Below are positions 1-64,000 of a DNA stretch of 64,000 nt, one piece after another. A program made the position numbers and the translations under genes. How positions within the stretch are numbered: the stretch's first letter is position 1; every line of letters starts with the position of its first letter. The notes beneath the pieces were generated by a model that had not been told where the DNA came from, did no database searches, and was given only the letters and a program-made list of their open reading frames with translations. The stretch lies in contig OZ360233.1 of NCBI GenBank assembly GCA_977017645.1, positions 110,422,001-110,486,000 of the forward strand, read 5' to 3'. This DNA is from Torpedo marmorata. Its lineage: Eukaryota.

Positions 1-106
1 TGGGCAAGTTAACTCTTTCAGTACCAGGTCCCAGTGTATACTCCAAAAGACTTCATCCTTCCTGCTTACTGTCCTCAGTCCAAACTGTCAGTCATGGTCC
101 ATAACA
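1..106 (-). repeat. 3' LTR (partial) of the Gmr1-like element
   Basis: Near-identical to 14291-14396 (4 mismatches). Preceded on the minus strand by the purine tract GTGGGTGGGAGG (107-118). Confidence 0.92.
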
Positions 107-232
107 CCTCCCACCCACAAAGAAAATTTTGGTCTGCAAAAACAAAATTTTAGAAATTGAGGTGTTACAATATAAACAAAACCCACAATGTTCATCCACA
201 AATACAAAATATGAACTATTTTCATTGATAAA

Positions 233-538
233 GTTTAACATCTAGAAAGACAATCAGCAATTACATTATCTTTCCCTTTTATGTGTTATTACCAAATCAT
301 ATTCTTGCAAAATTAGACTCCAGTTCAATAACCGTCGATTCTTATTTTTCATTTTACAAAGAAAAACCAATGGATTATGGTCAGTATACACTATGAGTGG
401 TTTTTTGAGCTGTACAGATATAAACATCAAAGTGTTGTAGAGCCAACACAAGAGCCAACAACTCTTTCTCTATGGTTGAATAATTCCTTTGATGATCATT
501 GAACTTCTTTGAGAAGTAGGATACCGGATGGTCAATAT
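233..538 (-). pseudogene. RNase H C-terminal part of Gmr1-like pol
   Basis: DIDHPVSYFSKKFNDHQRNYSTIEKE and IVYTDHNPL...LLNWSLILQEY, the Gypsy RNase H motifs. Frameshifted. Confidence 0.88.
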
Positions 539-850
539 CCTCTTCGTTCTTCTTTTTTTTTGGAATATTTTATTTAAAATTTTAAATCACAAAATACATT
601 GTATAAATCGCAAAATTATCAAAATACATGTGATATATTTTCTCCCTCCCAACCACCCTCCCCACCCTAACCCCCCCACCCCTCCCTAACCCTCCCACCC
701 CTACTAATCTATAAAATAGAATATAATAAAATAAAATAAAGAAAAGAAAAAAGAGAAACTAAGGAGAATGTCAATCTAGGATAAAAATAACTATAAACTA
801 AAATTTTGTGGAAGTTAGGTTCACCAGCCTGATCCAATGTTCAGAGATCT

Positions 851-3800
851 TCAAATTTTTATTTTTAAATCAACCATTTTTATATATGGGCTCCATATTT
901 TCGAAAAGAAATGATATTTATTACGTAAATTATAAGTAATTTTTTCAAGTGGTATACAAGAACGAAGTTCTGCATGCCACCTTTCTAAACCTAAATCTAC
1001 ATCAGATTTCCAAGTGATAGCAATACATTTCTTAGCAACCGCTAAAGCAATTCTCAAAAACTCAATTTGATACATATTTAAATTCATCCTAATACTAATT
1101 CTTTTAATATCACCAAATAAAAATATCATCGGATCCATTGGAAGTATATTTCTTAATACTTTATCTAAAAATTCCTTAACTTTAAACCAAAAATCCTGAA
1201 TCTTTGGACAAAACCAAGTAGAATGTACAAAAGAACCTTCTTCCCCATTGCATCTAAAACACATATCTGATAACGCTGGATTAAACTTCTTTAATTTTTT
1301 AGGTGTCAAATATAATTGATGAAAAAAATTATATTGCACTAATCTATATCTGACATTAATAATTTTAGTCATACTTAACTTACATAGTTCTTTCCAATGT
1401 TTTTCTTCTATAGTTACATTCAAATCTAATTCCCATTTTAATCTTGATTTATGAATTGCTACCTTAGGCATTTTCCTCTGTAATAATTTATACATTTGAG
1501 AAATAAATTTATTTACACCTCCATTTATAACTAATAATTCAAATTCACTTTGTCGAGGTAAAACCAAATTATGACCCAGTTTTTCAACTAAAAAAGCTTT
1601 AATTTGAAAATAGGCAAAATATGTATTATTTAATATATTAAATTTATCTTTCATTCTTTGAAAAGTAATAAATTTACCAGCTTCAAAGCAATCATTTACA
1701 TTCTTAATTCCCTTTTGAAACCAAATTTTAAATAACTGATTATTAAAAGCAAATGGAATAAGTCTATTTTGATATAAAGGCATATTTGGCGAAATTAAAC
1801 CTTTCGCTCCTATCTCTTTATCCAATCTATTCCATATTTCTAATAAATGTTTAAAAATAGGAGAATTTTTACCATTTATCAATATTAATTTAGAATTCCA
1901 TTTATAAATAATTTCTTCCTTTAAATCTTCTCCTATATTATTTAATTCTATTCGAATCCATGCCGAATCTTTTGTTAAATCGAACAGTTCATTAATAAAC
2001 CATAATTGAGATGCTTTATAATAATTTTGAAAATTAGGCAATTGTAATCCACCCAATTCATAATTCCAAGTTAATTTTTCCATAGCTACTCTAGCCAATT
2101 TACCTTTCCACAAAAACTTCCTAATAATAAAATTTAAATCTTTAAAAAATTTTTGAGGAATTTCATATGGAATTGATTGAAAAAGATATTGGATCCTTGG
2201 AAAGATATTCATTTTAATACAATTTATCCTTCCTAATAAAGTTATAGGTAAATCCTTCCAACTTTCCAAATCTTTTTTAATTTTCGCATAGTGGTAAATA
2301 ATTTAATTTATACAAGTTAGTTAATTTAGTATCTATCTTTATACCTAAATATTTAATTCCTTCGTTTGACCATTTAAATTGTGTAATTTCTTTACATTTA
2401 CTATAATCACCTTGTGTTAATGCCATAATTTCACTTTTATCAGAATTAATTTTATAACCAGAAATCTCCCCATATTCCCTCAATATAACATCCAAATGTA
2501 TTAAAGAAGTAATAGGTTTTGTCATATATATCAATACATCATCTGCAAATAAATTAATCTTATGTTCTTCATTTCCAACTTTAATACCCGCAATCTTAAT
2601 ATCTTGTCTAATTAATTCCGCCAAAGGTTCAATTGCTAAAACAAATAATGCGGGTGATAACGGACATCCTTGTCGCGTCGACCTAGTCAACAAAAACTTA
2701 GAAGAAATTTGTCCATTTGTAACCACCCTAGCAGAGGGTTCTTTATATATAGTTTTAATCCAATTAATAAATGTAGTTCCAAAACCAAATTTTTCCAATA
2801 CTTTAAATAAATAATTCCACTCTAATCTATCAAAAGCCTTTTCAGCATCTAGTGTTAGTACTAATGATAATTCTTCTTTCTTTTGTGCCACATTAATTAA
2901 ACTAATTAACCTAGCTATATTATCTTTTGAATATCTATTCTTAATAAAACCTGCTTGATCTTCATGAATTAAATCTGGTAAAAATTTAGCAAGTCTATTT
3001 GCTAATATTTTCGCCATTATCTTATAGTCCACATTTAACAATGAAATTGGCCTATATGATTCTGTTTTCAACGGATCTCTATCTTTTTTTGGTATAACTG
3101 TTATCATTGCATTAGAAAATGTTTCCGGTAAAGAATGAGTTTCCGTTATTTGTTTTAATACCTCCATATATGGGGGTATCAATAAATCTTTAAATTCCTT
3201 ATAAAATTCTGATGGGAAACCATCCTCACCTGGAGATTTCCCATTTGCTAAAGAACTAAGAACCTCATTAACTTCTCTCATCGTAAATATTGAATCTAAA
3301 AATTCCTTACTTCGAGTATTCAATCTAGACAGTTTAATCTTAGATAAAAAGGCATTCACTTTAAAATCACCTTTATCAGTTTGAGATTTATATAGATTTA
3401 AATAAAATTCCCTAAAAGAATCATTTATTTCCCGAGGTTTAAACGTTATCTTCTTTGAATTCTTTTTTACAGCATTTATAGTCCTGGAAGTCTGTTCTTT
3501 TTTTAATTGCCATGCCAACACTTTATGTGCTCTTTCACCCAATTCATAATATCTTTGTTTAGTTCTTTCAATTACTTTTTCCATTTTATATGATTGCAAT
3601 GTATTATAATACAATTTCTTTCCAATTAAATTCCTCTTTTTTTCTTCTGATTTTCTCTTTTGTAAATCTTTCTCCAAAAATTCAATCTCCTTCTCCAATT
3701 TATCTAATTCTTGAGTATATTCCTTTTTAACCTTTGCTGAATAACTTATTATTTGACCTCTTAAATAAGCTTTTAAAGTATCCCAAATAATAAATTTATT

Positions 3801-4643
3801 ATCGACTGAATTAGAATTAATCTGTAAAAATTCATGAATCTCTCTTCTCATATAGTTACAAAAATCCGGTCTTTTCAATAAAGAAGAATTAAATCTCCAT
3901 CTATATGTCATTTTCTCTTTTTCCGGAATTATACATGACATTATTAAAGGCGAATGGTCCGAAATTATTCTTGCTTTATATTCTATTTCAGTAACTCTAT
4001 CTTGTAAATGAGATGACAATAAAAACATATCAATTCTAGAGTAAGAATCGTGTCTAAAAGAATAAAAAGAATAATCTTTTTCTCTTGGATTCAACTTTCT
4101 CCAAATATCAACTAAATTCAAGTCCTTCATCAAAGAAAGAATTTTCTTTGCATTTTTGGTCCTAACTATTGATTTAGATGTTTTATCTAGTATAGGATCT
4201 AAACAACAATTGAAGTCCCCTCCAATTAGAATATTCTCATTTGCTTCTGATAAATGTAAAAAAGAATCTTGAATAAATTGTTCATCTTGCATATTTGGGA
4301 CATATATATTCATAAGTGTCCACATTTCCGAATATATCTGACAATTTACTAAAACATATCTTCCTGAAGCATCTAATACCATAGACTGTAACTTAAAAGG
4401 TAATTTTTTATTAATTAAAATAACGACTCCTTTTGCTTTAGAATTAAATGAAGACGCAATCACTTGACCAACTCAATCTCTCTTCAATTTCTGATATTCT
4501 ACATCTGTCAAATGCGTCTCTTGCAAAAAAGCAATATCAATTTTTAACTTTTTAATATATGCCAATGTTCTTTTCCGTTTAATCGGATTATTTAGCCCAT
4601 TTATATTAATACTTACAACATTTATTAATTTACTATCTGCCAT
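851..4643 (-). pseudogene. L1 ORF2 (APE endonuclease, RT, CCHC) with a premature stop near 4473 and a frameshift near 2277
   Basis: NINGLNNPIKRK, GGDFN, SRID, SDHSP, YRPISLLN, DAEKAFD, RQGCPLSP, LFADD, YLGI, CFRC..H..W.C. Confidence 0.95.
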
Positions 4644-4929
4644 TACTATTATTTAATAACTCTCTCCTCATCAGACCAGGCGGTCCCCCCTTCCACATTT
4701 GTAATAAATCTGACATCTCCTTAAACAAAGAAAAGAAAGAAAAAAGAATATTAAAAAGAAAAACTAAACTAAACCCTCTATAAAATAACTGGTACTACAC
4801 CAGTATAACCCCCCTCTTCTGTTCGGGAAGTGGCCCTCGCCACTAAAGTGGTGTGTGGCTAGGTACGGAGCAGACAAGAAAAAGTCCACCCCTCCCAACA
4901 GAATAAACATAACAATTAATGTCAATTCT

Positions 4930-6444
4930 TCATCCGAATGCAGCTTCTTCCAAATCCTTATTAACTTGTTCATCAGACAGCTCCTCAATCAACTCCACCA
5001 GTTCACCTTTTCTTGGACGTACTTGGAGGTTCTCGGACAAATGTAGCAAATCTTGAACAGATACATCAACAGGCTTGTTAACTTGAGAATATCCGGACCC
5101 ATCTTGATCTTGTTTTATATTCGGTAGACTATTAGCATATTCCAAAGCATCATGATAATTCGCAAAAAATTTTGATTGGTTGTCTTGCAATTGAATCTTC
5201 AATATTGCAGGATATCTAAAAGAAAATCTGTAACCCTTATTCCAAAGGATTGCTTTAGCTGGATTAAATCCTTTCCGATCTTTAATTATTACTGCACTTA
5301 AATCAGCGTAGAAAAACACTCTATTTTTATCAATAATCAATGGAGATTTCCTCTCTCTCGCGCTCTGAACTGCTAATCTCAAAATTTTTTCCTTATCCTG
5401 GTAACGAAGACATCTAATCAAAACTGAACGTGGCGTTTGTCCAGGAAATGGCTTCCTCCTATTGTCTCGGTGGGCTCTATCCAATTCAAGACCATAAGGA
5501 AAATTATCCTTACCCAGAATATCTGGGATCCATTTTTGAAAAAAATCAGTTGGATTTCGCCCTTCAAAATCTTCTGGAAGTCCCACAATCTTAACATTAT
5601 TTCTACGACTTTGATTCTCCAAAGTATCTACTTTTTGTAAGAGTTGATTTCTTTGCAATTCCCAGGCAGTAAATGTATTTTCCATTTTTTCCACTGTATC
5701 CTTACAATCCACCACTTCATTATGATATTCTTCAACATTATCTTCAACTTTCTGAACTTTCAATATAACTTTATCCACAACAGCAGCATATTTCTTCAAA
5801 TCATATTTAATATCTTTTATTTCTTCATTAAATTTTGTAAAATTAGTATCCATAGCTTTGAATCCATTCTCAATACGCTTATTCATTGTAGATACCTGTT
5901 CTGTAAAATAATTCAATGCTTGAACAAAAGTAGTTGAAACCTCTGTTTTTCCTTGCAACAAGTCAAATTCTTCTCCTTCACTAATATTTCCTTCCCCTCC
6001 CTCCATTTCTTCTGATCTTCTATCATCTTCCACAAAAAATATCTTCTTTCTTCCTTTTCCTTCTGAATCTGTTGAACCTGATGAAGATTCATCCTGTCCC
6101 ACGATGTACTGAATAGAACGGGACGACTTTACTTGGCTGTCAGCTGAAGTTGACAGCTCCCTTTGTGTTTCAATCGCGCGCGTCATTTCGCACATGCGCG
6201 ATACATCCGTCTCTTTCAGTAGTCCCGTTTTCTTCCGAGCACCAGCGCCATCTTCCCCAGCTCCCCGGGAGGACGGCGCTGGCGTCACCACAGGCTTACC
6301 CTGCCGCGTCTGCATCTTTCGTGGAGGGAGAGGAACTTCATCCCGAGGCTCCTTCAATACGGTAGGCCAACCTTCTTCTTGAACCCGATTTTCTTTAATC
6401 CCTGGTTTCTTTGTCTTCTGATCTTTGATTTTTCTTGTAGCCAT
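4930..6444 (-). CDS. L1 ORF1p (coiled coil, RRM, CTD; Transposase_22-like), intact
   Basis: Open ~504-aa frame from ATG at 6444 with a heptad-rich coiled coil, LENQSRRNNVKIVGLPE, RAHR and YPA motifs. Confidence 0.9.
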   Translation of the reverse strand: MATRKIKDQKTKKPGIKENRVQEEGWPTVLKEPRDEVPLPPRKMQTRQGKPVVTPAPSSRGAGEDGAGARKKTGLLKETDVSRMCEMTRAIETQRELSTSADSQVKSSRSIQYIVGQDESSSGSTDSEGKGRKKIFFVEDDRRSEEMEGGEGNISEGEEFDLLQGKTEVSTTFVQALNYFTEQVSTMNKRIENGFKAMDTNFTKFNEEIKDIKYDLKKYAAVVDKVILKVQKVEDNVEEYHNEVVDCKDTVEKMENTFTAWELQRNQLLQKVDTLENQSRRNNVKIVGLPEDFEGRNPTDFFQKWIPDILGKDNFPYGLELDRAHRDNRRKPFPGQTPRSVLIRCLRYQDKEKILRLAVQSARERKSPLIIDKNRVFFYADLSAVIIKDRKGFNPAKAILWNKGYRFSFRYPAILKIQLQDNQSKFFANYHDALEYANSLPNIKQDQDGSGYSQVNKPVDVSVQDLLHLSENLQVRPRKGELVELIEELSDEQVNKDLEEAAFG

Positions 6445-6581
6445 TCTTAGTTTCTTAACAAATACTTTTAGCAATCAGATGAGTTTTTTAAAATACAGTT
6501 TTTAATTAATTCTGTGGGAGGAGTGTAATTCCACGACTCCAACCTACGCCATCACGCCACGCCCCCCTCTTCGTTCTTCTT

Positions 6582-7500
6582 CTGTAACAGCACTGCACCC
6601 ACAGCTTCATCGATGGCATCCACGGCTAAAGAAAACGGCTGTTCTAAATTAGGTGACTTAAGCACAGGTTGGTGGCACAGCATGGCTTTCAATTTGACAA
6701 ATGCTTCCTGACAACCTGTCGACCATACAAATTTTTCTTTCTTTCTAAGCAAATTTGTGAGAGGGAGCGCAAGATCAGCAAAGTTTTTACAGAACTTGCG
6801 GTAGTAGCCAATCATTCCCAGGAACCTCTTCAGAGTTTTCTTACCAGTTGGAACAGGGAACTCGGAAATAGTCACAACCTTTGCCTCTACTGGCGCCAAC
6901 TGCCCCTGTCCTACAACATAACCCAGATAAATAACAGTAGCATGTCCAAACTCACTTTTACTTAAATTAACTGTGAGATTTGCTTTGGACAGTCGTTCGA
7001 ACAATTGTTTTAGCTCAAAGACATGCTCTTCCCAGGTCTCACTACTTACAATTAAATCATCAATGTAAGCACCTGTGTTTTTCAACCCTTGAATTACAGA
7101 ATTTATCATTCTCTGAAATGTTCCTGGAGCATTCTTCATACCAAAAGGCATAACATTATACTCATACAGCCCAAAAGGTGCTACGAATGCAGAAATCTCC
7201 CTAGCCCTTTTTGTCAAAGGAACACACCAGTACCCTTTTAATAAGTCAATTTTTGTAAGAAATTTGGCCTTCCCCTCCTTGTCTATACAATCGTCTATTC
7301 TAGGAATAGGATAAGCATCTGTCTTTGTTACAGCATTTACTTTCCTATAATCAGTGCAAAACCTAACTGTTCCATCAGGCTTATGCACTAAAACACAAGG
7401 GGAACTCCAATTGGAAGTAGACTTTCGAATGATATTGTTCTTTACCATGTAGTCAATTTCCTGATCTACCAGTTTGCACTTTTCCGCATTGATTCAATAG
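6582..7500 (-). pseudogene. Gypsy reverse transcriptase and start of RNase H
   Basis: SNWSSPCVLV, RFCTDYRKVN, KIDLLKGYW, MPFGMKNAP, YIDD, FLGMIGYYRKF. Confidence 0.93.
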
Positions 7501-9036
7501 GGATGCTGTTTTATCGGTCTTGCATCTCCTACATCCACATCATGATAAGCGATGGAAATTTTCTGAGGCACATCAGGAAATAAATTTATAAATTTTAAAA
7601 ATAACTGACTCAACTCTTCCTTTTCTGAAGTTTTCAGATGAGCCAACTTTGTCTCCAGATTGCGCAAAATCATGGAATTTTCTAACCTCGGGCTTATCAA
7701 TTTCTGTGTCCCATGACCCTCTCTGAAACTGGTTTCATCTGTCTCCTCCTTACCCTGATCAATAACCAGTACCTCTGGTAAATTTTCAGTCCCTTTGTGT
7801 GGTACCTGTTCAAAATATGTCTTAATCATATTCACATGACAGACCTGTGTGTCTTGTCTGCGATTAGGTGTTTCTATGACATAAGTGACATCATTAATTT
7901 TTGACTTAACTCTATAGGGTCCTGAATAACTAGCCCTAAGAGGATTTGAATGGATGGGAAACAGAACTAATACGTTCTCACCAGGTTTAAAAGTTCTCGT
8001 CTTAGCCTTTCGATCATACCAAACTTTCATTCTCTGTTGAGTGGCCTTTAAATTCTCCTTTGCCATCTCACAAGCCCGATGCAATCGATCCTTAAATTTT
8101 GAAACATAATCTAACAGATTTAAATGCACATCACTATTAATCTACTGTTCTTTTAATAATCTTAAAGGACCTCTCACCTCATGTCCGAAAACTAACTCGA
8201 ATGGACTAAAACCAAGTGATTCTTGGACAGACTCCCTCACTGCAAATAACAACAAATAAACCCCCTCATCCCAATCCTTTTCCTTCTCACAACAATAAGT
8301 TCTAATCATGTTTTTCAAAGTCGAATGGAACCTCTCCAAGGCCCCTTGACTTTCTGGATGGTACGCAGAGGATACAATCTGTTTAACTCCCAGTCTATCA
8401 ACCACTTGTTGGAAAACGCCTGACATGAAATTACTGTCCTGATCTGATTGAATTTCCCTTGGCAAACCTACCAAGGTGAAAAACTTTACCATAGCCTTTA
8501 CAATTGACTTTGCTTTAATGTTTCTCAGAGGAATGGCCTCTGGAAATCTGGTGGCTGCACACATAATTGTTAACAAATACTCATTCCCCGCTTTGGTTTT
8601 GGGCAATGGGCCAACACAGTCCACAATTACTCTCGAGAAAGGCTCACTGAAAGCAGGGATAGGTTGCAAGGGTGCCACCGGGGAACCCTGATTAGGTTTA
8701 CCCACCACCTGACAAGTGTGACAGGCCCGGCAAAAGCTTACAACCTCCCTTCTCAAACTGGGCCAATAAAATTGTTTCATTTTCTTCCTTATAGTTTTCT
8801 TCACCCCAAGGTGACCACCTAAGGGTGTACTATGAGCCAAAGTTATTATTGCATCCCTATATACTTTAGGGATCACAACCTGCTGCACTACTGCCCATTC
8901 TTCATTGGCAGGAACATCACATGGTCTCCACTTTCTCATCAACACCCCATCTTTTTCATAATAACCCACTGGCACCTTTTTAATCTCCTCTTCAGAGAGA
9001 ACCTTATCCCTCACCTCAGCAAGATCAGGATCGTCC
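7494..9036 (-). pseudogene. Gypsy integrase (HHCC zinc finger, DDE core, GPY/F C-terminus) upstream of RT
   Basis: H..GGHLG..CRACHTC, VDCVGPLP, SDQ, YHPESQGALER, GPY..HVNMIK. Confidence 0.93.
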
Positions 9037-11495
9037 CTATTTCATTATTAAATGTAGATTATAAGATAATGGCAAAAATTTTAGCAAATAGAATGGCTAA
9101 TTATTTACCAGATTTAATCCATGTAGATCAAGCTGGTTTTATTAAAAATAGATATTCAAAAGATAATATAGCTAGATTGATTAGCTTAATTAATTTACAT
9201 AAAAAGGAAGATTTACCATTAGTTTTAACTTTAGACGTTGAAAAGGCTTTTGATAGATTAGAGTGGAATTTTTTATTTAAGGTATTGGAGAAATTTGGTT
9301 TTGGAAATACATTTATTAATTGGATTAACACTATATATAAAGAACCATCTGCTAAAGTAGTTACAAATGGACAAATTTCTTCAAAATTTCCTTTGACTCG
9401 ATCTACTAGACAAGGATGTCCTTTGTCACCAGCATTATTTATTTTGGCGATAGAACCTTTGGCAGAATTAGTTAGAAAATATCCTAAAATAGTTGGTATT
9501 AAAGTTGGAATGGAAGAACATAAAATTAGTTTGTTTGCAGATGATGTATTGGTATATATGACAAAATCTATTACATCCTTAGTACAATTGTCTGTGTTAT
9601 TGAGAGAGTATGGGGAAATATCTGGATATAAAATTAATTCTGATAAAAGTGAAATTATGGCATTATCACAAGGGGTTATAGTAGATGTAAAGAAATTACA
9701 CAATTTAAATGGGCAAAGGAAGGAATTAAATATTTGGGAATAAGGGTTGATACAAAATTGGCTAATTTATATAAATTAAATTATCTACCATTATTTGTGA
9801 AAATAAAGAAAGATTTAGAAAATTGGAAAGATTTACCTATAACTTTAATGGGAAGAGTAAATTGTATTAAAGTGAATGTTTTTCCAAGAATTCAATATCT
9901 TTTTCAATCAATTCCTTATGGAATTCCTCAATTTTTTTAAAGATTTAAATTCAATTATTAGAACATTTTTATGGAAAGGAAAGTTAGCAAGAGTAGGTAT
10001 GGAAAAATTAACTTGGAATTATGAAATGGGTGGTTTACAACTTCCTAATTTCCAAAGTTATTATAAAGCAGCTCAACTAAAATTTGTTAATGAATTTTTT
10101 GATTCAACTAAATCTTCTGCTTGGATTAAAATAGAGTTAAATAATATAGGAGAAGATTCCAAAGAAGAAATTATTTATAAGTGGGATTCTAAATTAATAT
10201 CAACAAAAAAGAAAAATTCGCCTATTTTTAAACATTTGTTAGAAATATGGAATAAGACGGATAAGGAAATAGGAGGAAAAGGATTGATTTCTTCAAGGAT
10301 GCCTTTATATCAAAATGGACTTATTCCATTTACTATTAATAATCAATTATTTAAAATTTGGTTTCAAAAAGGAATTAAGAAGATTAATGATTGTTTTGAA
10401 GCTGGGAAATTTATTACTTTTCAAAGAATGAAAGATAAATTTAATATATTAGACAATACACTTTTGCTTATTATCAAATTAGAGCTTTTTTGATTGAGAA
10501 ATTAGGTTATGCTTTGATTTTACCAAGACAAAATGAATTAGAATTATTAGTTACTAATGGAGATGTTAATAAATTTATTTCTCAAATGTATAAATTGTTT
10601 CAGAGGAAAATGCCTAAAGTAGGATTGCATAAATCAAGATTAAAATGGGAATTAGATTTGAATGTAAGAATAGATGAAAACCATTGGAAAGAATTATGTA
10701 AATTAAGTATGACGAAGATTATTAATGTTAGATATAGATTAGTACAATATAATTTTTTTCATCAATTATATTTAACACCTAAAAAACTAAAGAAATTTAA
10801 TCCGACACTATCAGGTTTATGTTTTAGATGTAATAAAGAGGAAGGGTCTTTTGTACATTCTACATGGTTTTGTCCAAAAGTTTATGATTTTTGGTTGCAA
10901 GTTAAAAAAAATTTAGATAAAGTATTTAAGATTACATTTCCAATGGATCCTATGATATTTTTGTTTGCAGATATAAGAAAATTTAGTATTAGGATGAAAT
11001 TAAATATGTATCAAATAGAATTTTTGCGAATTGCTTTAGCTGTTTCAAAGAAATGCATTGCTATCACTTGGAAATCTGATTTAGATTTAGGATTAGAAAG
11101 ATGGCATGCAGAACTTCGTTCGTGTATACCACTTGAAAAAATTACTTATAATCTATGTAATAAATATCATTTCTTTTTAAAAATTTGGAGCCCATATATG
11201 AAAGCTGTTGGTTTAAGGATTTGAAGATCTCTGGATATCGTATCTACTGGCATACTTGACCTCCATAATAGAATTAGTTTATAGATTGGCATTCCCCTTA
11301 CTTTCTTTCTTTTTCTTCTTTTTCTATTTTTATTTTATATTTTTATTTTTTATTAGATTAGTGGGGTTGGGAGGGTTGGGGAGGGGAGGGAGGGAGGGTG
11401 GGTGAAAATGTATCACAAATAATTTGATAATTTTATATTCTATTTTATGTATTTTGTGATTTAAAAATTTTAAATAAAATATTTTTTTTTTTAAA
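9037..11495 (+). mobile_element. 5'-truncated L1 (RT and C-terminal part of ORF2, frameshifted) nested in Gypsy pol
   Basis: TSD AAGATCAGGATCGTCC at 9021-9036 and 11496-11511. Protein is closely similar to the 851-4643 ORF2. G-rich 3' UTR and AATAAA. Confidence 0.95.
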
Positions 11496-11511
11496 AAGAT
11501 CAGGATCGTCC

Positions 11512-13312
11512 TTTTGCCTTGCTATTAGCTCCTGTCGGGATAGTGACAAATCTGTGCCTTTCGGTGTCTTATCAGTGGATGGGTGTAATTCAGGAGATTG
11601 CTCAACCTTTTCTAGGTGTTCTTGATTATCACTGACTTTTTCTTTCACCAAGTTATTTTCCATTGCCTTCTCTACAGTGACATTTTTCTTAGACATGGCC
11701 CAGGTTATGGCACATGCCGGATAAATATCAGAGTCTTTCTCTGACTTATCAATGACTGGCTTAGTGGTCATTCGCACTGCAGGAACTACTTTACCCTTGG
11801 CCAAGTCATTACCTAGCAACAGTGAGACTCCTTCTACTGGCAACTCTGATCTCACTCCTATTATAAAAGGTCCTTCCACCAAGTCTGAGTCCAACACTAT
11901 TTTGTGCAAAGGAATGGACTCAACATCACCACCAATTCCTTTAATTAAATTTATGTCAGTAGCTTCACAAAATTCCAAGACACTATCTAACACAAGTGAC
12001 TGAGCAGCTCCAGTATCTCGCAAGATTTTCACTGGAACTTGTTTTGATCCTGCCTTAACTGAAACAAAACAATCAGTCACAGAAGGTTTAAATACATCTC
12101 TAACTTTGTCAGTAAATTGATCTCCTTCCTGGGTGTTATGCCTCTTCTCACTCTGAATACAAGCATTAGGTGTTGCATCCTTTTCTCTCTTCTTTTTCAA
12201 CACTGGACAGCTTGCTAGCATATGACCAGCCTTCTTACAGTAGTGGCAAATGGGACCCGAATGGTTTTCCCTTTTCCACTTTCCTTCATCCCTTTCCTTA
12301 ACACCACTTCCAAATTTACTTTCCACTTGCTTCTGATTATCCACAGTGACCTGTTGGAAAATTTTGCCTGACATCCACTTAGGCTTGTGGGTTAAAGCAT
12401 ATTCATCTGCTAACTTAGCTGAATTTTGCCAAGTTTTCACCTCCTTTTCATCTAAGTATGCCTTAATATCCTCAGGAACACACCTTTTTATCTCCTCGAT
12501 TATTATCAATTCTCTCAATTGATTGTAATCATCGTTTACCTCCTTAGATGTGCACCACCTGTCAAAACACACAACCTTTTCATAGGCAAACTCTGTATAA
12601 GATTGGGTTGCTGATCTTTTTAAATTTCTAAACTTCTGTCTATAAGCCTCTGGAACTAACTCATAAGCCTGGAGTATAGCCTTTTTCACCGTTTCATAAT
12701 CAGCAGCTTGCTCTGTGATAAGAGTAGAATAAGCTTGCTGAGCTTTTCCTTTTATTACACTTTGTAACATAAGAGATCATTGGTCTTGTGGCCATTTTAA
12801 TTTCACAGCCACTTTCTCAAAATGCTGGAAGTACTTATCTATTTCTGCCTCCTCAAATGGAGGAACCAACCTAACTTCTCTACTAGCTAAAAATCCCTCA
12901 ACAGGATGACGAATTTGATCTTGCTCTTCTTGTCTCCTCTCATTTTCCAACTTTATCTTTTCCAGCATATATCTCCTATTTCTCTCATCGTTCTCTAAGT
13001 CTAATTTCTTTTGTTCCATTTCCACCTCCAATTCTAATTTCTTTTGTTCCCTGGCTGCCTCCAATTCCAATTTCTTTATTTCCAACTGTATGTTTTCAGA
13101 AGGTTTACCCTTGGGAAACTGCTCTAACATGCTCTCCTCAAACTTTTTTCTTTTATATAGTATTTGACAATTTTTCTCCCAATCTCTGCCTTTTTCATTG
13201 ATGGTTTTACAGACGCAATGCCCAACTCTGTTGCTATATCCACTAACTGTTGCTTTTTCGCCTTTTTTAAAGTATCAGGTTCAGGTGATTCCAAAAATTC
13301 TCCTACATCCAT
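11512..13312 (-). pseudogene. Gag (SCAN-like capsid region, CCHC knuckle) plus aspartic protease
   Basis: VPPFEE..FEKVA..WP, AYELVPEAYRQKFR, CHYCKKAGHMLASC, LRDTGAAQS. One frameshift (~13135) and one stop (~12778). Confidence 0.88.
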
Positions 13313-13424
13313 TGTTGCTGGTTTTTCGTTACACACACACACTAGCTTTTAATTAGCTTTACAAAAGGAATGTCTTAAACCAAACTGGGATTCCTTCAAT
13401 TACCAAGATGGATTTGTAATTCAA

Positions 13425-13443
13425 ATCCTAGGACGAGCCCCCA
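13425..13443 (-). promoter_or_regulatory. Primer-binding site, tRNA-Pro type
   Basis: TGGGGGCTCGTCC(TA)GGAT just after the 5' LTR, versus canonical tRNA-Pro PBS TGGGGGCTCGTCCGGGAT. Confidence 0.88.
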
Positions 13444-13447
13444 ATTT

Positions 13448-14396
13448 TGTTACAACTTCAAACCAGCAACGACAGAAGACGCAATGCAAAAGGGGTAAAA
13501 TTGAAATTTATATTTATTAAAGACAATTAAACATATAATTTCACAACAATTAACCCCACTATAAACATTATTCTTATCTAAAAGGTGTGTGTGTGTATGT
13601 GTGTGTGTGTGTGTGTGTGAAGCCCAGACCATTACAGTCTGTGCCCAACCCTTATGTAAAAATGGAAAAACTTTCCCCAAAAAATACCCCAGGTCAGTCA
13701 TAAAAAACAAGTCAGTCAAAAAAAAGAATAATACAGTCCACAAAATTCACTCTCTAAGTTCAGGTTCCAAATTCAGCTCTGTGTGCTGGTTGAAGTACTT
13801 CTGAATAAACGTTGGAGAGAGACAATGACTGTTTATGCTTACAAATACTTGACTTGCTTATCTTCTCTGATGACGTTCCCTTCTTGTGTTTTCATAAGGA
13901 TTGCGAATTCAGATCCGTTTTGGAATTAAGGCGTATACTTGGATTTCACAGCCGGTTCCTCACAAAAGCTGTTTTCACAACTCAGGATTCTGCTGAATCA
14001 TCAGGCCTTGTTTTCCCCCAGCCTTTTCTCTCTGGGATGTACAAGCCTGGACTTTTCTGATTCAAGAGACTCTGTGCTATTCTCAGCACTTCTTCTCTGG
14101 GATGCACAGGCCTGGATCCTACTGAGTTCTCCCGCCTTTTCAACTCCAAAACCTCCACTGAGTTCATCTTCACTTTAGGCCTCACAAGAGAAACTCTCTT
14201 TGCAGCCTGGGTTTTTAAAGCTTCACAGCAAATGTGCTTTTCACAGCCTGTCTCCCCCTGATGTCTCTCTCTGGTAAATACAAGAATTCCTGGGCAAGTT
14301 AACTCTTTCAGTACCAGGTCCCAGTGTATACTCCAAAAGACTTCATCCTTCCTGCTGACCGTCTGCAGTCCAAACTGTCAGTCATGGTCCATAACA
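13448..14396 (-). repeat. 5' LTR (949 bp, TGTTA...TAACA) containing a (TG)n microsatellite
   Basis: Terminal inverted TGTTA/TAACA, adjacent PBS, homology to 1-106 and to both solo LTRs. Confidence 0.93.
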
Positions 14397-14818
14397 ATAT
14401 CCCTGCACAACCTCCACCTCCCCAATTAAGTAGGGCCAGCCTTTCTAGTACTTCATCCTTATCAATTATTACCCCATCCATTATCTTTACCTTTTCTACT
14501 GATATTTTTGGCAAATATCTTCCTTGCGACTTGTTTAATATTCCAACTATACCTTCTGCCTCTCTGCAAAAATCACTTTATTTTTTCCCTATCAGACCCA
14601 CCCTTCATTTTATAACCTATTTGTTATTTATATTCCTGAAGATTTCTGCATTCCTTTTTACATTAATTGCCAAACCTCTTTCCTGCTCTCTTCACTTTTT
14701 CTTCTCAGATGACTACATTCAACCTGGTTCTCACTTGAAGTTATTCACATGACAAACCCTTCACTCTCTTTTTCTCTTTGTCATCCAAGGAGCTTTGGTT
14801 TTGATTGCTTTATCGTTC

Positions 14819-15675
14819 TGTTATGGATCATGAGTGACCATTTGGACTGCAGACGGTCAGCAGGAAGGATGAAATCTTTTGGAGTATACACTGGGGCCAG
14901 GTACTGAAAGAGTTAACTTCCCCAGGACTTGGTGTACCCAGAGAGAGAGAGAGAGCAGAGAGAGACAGATTGTGGAAAAGATACTTTGTTGCACTTTTGC
15001 AAAAGCAGGTGTAGACCTCTGCAAAAAGCAGACAGTTGGGAGTTGCAAAGGCTAGAGAACACAGCCAAATCCAGGCTTGTGCATCCCAGAGAAAAGGCTG
15101 GAAGAATAGCACATGGCCTCCTGTCTCAGAGAAATCCTGAGTTAAAAGCAACTTCTGTGGAGAACAGGCATGAGATCAGCGAGACCAGCTGTGAGATCCA
15201 AGCACACGCCTAAATCAGTGGTATACTGATCTGAATTCGCAATCCTTATGAAAACACAAGAAGGGAATGTCATCAGAGAAGAAAAACAAGCCAAGTATTT
15301 GTAAGCATAAACAGTCATTGTCTCTCTCCAACGTTCATTCAGAAGTACTTCTACCAGCACACAGAGCTGAATTTGAAACCTGAACTTAGAGAGTGGAATT
15401 TTGTGGACTGTATTATTCTTTTTTTGACTGACTTGTTTTTAATGACTGACCTGGGGTTTTTTGGGGAAAGTTTTTCCATTTTTACATAAGGGTTGGGCAC
15501 AGACTGTAATGGTCTGGGCTTTACACACACACACACACCTTTTAGATAAGAATAGTGTTTATAGTGGGGTTAATTGTTGTGAAATTATATGTTTAATTGT
15601 CTTTAATAAATATAAATTTCAATTTTACCCCTTTTGCATTGCATCTTCTGTCGTTGCTGGTTTGATTTTGTAACA
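14819..15675 (+). mobile_element. Solo LTR of the Gmr1-like family
   Basis: TGTTATGG...TGTAACA, homologous to the reverse complement of 13448-14396. 4-bp TSD GTTC at 14815-14818 and 15676-15679. Confidence 0.93.
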
Positions 15676-15907
15676 GTTCTACCTTTTGGGAATCTATATT
15701 GCCTGGTCTTGAAACACCTGCTCTTTCAAGTTCCCCTATGGTTCCATTATAGTTTTGCCTGTAATAATTTGGTTCGATTTATCCTAGCCTTCCCAACCCA
15801 TTTAATTCCACTTTCAATTCTTCCTTGGCCCTCTGTCATTAAACTGTGCTCCCAATTGCTTTCTCACTGACACATAGCCCATTCGGCTAATTTCATTTCC
15901 CAGATTC

Positions 15908-16543
15908 TACCTTTCATGTCAACCTTCTACAGGAGCTCTATCGAGAGCGTCCTGGCCGGCTGCATCACAATGTGGTACCGTTGCTGCAGAGAAATGGATT
16001 GGAGGTCAATCCACAGGACCATAAGAGTGGCAGAGAGGATCACTGGAGTCTCCCTCCCCCCAATTGACATGATCTACCGAGAATCATTGTCTGAAGAGGG
16101 CGTGTAAAATCATGGAGGACCCCTTCCAACCCACACGCAGCATCTTTATATTATACATGTAGTACATTATACATAGTACAACGATATGTTATTTAATGTA
16201 ACTTAATGTCACTCTATTCTATTCAACAAAGGGTGGGGCAGGGGGGCAAGGTCAGGGGTAGCCTTACTGAAGCTCAGCCAAAGGGCCCGGGTGGTAGTTA
16301 ATCTGCCACTGCACAGGCATTGAGAATGTTGAACGACTAAAGGAACTGCTGACACTTACCATCCAAGACTCATTTACAAAACAATATTTATTTATATGTA
16401 TTGACGAAATACTTGTCCTGCATATGTATTGTTTGTCTGTCTGTGTTATGTCTGGTTGTGCGTCTGCGTGTTTTGCACCGAGGACCGGAGAACGCTGTTT
16501 CGTCGGGTTGTACTTGTGCAATCAGATGACAATAAACTTGACT
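15908..16543 (+). mobile_element. Rex1/Babar-like LINE 3' fragment, interrupted at about 16147-16316
   Basis: FYRSSIESVLAGCITMWY (DUF1891-like C-terminus) and TGACAATAAACTTGAC tail. Confidence 0.8.
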
Positions 16544-16750
16544 ACAATGCCCCCTTTCTTGTTGGATCAGAATTGTTTTGCTTATTTATTAATGTGTTTC
16601 AGAATCTAGGCAACACTGGCATCTCAATCTCACGAAGGTGATGAGCTGATTCTAGAACTCCTGCAGACCTTCTGCTGAAGGTGCTCTCAGTGCTACTGGA
16701 CTGGGAGTTCCTGCACTTAGACCGAACAACAATAAAGGTACAGCAATCTA

Positions 16751-16955
16751 CAGTAAAATAAAATCCCTGGTATCCGGCACCTATGGGGATTGGTAGATGC
16801 TGGATAAGTGAATTTTCCGGTTGCTTAAGATTGCGTGTTGTGACTGGCGAATTAACGGCGAGGCACACCAATATTAAACTTCTGTATTTTTTACCTATTT
16901 ATTTTCCGCATTTTTTTTTGCCGGTTGCTTGAATACCAGATAACGGGTTTTACAA
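16751..16955. mobile_element. Tigger/pogo-like MITE (~200 bp)
   Basis: TA-CAGTAAAA start and degenerate inverted end. Homologous to the split copy at 39402-40690. Confidence 0.65.
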
Positions 16956-17309
16956 TATTTCTACATCAAGATGATGGTTTTTGGGAGAAACAATGATCTT
17001 CAACTAAAAGTTCTTATGATATTAAAGATCACAATCCACAAATTTAACTTTTGATTTGTTTTTGAGATTGCTTAAATCCATACTTTGGATATTGGAAATT
17101 TCAGCGAGTGAAGAAAATAATATCTAAAATGTGTTTTCAGCAAATATTTTAGGAGTAGTTAGTCTCAAAGTGACGGATAATTGATGATAAATAGCAGCTA
17201 AGGTGTATCATCATGCTCAACATTAATACTTGCCTGTACTGGACCACCTCCTTGAGAAAAACATGGCAGATCCTTGAGGGTTCAACAAAATGTAGTCCCG
17301 ATGTGCACA

Positions 17310-18135
17310 CTGCCGGAGCTACTGTAACGGCAACCCTGCCACTTGTGTGGACCCGCGGAGAGCAGAGAGTGGAAACACAGCGCTCCCCCGCGGGGGTCCA
17401 ACCACCCAGTTCAACAGACAGGCTCCGTACAGGCTTTAAACGGCCTGTTAAAGGAGCCGACGGTGGTTTATTTTTAAATACTGTGAACGCGGGGTTTGGG
17501 CCCAAGATGGCGGTGCCTGTGTATAGCAGGGACCACGAGGGGTTGCAGACTCCAGGGAAGCAGAGACTGGCGCAGGGCACCAGGAAACAGGGAGATCACT
17601 GTTCGTTTGAGAAGGAGAAGCAGAGGAGATGACCCATGGGATGGTGACCATGGCAGCAGAGCAGCAAAGGGCTCTGAGGCTGAATAACACAAGTGGAGGT
17701 CCGTTGGTGACTCGAGGTGAGGAACCCATGCAGGCAGCGGGATGCCAGTGACTGTGGTCAACGGACTCACACCAGGCTGCGGACTGCTGGAGTTTGGCTC
17801 GAGTCTGGCTGTAGGGGTACCAGATATCGGATCCGGGATGCGAGAGGGAACCGAGGGTGCTGGAGGCTTTCTGATGGTGTTTGCATCTGGAGCTCGGGTT
17901 GATGGTTTGGACTGAAGGCTGTATGGCTACGGAGGCTGTGGGAGCGCTGGAGGCAAATGCATGGACACTCAATGACTCTGGGGGGACTCTCTTTTGCTTC
18001 TATTTCTCTGACTGTCAGGGGCACTGGGCAATTTCTGCTGATGGTGAATCTTTGTCTGCCTTACAGTAGACTAAAGGAATATTTGTGTAATATCACATTT
18101 TCTGTTTTATGACATGACAATAAAATCTTGAATCA
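17310..18135 (+). mobile_element. Non-autonomous GC-rich retroelement with a Rex1-like tail (copy A)
   Basis: Homologous to 29698-30370, 35351-36213 and 45095-45441. Contains CAAGATGGCG and ends TGACAATAAAATCTTGAATC. Confidence 0.75.
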
Positions 18136-18158
18136 TATTTATACATAATGCTGACTAT

Positions 18159-18327
18159 TGAGTTTGTAAGTTCTCCCTGTGTCTGCCTGGGTTTTCCCCG
18201 GGGCTCCGGTTTCCTCCCACCGTTCAAAACGTACCGGAGGTTGTAGGTCAATTGGGTGTAATAGGGCTGCACGGGTTCATGGGTCAAAATGGCCTGTTAC
18301 CGTGCTGTATGTCTAAAAAAAAAATAA
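18159..18327 (+). mobile_element. V-SINE, 5'-truncated
   Basis: V-domain GGCTCCGGTTTCCTCCCAC and family tail. Confidence 0.75.
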
Positions 18328-18869
18328 AATGATGGTTGTGTATTTTTCTCTTCTGGGTTCCCATGGCACATACTTTGTTTCATCCACGTCACAAATTGCA
18401 CCCACACTGATCAAGCTGAATATGTTCCCAAACGTTGTTCAATTGTTCTCTGCAACCAGTTATTGGGAGAGATTGGAGAAACCTTTTATTTAACTTCTCA
18501 TTTCCTACAGTGAGTTAATCTCTGCTCTATGCCTCTCCTATTGGTAGTCAGTGCTAAAAATTCCTATCATATTGAATCACAGTGACAGTTATCTCTGCTC
18601 AAATGTATTCTCAAAAGATCCTGATTCTTTCTGTCCTGCTTTTGAATTGCTTCCTAGATTTCAATGCCTCCTGTTTAACCACTGCTCTAATATTTGGAAT
18701 CAGATCGGACGAGAAATTACAAAGAATCAGAATTTATTGTCATGAACCTGTCACGAAATTCGTTGTTTTGCGGCAGCATCACAGTGCAAACATTTATATA
18801 ACTACATTACAAAATAAATAAAAATGGTGCAAGAAAAAGAAAAAGACAAAGTAAGGTAGTGTCTATGAT

Positions 18870-19445
18870 TCATTGTATTTACTGCATCTGGTGCTCCCTT
18901 TGTGGCATTCTCTACATCGGAGAGACTGGTCGTAGATTGGGCGATCGCTTTGCTGAGCACCTCCTCTCCGTCCGCAACAACAGCGACCTCCCAGCAGCCA
19001 ACAATTTCAATTACGAGTCACACTCCCATGTCTGTCCATGGCCTTATGTACTATCCCACCCAAACTACCTGCAAATTGGAGGAACAACATCTCATATTCC
19101 GTCTCGGCACTCTCCAGCCAAATGGCATTAACATTGACTTTTCTGCTTTCCACTAAATCTGCTCGCCTTTTCCTTCCCCTCCCCCTTTCCCTGACCTTCC
19201 AGTTTTTCCACCCACCCAGCCATCCCTCCTCCCCCTCATTGCTGCTGTCCCCTCCCTTTCTCCACCTATCATCTCCTGCCTTTGCCACCCCCCTTCCCCC
19301 CTCACTCTTTTGTTCGGACGCCTGCCGGCATTTTCTCATACTTTGATGAAGGGCTCAAGCCCGAAACGTCGGTTATGTATTTCTACCTTTGCTACATAAA
19401 GGGCACTGTTTGACCTGCTGAGCTTCTCCAGCATTTGTTTTTACA
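18870..19445 (+). mobile_element. Penelope 3' fragment (GIY-YIG and 3' terminal repeat)
   Basis: IYCIWCSLCGILYIGETGRRLGDRFAEH. Closely similar to the reverse complement of 52600-53190. Confidence 0.88.
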
Positions 19446-19452
19446 AGAAGCT

Positions 19453-20035
19453 ATCCTTGTGCCGCTGAGTGCTCGTCTTCAGGCTCCTGTACCTTTTTCC
19501 CCCAATGGTAGCAGTGTGAAGAGGGCATGGCCTCAGTGGTGGGGGCCCTTGAGGATAGAGGCTGCTTTCTTAAGACACCGCCTCGTGTAGATGTCCTCGA
19601 TGGAGTGAAGACTGGTGCCCATGATGTCGCAGGCCGAGTTAACAACCCTCCGGAGTTTTTTCTTGTCCTGAGCATAGGCACCTCCATACCAGGCAGTGAT
19701 GCAACCAGCCAGAATGCTCTCCACAGTACACCTGTATATTTTCGATAGTCTTCAGTGATATACCGTATCTCCTCAAAATCCTCAAAGTATAGCCGCTTGC
19801 GAGCCTTCTTTGTAATTGCATCGACATGGATGCTCCAAGACAGATCCTCTGAGATGTTGACACAGGAATTTGAAGTTCTTGACCCTCTCCACTGCTGACC
19901 CCTTGATGAGGACTGGTTCATGTTCTCCTGAAGTCCAAAATCATCTCCTTAGTTTTGCTAACGTTGAGTGCAAGATTGGTGTTGTGACACCACTTAACTA
20001 GCTGATCTATCTCTCTCCTGTAGGCTTCCTCATTG
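19453..20035 (-). mobile_element. Rex1/Babar-like LINE fragment
   Basis: ESILAGCITAWYG, ISEDLSWS, ARKRLYF. Confidence 0.82.
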
Positions 20036-21413
20036 AATTGTTCTTTCCCTTTCTTGGTCTGTCAATGGTAATATCAGGCCTGATTCATAAATCGGATCAG
20101 TGCAAACCGCCAGTTTTCTTCCAAGTTACACTGCTGACAGACCCAGTGGATTATCAGTCCACCAGCGGATACATCAGATTCAGCACAAGGGTCAATAAAA
20201 GGAGCAGACATGGAAAATAACTTAATAGCAAGTAACAAAAATTTAACTCAGGTCAGCCACAACTCAGCACTGAAATGTTATCCTAGGGGTGAAATGAAAG
20301 ACAAGAGTGACAATGCTCCCTTTGCAGCAGTGAGAAGCATTTGCAATACTTGGAGACAGCTAGACACTTTATATGCTGCCATTGATTGTGTGCAGGTCTA
20401 AGTAGCAATAGCTGTCAATGAGAAACAGAAGCACACACAACAACACACTCTTCATCACTTCATGTCAAAGTTAAATGTAACAGGGACTCTGCACAAATTC
20501 AATTTGGATTAATTTATGAAGAACTGTAATAGCTACAACTGCCACATGGATAGCTGTAAGTAATAATGAACCTTTTATCTTTTTAAAAAATTGAGGCCCA
20601 AGTTGGGTTACAATTAGACAGACCAGTTTCTTAAAGTGGAACTTTCTTTCATCAGATCAGCTGTTAATGGTGTGGCCTGAATTTATGCTTCACGTGTCAT
20701 TTGGGAAAACGTCTTAAGGTTTTCCACTACATTTTCTTGCCAGTGATAATCTGAAACCAGTGACTGATCTTAGCCATACCTCCAACCATCAAATGGAGAA
20801 CTGGCATTCTAATTGAATGCTTTAAAAAGAATCTGAGCCTTTTAAACCAAAAGCAGTCAGTCAGCATTCAGAACATTAAACCACTGCTGATCTGTTTTCC
20901 ACTTGATTCTAGAAGTACATTTAATGCAGCGACCATGCCAAACAGGTGGTAAACCATTCCAATTCTATCTCCAGAGGAAGTGGGAACAACTCAGTCTGAC
21001 ATTTTCTCATCCATTCATAAATTAGAAAGGAGCCTGCACGGGGAGTGAGAGGACTAAAGCTTTATCTTCCCTCTATTGAATTGTTTCAGCATTCCCCATT
21101 GCCTTTTGCATTCATTGAGGCCTTCCGAGGGTTGGTGCAGGTGGTGGTCCAGACGTTAAACACGACCGACATCCGCTGAACAACTTGCTTGGATTTTCAT
21201 GAAGCTGAATATGTTTTTACTGTCCTTGATCCTGAATTCTCTGGATACGTAACGCAATGCTGAAAGAGAGGCTCTGCCCTTGGGTTTGCTGCTCCTGTTG
21301 CACTTCCACAGGCCTGACTCAGAGAGAGACACAGAGAGATGAAGCACTGGGGTGGGTAGGGAAGAGATTGGTGGTGGTGGTGGATGGGTTGAAATCAGCA
21401 GAGGCCAGGTCAT

Positions 21414-21632
21414 TTAAATTTTTTTAATTTAAATTTTAAATTTAGACATACAGCACGGTAACAGGCCCTTTCAGCCCGTGCCACCCAATTACACCCAATT
21501 GACCTACAACCCAGGTTCGTTTTGAATGGTGGGAGGAAACCAACGCAGACAAAGGGAGAAGATACAAATTCCTTACAGACGGGGCCGGATTCCAACCTGG
21601 TTGCTGGTGCTGTAGCAGCGTTGTGCTAACGA
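21414..21632 (-). mobile_element. tRNA-derived V-SINE
   Basis: Reverse complement of the 23066 family, with TTTAAA-rich tail. Confidence 0.8.
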
Positions 21633-23065
21633 TGTCGTCTTGCCGTCATGTTTAGTGTTTCCAAGCAACATCCAAAGCTGGGACATGCCTTATACATCAC
21701 TTTCAAGTTTTACATTGGGTTTACCTGTTGGTGCTCATGACTTGAGGAAAGTAGTTGGAAGGGTGCAGAAATGAGTGACTTTGAATGTTTTGAAATGCAT
21801 CTAAGCAACACTCTCTCATATGACCAGAAAGTATGCAGTGATCCCTTGAGTTAAACAAGAAAGTCTGCAGATGCTGGGGTCAAGTGCAATTTATAAAGGT
21901 GCTGGAGCAACTCAGCAGGTCACACAGCAACCAGAGGAAGTAAGAGGCAACCAATGTTTCAGGCCTGAGCCCTTCGTCTGGAATCTGGCAAAACAGGTAC
22001 TGTTTATCTCAGTTTAGAGATTCCACTACTGTCTAGCATCTAGCAATACATTGGAAGGAAGGGAATAAACAGGTATTGCCACTGGCCCTTGTCTGCAGAG
22101 AAAGAGGGGAATCTTGTTTTATACCTTCCTTTCCTGGTTGTTAAAGACCATGAAATCTCCCAATATTTCGAGAGCATATCCCTACTCTGAAATAAATTAA
22201 CTTGATTGTTGGAGAAAGCAACACTATAAACAATCATGCCCTCATTATAACAAAGCATATTTACTTAGCAAGACTCACATCCTAACAAAAAAATAAATGA
22301 ATACAATTAAACTGCATTGTATCAAACTTGAAGAGACCACAACTTTTCCTCAATAAATAAGAAATGGAAATCTTGCTTCAACTTGAGCTGGTGTTATCAG
22401 CACATGCTTCTGAGTAACTGGGATAGCTCAAGCTTGGGATTCACAGGTTTGTAACCAGCAGATGTAATTTTAATAATTTGTTGCACTTCTACATTATAAG
22501 ATAGGGAGTATCTTGAAGCACAATCTCATCAAACAGGAGTTATTCATACTTGCTGCTATTAATTTTGATTAGTCATTAAGCTACACAGCACAGAAACAGG
22601 CCCTTAGGCCCAATTCATTCATCCAGCCAAGCTGCCCATCTGAATTAGTCCCATTTGTCTGCATTTGCCCCATATCCATTGAACCCTTTCCTATCCATTT
22701 ACCTATCCAAATTTCTTTTAAATATCGTAATTGAACCCATCTCTACCACTTCCTCTGACAGCTTGTTCCATGTACACACCACGGTCTGTGTGGAAAAAGT
22801 TACCCCACAGGTCCCTTCTATATCATTCCCCACCTCACCTTAAACCTTTAGTTTTAGTTTCTAATTTTAGATTTCCCCTACCCTGGAGAAAAGTCTGTGA
22901 CTCTTCGCTTTATCTATGCCCTTCATGATGCTAATTCTAAGGTCGCCCATCAGCCTCCTTGACTCCAGTGGAGAAAATCCTAGCCTCTGCTTGTAACTCA
23001 AGCCTCCAGCCCTGGTAACAGTCTTATTTGCCCCCTTTCCAGTTTAATGACATCCATCCATAAAA

Positions 23066-23310
23066 GGCGGCACAGTTAGCGTAGTGGTTAGCACAACGCT
23101 ATTACAGTGCCAAAGATCGGGACAGGGGTTCGAATCCCGTGCTGTCTATAAGGAGTTTGTACATTCTCCCCATGTTTCCCCGGGGGCTCTGGTTTCCTCC
23201 CACCCTTCAAAACATACCGGGGTTGTAAGTCAATTGGGTGTAATTGGGCAGCATGGGCTCATGGGCCGAAAGGGCCTGTTACCGTGCTGTATGTCTAAAT
23301 TTAAATTTTT
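23066..23310 (+). mobile_element. tRNA-derived V-SINE (HE1-like)
   Basis: A box TAGCGTAGTGG, B box GGTTCGAATCC, V domain, CR1-like 3' part. Confidence 0.85.
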
Positions 23311-24287
23311 AAAAAACTTCCATAACAAGGCCACCAGAACTACATGCAGTATTCCAAACGTGGGCTTACCAATGTCTTGTACAGTTGTAATATGATGTTC
23401 CAACTCTTGTATTCAATGCCCTGGCCAATGAAGGCAAGTGTGCCAAATGCCTTCTTCACTACCCTGCCTGCAAGTGTCCCCATTTTCGAGGAACACCTTC
23501 GGCCTCTCTGATCTACAACATTCCCCAGGGACCTACCATTTAATGTGCAAGTTCTGCCTTAGTTTGACTTAGCAAAATGCAACACTTCACACTTCCCTAA
23601 CTTAAACTCCATCTGCCATTCCTCAGTCTATTGACTCAGTTGATAGAGATCCTGTTGTGATCTTAGATAATATTCTTCATTATCCACTGCACCACCAAAT
23701 CCACCAATTAACTATGTATGCCACCTGCATTCTCATCCAAATCAGTGGAACCAGCACTGATCCCTGTGACATACCACGTCAAAGCCTGAAAAACAAACCT
23801 CTACCACCATCCTCTATCTCCTACCATGAAGCCAATTTTGTACCTAATTGACTAGCTCACTCTCAATCCCATGCCCTACCCTCAATCTTCTTGGTCACCT
23901 CTTCAAAAAAAAAAAATGCAATCAAATTTGTGAGGTATGATTTCTCACGCATAAAGCCATCATGACTACCCCTAATCAGTTCTGCCTTTCCAAATGCTGT
24001 TGTCAGAACCTGCTCCACTAACCTACTTATCGCATCGGTCTATCACTCCAAGCTTTTCCTTGCAACCTTTTCTTGAACAAAGGCACAACATTAGCCACTC
24101 TCCAGTTTTCCAGCACCTCACCCATGGCTCTAATGATGATACAAATATCTCTGCCAGGGCCCCTGTAATTTCTTTCCCAGCTTCCCACAATGTCCTAGGA
24201 TACAGTTGATCAAGCCCAGGAATATACTGACCTTTATGCATTTTAAGACCTCCAGAACCTCCTCTTCTGTAATGTTTCGAGACATAG

Positions 24288-24541
24288 GGTGGCACGGTTG
24301 GCGTAGCGGTTAGCACAATGCCTTTACAGCGCCAGCGATCGGGACCTGGGTTCGAAACCCGCGCTGTCTGTAAGGAGTTTGTACGTCCTCCCTGTGTCTG
24401 CATGGGTTTTCTCCGGGGGCTCCGGTTTCCTCCCACCCTTCAAAACATACTGGGGGTGTAGGTTAATGGGGTGTAAATTTGGCAGCACGGACTCGTAGGG
24501 CCGAATTGGCCTGTTACAGTGCTGTATGTCTAAATTTAAAA
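24288..24541 (+). mobile_element. tRNA-derived V-SINE
   Basis: A box TGGCGTAGCGG, B box GGTTCGAAACC, V domain. Confidence 0.87.
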
Positions 24542-24687
24542 ATCATTATATACTTCCCAAGTTCCCCAGCCATCATGTCTTTCTCCAATGCAGATGACAA
24601 ACTACTTGTTTAGAACTTCTCCCATCTCCTGGGGCTCCACACATAGGTGCCAACATTGACCTTTAAGTCCCTATTCTCTTCCAAGAG

Positions 24688-24858
24688 TGGCACGGTTAGC
24701 GTAGTGGTTAGCGCAATGCTGTTACAGCGCCAGCGACCGGGGTTCGAATCCGGCACTGTCTGTAAGGAGTTTGTACGTTCTCCCCGTGTCTGTGTGGGTT
24801 TCCTCTGGATGCTCCGGAAGGGCCTGCTACTGTGCTATATGTCTAAATTTAAATTTAA
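24688..24858 (+). mobile_element. V-SINE, internally deleted
   Basis: A and B boxes present; V domain joined directly to the tail. Confidence 0.82.
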
Positions 24859-25326
24859 AGTTACTCTTTTGCCATTAATATACTTGCAGAATCTCTTCAT
24901 TTCTCATTTACTTTATCTGCCAAAGCAACCTCCCGTACCATCTTTGCCCTCCTGATTTCCCTCTTAAGTGCACCCCAACATCCCCCCTCCTCGAGATTAA
25001 TTTGATCCCACCTATCTACACCTGACCCATGCCTCCTTCTGTTTTTGACCAGACCTTCAATGTATCCAGTCATTCCCAAATCCTGACAGCCTTGCCCTTC
25101 ACTTTAACAGGATCATGCAGTCCCTGAACTTTCGCCATCTCTCATACAAAATCCTCCCACTTGCCAGACATTCCTTGACCCGCAAACAGCCTCAAGCAAT
25201 CAACCATTGCAAGTTCCTGAATAATGCCATCAAAATTAACCTTGCCCCAATTAGGACTTTGACTTGTGGACCAGTCCAACCTTTTCCCATATTATTCCAT
25301 ACATCCCATACATGGCTTTGTGTGTG

Positions 25327-27071
25327 GTAGGTCGTGTTTAACGAATCTTAGTTTTTCGAGGAGGTTACTAAGAAAGTAGATGAAGGAAAGGCTGTGGATC
25401 TTGTCTACATGGACTTTAGTAAGGCCTTTGACAAGGTCCCACATGGGAGGTTAGTTCAGAAGGTTCGGACACTAGGTATCCATGGAGAGGTTGTAAACTG
25501 GATTTGAAATTGGCTGAATGGGAGTAGACAGAGAGTGGTGGTGGATGATTGCTTCTCAGACTGGAGGCCTGTGACTAGTGGTGTGCCTCAGGGATCAGTG
25601 CTGGGACCATTGTTGTTTGTTGTCTATATCAATTATCTTGATGATAATGTAGTAAATTGGATCAGCAAGTTTGCTGATGACACTAAGATTGGAGGTGTGT
25701 GGACAGCAAGGAAGACTTTCAAAGCTTACAGAGGGATCTGGACCAACTGGAAAAATGGGCCAGAAAGTGGCAGATGGAATTTAATGCAGACAAGTGTGAG
25801 GTGTTGCATTTTGGAAGGACAAACCAAGGTAGGACATACACAGTAAATGATAGGGCACTGAGGAGTGTGGAAGAACAAAGGGATCTGGAAATTCAGATAC
25901 ATAATTCCCTGAAAGTGGAGTCACAGGTAGACAAGGTTGTGAAGAAAGCTTTTGGCATCTTGGCCTTCATAAATCAAAGTATTGAGTACAGGAGTTGGAA
26001 TGTTATGGTGAGGTTGTATAAGATATTGGTGAGGCCAAATTTGGAGTATTGTGTGCAGTTCTGTTCGCCAAACTACAGGAAGGATATCAGTAAGATTGAA
26101 AGAGTGCAGAGAAGATTTACTAGGATTTTGCTGGGTCTTCAGGAGTTGAGTTACAGGGAAAGATTAAACAGGTTAGGACCTTATTCCTTGGAGCACAGAA
26201 GAATGAGGGGAGATTTGATAGAGGTTTACAAAATTATGAGGGGAATAGACAGTGTAAATGCGAGTAGGCTCTTTCCACTTACATTAGGAGAGATAAATAC
26301 AAGAGTACATGGCTTTAGGGTGAAAGGGGAAAGGTTTAGGGGGAACTTTTTCACTCAGTGGTGGGAGTGTGGAACGAGTTGCCATCTGATGTGGTAAATG
26401 CGGGCTCACTGAATCAGAATTTATTGTCATGAACAAGTCAGGAAATTCGGTGTTTTGCGGCACATCATAGTGCAAACATTCATATTATAACCATCTTACG
26501 ACATTACTATAAAAAAATATAAATAATAGTGCACGAAAAGTAAGGCAGTGTCTTTGGTTCATTGATTATTCAGGAATCTGATGGCAGCGGGGAAGAAGCT
26601 GAACTTGTGCCGTTGAGTGCTCGTCTTTAGGCTCCTGTACCTTTTTCCCGATGGAAGCAGAGTGAAGAGGGCATGGCCTGGGTGGTGGGGATCTTTGAGG
26701 ATAGAGGCTGCTTTATTAAGACACCGCCTCGTGTAGATGTCCTCGATGGAGTGAAGTCTGGTGCCTGTGATGTCACAGGCCGACTTAACAACCCTCTGGA
26801 GTTTATTCTTGTCCTGAGAGTTGGCACCTCCATACCAGGCAGTGATGCAACCAGCCAGAATGCTCTCCACGGTATACCTGTAGAAGTTTACGAGAGTCTT
26901 CGGTGACATACATTTAAGTTTTAAAAATAAATTGGATAGATACATGGATGGGAGAGGTTTGGAATGTTATGGAATGGGTGCAGGTCAGTGGGACTAGCGG
27001 TATGATGTTTTCGGCACAGACTAGAGGGGCCGACTGGCCTGTTTTCTGTGCTGTAGTGTTCTATGGTTCTA
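25327..27071 (+). mobile_element. CR1 LINE 3' portion (RT pseudogene), split by a Rex1 copy
   Basis: YMDFSKAFDKVPH, SGVPQGSVLGP, FADDTK, VRPNLEYC and a GTTCTATGGTTCTA tail. Confidence 0.9.
26411..26910 (-). mobile_element. Rex1/Babar-like 3' fragment nested in CR1
   Basis: FYRYTVESILAGCITAWYG...LLPSGKRYRS...SFFP and TGACAATAAATTCTGATTC tail. Confidence 0.87.
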
Positions 27072-27083
27072 TTTTAAAACTAG

Positions 27084-27345
27084 GGAGGCACGATTAGCAT
27101 AGTGGTGAGTGCAATGCTGTTACAGCGCCAGCAACCAGGGTTAAAATCAGGTGCTGTCTGTAATGAGTTTGTATATTCTCCGTGTCTGCGTGAGTTTCCT
27201 CTGAGTGCTCCGGTTTCCTCCCACCCTTCAAAACGTACCGGGGCTGCATGTCAATTGTGTGTAAATGGACGGCGTAGGCTCATGGGCCGGAAAGGCCTGT
27301 TACCGTGCAGTATGTCTAAACTGGAATTTAAATTTAAAACTAAAT
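27084..27345 (+). mobile_element. V-SINE
   Basis: Homologous to the 23066 and 24288 copies. Confidence 0.8.
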
Positions 27346-27857
27346 TTAATGGAGTTATGGTCACTGGTCCCAAAATGCTCCCCCACTGACACTTCAGCTA
27401 CAACTCTGTTCCTGTATCAAGGTATAAGTGACAGCTCCCATTAAACATATGAACAGAAATTTCAGTTTGGACACGAGTGATCTCTGCATTTTATGTAATG
27501 CAGATCCACAGAGTTATATTGTAAGAAAAAATTGCCGTGGGTGCTAAACAGCTGGCTCAAGAACCAGCAATATAAATACCCCAGTTTCAGTCAACCCGAA
27601 GTGAAAGATTTGTACATGAGAGCTGGAACATTGTAACAGGTCACTGTATAAACAAAATAAAGGATTTCCTCCAGTACTTCTCAACAGGAAAAACAAACAC
27701 ACATCAGCTGCACAAGGCTTTGAACATCACGCATGCTCAGATTTCCAGAACATATTCCACTGATACATGCAGCTGCTCTGATACTATTCAATATGGAAGA
27801 TGCTCATACAGGCCTTGCAGCAGAAATTGTAGGCTCCGCGATTCTACACAAATCTTT

Positions 27858-29286
27858 AAGTCAAGTCAAGTTTATTGTCATCTGATTGCACAAGTACAAC
27901 CCGACAAAACAGCGTTCTCCGGTCCTCGGTGCAAAACATGCAGACACACAACCAGACATAACACACAGACAAACAATACATATGCAGGACAAGTATCCAT
28001 ATATACAAATAAATAAATAAATAAATAAATATTGCTTCATGAATATGAAGTCTTGGATGGTTAATGTGAACAGTTCCTTTGGTCGTTCAGCATTCTCACT
28101 GCCCGTGGGAAGAAGCTGTTCCTCAGCCTGGTGGGAAGGGTTCAAAGAATAGCGTGTCTGGACACAGGCGGAAGGCAAAAATAATCTTTATTGAAACACA
28201 CGCAAGGGGATCGCAACAGGGATAACACACACAAGTATTCTCAATCACACAACACTGTGCAACCAATCATATCAGAATTAACACTACCAATACTAGTAAC
28301 TACTTACACTCTTACAAGCACAGTACAACCCAGTCACATCGAACTTAATATTATTGATACTAGCAACTGTTTATACAGACTTATCACAACCAAGGACTAT
28401 AATACACTACCCACCGATCCTTGTCTAACGAGGACATGGCTCAGATGCTATCTACAACAGTATGCAACAGCCCCGATCTGTTTGTAGTGCACAGCTTACC
28501 AACAAGTCCTGCAGCATTGTCCACAGCAGGGTTCGTCTCAGGGCCAAAGGGCAAAAGGGGAAGAGCTACTGCACGTAGTGGACTTTATAGTAGAGTTAGC
28601 TGGAGGGTCCGGCCCAGGTAATCACCAGGTGATTAAGGGGGCCAATGGTCAGGTCTGCACTAATTGGTGGAGAGAGCCCAACCTTGATTGGCAGGTGATG
28701 TAACTTCCAACTAGGTTCCAGGTGGAGAGGTCACGTGACCCTCCACAATCCACATTTGCCCCAGGTTCCAGATGGAGAGGTCACGTGACCCTCCACAATC
28801 TACACCACATTCCTGTATCTCTTTCCCAACGGGAGCAGCTGAAAGATGCTGTGTGCGGGGTGGAAGGGGTCCTCAATAATTTTGCGTGCCCTCTTCAGAC
28901 AACGTTCCCGGTAGATCACGTCGATGGGTGGGAAGGGAGACTCCAGTGATCCTCTCTGCCACTCTTATGGTCCTGTGGATTGACCTCCAATCCATTTCTC
29001 TGCAGCAACCATACCCCACTGTGATGCAGCTGGCCAGGACGCTCTCGATAGAGCTCCTATAGAAGGTTGACATAATGGTGGCCGGTAGCCTTGCCCGCTT
29101 CAGTCTTCTCAGGAAGTGCAGTCGCTGTTGCGCCTTCCTGACAAGTGAGGAGATGTTGTGTGTCCACGATAGGTCACTAGTTAAGTGAACTCCAAGGAAC
29201 TTTGTGCTCTCCACTCTCTCCACTACAGAGTTGTTGATGTGTAGTGGAGGGTTGTCGCTCCTGGTCCTCCTGAAGTCCACGATCAT
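27858..29286 (-). mobile_element. Rex1/Babar-like LINE fragment interrupted by an LTR-like insert
   Basis: KFLGVHLTSDLSWT..KAQQRLHFLRRL and (CTTGA)n tail at 27858. Confidence 0.87.
28130..28809 (-). mobile_element. Probable solo LTR of an unrelated family (~680 bp)
   Basis: Minus strand starts TGTGG and ends in CA. TATAAA (~28585), CCAAT boxes, AATAAA (~28190). Splits a Rex1 copy. No clear TSD. Confidence 0.55.
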
Positions 29287-29697
29287 GTTGGGTCAAATCG
29301 CGAGCTACACCATTGAACACCAGCAGAAGGTAGAGAGGGGGAGAATGTATCAACCCGAAGACAACGTGGCCAGAATATGCAGGAAATTTCAGGTAGTTCT
29401 ATATATAACTGACACTTTTTCCATGTAAATGTAACCAGGTTTAGAATTCCCATGGAAATGACAATGGTGGTTCACAGGGCAAAGAGATAGCCACATTTTC
29501 ACCAAACAATTCCCACTTGACAGGCTCGGTGTCTACCAGGACTCCAATCTAAATAGGCCCATCTGCCCACATGTGGTTCATATCTCTCTATTCCTACCTG
29601 TTCAATGTCTGTCTTAATGTTGCTGTTGTATCTGCTGCAACCATCTCAGCACAATTCAGGCACCTACCATTCCCTGTGTAAAAAAACTTGCCTCTTC

Positions 29698-30370
29698 AAA
29701 GGTTCAAGGTTCCTTTTATTGTCATGTAATAATACATAAAAATGTCATATACATGATATATTTCAAAGTTTGCCTGCCGTAAGGCAAACAACGAGTCGCC
29801 ATGAGCATTGCCCGGCGCCCCTAACAATAGGAGAAAGAGAAGCAAAAGAGAGTCCCTTCAGAGACACTGAGTATCTGTGGATTCGCCTCCAGCGCTCTCG
29901 CAGCCTCCGCAGCCGCATGGACTCCAGTTCAAACCATCGGCAACCTGAGCTCCAGATCCAAACCTCTGAAATGATCAGGAAGCCTTCAGTGCCTGAGACC
30001 CTTCGGGAGCCCTTCTTGCCCTCAGCACACGGTTCCAACACCTAGTTCCCATGAGCCAGACTCCATCACCCCACAGCCTGTGTGAGTCCTTCGACCGCAA
30101 GTTGCCAACAGCCCGCAGCCTGCATGGATCCTTCAGCTGCAGAGCCCCTCGCTGGTCCGCTACCGTATTCACCATCCTGTAGGGTTGTCTCCGATGTTTC
30201 TCCTTCTCAACCGGGGTTGTTCTCCACATTTCTGGTGACTGGCGCTGGTCCACCGCTCCCCCAGAGTGGTTCGCTGCCCAGCATAGGCGCCGCCATCTTG
30301 GGCACAGACCCGTTGTTGCAGAATTTTAAATAAAAAGACACCATCGACTCCTTTAACACGCTGTTTAAAG
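29698..30370 (-). mobile_element. Non-autonomous Rex1-tailed element (copy B)
   Basis: Homologous to copy A. CAAGATGGCG motif and TGACAATAAAAGG(AACCTTG)n tail. Confidence 0.72.
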
Positions 30371-32505
30371 CTCTCATATCCCCTTTAAACTTTAACCCTC
30401 TCACAAACCTATGTCCTCTAGTATTTGACCATTCCACCCTGAGATAAAGTCTCTGACCCTACCATAATTTTATATACTTTTCTCAGGTTTCCCCTCAGCC
30501 TCCAATACTCCAGAGAAAACAATTAAAGTTTGTCCAACCTCTCCTTGTAGCGAATACAATCTAATCCACATCATCCTGGTGAATCTCTCCTGCACCCTCC
30601 CCAAAGCCTCCACATCCTTCCTTTAATATGCATACAATACTCCAAGCGAGATCTAACCAAGCTTTTATACAGCTGCAAAACGAGTTGCCAACATTTGTAC
30701 TCATTGACAAGGCAACCATGCCGCACACCTTCTTTACTATCCTAACCACTCCTGTTGCCCTTTCAAAGGAGATGGGACTTGTATCCCAAAATCCCTCTAT
30801 ACATTAATTCTCCTTAAGTTCTTGCATCAAATACAAGAGGGTGGAAAAAGTATGAAGACAGAAAGCCAGAGGTGGACTATTTGAATCATGTAGACTACAG
30901 ACACTGCAATTTATTCTAGTTAAATAAGAAAGCCTGCAGGTGATTGTAGTTCAATGCACAAAAGTGGTGGAGAGCATCAGCAGGTCACGCAGCAAAGATA
31001 TATGACAAACGTTTCGTGTCCATGCCCTTTGTCAAGGTACGAGCAAAAAGCAGTCAGGATCCTGAATAAAATGGTGGGGGCAGTGGGAGGAGCGTAGGCC
31101 CACGGGCAAGAGGTCATAGGTGGATACGGGTGGGAGGGCAGAAGAGAAAAAAGCTGGGAAGTGATGGGGGAGGGGATAGCTCTCTAAATGGAGAGGGAAG
31201 GGGGTTGGGAGCTGGAGGAAAGGAATAGGGAGGGAGAGAGAGAGAGAGAGAGAGAGAGAAGGGCCTGAGGGAAACCGAAGATTCTGTTCTTCGTCTATAA
31301 ATTAATTTTATTAGTGAGCTTGAAACCTTCAAATTCCGCAGTCTTTCTTTTACATTTAATTTTTGTAAGCATTAATTCAGTAATTGTCATACTGTTTCAT
31401 GGAACAGTGGTTTTCCAGTTGTTCTATGTGTTGCCCCCTTTAAATGTACTTTTCCCACCCCTCCCCCCTCACTCCACACAAGTTCTAAGATCCGAAGAAC
31501 AACCACCCAAAATAAAAACAAAAATGTGATTTATGTGTACAACCAAAGAAATAATGAGTGGTAGGTTAACAAGCTAAAAGACACAGAAATACGAGTGATC
31601 CTTGGGGGTTCTCTACAGCACCCTCCTCACATCCCACATTGAGTATTAGTGCAAAAGAGGAAAGAACATCTTTCTGTTTTGTCAGTGAATCTGAAGCACA
31701 GGAAAGGTAAACAGTGCCTGACTCACTCAAGACGAGCCTTCCATTACAATGTCAACAATGTATGTTAGTTGTTCCCATCTCTTGGGTCTATTTGTCAACC
31801 CCTCCAGTGAAATTCGCAGTAGTCTAGACAGTATCCCCAAGACACCAGATTCAATATAAAATGAAACCATTGGCTGCTATTTCTTCCACATGAAGATCGA
31901 ACACACTAAATTCTCGCAGAGCCAAATGTCATGAAACCGCCCCATATTGTATCGTGCTGCATCTCAGAAAAGCACAGAGAGAAATTGATATGATCAGAAC
32001 TTAAGATAAAGGTGCAAAGGCAAAACAGCCAGAGCGACGGGCACAAACATTGCAAACTGCTGTCCTGAATCATGCAATTCGAAGCTCCCCCTCCAGTGTA
32101 ATCTTAGTGTGGTTTTCCCTCCTTTTGGAGGGAGAGGTGCAGAAAGCAAAATATCTTCTTCCAACCTAAATTTGGTTGTGTTGACATTGTAACAATATAT
32201 AGTAAATTCTTCGGCTACCATATTGCAAAACAGAGCAGGGGAAAAAGCTGAACTGACACAGGTCACAGTTCGTGGCATTCAAGAAACTAACTTGGTTGGG
32301 ATCAACTATTTGCAGAGTTTTAACATATTCAGCAAATGTCATAAAGGGTCATATCTTTATGAATGAATAATCAATATAATGAAACTTGTCTGGAAGTGGT
32401 TCATTCTTCACGGTTGACACCTTTTTGACTGACCCATAACTTTTACCCACATTACCCGGCCCATAGAAAAGTCCTGCTTTAAACCATTTACAAAGCTCAT
32501 AGATA

Positions 32506-32745
32506 AAAACACACAAAAATGCTGGAGGAACTCAGCTGGTCTTGCAGTGTCCATAGGAGGTAAAGACATATTACCGACGTTTCGGGCCTGAGCCCTTCCT
32601 CAAGGTAAACCTTGAGGAAGGGCTCAGGCCTGAAACGTCGGTAATATAACCATACCTCCTATGGACGCTGCAAGACCAGCTGAGTTCCTCCAGCATTTCT
32701 GTATGTATTACTACAATCACAGCGTCTGCAGACTTCCGTGTTTCA
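32506..32745. mobile_element. Palindromic Penelope-terminal-repeat mini-element
   Basis: ~100-bp inverted arms centred at 32607. Arms resemble the Penelope 3' end (CTGAGTTCCTCCAGC, GAAGGGCTCAGGCC.GAAACGTCGG). Confidence 0.8.
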
Positions 32746-33057
32746 ATTAAAGCTCAAAGTTATCAGAGGTTAAGTCTGACTCTGCTAGAAAATAGACACT
32801 AAGGATGCAATGTGAGGTTAATGCAATACAAGTATGTGCCAAATTCACATCTTTTCCTCACTGTCAGTAATCAGGTAGCATGAGCTATGCCCTTGATTGC
32901 CTTACCACAGGGCCCAGTTTTGTCAGCTCAAGCCAGCTTGTTTTGTTTGGTGTCTACAGATTTTCGTGATTTACTTGTGTTGTTTAAAGTCAGCCAGCAC
33001 CTCTTAAAGGGAAACCTATTTCAGCTTTCTGAAAAAAAACAGCAGATTAGAGAACAG

Positions 33058-33675
33058 ACGCCGCGGTTAGCGCAATGCTGTTAAAGCACCAGTGATCGGG
33101 ACTAGGGTTCGAATCCAGTGCTGTCTGTAAGGAGTTTGTACATTCTCCCCGTGTCTGCTAGGGGCATTTAAGAGACTCTGAGACAGGCACATAGATGAAA
33201 GAAAAATAGTGGGTTATAAGGTAGGGAGGGTTTAGTTTTAACATTGACTTTTCTGCTTTCCACTAAACCTGCTTGTTGTTCCCTTCCCCTCCCCCTTCAC
33301 CTGTCCTTCCTGTTTTTTTCCACCCACCCAGCCATCCCTCCTCCCCCTCTTTGCTGCTGTCCCCTCCCTCCTTTCTCCACCTATCATCTCCTGCCTTTGC
33401 CACCCCCCTTCCCCCCTCACTCCTTTGTTCGGACGCCTGCCGGCATTTTCTCATACTTTGATGAAGGGCTCAAGCCCGAAACGTCGGTTATGTATTTCTA
33501 CCTTTGCTACATAAAAGACACTGTTTGACCTGCTGAGTTCTCCAGCTTTTGTGTTTTTTACTTCAATCACGGTGTCTCCAGATTTTCGTGTTTACTTAGG
33601 GTTTAGTTTTTCTTTGGTAGGTGTGTGGGCCGAAGGGCCTGTACTGTGCTGTAATGTAATGTTCTCTGTTCTAAC
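33058..33675 (+). mobile_element. SINE with tRNA head and CR1-like tail, split by a Penelope insertion
   Basis: B box GGTTCGAATCC at ~33107. CR1-type tail resumes after 33610. Confidence 0.7.
33240..33597 (+). mobile_element. Penelope 3' terminal fragment with a 13-bp TSD
   Basis: TSD AGGGTTTAGTTTT at 33227-33239 and 33598-33610. Nearly identical to the reverse complement of 52571-52930. Confidence 0.88.
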
Positions 33676-33823
33676 ACTTTTGCATCTGATTTCCTTTCAG
33701 TCAACCAGAGAGAAATTGCTGCCAACGTTTTTCAAGATAATGGTATCCAAAGCCCAGTCATCGAAGCAGAGGGCTGCTGGAGTGTGTCAGCAGTCTCCTC
33801 CCATGCAAAATCATCAGCATGGA

Positions 33824-34068
33824 GTGAAACACGAAAGTTTCCAGATGCTGTGATTGTAGTCAAAACACAGAAATGTTGGAGGAGCTCAGAGTTTCGCAGC
33901 ACCCATAAGAGGTAAAGATATATTACTGATGTTTCAGGCCTGAGCCCTTCCTCAAGGTATTCCTTGAAAAGGGCTCAGGCCTGAAACGTTGGTGAACTAT
34001 CTTTACCTCCTATGGATGCTGCGAGACCAGCTGAGTTCCTCCAGCATTTCTGTGTTTTGACTACAATC
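33824..34068. mobile_element. Second palindromic Penelope-terminal-repeat mini-element
   Basis: Inverted arms centred near 33959. Same family as 32506-32745, opposite orientation. Confidence 0.8.
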
Positions 34069-35350
34069 AACAACTTCCCCAGGCATGCTGCAGACACACA
34101 AAGAGCATCACGACAGAAAAGGGAACATGGAGAACAGTTAAAAGGAAATCCATAAACATTAGTAGATGCTTATATGGCATTTGTCATGATCTGGTTTGGA
34201 ATATTAGGAGGAGGATTTAATGACCTTTTATTTCATCGGAGGTCAAACAGACACTATACTGTACTGAAGCAGTGTCAATTATAAGGGCATCCTTTCTTCT
34301 CCTCTGCAATGATTGTGCAATTGTGTGGAACACAGAAGATTATAGGACACCTTGAAATTTGATCTCCCATGCTCTTCCAGCTCCTCCACTTTCGACCAGG
34401 GAGATCGATGGTATCAATGGTCTTCTCCACCAAGTTGTGGATTCAAACAAGGTGTAAGGGTTAAAATGGCTTAAAATCACTTGTACACTTGGGCTGCCAG
34501 TTTGTTGTAGCCCACAGTTTGTTTTGCACTCCTTTGAGTGTTTCTGAGGTTGCAGCCTGTGAGACCAAGGTCTCTTTCTGTGGTTTCGAGATAATACAGT
34601 CAGTTTTGAATTGTTCTGAGTTCTGCGAAGATGGAGGTTCTTGGAATAGACCTGAAACTTTATTGACCGTTTCAAGTAATGTGTCAAGTAACGTATTAAG
34701 TATCGTCTCAAGTATAGTATTAAGTATCTGTTAATCGTATATCAAAGTTGATAAGTAATAACCTATATAAGGTCTAATAAACCTTGGAAAACTCTACTCA
34801 ACCTTGTCACGGATCTTTTTCGATGAACGAGTCATAAACAAGGATGTTCCAGGCTTTCCAGGCGACTGTATAGGAAGATAGTCGCTACACAAGGATTTGG
34901 TTGAACATGCGTTGTTCTCTTGTGCATGGGGTATACACTGGAATCAAGACCCACGTATGGAGAGGATAACCCTTAACATTTGGCATGGTGGTTCAAAAAT
35001 GGAGACCACGACACACTCGAAGAATGAATGATTTCTGACTGTTTTCTGAGAACTGATAATGATGCACTCAGTATGACCAGATGCCAGCTGTCCATCAGTG
35101 AGTGGGAAACCCTGCAGTTATGGTTGGCTTCAGAGCTGAGGAGCGGTGCTCTGAAAGTGATACGAGTGCAGATAATGGGACTTAGTGCCATTGGGATATG
35201 CACCAGCCTAGAATATCCATGGTCTCACGATAGCCGCCGATTTCTTTGAAAAAATCAGAATCAGAATCAGAATTTATTGTCATGAACAAGTCATGAAATT
35301 CGGTGTTTTGCAGCAGCATCATAGTGCAAACATTCATATTATAACCAACT

Positions 35351-36213
35351 CAAGATTCAAGATTCAATTTATTGTCATAGTAATAAGACAGTGTCATATT
35401 CTATGAAATTTCTTTTTGCCTGCTGCAAGGCAGACAGATTCGCCACCGGCAGAAATTGCCTAAGCGCCTCTAACATTCCTTACAGTCAGAGAAAGAGAAG
35501 CAAAAGAAAGTCCCCCCAGAGTCACCGAGTGTCCGTAGATTCGCCTCCAGCGCTTCCTCAGCCTCCGCAGCCACACAGAGTCCAGTCCAAACCATCGGCA
35601 TCCCGAGCTCCAGATCCGAACCTCCAACACGGTCAGGTCGCCCTCGGCACCCCCTCGCATCCTGGTTCCGATACCTGGTACTCCTCCAGCCAGTTCGAGC
35701 CAGCCTCCAGCAGTCCGCAGCCAGGTGTGAGTCCCCTGACAGCAGTCTCCAGCAGCCCACAGCCTCCGCGGGTTCCTCGCCTCGAGCCGCATGCACTGGT
35801 CCTTCAGCCTCAGAGCCCCTCACCAGTCCGCCGCCCTGGTCACCGTCCCATGGGTCGTCTCCTCCGCTTCTCCTTCTCAGACGGGGGGTGATATTTCCGT
35901 CCTCTTGTGCCCTGCTCCAGTCCTCCGCTTCCCCGGAGTCTGCAGCCCCTCGTGGCTGCTGCCGATTAAAAGGCGCTGCCATCTTGGGCGCAGACCCCGC
36001 GGTCGCGGGATCTTAAATAAAACCACCGTCGGCTCCTTTAATGGGCCGTTCAAAGCCCGTGCGGAACCGACGGTAGTCGACTGGGCGGCTGGACCCCGTG
36101 GGAGCGCTGTATCTCCGCCCCACGCTCCCTGCGGGTCCGCACCAGTGGCAGCGCTGCCGCTACACCAGCTCCGGCAGCGCCTCCATTTCGCCATTTCAGC
36201 AGCACCGCCATTT
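35351..36213 (-). mobile_element. Non-autonomous Rex1-tailed element (copy C, apparently full length) inserted in a Rex1 3' UTR remnant (35255-36304)
   Basis: Starts with GAAATGGCG repeats and ends TGACAATAAATTG(AATCTTG)n. Flanks rejoin to match 26411-26582. Confidence 0.78.
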
Positions 36214-36317
36214 CGACCTTACGACATTACTATAAAAAATATATAAATAATAATGCACATAAAGTAAGGCAGTGTCTGGTTCATTGATTATTTAGGAATC
36301 TGATTTATAATAAGATT

Positions 36318-36548
36318 TTTTTAAATTTACAGCATAGTAGAAGCCGATTCCGGCCATTGAGACCCATGCAACCCAACTATACCCAATTAACCTACAACCC
36401 CATACGTTTTTGAGGATGGGAGGAAACCGGAGAATCCAGGGAAAACCCACGCAGCTCACGACGAGAACATACAAACTCCTTACAGACAGCAAGGGATTTG
36501 AACCTGGGTCGTTGGGGCTGGAATAGCATCATACTAACCGCTACGCAA
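36318..36548 (-). mobile_element. V-SINE
   Basis: Reverse complement of the family; B box GGTTCAAATCC. Confidence 0.78.
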
Positions 36549-36555
36549 CTGTGGG

Positions 36556-37348
36556 TGGTCATTCCTGGTCCTCCTGAAGTCCATGATCATCTCCTTTGTG
36601 GACTTCAGGAGGACCAGAAATGACCATCTTCCACTACACATCAATAACTCTGTAGCGGAGAGAGTAGAGAGCACCAAGTTCCTTGGAGCCCAGTTAACTT
36701 GTGACCTATCGTGGATACACATCTCCTCACTTGTCAGGAAGGCACAACAGCGACTGCACTTCCTGAGAAGACTGAAGAGGGCAAGGCTACCGGCCACCAT
36801 CAAATCAACCTTCTACAGGAGCTCTATCAAGAGCATCCTGGCCAGCTGCATCACAGTGTGGTACGGTTGCTGCAGAGAAATGGATCGGAGGTCAATCCAC
36901 AGGACCATAAGAGTGGCAGAGAGGATCAATGGAGTCTCCCTCCCTCCCATCGACATGATCTACCGTGATCATTGTCTAAAGAAGTTGTGCAAAATCATTG
37001 AGGACCCCTTCCACCCCGCACACAGCATCTTTCAGCTGCTCCCGTCGGGAAAGAGATACAGGAGTATCAGAGCCAGCACCACCAAGCTCAGAAATAGCTT
37101 CTTTCTGCGGGCAGTGAGAATGCTGAACGACCAAAGGACCAAAGGAACTGCTCACACTAACTTTCATATTCACAAAACAATATTTATTCATTTATATGTA
37201 TGAATACTTGTCGTGCATACTGTATGTATTTTTGTTTGTATGTGTGTTATGTCTGGTTGTGTGTCTGACTGTTTTGTACAGAGGACCAGAGAGCTGTTTC
37301 ATCAGGTTGTATTTGTGCAATCAGATAATATTAAACTTGACTTGACTG
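36556..37348 (+). mobile_element. Rex1/Babar-like LINE 3' fragment with a 5' inverted duplication
   Basis: 206-aa ORF with DFRR..KFLG..KAQQRLHFLRRL..LLPSGKRYRS and a (CTTGA)n tail. Confidence 0.87.
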
Positions 37349-38518
37349 AACTGCGCCGCCAATTCTGCTCTCCTGGAACTCAGAGCCTTTCTGATCTCTC
37401 CAAAAGCTCCAAAGCTGAAGATAGCTCCAGCTCCAACCAACCTGATCTTAATCACAGTGGCAGCAGAACATGGTGAGAACCTCAATACTGAAACAAAGTA
37501 GCCTAAGGATGCATCAGACGGTTTTGTAGAAGGGAATTGCTTTCTTTCTGATGGATGGATAGAGCCTCTAGCTGTGAGTAATAAATATTGCAGAGGAATG
37601 GTAAGTAAAGGAGCTGGGAGCAAAAGCATTTGCTGAAATCTTGAAATAAAGAGTATTCTTACTTCTGCCACGTCATTCACTGCAGATTTCTCAAACAATG
37701 AACACCATAAAAGCATTGTAATCACCACTTGGTGCAAATCAATCAGCAACTAATGTGCAAATAATTGATGATCTCTCAAGGTGGGGATGGAATAGCAGTC
37801 TTTATCTTCCTGCTCCGAAAGACTGAATACATGATGTTACCCACACATGTACGATTTAACTTTATAATGCTGGTGTGAACTCACCTTTGGACACTCATTC
37901 AGATCACAATCTGAATTCTGGCATACAACATGCAAGGCCCCAAACACATTGGAGCATTTTCCAATGAGGCAGCCAGCACACATCACACTAGATGTGCATG
38001 CACACCACACACTCATAGAATCCAAAGTACTTAAATAACAAGTGCTACAGAGTCAAGTGTTGAACCATTAACAAACATGGTGAAAGTTCTTTCACTAATT
38101 ATAACACTAAGAAACCATTGTTTGTGAAATTGTAGTACTGATGAAACAGTGCCATGCTTACCATTAGAGAAAGAACTCGATATTTGCTAAATACCAATTG
38201 CCAACATCGGCCTCAGGCAGTCTTTCATTATTTGCCTTGTAACAACTATTAGGATAAACATTTATTTTCTGCCTCCAATAGTGTCTCAGACATCCAGTTC
38301 TGATTTCATTAGATGCAACTCCTGGCAGCATGGAACAAAATGCAAATACACCAGGTCAGTCTTGCTCAAACAAATATGCTTCTGGTAATTTTTCCAGGTG
38401 AAACTTGTAGTTTTGATGACAAATCACTGCTTAAGTTCAGCGTTAAAAGACTGCAGTATGAAAGATCAAGCAAGCCAATGCTTTTCATTCCTGCACGTGA
38501 AGCTGAACTGTTTTCTGG

Positions 38519-38625
38519 CAAGGAGTGTATAAAGGTACAGTTAAGGTGATTACAAGGAGTGTATAAAGGTACAGTTAAGGTGATTACAAGGAGTGTATAA
38601 AGGTACAGTTAAGGTGATTACAAGG
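38519..38625. repeat. Perfect tandem repeat, 3 x 34 bp plus a 5-bp partial unit
   Basis: Unit CAAGGAGTGTATAAAGGTACAGTTAAGGTGATTA. Confidence 0.95.
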
Positions 38626-39401
38626 TGCTGAATAACATTAATCAGGGGACAGAAGAGTCTCCAAGATTTTTTTAATTGTTTTTCATTTCAACTTTGTTGA
38701 GTGCAGACAGTTTGGCAGTGCTCAAGAAACTCAATGCATTTGATTTTAAGGACATTGCAACGTGTAAATATACTTGCCTAAGGCAGAGAGGAATTTCCCA
38801 GATTTTTGCTAATTGTCCTGGGTTTTAAATGCATTTTTGTCTTTCCCACCAGATCACATAGGTTCCTTTGGGCTCCGTATAAAGTGATGAACAAAGGTTG
38901 TTACGTGCACAATCACTAATATGCAATGGAGAAGCACATATACATTGTATTCTCCCTCTAAAATTAAGCTCCACTAGATTCAACAGAGACCAAGGTGGCA
39001 GCAGTTAACTCTAGAGGTGGTGGCTCCCGTCGTCTATCCATGCTGAGTAGTTGGGATCGTTGAGCCCAAGGTAGCAACTGTTAAGTTGGCAAGCAGCAGC
39101 GAAGGTAAGGTAGGCTCACGCTTGACAGCCAAAAGCTTCTGGAAATCGGGGCCACGGGTCAAGGAGGTGTAATGAAAAGTTGAAAGTTGGATATGGGGAG
39201 GCAGCAACATTAGACGAGGAGGCGTGATCCTCGATGCTCACCATCTCTGAAGGGAATTTCTTTCTTTTCTATCCATTATTTTTCTCTTTTTTTTTGCAAA
39301 ATGGCGCGAGGGCAAGGTGACTATTTAACTGGAAAGTAAAAGAAAGCTTCCCACTCTATCTCGATGTACGTGACAATAACAAAGAAATCTAAATCTAAGA
39401 A

Positions 39402-40690
39402 CAGTGAAACCCCTGGTATCCAGCACCCAGGGGGATTGGTAGATGCCGGATAAGACCTGGGAGTTAACACCGCACTGTGTAATTGGATCATGGATTTCCT
39501 CACCTCCAGACCACAATCAGTGAAGATTGGTAAGAACTTCTCCTCCACAATCTCCATCAGTACCGGAGCACCACAGGGCTGTGTTCTTACCCCCCTGCTC
39601 TACTCACTTTATACCTATGTCTGTGTAGCTTGGTACGACAATAACACCATCTACAAATTTGCTGACGATACCACGATAGTGGGTTGTATAAAGGAAGGGG
39701 ATGAGTCAACATACAGGATGGAGATTGAAAACTTGGCTGAATGGTGCACCAACAACAACCTTGCACTCAATGTCACCAAAACTAAGGAGCTGATTGTTGA
39801 CTTCAGGAAAGGAAAGCCAGAGGTGTACAATCCAGTGATCATTGGGGGATCAGAGGTGGAGAGTGTGAGCAAATTTAAGTTCTTGGGAGTCACTATCTCG
39901 GAGGATCTTTCCTGGACCCAACACATCAATGGCATCGTGAAGAAAGCACGTCAGCGCCTCTACTTCCTCAGGAGTTTGCGGAGGTTTGGTATGACATCAG
40001 AAACCCTGGCAAATTTCTACAGAGGTGTGGTGGAATTAGAAAGTGTGCTGACCGGCTGCATCAGGGTCTGGTATGGAAACACCAATACCCCTGAGCGTAA
40101 AGCCTCCAAAAGGTAGTGGACACAGCCCAGGACATCACAGGCAAAACCCTCCCCACTATTGAGTACATCTACAGGGAACGCTGCCGTCGGAGGGCAGCAG
40201 CAATCATCAAAGACCCTCACCACCCAGCACACGCTCTGTTCTCGCTGCTGCCATCAGGAAAGAGGTATAGGTGCCACAAGACTCACACCACCAGGTTCAG
40301 GAACAGCTGTTACCCCTCCACCATCAGACTCCTCAATGACAAAGTCAATCAGAGACTCATTTAAGGACTCTTACTTGTGCACTTTATTGATTTTCTTTTT
40401 GTTCTCTCTGTGTATAGTTTATTTTTTGCACTACCAATTAGTGGTAATTCTGCCACGCCTGCAGGGAAAAGGAATCTCAGGGTTGTATGTGACGTTGTGT
40501 ATGTACTCTGACAATAAGTCTGAAATCTGAAATCTGAAGTGAATTTTCCGGTAGCTTGAGATTGCGTGTTGCGTGATTGGCGAACTAACCGCTAGGGGGC
40601 GTCAATTTTAAACTTCCGTATTTTTTACTTATTTATTTTCCGCATTTTTTTTGCCCGTTGCTTGAATTCCGGATAACGGGGATTTTACTG
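39402..40690. mobile_element. Tigger-like MITE split by a Rex1 insertion
   Basis: CAGTGAAACCCC...GGGGATTTTACTG-TA termini. The halves rejoin to match 16751-16955. Confidence 0.72.
39455..40537 (+). mobile_element. Rex1/Babar-like LINE, RT C-terminal half
   Basis: [38 protein letters not shown] and a (TCTGAAA)n tail. Confidence 0.9.
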
Positions 40691-43268
40691 TACGTGTACT
40701 TACTATGTTTAGCATGTGCAACCAAATTTCTAATTTGTTACATAATTTGTAACAATTTATAATTGCAGCCTACCAAATCAAGTCATCATCGTGCCTTATT
40801 GACACACTGCACATGTAATCGCCTTTGCTTCCAATTAGACTAACCAGTTTTATTTACTGATACCCTTTACCCAAATTGTTTAGTAATCTGCATTGACGCA
40901 TTGAGCATTTCAATGGCTAACAAACTGTGGAGCAAAAAAAAGGTTTTACATCTTTCAAAACAATTGACTTGGTGGTAATCAAGACTGAAATATTCATCCA
41001 GTTGGTTATTTTTCTGTATTCTTAGGGGTGGACAGTAGTATCAAAACAATATTAGCTTCTGGCCCGAGATGATCATCGGGTACAGGTATTAAAGACAAGT
41101 GTTAAGGAGCCACCATCTCATGTGAGAAATAATGGCACAGTAAGATATCATAGGCAATCTCAGTTTTAGTGTGTGAATTCAAAATGCATAATCACTTCTG
41201 GTTTATATTACTAGTTTTAAAAGTGGCGAGGCTGAAATGCCAATCAAAGAAATGTCTTCCAATGACCAAAAGACAATGTCACACTTGTTAACATTATATT
41301 CCAAACAGTTCAAATTGACTTTTAAATAGCTGAATAATATTCCCCACATTCACACATCTCAAACATACCTCTTCATTATGGTTCACAGAGATTTGGATTT
41401 CTTGATTGATCGGGCAGCAACATCATTGCTATTTTGTAATAACCTATAGATTTGGATGAGAATAAGGCATTTCTCAATATAATGTATAAGGCATCGTAGC
41501 TACAGGGGGTTCATTTCCCTTGCTGTCATGAGGTATCTGATGTGACGTGGTTACAATTTTAGTTAAATGGATTGAAAATCAAATTTGTCTTTCAGTATGC
41601 ATATACTTTGCCAGCAATTTAAAACTAACTCATCAGCCTGGAAGTCAATTGCATTAAGTGGAACATCAATTTTACACTGGACCATAACTACTTTCAGAAA
41701 CTTCAATGGAAAGTAACATTAGCCAGATTTCAAAACCAGTGTTGCATTTGATCCCATCAGTTTCCCATTGCACAGATGAGGTTAAAATTGCACCCATTTA
41801 GCTTATGCATGAAGAGAAGTTTGGATGGAAAATTGCTGATTGCTTATATCCTGCTCAGGAGTTGAAAATTTTCCTTCCCAATAAAGTAGGTAATCCTCTT
41901 GCACTCAAAATAATCTCTCGTGTTTCAAAAGGGAAACGATTCAACACAAAGCATATCGGTTCAACTTTCGCTGACACTTGCACCTGCTAGTGATTAGTTG
42001 GTATCTCTTTCAACACCGGAGAGGTCCTTATCTTCCTGCTGTGCCGCCTAAGGTCGCTGTTTTCTGTTCTAATTCCCAATAATTCTCTCGTGATATTTGT
42101 TCTTAACTTATCTCACTGTTGGATCAACCTTCTTAAGCATCACCTGGAAATCAGACTGCAAGGGTTTAAAAATTAAATACGGTACATTGAATATATCAGT
42201 TCCAAGCAACCCATGAATACAAATCAAAGATTTTTCAAAACTTATCTTTTCCTTAGCAATGTTAAACCTGGCTCTATTACACATTACTTTTCCTTTGTTT
42301 CATTAGAGTCAAATTTCGGTGAGTGGATCTGAAGGCTACTTCCTGCTAAACTCATTGTGTCATTATATTCTAAGAAGACAGAGAGAAAACGAGGAAAAGA
42401 GGGCCCGAAGTCTATTTAAAATGCCTTGTATTTATTTTAGAAAATACCATGTATATTTCAAAACTATTTGAAGAGTATTCTCATGAAACAATAACTTCTA
42501 TTTATTCTGCCTTTTGTGTTGTAAATCATTCCACGACAATTCACAGGAGTGCTCAGTCAAAATTTGACATGGAATGACATTAGAACAGGTGAGCTAAAGT
42601 TTGGTCAAAAAGATAACCATAAGGAACATGCCTAAGCACGATAAGAGTAATTTCTGGGCATTTCGTGCTTTGTCTTTCCACATCAGATGTGATACCATTA
42701 AAGATTCTAATGGAGAGGCAGGGCAGAAAAGATCAGGAAGGAAATTCTGGCATTTGACAGATATTCAGCTGAAGGCATAATTGTTGAGCAAATCAAATTA
42801 GGAATGCACAAAAGGCCAGAATTAGAAGAATGTGGAGTTCTAAAAGGCTATAGGGCTAGTGGAGATTTCAGTGATAGGGAGTGCTGAGGGCACGGATTGG
42901 CTTTATATTGCTGGTCTGGTTTAGCAGATCCAGACGTGATGGTTAAGCAGGAACTGATGGAAATAAACAGAAGTGATTACGGTGAAATGAGATTAATGGA
43001 AAAAGGAAAGTCAGTTTGGAGAGTTATAGCCCAGGTAACAAAAATATATGCAAAATAGTTTCATCAGTAGATGGAGTGAGGCAGGATGGACACAATGACT
43101 GCTCAAAATAACTGCTTAGACAATTCTTCACCCTGACAATATAATGATAAAACTAGACAGGTGTCCTTCTTTCAGTCCAGCAGTTGTTGAACAATAATTG
43201 CATTAATTCATTTAATTATGGATTAAAAATGAAATTCAATTCCAGAACACTTTTTCCTCAAAGTAATG

Positions 43269-44015
43269 CCAATATAATTTTTTGCATCAGTTATATTTAA
43301 CACCACAGAAACTACATAAATTAAAACCAGAATTATCTGACCAATGTTTTAGATGTGGTGAAGATGTAGGTTCTTTTATACATTCAACTTGGACTTGCCT
43401 CAAGGTAAAAACCTTTTGGTTAGATATACGAAATTTTTTAGAACAAGTTACAGGAATTGTATTTTCACAAACCCCTGATTTAGCTCTTTTAGAGAATATT
43501 GAGGGTGCAAGACCTAAATTGAAACTATCAAATTATCAATTGGTATTTGTTAAATTAGCTTTAGCAGTAGCGAGGAAATGTATTGCTGTGACTTGAAAAT
43601 TCGATACATCCTTGGATATGCAAAGGTGGCATGCTGAAATTCAGAGTTGTATTCCTTTAGAAAAAATTACATATAATTTGAGGAATAAATATTCTACTTT
43701 TTTGCAAATATGGCGCCCGTATACCCAAATAATGAGATTAAATTTGTAAAGATGTTTTAAACACCTCCAGAACTGCAAGATCATCCTCTAAATGTACTTA
43801 TAAGATATTTTGAGATATGCTACCAGCGGTGCTCCTCTATGCAATCCAAAAATTTCTTTCTTCTTTTTTACTTTTTCTTTTCTTTTTTTTTTATACTTAT
43901 AGATATTTGTGATATAAATGCATATTTTGTAGGGGGGTTGAGGGGGAGGGGGAGAAGGGTTGGGGTAAAATTGTATTATTAAAAAATTAAAATAAAATAT
44001 TCCACAAAAAAAAAT
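43269..44015 (+). mobile_element. L1 3' fragment (different subfamily)
   Basis: HQLYLTP..CFRC..H..W.C, IPLEKITY, G-rich UTR and poly(A). Confidence 0.88.
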
Positions 44016-45094
44016 ATCTAATTTTTTCCAGAATAAAGCACAATAATTTCACTCTTTGCCTTTCCATATCAGAGGTGTATAGTATGATGTCTTCTCTGCG
44101 CAATAGTCCTTTTGGATCACCGTGGGGGAATTTGACCCACCTTGTCCTGGGGGCACCAATACTTAAATACTCATGAGAAAATGTGGTCGTAATTGCCGTG
44201 TCCGATTGGCACACCAGTCAGGTAAGTACCGTACTTACCTACATTCTTAGATCCTCCCCATCTTTCCCCTCACTATGTGGTGCGTCCCATCCCACCCCCC
44301 TTCAAAGTACCTGTCTTTACCTGACCTACTACCAAACCAAATTTCCAGTCTTCCTCTCCAATACCCTACCCACGAAGTATTCTAAGCTTGACCCACCACC
44401 CTCTCCAACTTTCCTTCTCCAAATTCCCTTTACAAGTGCCATTGTCTTCCCTATCACCCTCTCATTGACTCTGTCAGTGCTGGAATCAATCCCAGCAAAG
44501 CCCCACTGATCTTCTCCTCCCTGATGGCCCCAATTAGATGCAGAGCTACACACCAGGCCCTGACCCAAGCACAGCCTACTTGTGGCTACAACATCTAGCC
44601 CAGACAGTAAACCAGGCAACTAATGTTTCACCCCCTAAATGTGCCTTGCCTGTTGAGTGGGCTTTGAAGGCAATTGAAGTTTACAGCAGAGGAGCAATGG
44701 CTAATAAACACTCTATTCCTGTGATCTTCCAGAAAATTCTTCAGCCTGCTCTGGAATTGACGGACACTTGTCAAGCATTTGATTCTGAAGCAGTTACTGA
44801 GATTGAAATTGCAAAAAGAATAAAAGTTATTTGGAATTCTTCCTCTTGGACTTAAGGCAACATGGGTGAAATATGGATGCTCAGTTGTCATGTAACTCTA
44901 TAACAGTACTGTGTTATGGTTCTCTTAATCAATGCTTGGTTTTTCATAGATCACAGTTTGCTCTCTGTGTGGGTGTCTTTTGGATATATGCAAAATCATA
45001 AGTGTAACTTGAGAGTCATAGTAACAATTAAAAATAAATTCTGAGGTCACCTGTACCTGGAGATGGTGGCATGCATCTTCGGGGAGAGAATTAT

Positions 45095-45441
45095 TAGCTT
45101 GGAGACTGGCTCGAGACTGGATGAAGGGGTACCGGGTATTGGAACCAGGATGCGAGAGGGCGCCGAGGGTGCTGAAGGCTTCCTAATCGTGTAGGAAGTT
45201 CAGATCTGGAGCTCAGGTTGCTGATGGTTTGGACAGGAGTCTGTGTGGCTGCAGAGGCTGCGGGAGGTGAATCCATGGACACTCAGTGACTCTGGGGGGG
45301 ACTCTCTGTTGTTTCTCTTTCTCTGACTGTAAGGGGTGCCGGGCAATTTCTGCTGATGTCGAATCTTTGTCTGCCTTATGGCAGACCAAAGTCAATTTTG
45401 TGTAATATTACACCTGTTTTATTACAGAACAATAAAGGTAT
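45095..45441 (+). mobile_element. Non-autonomous Rex1-tailed element (copy D, 3' half); tail resumes at about 47732-47747
   Basis: Homologous to 17790-18135. Confidence 0.7.
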
Positions 45442-47731
45442 TGTAGCGCGTTGCTACGGCTATAGCTCTGCGCGTCGAGTTGGTCGTCGCTCTAGTTCTG
45501 GAGCTCAAGAGGGAGATGCACACCCTCCGAGCGTCAAGACAGAACTACCTATTCTGTCGTCAGCTCTGCTTTTTATAGGCGGGCCGAGCCTGACTGCTGC
45601 GTCACGGATGGGGCGTGGCCTAAGGCGCGATGCCCAGGATTGGTCGGGCCACGATCCATCCTTAGGGATTGGCCCGATCCCTCCTTGTCGTTGTGGCCTA
45701 TGGGAACGGGCCATCCGAATCACGTGCCACCTGCGCGATCGCTGTGTACGAACACGGCTCCCTGTGTCGACCTTCAGAGTAGGCCGCGGGCCGCGACACG
45801 ACCCTCCCCCAGAACCGGCGATCTGTGCCGTGGCCTTGGCCTTGGGAGATCGCCCCCTGCGGCGTGGTATAGCGTGATTGACCGGTTGGCCAGGGTCCAG
45901 GTGTGCTGGCTTGAGTCGGTCAACCGCGACCGTTTCCTCCCTGCCACCAACATCTATGACACAAGTGGAGCCGTTGTGTTTCATAACCCAGTACGGCCCT
46001 TCGTACGGTCGTTGGAGTGGTGGCCGATGCGCCCCTCGCCTTACAAACACATGCCTGCAGTCCTTCAAGTTCCTTGAAGCATAAGTTTTAGGCTGGCCGT
46101 GCGTCCTGGGCCAGCGTACCCAGTCGTTGCCGCAGACGAGTCAGGGCTACTGCTGGAGTCTCCTCCGTGTTCCGGGCGTCGGCCAGGAATTCACCCGGGA
46201 TGACCAGGGGTGCGCCATAGACCATCTCCGCTGCAGACACGTCAAAATCGTCTTTGGGCGCAGTGCGGATGCCCAGGAGAACCCAACGCAGTTCATCAGC
46301 CCTTACTACGCAATGCCACAGGCATTTCTATATCTTCTTTAGATGTTAATTCTTCAAGAATGTCAAAGAGGCTGTGAAACAGGATTTCCACCTTCAGGTA
46401 TGTAAAAACTTACAAGTAAAATGATTATCCCCAAATTGGAGTGGGATGGTGCGGGTGCCAAAAGTGCGAATATCCGAATTATTGGCCGCTCTCAGTCCCT
46501 GTCCAACCCTGCTGCTGCGGATGTCGGAGCTGGAAGGGGGAAAAACACTGACTTCGGCCCCAGTATCGACCAGGAACCGGCGGCCCGACAGGGTGTCCTG
46601 TACATGGAGTAGATTGTGATGCAGGCCGACCACCGCAACCATCAACGGCGGCCGGCGCTGGCGTTTCCCTGAAACGCACAGGGGGAACGGCATCGACGAG
46701 CCTCGGAACCCCACCGCTGGTGGTAGAAACAGTACTCCTGACTGGTGGGCTCCGTCGGTTGGCAGGTCAACTGTTCGGGGGGCCACCTAGCTGTTCGCCG
46801 TGGACGAGACGAGGACACTTGCTCCATTGTTGCACAGTCGTCTTTCTTCGCCGCCCAGAGCACGTCCGCTCGGGCAGCTACCTTCCTGGGGTCGCTGAAA
46901 TCCTCCTCCGCCAGCAACAGCCGGATGTCCTCTGGCAATTGCTCCAGGAAAACCTGCTCGAACAGCAGGCAAGGTCTGTGGTCATCTGATAAGGCAAGCA
47001 TGTCGCTCATGAGGGCGGAAGGGGCCCTGTCCCCCAAGCCGTCCATATGCAACAATTGGGCCGCCCACTCTCGCCTCGAGAGCCCGAAAGTGCAGGACAA
47101 CAGCTCCTTAATGGTCACATACCTCCCCTGCTCTGGAGGACGCCACAGGAAGTCCATAATCCTGGCCACCGTCTCCTGCTCGAGGGCGCTTACCACGTGG
47201 TAATAGCGGGCGGTGTTGTCAGAGATCCTTCGAAGGGCTAACTGCTTCGGCTTGCTCGAACCATACCAGCGGCTGCGATGTCCAGAAGCTCGGCAGCTTC
47301 AACGAAACCACGTTGATTGAATCCTGTTCCATCTTCGGGTCCAAATCGCCGTTTGGACCAGTCGGGGTCACCACTGTAGCGCGTCGCTACAGTTATAGCT
47401 CTGCGCGTTGAGTTGGTCGTCGCTCTAGTTCTGGAGCTCAAGAGGGAGATGCATACCCTCCGAGCGTCAAGACAGAACTACCTATTCTGCCGTCAGCTCT
47501 GCCTTTTATAGGCGGGCCGAGCCTGACTGCTGCGTCACTGATGGGGCGTGGCCTAAGGCGCGACTCCCAGGATTGGTCGGGCCACGATCCATCCTTAGGG
47601 ATTGGCCCGTTCCATCCTTGCCATTGTGGCCTGTGGGAACGGGCTGTCCGAATCACGTGCCGCCTGCGCGATCGCAGTGTTCGAACACGGCTCTCTGTGT
47701 CGGCCTGCGGAGTAGGTCGCGGGCCGCTACA
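45442..47731 (-). mobile_element. CsRn1-clade Gypsy LTR retrotransposon, internally deleted (no RT or RNase H)
   Basis: 357-bp LTRs at 45442-45798 and 47375-47731 (TG..CA). TSD GTAT. PBS TGGTGACCCCGAC (tRNA-Trp). PPT GGGGGAGGG. Gag Cx2Hx9Cx3C (CFYHQRWGSEARRCRSPC), protease FLVDTGAEVS, integrase C-terminus (PYEGPY, RLKPA). Confidence 0.9.
46642..47332 (-). pseudogene. Gag of the CsRn1-like element (frameshifted near the 5' end)
   Basis: LKLPSFW..WFEQAEA, LGDRAPSALM, FLEQLP and a CHCC knuckle. Confidence 0.85.
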
Positions 47732-48001
47732 GTATCATAAATCTTGAGCTTAGGCTTCACTGCAGTATAATGGTAAAATTAAAGGAGGACAAATAGATAG
47801 AGGTAAATCTTCTGAAATTGTGAATGTTTTGATTGTGTATCATTGAAGTAACAGTCCCCCTTTTGACCAGTTGCCTGTGAAGCAGGGAAAGTACAAACCT
47901 GTAGTTGACAAGAAATTTAATTTACATTTTACTTTAGTGTCAGCCCAAATTTAAAACACCTACCAAAATCTATGAGCATCTCCAGCTTTGTGTGTTTTTA
48001 G

Positions 48002-48850
48002 TGTTATGGACCATGACTGACCATTTGGACTGCGGAAGATCAGCAGGAAGGATGAAGTCTTTTGGAGTACACACTGGGACCTGGTACTGAAAGAGTTAAC
48101 TTGCCCAGGACTTCTTGTACTCACAGATAGAGAGACAGGCTGTGGAAAGATATTTTGTTGCACTTTTGCAAAAGCAGGTGCAAACCTCTTCAAAAAGCAT
48201 TCAGTTTCAGTTTGGAGTTGCAAGAGGCTGGAAGAACACAGCCAAAATCCAGGCTTGTGCATCCCAGGGGAAAAGGCTGAGAGAATAGCACATGGCCTCC
48301 TGTATCAGCAAAATCCTGAGTTAAAACAACTTTCGTGGAGAACAGGTGTGAGATCAGCGAGACCGGCTGTGAGATCCAAGTACACGCCTCAATCAGTGGT
48401 ATACTGATTTAGAGTCGCAATCCTCGTGTACCTACCAAAAGGGAAAGTCATCAGAGAAGAAAAGCAGGCCAAGCATTCGTAAGCTTAAACAGTCATTGTC
48501 TCTCTCTCCAACATTCATTAAGAAGTCCTTCGTGCCAGCACACAGAGCTGAATTTGGACGCTGAACATAGAGAGTGATTTTTGTGGACTGTATTTTTGGG
48601 ACTGACTTATTTTTATGACTGACCTGAGGGTTTTGGGGAAGGTTTTCCATTTTTACATGAGGGTTGGGCACAGACTGTAATGGTCTGCGCTTTACACACA
48701 CACTCTTTAGATAAGAATAGTGTTTATAGACGTTTATAGTGGGGTTAATTGTTAAAAAATTATATGTTTAATTGTCTTTAATAAATATAAATTTCAATTT
48801 TCCCCATTTTGCATTGCGTCTTCTGTCGTTGCTGGTTTGAATTTGTAACA
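48002..48850 (+). mobile_element. Solo LTR of the Gmr1-like family
   Basis: TGTTATGG...TGTAACA with TSD TTAG at 47998-48001 and 48851-48854. Confidence 0.93.
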
Positions 48851-49624
48851 TTAGCATCTACAATGTTGCTGTTTGATGAGCCCATCAATAACTTCAAAAG
48901 ACTAGAAGTTGTACTTGAACTGAAAGGCTTTTATTAGCAATAGAATGGAGTTACATCCATGCTGGTTGTCTGTCCTGGACTGGGGGAGGAGCAGTGGCAC
49001 AGTCGCCTTTATTCAGAGGGTCTGTGGGAGGAGCCACAGGAACAGTCAGCAGAGGGCATGTCCAGACATCTCACCCAGCCATAACTTGTACACAGTGGTT
49101 TACCACACTGTTTCTGAAAGAGCAACTTTTTAAAAAAAACTTTTCTCTTAGATTTGCCACAAGCAAAAGAAAACTCATGAAGCACCAGACACGTCTGGGC
49201 TCAAATCACTGCTCAATGTATGAGGAAATAGCTACCTGGAAATGCCACATGGTTTCAACTGATAAAACACAAAGATTGCCAAGTTCCTTATGCACCGTGG
49301 ACATCTGAAAACGTCTACACAGATAATTCAAAGTCATGTGGCTATTATACAACAGTCTAAGGGAAGCTTAATTTTCATTTAAACCAAATCAATATTGTGA
49401 ATTTTATTGGAAACAGAATGAAAACTATGTAAATAGATCAAACAATGTTGAGTCAGCTAATTCATAAAGAATGTTAGCCACATGCTTCAGCTATACCATA
49501 TGTGTAACAGTATTTGTGCAAGGAAAATCACTTTCCCATGCATGTAACAAAGGTACTGAGGTTTTCATATGAACAGTAAATTAATTGGTGCTGAAATTAC
49601 CAATATAGATAGAGTAGATAATTA

Positions 49625-50066
49625 CTGTCCTTTTCCCGGAATGGGGGAGCCAAATGGTGTAAGATGAGAGTGGAAAGATTTAAAAAGGACATGTGAGAGA
49701 CTGTGGAGACTAAAATCTGAAACAAAACACAATCTGCTGGAGGAACTCAATGGATCGAACAGGAGAAGTGGGAGGAAAAGAACCATCAATGTTTTAAGAC
49801 AGACCCCTTCATCAAAACTTACCAAGGATCTGAGGGGCAAGATTTTCATATAAAGGGTAGTAGTTATGGATGGAACAAGGTGCCAGAGTAGGTGGAGAAG
49901 TCAGGTACAATGACAACATTTGAAAAAACATTTGGTCCATGCCATGGATAGGAAAAGTTGAGAGGGATAATGGGCCAAACACAGGCAAATTGGATTAGCT
50001 TAACAAATTGGGTTGCCATGGATGAATTGGGCAATAGAGCCTGTTTCCACACTATTAATCTATAAT
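49625..50066 (+). mobile_element. Degraded CR1 3' end with a short Penelope-like terminal piece (~49700-49815)
   Basis: Similar to 26270-27071 and to CTGCTGGAGGAACTCA..CCCTTCATC. Confidence 0.5.
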
Positions 50067-52570
50067 TCTGTATTATCACAATGGGTTGACAAGATGTGTG
50101 ATGCAATTAGATGTGTTTTCACAATATAATATTACATTAATTGCCACAGAATATTCTTATAAGGTAGGAGGATTCTAATTGCTGCATGACACTTTGAGTT
50201 CACAGAGAGTTCAACGAAGGTTCATCACACTAAGTCAGTCTTTCCCAGAACCTCAAAACCATGGTAGATTTATCACCATCAGTCTTCCCTGCCTGCACAA
50301 TAACTTAAGGTTTGGCCCGATCTTAACTACTGAAGAGTTTGATTATCTGCTCTTTCATTCCATTATGATGAACCCTACCATTCACATTTATTACGTAACT
50401 ATAAGGAGAAAATATAGAGACTTTTCCGTGAATTTGTAAAGATTATGTTTCTTGGAGACCTTCGCATTAGTGATGATCTGCACTGTAGCATTCAAATACT
50501 TCAAAAATTACTGAACAAATCTTTTTAAAAAATCCTCCTAAAAAATTTAAATCATTAACCATAGGAATCATCAACTTAAGATAACTTGTCATTTCCAACT
50601 AATAAGAATGAACTGCCAACAAGTCTATAAATTGCAAATTAGTGTGAAAAGCTGTTTGTCCTCCATCCATTCATTAAGGGAAAATCCTACAATGGTGTCC
50701 ATCCAATTCCTGACTGGCTGAGTTTCTCCAGCATAAAAGAAGTTCCCCTCCAGTTTCCTCCCCTTTCTCCTCCCGAGCTTTTATGATGCAATATATAGAC
50801 AAATGTGGCAGGTTCACTGCCATGTCAGTCACTAAAACTGATCACGGATAAGCAAACAGGCCATTTATGAGGTACTGCATTAAACAAAGGTGTTCCTCTC
50901 TTCCAGACATCAAAGATACTTGGGATCTGATTCTAAGTTAATAGTAACTGTAAAAAGCAAGGCAAATGAAGTTACGGACATCAGTATTTTGTGTTAAATA
51001 AGCTTTTATTGCTGAGATGATGCTTTGATAAACCTGCTTTTACTACATTTCTCATCTGTTATGGTTAACATCTTGGTGCTTCATTATTTTGCACTGTCGT
51101 TATATGTCCAGTTATTGTTCCTACTACATAAACTCTGGCTGATAAGAGCTATCTAGTGCCAAGTCATTGTGACCCACTGCAACCAAAGAACATACAAAAT
51201 CCAGACTATAATTATTGTTTGAGTAGTGAAGTTCTTATTTCATGTGCTCCTTGTTTTATCAGAGGTTGTTAACAACTACCAGTTGGTGTTAAAGGTGAGA
51301 CAGTTCTGTACATGAAAGGTCACTATTCGAATCACACCAAATTGCACTCTCAATAGATGGCCAGCAATGATCTAAGGTTGATTTTTATTTCCCTCTAACT
51401 AGTTCTGGAGCTCACAAGGTAAATGTAGCATTCAGCTTCTGTTCATCAGACTTGACACAGACTGGGATCAACCCTAAGATCTTCAAACAATGGTGCTTTA
51501 ACTACTGTCCACTCCAGCTTATTTTAATGTCATAATATTATATGATTTCCATCGAGTATCAAGCACTGAGAGAAATCTGTTTTTGGCCAAGAACCATCAC
51601 AGGTTCTTTCCTTTGTTTGCAAGCCGCTCTCAAATCCATTCCTTGTGCAAGTATTGTTGAGTTGGCCTGCTCTCTGCAGCCGCCCTCCAATCTCGAGATA
51701 AATTTTCACACCACTTGACCGAATTATTTCCATAATCAATCTTCCCAAATTTATACATTTTGTTGACTTAAAAACCATTCTTTTAAACATCAGTTTAAAC
51801 CCATTAAGATCTTTGCAGTGACTTCTGTTTCTAAATTTGGCAATGGCAAGTAAACTGTAAGTTTGATAAAGTGAAAGAATAGGAATTGTGTGGGAATAAA
51901 TAGGAAGGGATCCTCTCAAAGCAAATTAAAAGAACAAAAGTGACAGTGAATACAACATTATATTAAACTGTGTTGCTGGAACAGAAATACATTTAGTAGA
52001 TTTTTTTTACAAACATCATGGATGAACAAAGCGCTGTTTGAAAAGTTTTGTTATTACAGTATTAATGTTTTTTTTTCAGTATCAAAGTGCATTAACTTTA
52101 GCAAGTCAAAGCAGTCAAGCCAGGGATATGTGTTTCTCAAAACCTATCAGCAGCAATAGCTTAAAAACTTTAATCATTTTTTCCTACTTGTGACATTAAA
52201 ATTGTTCTAAGCATGTTTGCTTATTGGATATTTACTCTGCATTAGGAGGGATTCAAAGACTGAAATTTTCACTTTTTGTTTTCAATAGTTATGGGTAACT
52301 GACCTCGGCCCCTCATTCCAAATTCCTAACTCTGGTTCACAGAAAATCAGAGCAAAGAGTGAAGGATAGAACCATAAGTAGAGAAGATCTGCATTCATAA
52401 ATTCAACTGCCGAAACCTGATGAAAGCACTGATCACATCATGTATTATTTTCAGCAGTTCTGCGCTAATCAAAGCCATCAACAAACTTGAAGGAGAGACT
52501 TGTACAACTTTGCGTTTAATGTTATTTTAAAATATTGTTTTCTTTTTGTCACACAACATTTTGTATTGTG

Positions 52571-55500
52571 AAGTAAACACGAAAATCTATAGACACCGTA
52601 ATAATGTAGTAAAAAACACAAAAGCTGGAGAACTCAGCAGGTCAAACAGTGTCTTTTATGTAGCAAAGGTAGAAATACATAACCGACGTTTCGGGCTTGA
52701 GCCCTTCATCAAAGTATGAGAAAATGCCGGCAGGCGTCCGAACAAAGGAGTGAGGGGGGAAGGGGGGTGGCAAAGGCAGGAGATGATAAGTGGAGAAAGG
52801 AGGGAGGGGACAGCAGCAAAGAGGGGGAGGAGGGATGGCTGGGTGGGTGGAAAAAAACAGGAAGGACAGGTGAGGGGGGAGGGGAAGGGAACAACAAGCA
52901 GGTTTAGTGGAAAGCAGAAAAGTCAATGTTAATGCCATCTGGCTGGAGAGTGCCGAGACGGAATATGAGATGTTGTTCCTCCAATTTGCGGGTAGTCTGG
53001 GTGGGATAGTACATGAGGCCATGGACAGACATGTGAGCGTGGGAGTGTGACCCAGAATTGAAATGGTTGGCTACTGGGAGGTCGCTGTTGTTGCGGACGG
53101 AGAGGAGGTGCTCAGCAAAGCGGTCTCCCAATCTACGACCGGTCTCTCCAATGTATAGAAAGCCACAAAGGGAGCACCGGATGCAGTAGATAAGTCCTCT
53201 GGATGTACAAGTGAAGTGTAGTTTCACTTGGAAGGCCTGTTTGGGGCCCTGGACCGTGGTGAGGGGGGAGGTGTGGGCGCAGGTGTTGCACCTCCTGCGG
53301 GCACAGGGGAAGGTGCCGGGGGTGCGATGGGTGGGGAGGGACGAGTGCACGAGTGAATCGCGGAGGGAGCGGTCCCTACAGAAGGCCGAGAGGGGAGGAG
53401 AAGGAAAAATGTGTCTGGTGGTGGGATCCTGCAGCAAGTGCCGGAAATTCCGGCGGATAATGTGTTGGACGCGGAGGCTGGTGGGGTGGTAGGTGAGGAT
53501 GAGGGGTACTCTATGTTTGTTGCGTCTGGGGGCAGAGGGGGCCAGGGCAGATGAGCGGGAAATGGAGGAGATGCGGGTGAGGGCTGAGTTGATGGTGGTG
53601 GAGGGGAAGCCACGTTTGTGGAAAAAGGCAGACATTTCAGAAGATCTGGAGTGGAACACCTCATCTTGGGAACAGATGCGGCGGAGGCGGAGAAATTGAG
53701 AGAAGGGGATGGAGTCCTTGCAGGGGACAGGGTGTGAGGATGTGTAGTCCAGATAGTTGTGGGAGTTGGAGGGTTTGTAGTAAATGTCGGTGGAAAGCTT
53801 GTCTCCCGAGATGGAGACAGAGAGATCCAGGAAGGGGAGAGTGTTATCGGAGATGGACCAGGTGAGTTTGAGATCGTGGTGAAAGTTGGATGCGAAGTGG
53901 ATGAAGTTGACAAGCTCATCGTGGGTGCATGAGGCAGCCCCGATGTAGTCGTCGATATACCGGAGGAAGAGATGAGGGGTCTTGCCTGTGTAGGCTTGCA
54001 GCATGGATTGCTCCACAAAGCCCACAAACAGGCAGGCGTAGCTGGGACCCATGCGGGTACCCATAGCTACTCCTTTGATTTGGAGGAAGTGGGATGAGTT
54101 GAAGGAGAAGTTATTGAGAATGAGGACGTTCTGCCAGGCGGAGGAGGGTGGTGGTAGAGGGTGACTGGTCGGGTCTTTGGTCCAGGAAGAAGCGAAGTGC
54201 TTTCAGACCTTCTGTGTGGGGGATAGAGGTATAAAGGGATTGGACATCCATGGTGAAGATGATGCGGTCCGGTTCAGGGAATCTGAAGTCATTGAGGAGA
54301 TGGAGGGCATGTGAGGTGTCGCGGATGTAGGTGGGGAGGGATTGGACCAGGGGAGAAAAGATGGAGTCAAGGTAAGATGAAACTAGTTCGGTGGGGCAGG
54401 AGCAGGCAGAAACAATGGGTCTGCCCGGTTGGTTGGGTTTGTGTATCTTGGGTAGAAGGTAGAAACGGGCAGTGCGGGGGTGGAGGAGAATGAGGTTGGT
54501 GGCTGTGGAGGGGAGGTGACCGTAGGTGATGAGGTCGGAGATGGTGTTGGAGACAGTGGCTTGATGTGCTGTGGTGGGGTCCTGTGGGAGGGGTAGGTAG
54601 GAGGAGGTGTCTGAGAGTTGTCGACTGGCCTCGGCAAGGTAGAGGTCAGTGCGCCAGACCACAACCGCACCGCCCTTGTCTGCGGGTTTGATGGTGAGGT
54701 TGGGATTCTTGTGGAGAGAGTGGAGGGCAGAGCGTTCTGAGGAAGTGAAGATGGAATACGAGAGGGGGGTGGTGAAGTTGAGACGGTTGATATCTCGGCG
54801 GCAGTTGGAAATAAAAAGGTCCAGAGCGGGCAGCTGCCCGCGCGGGGTGTCCAGGAAGAGGAAGAAGGCTTGAAGCGGGAGAAAGGGTCTAGGATGGGGG
54901 GTGGAGAATCACGGTCATGGAAGTGAGCACGGAGGCGGAGGCGACGGAAGAAGAGTTCGGCATCATGGCGTGCGTGGAACTCGTTGAGGTGTGGGCGGAG
55001 GGGGACGAAGGTGAGGCCTCTACTGAGGACGGAGCGCTCCGTCTCAGAGAGGGGAAGGTCGGAGGGGATAGTAAAAACCAAGCAGGGTTTAGAATGGGGA
55101 TCGGTGTCGTGGAGGGTGTTGGGGGGAGGGGGAGGGTTGGGGGGGTCAGAGGGGGGAGGTGGAGGGTGGGGGAGGTTGGAGGGAGTCGGAGGGGGGAGGT
55201 GGAGGGTAGGGGAGGTAGGAGGGTGGGAGAGGGGGTTAGGGAGGGTAGCCTGAGAGAGGGGGGGGATGGAGGGACGGGAAGGGATGAGGTCTGAGGGTTG
55301 GGGAGGAGAGTGGGGCAGAGAGGGGGAGATGGGGGTGGAGTCGGGAGAGGTGCAGGAGGAGAGGGAAGGAGTAGTGAGGGGGATAGGTAAGTGGGATCTT
55401 GTTGCAGGATGAGGACTCCAGTGGCAGTCAGCGTGGGAGGCTCCAGCAGGTAACAGCCTGTGTCGGGAGTCGGCGGTGGAGGCATCGGGAACTCTGGTGA

Positions 55501-55610
55501 GTAGAGGCTCGGGGTCCGGGCTGGGGTGGGCGGCTGTAGCGTCGGGAGTGCCACAGTGTCGGCGCCCGGGGCGCGGGTAGGAGCAGGCGGCTGCGGCGTG
55601 TCTGAGGCTC
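52571..55610 (-). mobile_element. Penelope-like retroelement (Neptune-type), RT plus GIY-YIG, at least two frameshifts, 5'-truncated
   Basis: VLSRGLTFVP, KPADKG, FYLLPKIHKP, RPIVS, MDVQSLYTSIP, MGPSYA, RYIDD, Cys linker CARRRCNTC, LIYCIRC..YIGETGR. Confidence 0.93.
52678..52718 (-). ncRNA. Minimal hammerhead-ribozyme-like motif (variant core); identical copies at 19337-19377 and 33452-33492
   Basis: CAUACU-UUGAUGA-A-GGGCU-CA-AGCCC-GAAA-C-GUC-GGUUAUG. Confidence 0.55.
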
Positions 55611-56503
55611 ATTTGTGTTTATGCTCACTATGGCAAGTAATGAGGGAGGAGCTGCAAAAAGAACACCCTTCATTGATGTAGCCAACATTCAACTAACAGC
55701 AGTGGCTTGTACAAAAATATACCAAAAAACGAAGTTCATGGTACATGCAATTTCTTAAAGGAACACGCACACTCTTGTACAAAAACTGAAATGCACAGTA
55801 CGTACAATTCCTAAAAGGAACACACACACTCATGTATACTTAAAGAGATGACGATCATTAAGTTTTCTGAAAAACTAAAATACTCTTTTTTCCTACCATA
55901 GAGTTTTCTTTCAAAGAAAAGGTGTAAATTATGCCACCCAAGTTTCCATTACTTGCCATCAAAGCTGTTCATGAGCAAGGCCACAGTAATCAATAGTTCT
56001 ACCAGTAACGGAATCACTTATAAGCATGCTTGGAGATGTAAGCTGCAATAAGGATGAGTAAGTATTGTAGCCAACCGATCAAACTGGAAAATCAGAAAGC
56101 AAGTCTGTTCAAATACAACAAGCGTTCATTTGATCTGATAACTGTACCAAAAGCATGCCAACACCTGGAATCAAATGTATTGGTAACACATCGATGAGCT
56201 ACGCTGAGCTCCTTTAGGGTTAATCGAATAGCACTAGGAAATTGTGCAGGGGCTCTCTTGCTCAATGAACCCATATCTATTCATGTGTTGACGACCACAT
56301 AACTTACGTTTATTATAATGATTTGAGCATTTTAGAGCTAGGCTGACTGAGATTGCAGTCACTGGATGGTCCTGCTAGGCCAAGCATTGCAAAGAGCCTT
56401 CCACCATCACCATCTTTAATAATTAATTCCTAAGACTGGAATGGGATACAGAAAGAAACACTCCTTGTGGTCGAGAAGATTTGGGGGTCTGAAAGAGGAA
56501 CTA

Positions 56504-58285
56504 CCGTATATTTCAGCGTATAAGTCAAGTCTTGAAACCCTCAAAAATCTCTCAAAAAACGGGGGTCAACTTATACGCCGGATATACTTTTGAGACCTTA
56601 AAATCAGCTCAAAAACCAGTCCACACCGATTCGGTGTATAAGTCGACCCTTGAAAACACGATTCGGCGTATAAGTCGACCCTTGAAAAACCAAAAAAAAA
56701 CCCGACTGCAACAAATTTTCATTGACATTTTTATTGAAAACAACAAGACATTTAGAACCCTTCAAAATCACTTTCGCTATCATCGTCTGAGGCAAAGATC
56801 TCGGCAAGCACATCAGGGGTCTCACTGTTTAAACAGTCATCGTACGGGTCGCAGTCTGTATCTGATGAGGCGTCTTCAGCTTCGTCGTCAGTGTCCCACA
56901 ATAAATCATCTTCCGTACCATCAATTGCACAAGAGATACCGCACTTTTTAAATGATTTTATTATAGTTTCTACTTTCACTTTGTCCCATGCCTTGAGCAC
57001 GAAGTCACACAGCACATCAAGCGATGCAGCACGCATTGCCCCGCCTTTTGTAAATGATTTTTCTGCACTCGTCATCCATGTATTCCACTCTTCACGCACG
57101 TGGTCTTTGAATGGCTTATTCAAGCAGACATCGAGAGGTTGCAATATAGACGTCAAACCACCCGGGATAACCGCCATGTAAGTATTATGTTGTGCTAATC
57201 TACTTTTAGTCTTCTCAGTTAAGTGGCTACGAAACATATCCCAGACCAGCAAACTCCGTTCCTTGCGTAAACCACCTGGCCGCCTGTTCCACACATTGTC
57301 TATCCATAGTTTTACACCATTTTCATCCATCCATCCTTTTTCATGAAAATGTACAAAAATACCTGCTGGGAAATTTATTTTAGGTTTAAGTTTGCGCTTG
57401 AAGATTACCATGGGTCTTAACTTTGTCCCATCGGCCATGCACGATAACACCACAGTAAACCTGGTCCTTTCATGGCCTGTACTCCTGGTTTGCACAGTTT
57501 TCACACCTTTCCATTCCACTGTTCTATTGCCTATCATGTCAAAATTCATGGGGGTTTCGTTCATGTTTTCAATATTTGCCAATGCAAACTTGTGTTTCTG
57601 CCGGTTACGTATAATAAACTGGAGAAAACTTACAACTTTATGATCAAGATCTTTTGGTAGTTTCTGAGCAATTTTAGTTTTTTGTCGTAAAACCAGATTT
57701 TTCCTGTTCATGAAACGGTTGCACCAGCCTACTGTAGCTTCAAAATCATTACTGAATTCTGGGTGCGACTTTGCCCAATTCAGTGCAAATGTTCTTATTT
57801 TATTTCGGGTGTCTATGTAGCAATCTTGCCTCTGTTCACGTACCCATGCTGCAACATGATTTTCCAACTCTGGCCAACGAGTGATTCCTCTTCTCATCGA
57901 ACATTGCCTTTTTGGTATTTTTCTTAAAGTATCTTCTTTCTTCCTCCAATCTCTTACCAACTTCTCGTATATATCAAATTTTCTTGCAGCAGCACAGTTG
58001 TTGGTTTTCTTGGCCATTTCTATAACTTTTAATTTAAAACTCGCCTCATACTTTCGTCGTTTCAATTGAGCCTCCATGATAACAATCACCTCCAGCCAAC
58101 GCCCAGCAGCTCAATCAGCGCGATCGTTGTGGGTCGACTTATACGCCGGTCAATGCGCAACATCTCAGGCATCGCGATTTTTGGGGATCGACTTATACGC
58201 CGGATATACAATAAAACCATTAAAATGAGGCTGAAAAAGGGGGGTCGACTTATCTGCCGGTCGACTTATACGCCGAAATATACGG
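56504..58285 (-). mobile_element. Full-length pogo-superfamily DNA transposon (DD35D, Passer/POGK-like)
   Basis: TIR CCGTATATTTC(A/G)GCGTATAAGTC at both ends, TA TSD, subterminal GTCGACTTATACGCCG repeats. Confidence 0.95.
56752..58089 (-). CDS. pogo transposase (BrkDBD, CENP-B-type HTH, DDE_1), uninterrupted ORF
   Basis: RRKYEASFKLKV, GWCNRFMNR, NMNETP, LVWD-x35-D(QPLD) and an acidic tail. Confidence 0.92.
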   Translation of the reverse strand: MIVIMEAQLKRRKYEASFKLKVIEMAKKTNNCAAARKFDIYEKLVRDWRKKEDTLRKIPKRQCSMRRGITRWPELENHVAAWVREQRQDCYIDTRNKIRTFALNWAKSHPEFSNDFEATVGWCNRFMNRKNLVLRQKTKIAQKLPKDLDHKVVSFLQFIIRNRQKHKFALANIENMNETPMNFDMIGNRTVEWKGVKTVQTRSTGHERTRFTVVLSCMADGTKLRPMVIFKRKLKPKINFPAGIFVHFHEKGWMDENGVKLWIDNVWNRRPGGLRKERSLLVWDMFRSHLTEKTKSRLAQHNTYMAVIPGGLTSILQPLDVCLNKPFKDHVREEWNTWMTSAEKSFTKGGAMRAASLDVLCDFVLKAWDKVKVETIIKSFKKCGISCAIDGTEDDLLWDTDDEAEDASSDTDCDPYDDCLNSETPDVLAEIFASDDDSESDFEGF

Positions 58286-59379
58286 TAAGTCTCAGAGAGA
58301 GAACAAAACTTGAAACAAATTGGCTCTTGAAAGAGTTGAGACAGATCACAGGAGCTCATAGATGTGTGACAGAACAAGGAACTAGCACCATCTAGTGGAA
58401 GGGCTGGGAGAACCAGAGGCCTGGAATTGAACCTTGACCACAAACTACTTATACAGAAATTCATATTATAAATGTTTATATACTCGCACTGCACAATAAA
58501 TAGTGACATTAAAGACTTACTCAAAATTCCCGACAAAAATCTCTGGACAAGTATCACACACCACATGTCAGACTTCTCATAATTTGTATGGATATTGCGG
58601 TAATATTAGTTTCTTCTTAAACTTTTAAACTTTAAATTCTGTGTCAATCTTAACCATTGAATTGAATTCTGAATAATGTTAAGAGTTGTGTTAATAAGTA
58701 GGTATTCATTAGAGGAACCAGTGCTATTGGCAAACAAGTCATTTTTACCCTCAAGTCCAATAAATCTTCTCATTTATTATGATTGTAAGACAGCATTTAT
58801 GGTTACTAGACTCAGAGTAATCAAGAACAGCTGAGAGAAAGATAATCGTATTACAGTCTTTTGAAATTTGATAAAGATAATTATGGCTGTGGAAAGGAAC
58901 AGCAACTTTTATTTTAATATATGGCTACATTATGAGTTAAAATAAACTTACCGGTAATTCTTGGACACCTGTTGCCAATTGGCCCCCAAGCTTTTCAGAT
59001 CATTTGGAAACCCACAGATTAGAAACTTATCGGCACACTGCCCTTGATCAGCTTATGAAACAGGGTCAACATGTAGCCAGCAGGGTTAGAGCAATTGATT
59101 AATATCTGAAATAGGCTTCAGGATAGGAAGTGACGGTAAAATCCATGGAATGATTGGAGAGAGAATTGATGAAGTAACAAGGGTGGGAGGGGGTACAATA
59201 AGTTTTAAGTTTTTAATTTTAGGTTTATTTGTTACAAAATACAGTACAGTGAGGAGGGTTTTTCTGTGTGCACACTAATAGGATATCTCTAGCATTCATA
59301 CAGCCATATAAAGGGCATAATTACAGAGTGTCAGATTGCAATGAAAAGATGAATTAGCACCAAGCAAGTGCAGCACTAT

Positions 59380-59525
59380 AGCACTGTTATGGGTTAATTC
59401 AGAAACCTGATGGTTGCAGGAAGAAGCTGTCTTTAAGGCTGTTAGTGTACACTTAAGCCTCCTCCCCGATGGGGGGAGGGAGAAGAGAGTGTATCCGGGC
59501 TGTGATGGATCCTGCAATATGTTCA
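59380..59525 (-). mobile_element. Degraded Rex1-like 3' fragment
   Basis: ILQDPSQPGYTLFSLPPSGRR. Confidence 0.6.
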
Positions 59526-61147
59526 AAATCCAAGTGCACTGAAACAGCACCCATTTACACGGCACTTTTAAAGTAGCACGAACTTCACAAGTCCATCACT
59601 GGGACTTTTGATGCTGAGCGAGGTGAAGAAATTCTTCTACAACACTATTACAAGAAAAAAAAGAGTGAGAAAGCTGGACAAATTTTAGTACTTCAGCATC
59701 TCTCAAAGGTATCGCAATTCAATTCAAGGATTTTTCAAAAAGAAAACAGATATATAACTGGGTTACGGGGCTAGGAAGAGCAGACAAACCATTGAGAGAT
59801 TTGAAACAAAGAATAAGAATTTTACAATCAAAGTTTTGCTTAACTGGGACCTGATTTAAGTAATCAACCACAAAGATGATGGTTAAAGGATAATTTCAGT
59901 TAGGACACAGGCACTATGGTTTTGATGACCTTTTTTACAGAGCAGGATATGTCCTTGAAAGGTAATAACTACAATTCAAATCAATTTTTCCTTCCCAAAA
60001 TCATAGAATGTGCAGCCTTAGTAGCACATCATATAAGACATTTATCTACATAAACACACAAAGAATTTTAAAAAAATATTTTTCAAACCATAATTTTCTT
60101 CCAAAATATGCCCAATACCTCCTGTACAATCTACTCGTTAACATCCCATGCCGATTTCCTGTAATGTGCTCATTCATAGTTATTTATACATAAACAGAGT
60201 AAAATGTACAAGGAATTGTTAGTAAAATATGGGGCAAAATGTGTATTCAGAACAAGGCATTCACTTCACCCAAAATTGGTGAACAATATTTAAAGAAAAT
60301 GACTAGTGGTCATATTGCCACAATTACAAATCTGTTGCAACTATTTTCTCAACAAAAATTGTGGATCATTTACCCAAAAGTCAATGAAAACCGCTGGGAC
60401 CGAACGTCCGGGACCATTACTTGAACCACAATGGAGGAATACAACACAGAGAAACTCTGCACCAGTACCATCTTTGCAGGATAATAGATGGTTGGCAGGG
60501 AGTTGCAAAAGCAGTTATTTAACTAAGCAATTGTGATGACAACTCAAGCCATGAAAAATAACCTCAAGTATTTCATGCACGTCAGCAAATCCTGCATACT
60601 AATTTACTGCTCAAAACATATGGCAAGCGATGCCATACTCTGCTTAGTGTTTTGCAACGCTGATTTAGTTTTGTTACCATTATGTTTATAGGGCACTGGG
60701 AGCAGAAAGGTTGTTCAGAAATCGACAAAAGAACAATGAAATGCTTCAAGGTAGCCCAAAGGTGTAGGGAGGTGACAATCAAACTTGAGGATGTGTAAAG
60801 TTTCCTTGCGAGTACGAACACACATCCAAGAAATTCACCATTACTCTCAGTGGCAGTTACCCAATGAAAAGCAAAACCAGCAAGAGCAATCAGTAAATCA
60901 AAGAATGCAAAAGTGTGGCAATTTCACAGACATCGTAATGGTTTTTTTTCAGGAATCCTCTCAAGTATAGAGAGAACTTTGCTTGTATAGTCACACCTAA
61001 AGTGAAATGGGCTCTTAGTCATTCTCCCACTCATTTCCCACACCTTTGCAAATATATCCCTTTTGAGTACATATATCTGATTCCCTTTATTATTGAACAC
61101 ATTTCCACCAAATTTTCAAGATCACAAGACATTAAAAAAAAATCTTA

Positions 61148-61360
61148 TTTCAAAGTTCAGATTTATTGTCAGAGTACGTACATGACATCACATACAACCC
61201 TGAGATTCTTTTTCATGCAGGCCAGGCAGAATTACCACTTACTGGCAGTGCAGTGCAGAACACTGTACTCAAGAAGATACATACACATGTAAACAAATAA
61301 AGAAATGTAAACAAACTGTGCAATACAGAGAGAAAAAAATCAATAAATTGCAAAAGTAAG
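61148..61360 (-). mobile_element. Rex1-like 3' UTR fragment
   Basis: Reverse complement resembles 40370-40530. Confidence 0.7.
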
Positions 61361-63584
61361 ATCATTTATATTTTAATTCTCTGTTATGTGGTTACTGACT
61401 CTTCTGCTTGTGAATTGTTACTTCACATTTACTCCATCAAACCCCTTTTCCATTTTGAATGTAAATTCTGTGCTCTAACAAAAGTACAATTAGCAAAACT
61501 GTCAAGAATTTCAGAGCCAAAATAATTCTGATTTTAAAATCATTCACAGACTACCAAGTAACAGATTTTTTGGAGTTTCATAAGAGCATTCCATTAAAAT
61601 AAACTCGTGCAAAAATATCGTTTGGAAGTTGAGAACATGCTCAAGCTAGATCATTCTGTCTAGAGAACAAACTAGAGAGAAGCAGGTGGAGGGTGATTGT
61701 GTGTGTCTGTGTGCAGCGCAGGGGGTGGGGGAGCTTAGTGAGGAGGAGTGATGATGCAAGGAGATTGCTCAAACCCACTTGAATTCAAACCAAGAAATTC
61801 AACTGGTAGGGATTCTGACAAACTACTTCTCTAACCAGTCAGCAAATGCTCAATATACTGTACGTCATGGGTCACTGTACAGTGACCAGCAAAAGGAATC
61901 CAAGTTAGGGTAATTCTTTCACCAGACCCTACTCCAGGGTAGGAATGCTAAGGCCATCATTGAGCTAAACTGACTGAGGCCAAGAATCCAATCCTGGTGA
62001 TCTGTATGATTCAACCACAGCAGGCCATGTGTTTATTCATAAAGGCCACAGACCGATTTTTTTTAAAGTGAAAGAGTTTTTAAAAATAAGCTCTATTTTG
62101 CACAGTTCAGTCCAGGTTATGGTACCTTGTTCAATACATTTTTGTGCCTGATTCATCAAAAGATAGTGAAGTGAAATCATTGTGCTTCAACTGTTTAACT
62201 TATTGCCATCATGTGGGGTAGCAAGAATATGATTCTGCATTGTTCCCAATAGAATTTGATAAGAGTGAACAATGAAGAAACTCAATTTGCAAATTATTTT
62301 ACAAGATGCAATAAGTCCAAACTTCTATTGAAAATTAGGTATTAGATTTTGAAGTTGCTCTGTCTAGGGGTGAATTATTACCCGAAATCTTGAACTTCAA
62401 AATATCAAGATGGCACATCGACATCATTGTGGCATTTTCCCCAAAATGACCTCAAACCATTAAGGCAAAGTCACAAGCAATGGTTCAGAGGATTCTCCCA
62501 GGAAAGGAGAGAAAAAGAAAACCCAGAAAAATCCCACCCCAGCAGCTGAGAACTGAACAACCGTGGCCAATGCTTCAACCAGAGCCGCTCTCTTCAGAAC
62601 AGGCAGCTAATCGGAGCATGGAAGGATTGAAGGATCAAATGTGGAACGTGTGCTGACGATATGGTCGGAGGCTACTCCCCTGAGTGGGAAGGGATATTAA
62701 CATGTTAAGATTTTTTAATATTAAATCTTAGGAGCTAATATCATAGCACTGAGGCCTTCAACAATTTTAGATGACAATAAGAAAAGTATGGAGTTGATTA
62801 GCTGTTGAGCATCTTATAGCCGCTGACATTGTGTCAAGGAACTCAAACTCCTCTAAAATACTGATTTTTTAAAAAAAACATAGTTTAGGAAATGTACAAA
62901 TAAGGCTGTGTCACTGACCCAACCCGTTCCTCAGTCTTTCTCACTGCAATGCTGCACCTCACCTCCAACAAGCTCTCTGTGGCAGTGGAGCTAATCTACA
63001 ACATAAATGCAAAACTCTTAACCTACATCACCTTGCCTCCACAACAAAGGTCACTTGGACAAAGCTGCGAGATGCTCCAAGCCATTGTAGAATTGTTCAT
63101 TGAAGAATAAAACAGAATGGAACTTCCCCTAAGCATTTAACATCTAACTTGTCTCCACTGTTCCCACAAATTATAAACGGCGACCACGAGACCCTGAAAA
63201 ACATGGACCATTTCCCACCTTTGGGGCAACAAAAAAAATGCACTGATAAAGAAATGCAGTGTTGTCGTCACTATGCCATCAGCAGAGTGCAGATCAAAAC
63301 TTCAAACTTGGCATAAATGTTATGTTCTAACTGGTAGCAAAGATCACCTCACTTTTCTCCGCTTGGGATATGTAAACCACCTACATCAGGCACCTCAAAT
63401 TACAGCAGACATAGCACCAACACTGTCTCCACAAAATTCTCTGTCATGCTAAGTAAATCAACATCAGCATCTCACACTGGACAATATCCCCAGTAATGAA
63501 CCTAATTACATTCATTCTGTTTGACAGGTAAGCCATGTCTTTCACATTCCTGATATGAGATTCCAAAATTCAAACACTTTGCTC

Positions 63585-63935
63585 TGAGTTCCACTATGAG
63601 AAGGAACTACCAGGTGGGACACAAAAAAGGTTCAAGGATGTACTCAAAGCTTCCTTTGTAAAAGTGTAACATTCCCACTGATTCGTGAGAGACTTGGTCG
63701 TGAACACATAACATGGTGAAGCAGCATTTGGGATGAGACTGAGAATATGAATTCTCATCTTCAGAACACAGAAGCGTAGCATAAATCATGGAAGAAGTGA
63801 AACCACCTCCCAAACTACCCACCCACTCAACCCATCAAGCAACTTCTACCTCATCAATGGCAGAGTCTGAGATCTCTTGTTGGTTTCATCAGTCTCCTCA
63901 GAGTGAATGTGCCACATTGATGACAAGGGTCTACA
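63585..63935 (+). mobile_element. Degraded RTE-clade LINE 3' fragment
   Basis: KRFKDVLKAS..CNIPTDS* and a degenerate C-terminal zinc finger-like segment. Confidence 0.6.
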
Positions 63936-64000
63936 CAAGAAAAAGCAGCTCCATGTGATATATGCTGCCAAGTACCCAGTGTAGTTTGTTTACAGACAAT

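What the first reader, a model, noticed from the sequence alone, without database searches (positions are those of the whole stretch)
32506..34068. Palindromic mini-elements with a hammerhead-like core on each strand
Seen: two ~240-bp elements (32506-32745, 33824-34068) made of inverted copies of a Penelope-type terminal repeat, with no ORF. In the first, the minus strand reads UUACC-UUGAGGA-A-GGGC-UCAG-GCCC-GAAA-C-GUC-GGUAA, with a perfect stem I and a GUC site. The plus strand reads the same core with a shorter stem I. Established: Penelope pLTRs carry minimal type I hammerheads that can act as dimers, and retrozymes are non-autonomous PLE-related elements. Inference: this is a non-autonomous fold-back family whose RNA can form either a ~100-bp dsRNA hairpin or a ribozyme in either orientation. 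It could be mobilised by Penelope RT or act as a source of siRNAs against Penelope.
Basis: partly seen in the sequence, partly recalled or inferred. Interest (0 to 1): 0.7.

Follow-up and report, generated by a model that had tools for sequence, protein, structure and literature searches.

The report
Twin-primed Penelope palindrome stubs
These two 240-base mirror-image pieces are short leftovers of a very common Penelope-like jumping gene, each likely built anew when two DNA copies of the gene's end were joined head to head, so they are ordinary by-products and not a self-copying ribozyme family, although their joints cluster at the front edge of the ribozyme motif.

Summary
Both palindromes are real (arms 91% and 85-95% complementary). 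The arms are the terminal repeat (pLTR) of an endonuclease-bearing Penelope-like element; one arm carries the extra ~36-nt 'tail'. Only element 1 keeps the motif on both strands (1 of 59 palindromes); its core is UUGAGGA (U3 against G8) and the hairpin beats the ribozyme fold by 55-58 kcal/mol. Best reading: two cDNAs primed from the two cut target strands at the element's two start sites, joined head to head (never two tails in 45 pairs). Residual interest: joints pile up at the 5' edge of stem I, not at the cleavage site (679 against 69). One fixed-centre palindrome did multiply, but as cargo of a hAT-type DNA transposon. The inverted shape is in print; this scan has reported the same reading on other DNA several times.

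The parts
32492..32502 (+). Element 1, left copy of the target-site duplication (10 of 11 bases match the right copy)
32504..32606 (-). Element 1, inverted tail-less arm: pLTR end of Penelope-like subfamily A, ending at the inner start site
32571..32608 (-). Element 1, hammerhead-like motif on the minus strand (U3 core, 4-bp stem II, ACGU stem III, GUC, stem I 5 bp of which the last pair comes from the joint)
32607..32608 (.). Element 1, head-to-head joint; arms reach 11 and 10 nt upstream of stem II with about one extra base between them
32609..32709 (+). Element 1, direct arm with the plus-strand motif (core 32612-32639, stem I 3 bp)
32710..32745 (+). Element 1, one-sided ~36-nt tail (outer start site)
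   Evidence: tail defined in PMC8557442 and PMC11167929
32749..32759 (+). Element 1, right copy of the target-site duplication
33240..33597 (+). Separate 5'-truncated, non-palindromic copy of the younger subfamily B, with a 13-bp duplication (33227-33239, 33598-33610)
33822..33859 (-). Element 2, tail (element 2 lies in the opposite orientation to element 1)
33860..33960 (-). Element 2, tail-side arm; motif decayed (AUC site, no stem I)
33962..34064 (+). Element 2, tail-less arm; core has lost a base; target duplication weak, not established (score 5.5)
52571..55599 (-). 5'-truncated, frameshifted Penelope-like element (RT motifs, Cys-rich linker, GIY-YIG) of subfamily B; its pLTR is 72-76% identical to the arms

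Best explanation
Each palindrome is a very short insertion of an endonuclease-bearing Penelope-like retrotransposon, likely built anew when two cDNAs, primed from the two cut strands of the target, were joined head to head. Shown: the arms are the element's terminal repeat, copies sit between their own target duplications, one arm has the tail and the other ends at the inner site, centres differ from copy to copy, and both arms tend to end at the 5' edge of hammerhead stem I. Inferred: the enzyme nicks both strands about 11-16 bp apart; one end primes at the outer start site (tail arm), the other at the inner one (tail-less arm); both copy uncleaved RNA through the ribozyme motif for about 100-140 nt, stop near the first paired base of stem I, and are joined by repair with short overlaps or added bases. 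The product is likely a dead end that decays without selection; if transcribed it would form a hairpin that buries the ribozyme.
For: Parent link: long copies with the same end run upstream into RT/GIY-YIG coding sequence (tblastn, 10 of 29 loci hit in the stretch upstream of the arm, 55-70% identity in the four longest). Centres: 26 distinct (mirror images merged) in 30 elements, 52 in 56 loci; the commonest one, as an exact 25-mer, occurs once in the genome; 28 of 57 rows have added bases, 22 overlaps, 7 blunt. Census of 120 tiles (1.2 Mb): 135 insertions, 17 inverted pairs, in three subfamilies. Target duplications: score 8 or more in 16 of 30 against 13 of 870 shuffled pairs. Tail rule: one tail in 14 of 17 census pairs (2 none, 1 at a tile edge) and in 28 of 29 centre-selected loci (1 none); two tails 0 of 45, while single copies end 66 with tail and 40 at the inner site. 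No left-arm or right-arm lineage. Decay: CpG sites 0.25, others 0.05, alike inside and outside the motif. In vitro, a Penelope-like enzyme nicks and extends both strands, starts at two adjacent RNA sites that delimit the tail, and uses mostly uncleaved RNA (PMC11167929, parts 1-2 read). Positive control: where a palindrome was multiplied as a unit (hAT cargo), centre and private variants are shared.
Against: Twin priming is inferred from anatomy; no intermediate was seen. PMC3846280 (passages) explains the same head-to-head shape by self-priming on an antisense template. Arms of one copy are only slightly more alike than arms of different copies (0.092 against 0.097 non-CpG differences, permutation p 0.024), so 'both arms from one RNA' is weakly supported. 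Two centres recur three times each in 56 loci. Tight palindromes can lose their centres after insertion (general knowledge), and the hAT control has a wider loop, so it does not fully exclude this. 8 of 30 elements, element 2 among them, score under 6 for a target duplication. Two of 17 census pairs have no tail on either arm. The in vitro work is on a Poseidon-clade element, not this one.
Confidence: 0.72

Rival explanations
1. Independent insertions, but made by one cDNA that folds back on itself (or by self-priming on an antisense template) and copies itself.
For: Proposed in print for Penelope head-to-head joints (PMC3846280, passages). Stem I has a complement in the cDNA; joints of that snap-back geometry occur outside the hAT carrier (L226, L239, L240, L242-L244). 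11 of 19 arms that end exactly at stem I carry the base that snap-back would add.
Against: The second arm ends at the inner start site that single copies also use (11 of 14 one-tail census pairs; 40 of 118 single copies); a copied-back strand has no reason to stop there, and two tails were never seen (0 of 45). 28 of 57 joints hold non-parent bases. The same pairing can form between two cDNAs.
Confidence: 0.17
2. A self-propagating non-autonomous fold-back family: master palindromes are transcribed and reinserted whole, and centres diverge afterwards.
For: Many full-length look-alikes (40 of 40 scored places, 84-100% identity); lengths cluster near 240 nt; two centres recur; pLTRs can mobilise passengers in trans (PMC3846280, passages).
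Against: The full-length hits were selected by a palindromic query; an arm-only query gave 1 flagged inverted arm in 29 non-self loci. Centres are made of different lengths of parent upstream sequence plus added bases. No arm-specific variants apart from one CpG site. The recurring centre is exact only once genome-wide. Length clustering follows from a stop hot spot that single copies share.
Confidence: 0.07
3. Functional two-way ribozyme or hairpin RNA kept by selection (for example a source of small RNAs against Penelope).
For: Element 1 keeps the motif on both strands; predicted hairpin about -181 to -188 kcal/mol; roughly 14 inverted pairs per Mb would supply double-stranded RNA if read through.
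Against: 49 of 59 palindromes have no intact motif, 9 one, 1 two; CpG decay hits the cleavage triplet as hard as flanking CpGs; no two-sided stem changes among the commonest pair types of 57 census motifs; ribozyme fold 38-58 kcal/mol above the hairpin.
Confidence: 0.04

Closest known systems
EN+ Penelope-like insertion unit with inverted 5'-truncated pLTR, one-sided 30-40-bp tail and target duplication (PMC8557442 Fig. 2 legend and passages; PMC3846280 passages; PMC2377424 Fig. 1 legend)
   Same: Head-to-head inverted copy, tail on one side only, target duplication, hammerhead motif in the pLTR.
   Different: Here both copies are cut down to the pLTR end, so the whole insert is 240 nt; duplications are 11-16 bp against 8-10 bp in the rotifer examples; joints cluster at stem I.
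Minimal hammerheads of metazoan Penelope-like elements (PMC4209133, parts 1-2 of 4 read)
   Same: Type I layout, extra base before stem II, palindromic ACGU in place of stem III; that paper already notes pairs of motifs 100-700 bp apart on opposite strands.
   Different: U3 faces G8 (that paper describes C3-G8 and U3-A8; a natural U3/G8 core is quoted in PMC7151607, one passage); stem II only 4 bp; the two motifs are on opposite strands, so one transcript holds one motif and its antisense.
Non-LTR retrozymes (bioRxiv 10.64898/2026.07.22.740005, part 1 of 5 and passages)
   Same: Non-coding, pLTR-related, hammerhead-bearing, dependent on Penelope enzymes.
   Different: Retrozymes are head-to-tail tandem units with consecutive complete ribozymes; these are single head-to-head pairs with variable joints.
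LINE-1 twin-priming 5' inversions (recalled; no paper read on it here)
   Same: Second target strand primes a second cDNA; joints with overlaps or added bases.
   Different: In LINE-1 the two cDNAs cover different parts of the RNA; here both start at nearly the same place, so the product is a palindrome.

Membership tests
EN+ Penelope-like element insertion | End sequence belongs to an element with RT and C-terminal GIY-YIG | tested here: met
   Subfamily A loci run into coding sequence that matches the window's RT/GIY-YIG frame; GIY-YIG Pfam E 2.7e-4, 21.6 bits, just under the 22.6 cut-off; RT motifs read by eye; pLTR stands on both sides of the ORF in subfamily B
EN+ Penelope-like element insertion | Inverted 5'-truncated copy head to head | tested here: met
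EN+ Penelope-like element insertion | 30-40-bp tail at one end | tested here: met
   36 nt in element 1; one-sided in 42 of 45 scorable pairs
EN+ Penelope-like element insertion | Target-site duplication | tested here: met
   Element 1 10 of 11 bases; 16 of 30 against 13 of 870; weak for element 2
Neptune clade | Zn-finger-like linker between RT and EN; RT phylogeny | tested here: inconclusive
   Cys-rich linker seen in the window's element, as described for Neptune and Nematis (PMC8557442 passage); no tree built
Minimal type I hammerhead | Core CUGANGA/GAAA with a 3-8 Watson-Crick pair | tested here: not met
   U3 with G8 in element 1 and in 54 of 57 census motifs
Minimal type I hammerhead | Stems I and II, palindromic stem III, NUH site | tested here: met
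   Element 1, both strands; not element 2
Minimal type I hammerhead | Stem covariation | tested here: not met
   Only one-sided changes (G-C to G-U, C-G to U-G) among the commonest pair types of 57 motifs; the sample is closely related, so this is weak
Minimal type I hammerhead | Self-cleavage | not testable with these tools
   Needs a bench assay
Non-LTR retrozyme | Tandem head-to-tail units with consecutive complete ribozymes | tested here: not met
   Head-to-head single pairs
Self-propagating non-autonomous family | Shared centre and internal variants across copies | tested here: not met
   52 centres in 56 loci; no arm-specific lineage

The most novel reading that the evidence does not exclude
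The hammerhead fold, not its cut, sets where reverse transcription ends: a paired enzyme starts one cDNA at each of the two RNA start sites, both copy uncleaved RNA and are released at the first paired base of stem I (RNA start or cDNA snap-back), so these palindromes are a genome-wide fossil record of a 'strong-stop' step in Penelope transposition.
Probability: 0.3. Interest if true: 0.55.

Novelty: new member of a known kind. Interest (0 to 1): 0.27.

Why it matters
As objects the two palindromes are ordinary: dead-end stubs of an abundant retrotransposon whose inverted shape is in print. As a population they bear on an open question, how Penelope-like elements make inverted ends and tails: never two tails, and a sharp stop at the front of the ribozyme instead of at its cut site, are predictions that the existing in vitro system can test. 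Some 90,000 inverted pairs (rough extrapolation from 17 in 1.2 Mb) could also be a large passive source of double-stranded RNA, which is untested.

Tried and rejected
Rfam scan of the window: no hammerhead family, only sub-threshold microRNA-hairpin matches. Recurring centre as a hidden subfamily: one exact copy in the genome. The peak of 905 pairs at spacing 31-61 first looked like a fixed-centre sister family; 28 of 38 fetched places (chosen from the 50 listed) begin with one shared carrier end, and 9 of 12 carriers fetched at greater length have terminal inverted repeats and 8-bp duplications, so it is cargo of a DNA transposon. Cleaved RNA as template: no excess of 5' ends near the cleavage site (8 of 91 single copies, 4 of 26 paired arms; 69 pairs). 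Cap-derived G at the stop point: 3 of 19, no support. Splice acceptor as the cause of the stop: no shared upstream exon in the joints (by eye). Upstream pLTRs of long copies starting at the hot spot: not seen; the upstream pLTR was found in 7 of 30 loci in direct orientation, each reaching 228 nt or more upstream of stem II. RNA: no RNA holder listed; contigs of four runs from other organisms cover only the repeats and cannot show ends, strand or level. ARAGORN finds no tRNA between the elements. The paper on dimer cleavage of Penelope hammerheads (Lunse et al.) is not held; it may describe U3 variants, which stays open. Paper searches for Penelope with twin priming (3 listings, none about Penelope insertion by title or abstract start), for palindromic non-autonomous Penelope elements in sharks (8 listings) and for elasmobranch Penelope hammerhead palindromes (none) showed no description of this hot spot; subscription papers and Repbase/Dfam were not searchable.

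Full report
1. Observation. Both palindromes exist at the stated places. Element 1 has 101-nt arms, 91% complementary, 2 nt apart; element 2 is 84% identical and faces the other way. Each has one arm longer by about 36 nt. The motif quoted for element 1 is there, with corrections: the core is UUGAGGA (U3 against G8), the plus-strand stem I has 3 pairs, and the fifth pair of the minus-strand stem I uses a base from the joint. Element 2 has no intact motif. Rfam calls no hammerhead.

2. What the arms are. The window holds a truncated Penelope-like element at 52571-55599 with RT motifs, a Cys-rich linker and a GIY-YIG match just under the Pfam cut-off. Its terminal repeat is 72-76% identical to the arms and stands on both sides of the ORF in longer copies. 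Copies 90-94% identical to element 1's arm are mostly not palindromic (1 flagged inverted arm in 29 non-self loci; by eye three more have small inverted pieces and about 16 run on into a pyrimidine-rich 3' region), and several continue into RT/GIY-YIG coding sequence. So the arms are the pLTR end of a sister subfamily (A) of an endonuclease-bearing Penelope-like element, Neptune-like by its linker (no tree built). The genome is 6.2 Gb; a cartilaginous fish is suggested by recall and by earlier notes, not tested.

3. Family or by-product. A palindromic query returns full-length look-alikes (40 of 40 scored of 3809 candidates), but their centres differ: 26 distinct in 30 elements (one duplicate locus dropped, element 2 added). 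With 30 more rows picked only by pattern, 57 rows had two cores (3 did not), one locus was in twice, and 56 loci gave 52 centres; 28 rows have added bases, 22 overlaps, 7 blunt joints. The commonest centre is exact once in the genome. Left and right arms show no lineage of their own apart from one CpG site that mirrors the query. Target duplications of about 11-16 bp are present (16 of 30 at score 8 or more against 13 of 870 shuffled; 8 of 30 under 6, element 2 among them). In 120 tiles of 10 kb, hand-picked at round coordinates with 10 beside the window, 152 arm hits make 135 insertions, 17 of them inverted pairs, in three subfamilies and with turning points at many positions.

4. A natural control. 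Counting inverted pairs of one 11-mer by spacing gave 69, 905, 679, 214 and 83 places for 0-30, 31-61, 62-92, 93-123 and 124-154 nt (reversed controls 0-1). The 905 hide one fixed joint. Of 38 places fetched from the 50 listed, 28 start with the same carrier end; 9 of 12 fetched at greater length show terminal inverted repeats and 8-bp duplications. So one palindrome was multiplied as cargo of a hAT-type DNA transposon, and there centre and private variants are shared, unlike in the class of elements 1 and 2. Its loop is wider, so it is an imperfect control for centre instability.

5. Mechanism. PMC11167929 (parts 1-2 of 4 read) shows in vitro that a Penelope-like enzyme nicks and extends both target strands, starts at two adjacent RNA sites that delimit the tail, and uses mostly uncleaved RNA. 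Here single copies end at either site (66 tail, 40 inner, 10 other, 2 edge), but pairs have one tail in 14 of 17 census pairs (2 none, 1 edge) and 28 of 29 centre-selected loci (1 none); two tails were seen 0 of 45 times against about 39% expected under free choice. I infer that the two target ends each prime one cDNA, one per start site, and that repair joins the two 3' ends. The rival in print is self-priming (PMC3846280, passages); it does not explain why the second arm ends at the inner start site, but snap-back-shaped joints exist and I leave it 0.17. Arms of one copy are only slightly closer than arms of different copies.

6. The stop point. Of census copies that could be scored (105 of 118 single, 31 of 34 paired arms), 16 of 78 single copies and 13 of 17 paired arms at risk ended in the 20 nt upstream of stem II, against 0.06-0.11 per 20 nt in the flanking bins for single copies (Fisher p 0.0014 and 7e-7, window chosen after seeing the data). 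A constant-stop model fails on the genome-wide spacing counts, with or without the transposon cargo. Among palindrome arms that reach the first paired base of stem I, 19 of 34 end exactly there, while 39 of 41 long copies keep the parent base; the next base is T in 11 and G in 3 of 19 (loci were selected for joints near here). The cleavage site shows no excess. So the template was uncleaved, and copying ended at the front of the motif. Whether this is the RNA's start or a release caused by stem I forming in the cDNA is open; the lack of G gives no support for a cap.

7. Ribozyme or hairpin function. On either strand the antisense arm precedes the motif, and keeping the ribozyme fold costs 55-58 kcal/mol in element 1 and 38 in element 2. 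Of 59 palindromes, 49 have no intact motif, 9 one and only element 1 two; 20 of 60 arms keep GAAACGUC, and CpG decay is the same inside and outside the motif. Stems show only one-sided changes. PMC4209133 (parts 1-2 read) reports low activity even for dimers and notes motif pairs on opposite strands. A natural U3/G8 core is quoted in PMC7151607 (one passage). Expression and small RNAs could not be tested.

8. Known and new. The inverted pLTR, one-sided tail and duplication are described (PMC8557442, PMC3846280, PMC2377424: passages; PMC6765202: passages). These are not retrozymes (bioRxiv 2026.07.22.740005, part 1 and passages: tandem units). My searches showed no paper on twin priming or a stem I stop in Penelope elements; supplements were not opened and the dimer-cleavage paper was not held. 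This scan has reported the same reading in other genomes and the hot spot and U3 core in this genome; I had the reading before looking, and took from those notes the pointer to PMC3846280 and the cap test.

9. Verdict. Real feature, ordinary origin: new member of a known kind, interest 0.27. The population statistics (tail rule, stop at stem I) are the part worth testing.

Noticed in passing
L279-L290 (G000:C1, e.g. 101828100-101832200); L211-L241: A non-autonomous DNA transposon of hAT type (15-bp terminal inverted repeats, 8-bp duplications in 9 of 12; about 1.1-2.0 kb; type named from recall of these features) carries, about 100 nt from one end, a fixed-centre Penelope palindrome with one hammerhead motif in the loop; sublineages have private variants, one a 5-nt insertion in stem II, and different interiors. 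About half of the 905 pairs.
   Followed up: partly
L283, about 900-1500 nt after the carrier start: In one sublineage of that carrier (L283 and L284 align over 1.6 kb) the interior holds what looks by eye like a decayed actin-related coding fragment; not tested.
   Followed up: no
window 52571-55599 (-); loci L249-L278: Young Penelope-like subfamily B (copies 97-98% identical over the stretch searched) with a Cys-rich linker and a variable array of roughly 42-nt repeats in the 5' part of its ORF; L255 and L256 lie 2.7 kb apart in opposite orientation.
   Followed up: partly
census loci: U3 facing G8 is the norm in subfamilies A (18 of 18) and B (33 of 33); C3 appears only in the older group C (3 of 6).
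   Followed up: partly
window 33057-33239 and 33598-33675: SINE-like repeat (recalled resemblance; no tRNA called by ARAGORN) split by the subfamily B fragment.
   Followed up: no
window 19305-19442, 21848-21978, 30918-31039, 32949-32976: Further single, truncated copies of the same pLTR group.
   Followed up: partly
window 36556-36626: Unrelated 28-bp inverted repeat with a 15-nt loop, inside a stretch whose frame (36538-37203) matches a LINE-type C-terminal domain model (PF09004).
   Followed up: no
window 56752-58110 (-): Open 452-aa frame with Brinker DNA-binding, Tc5 HTH and DDE_1 domains (pogo/Tigger-like transposase).
   Followed up: no
window 851-13274: AT-poor-to-mixed run of long minus-strand frames, one with endonuclease and RT domains (2277-4472); LINE-like, the others unassigned or not scanned.
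   Followed up: no
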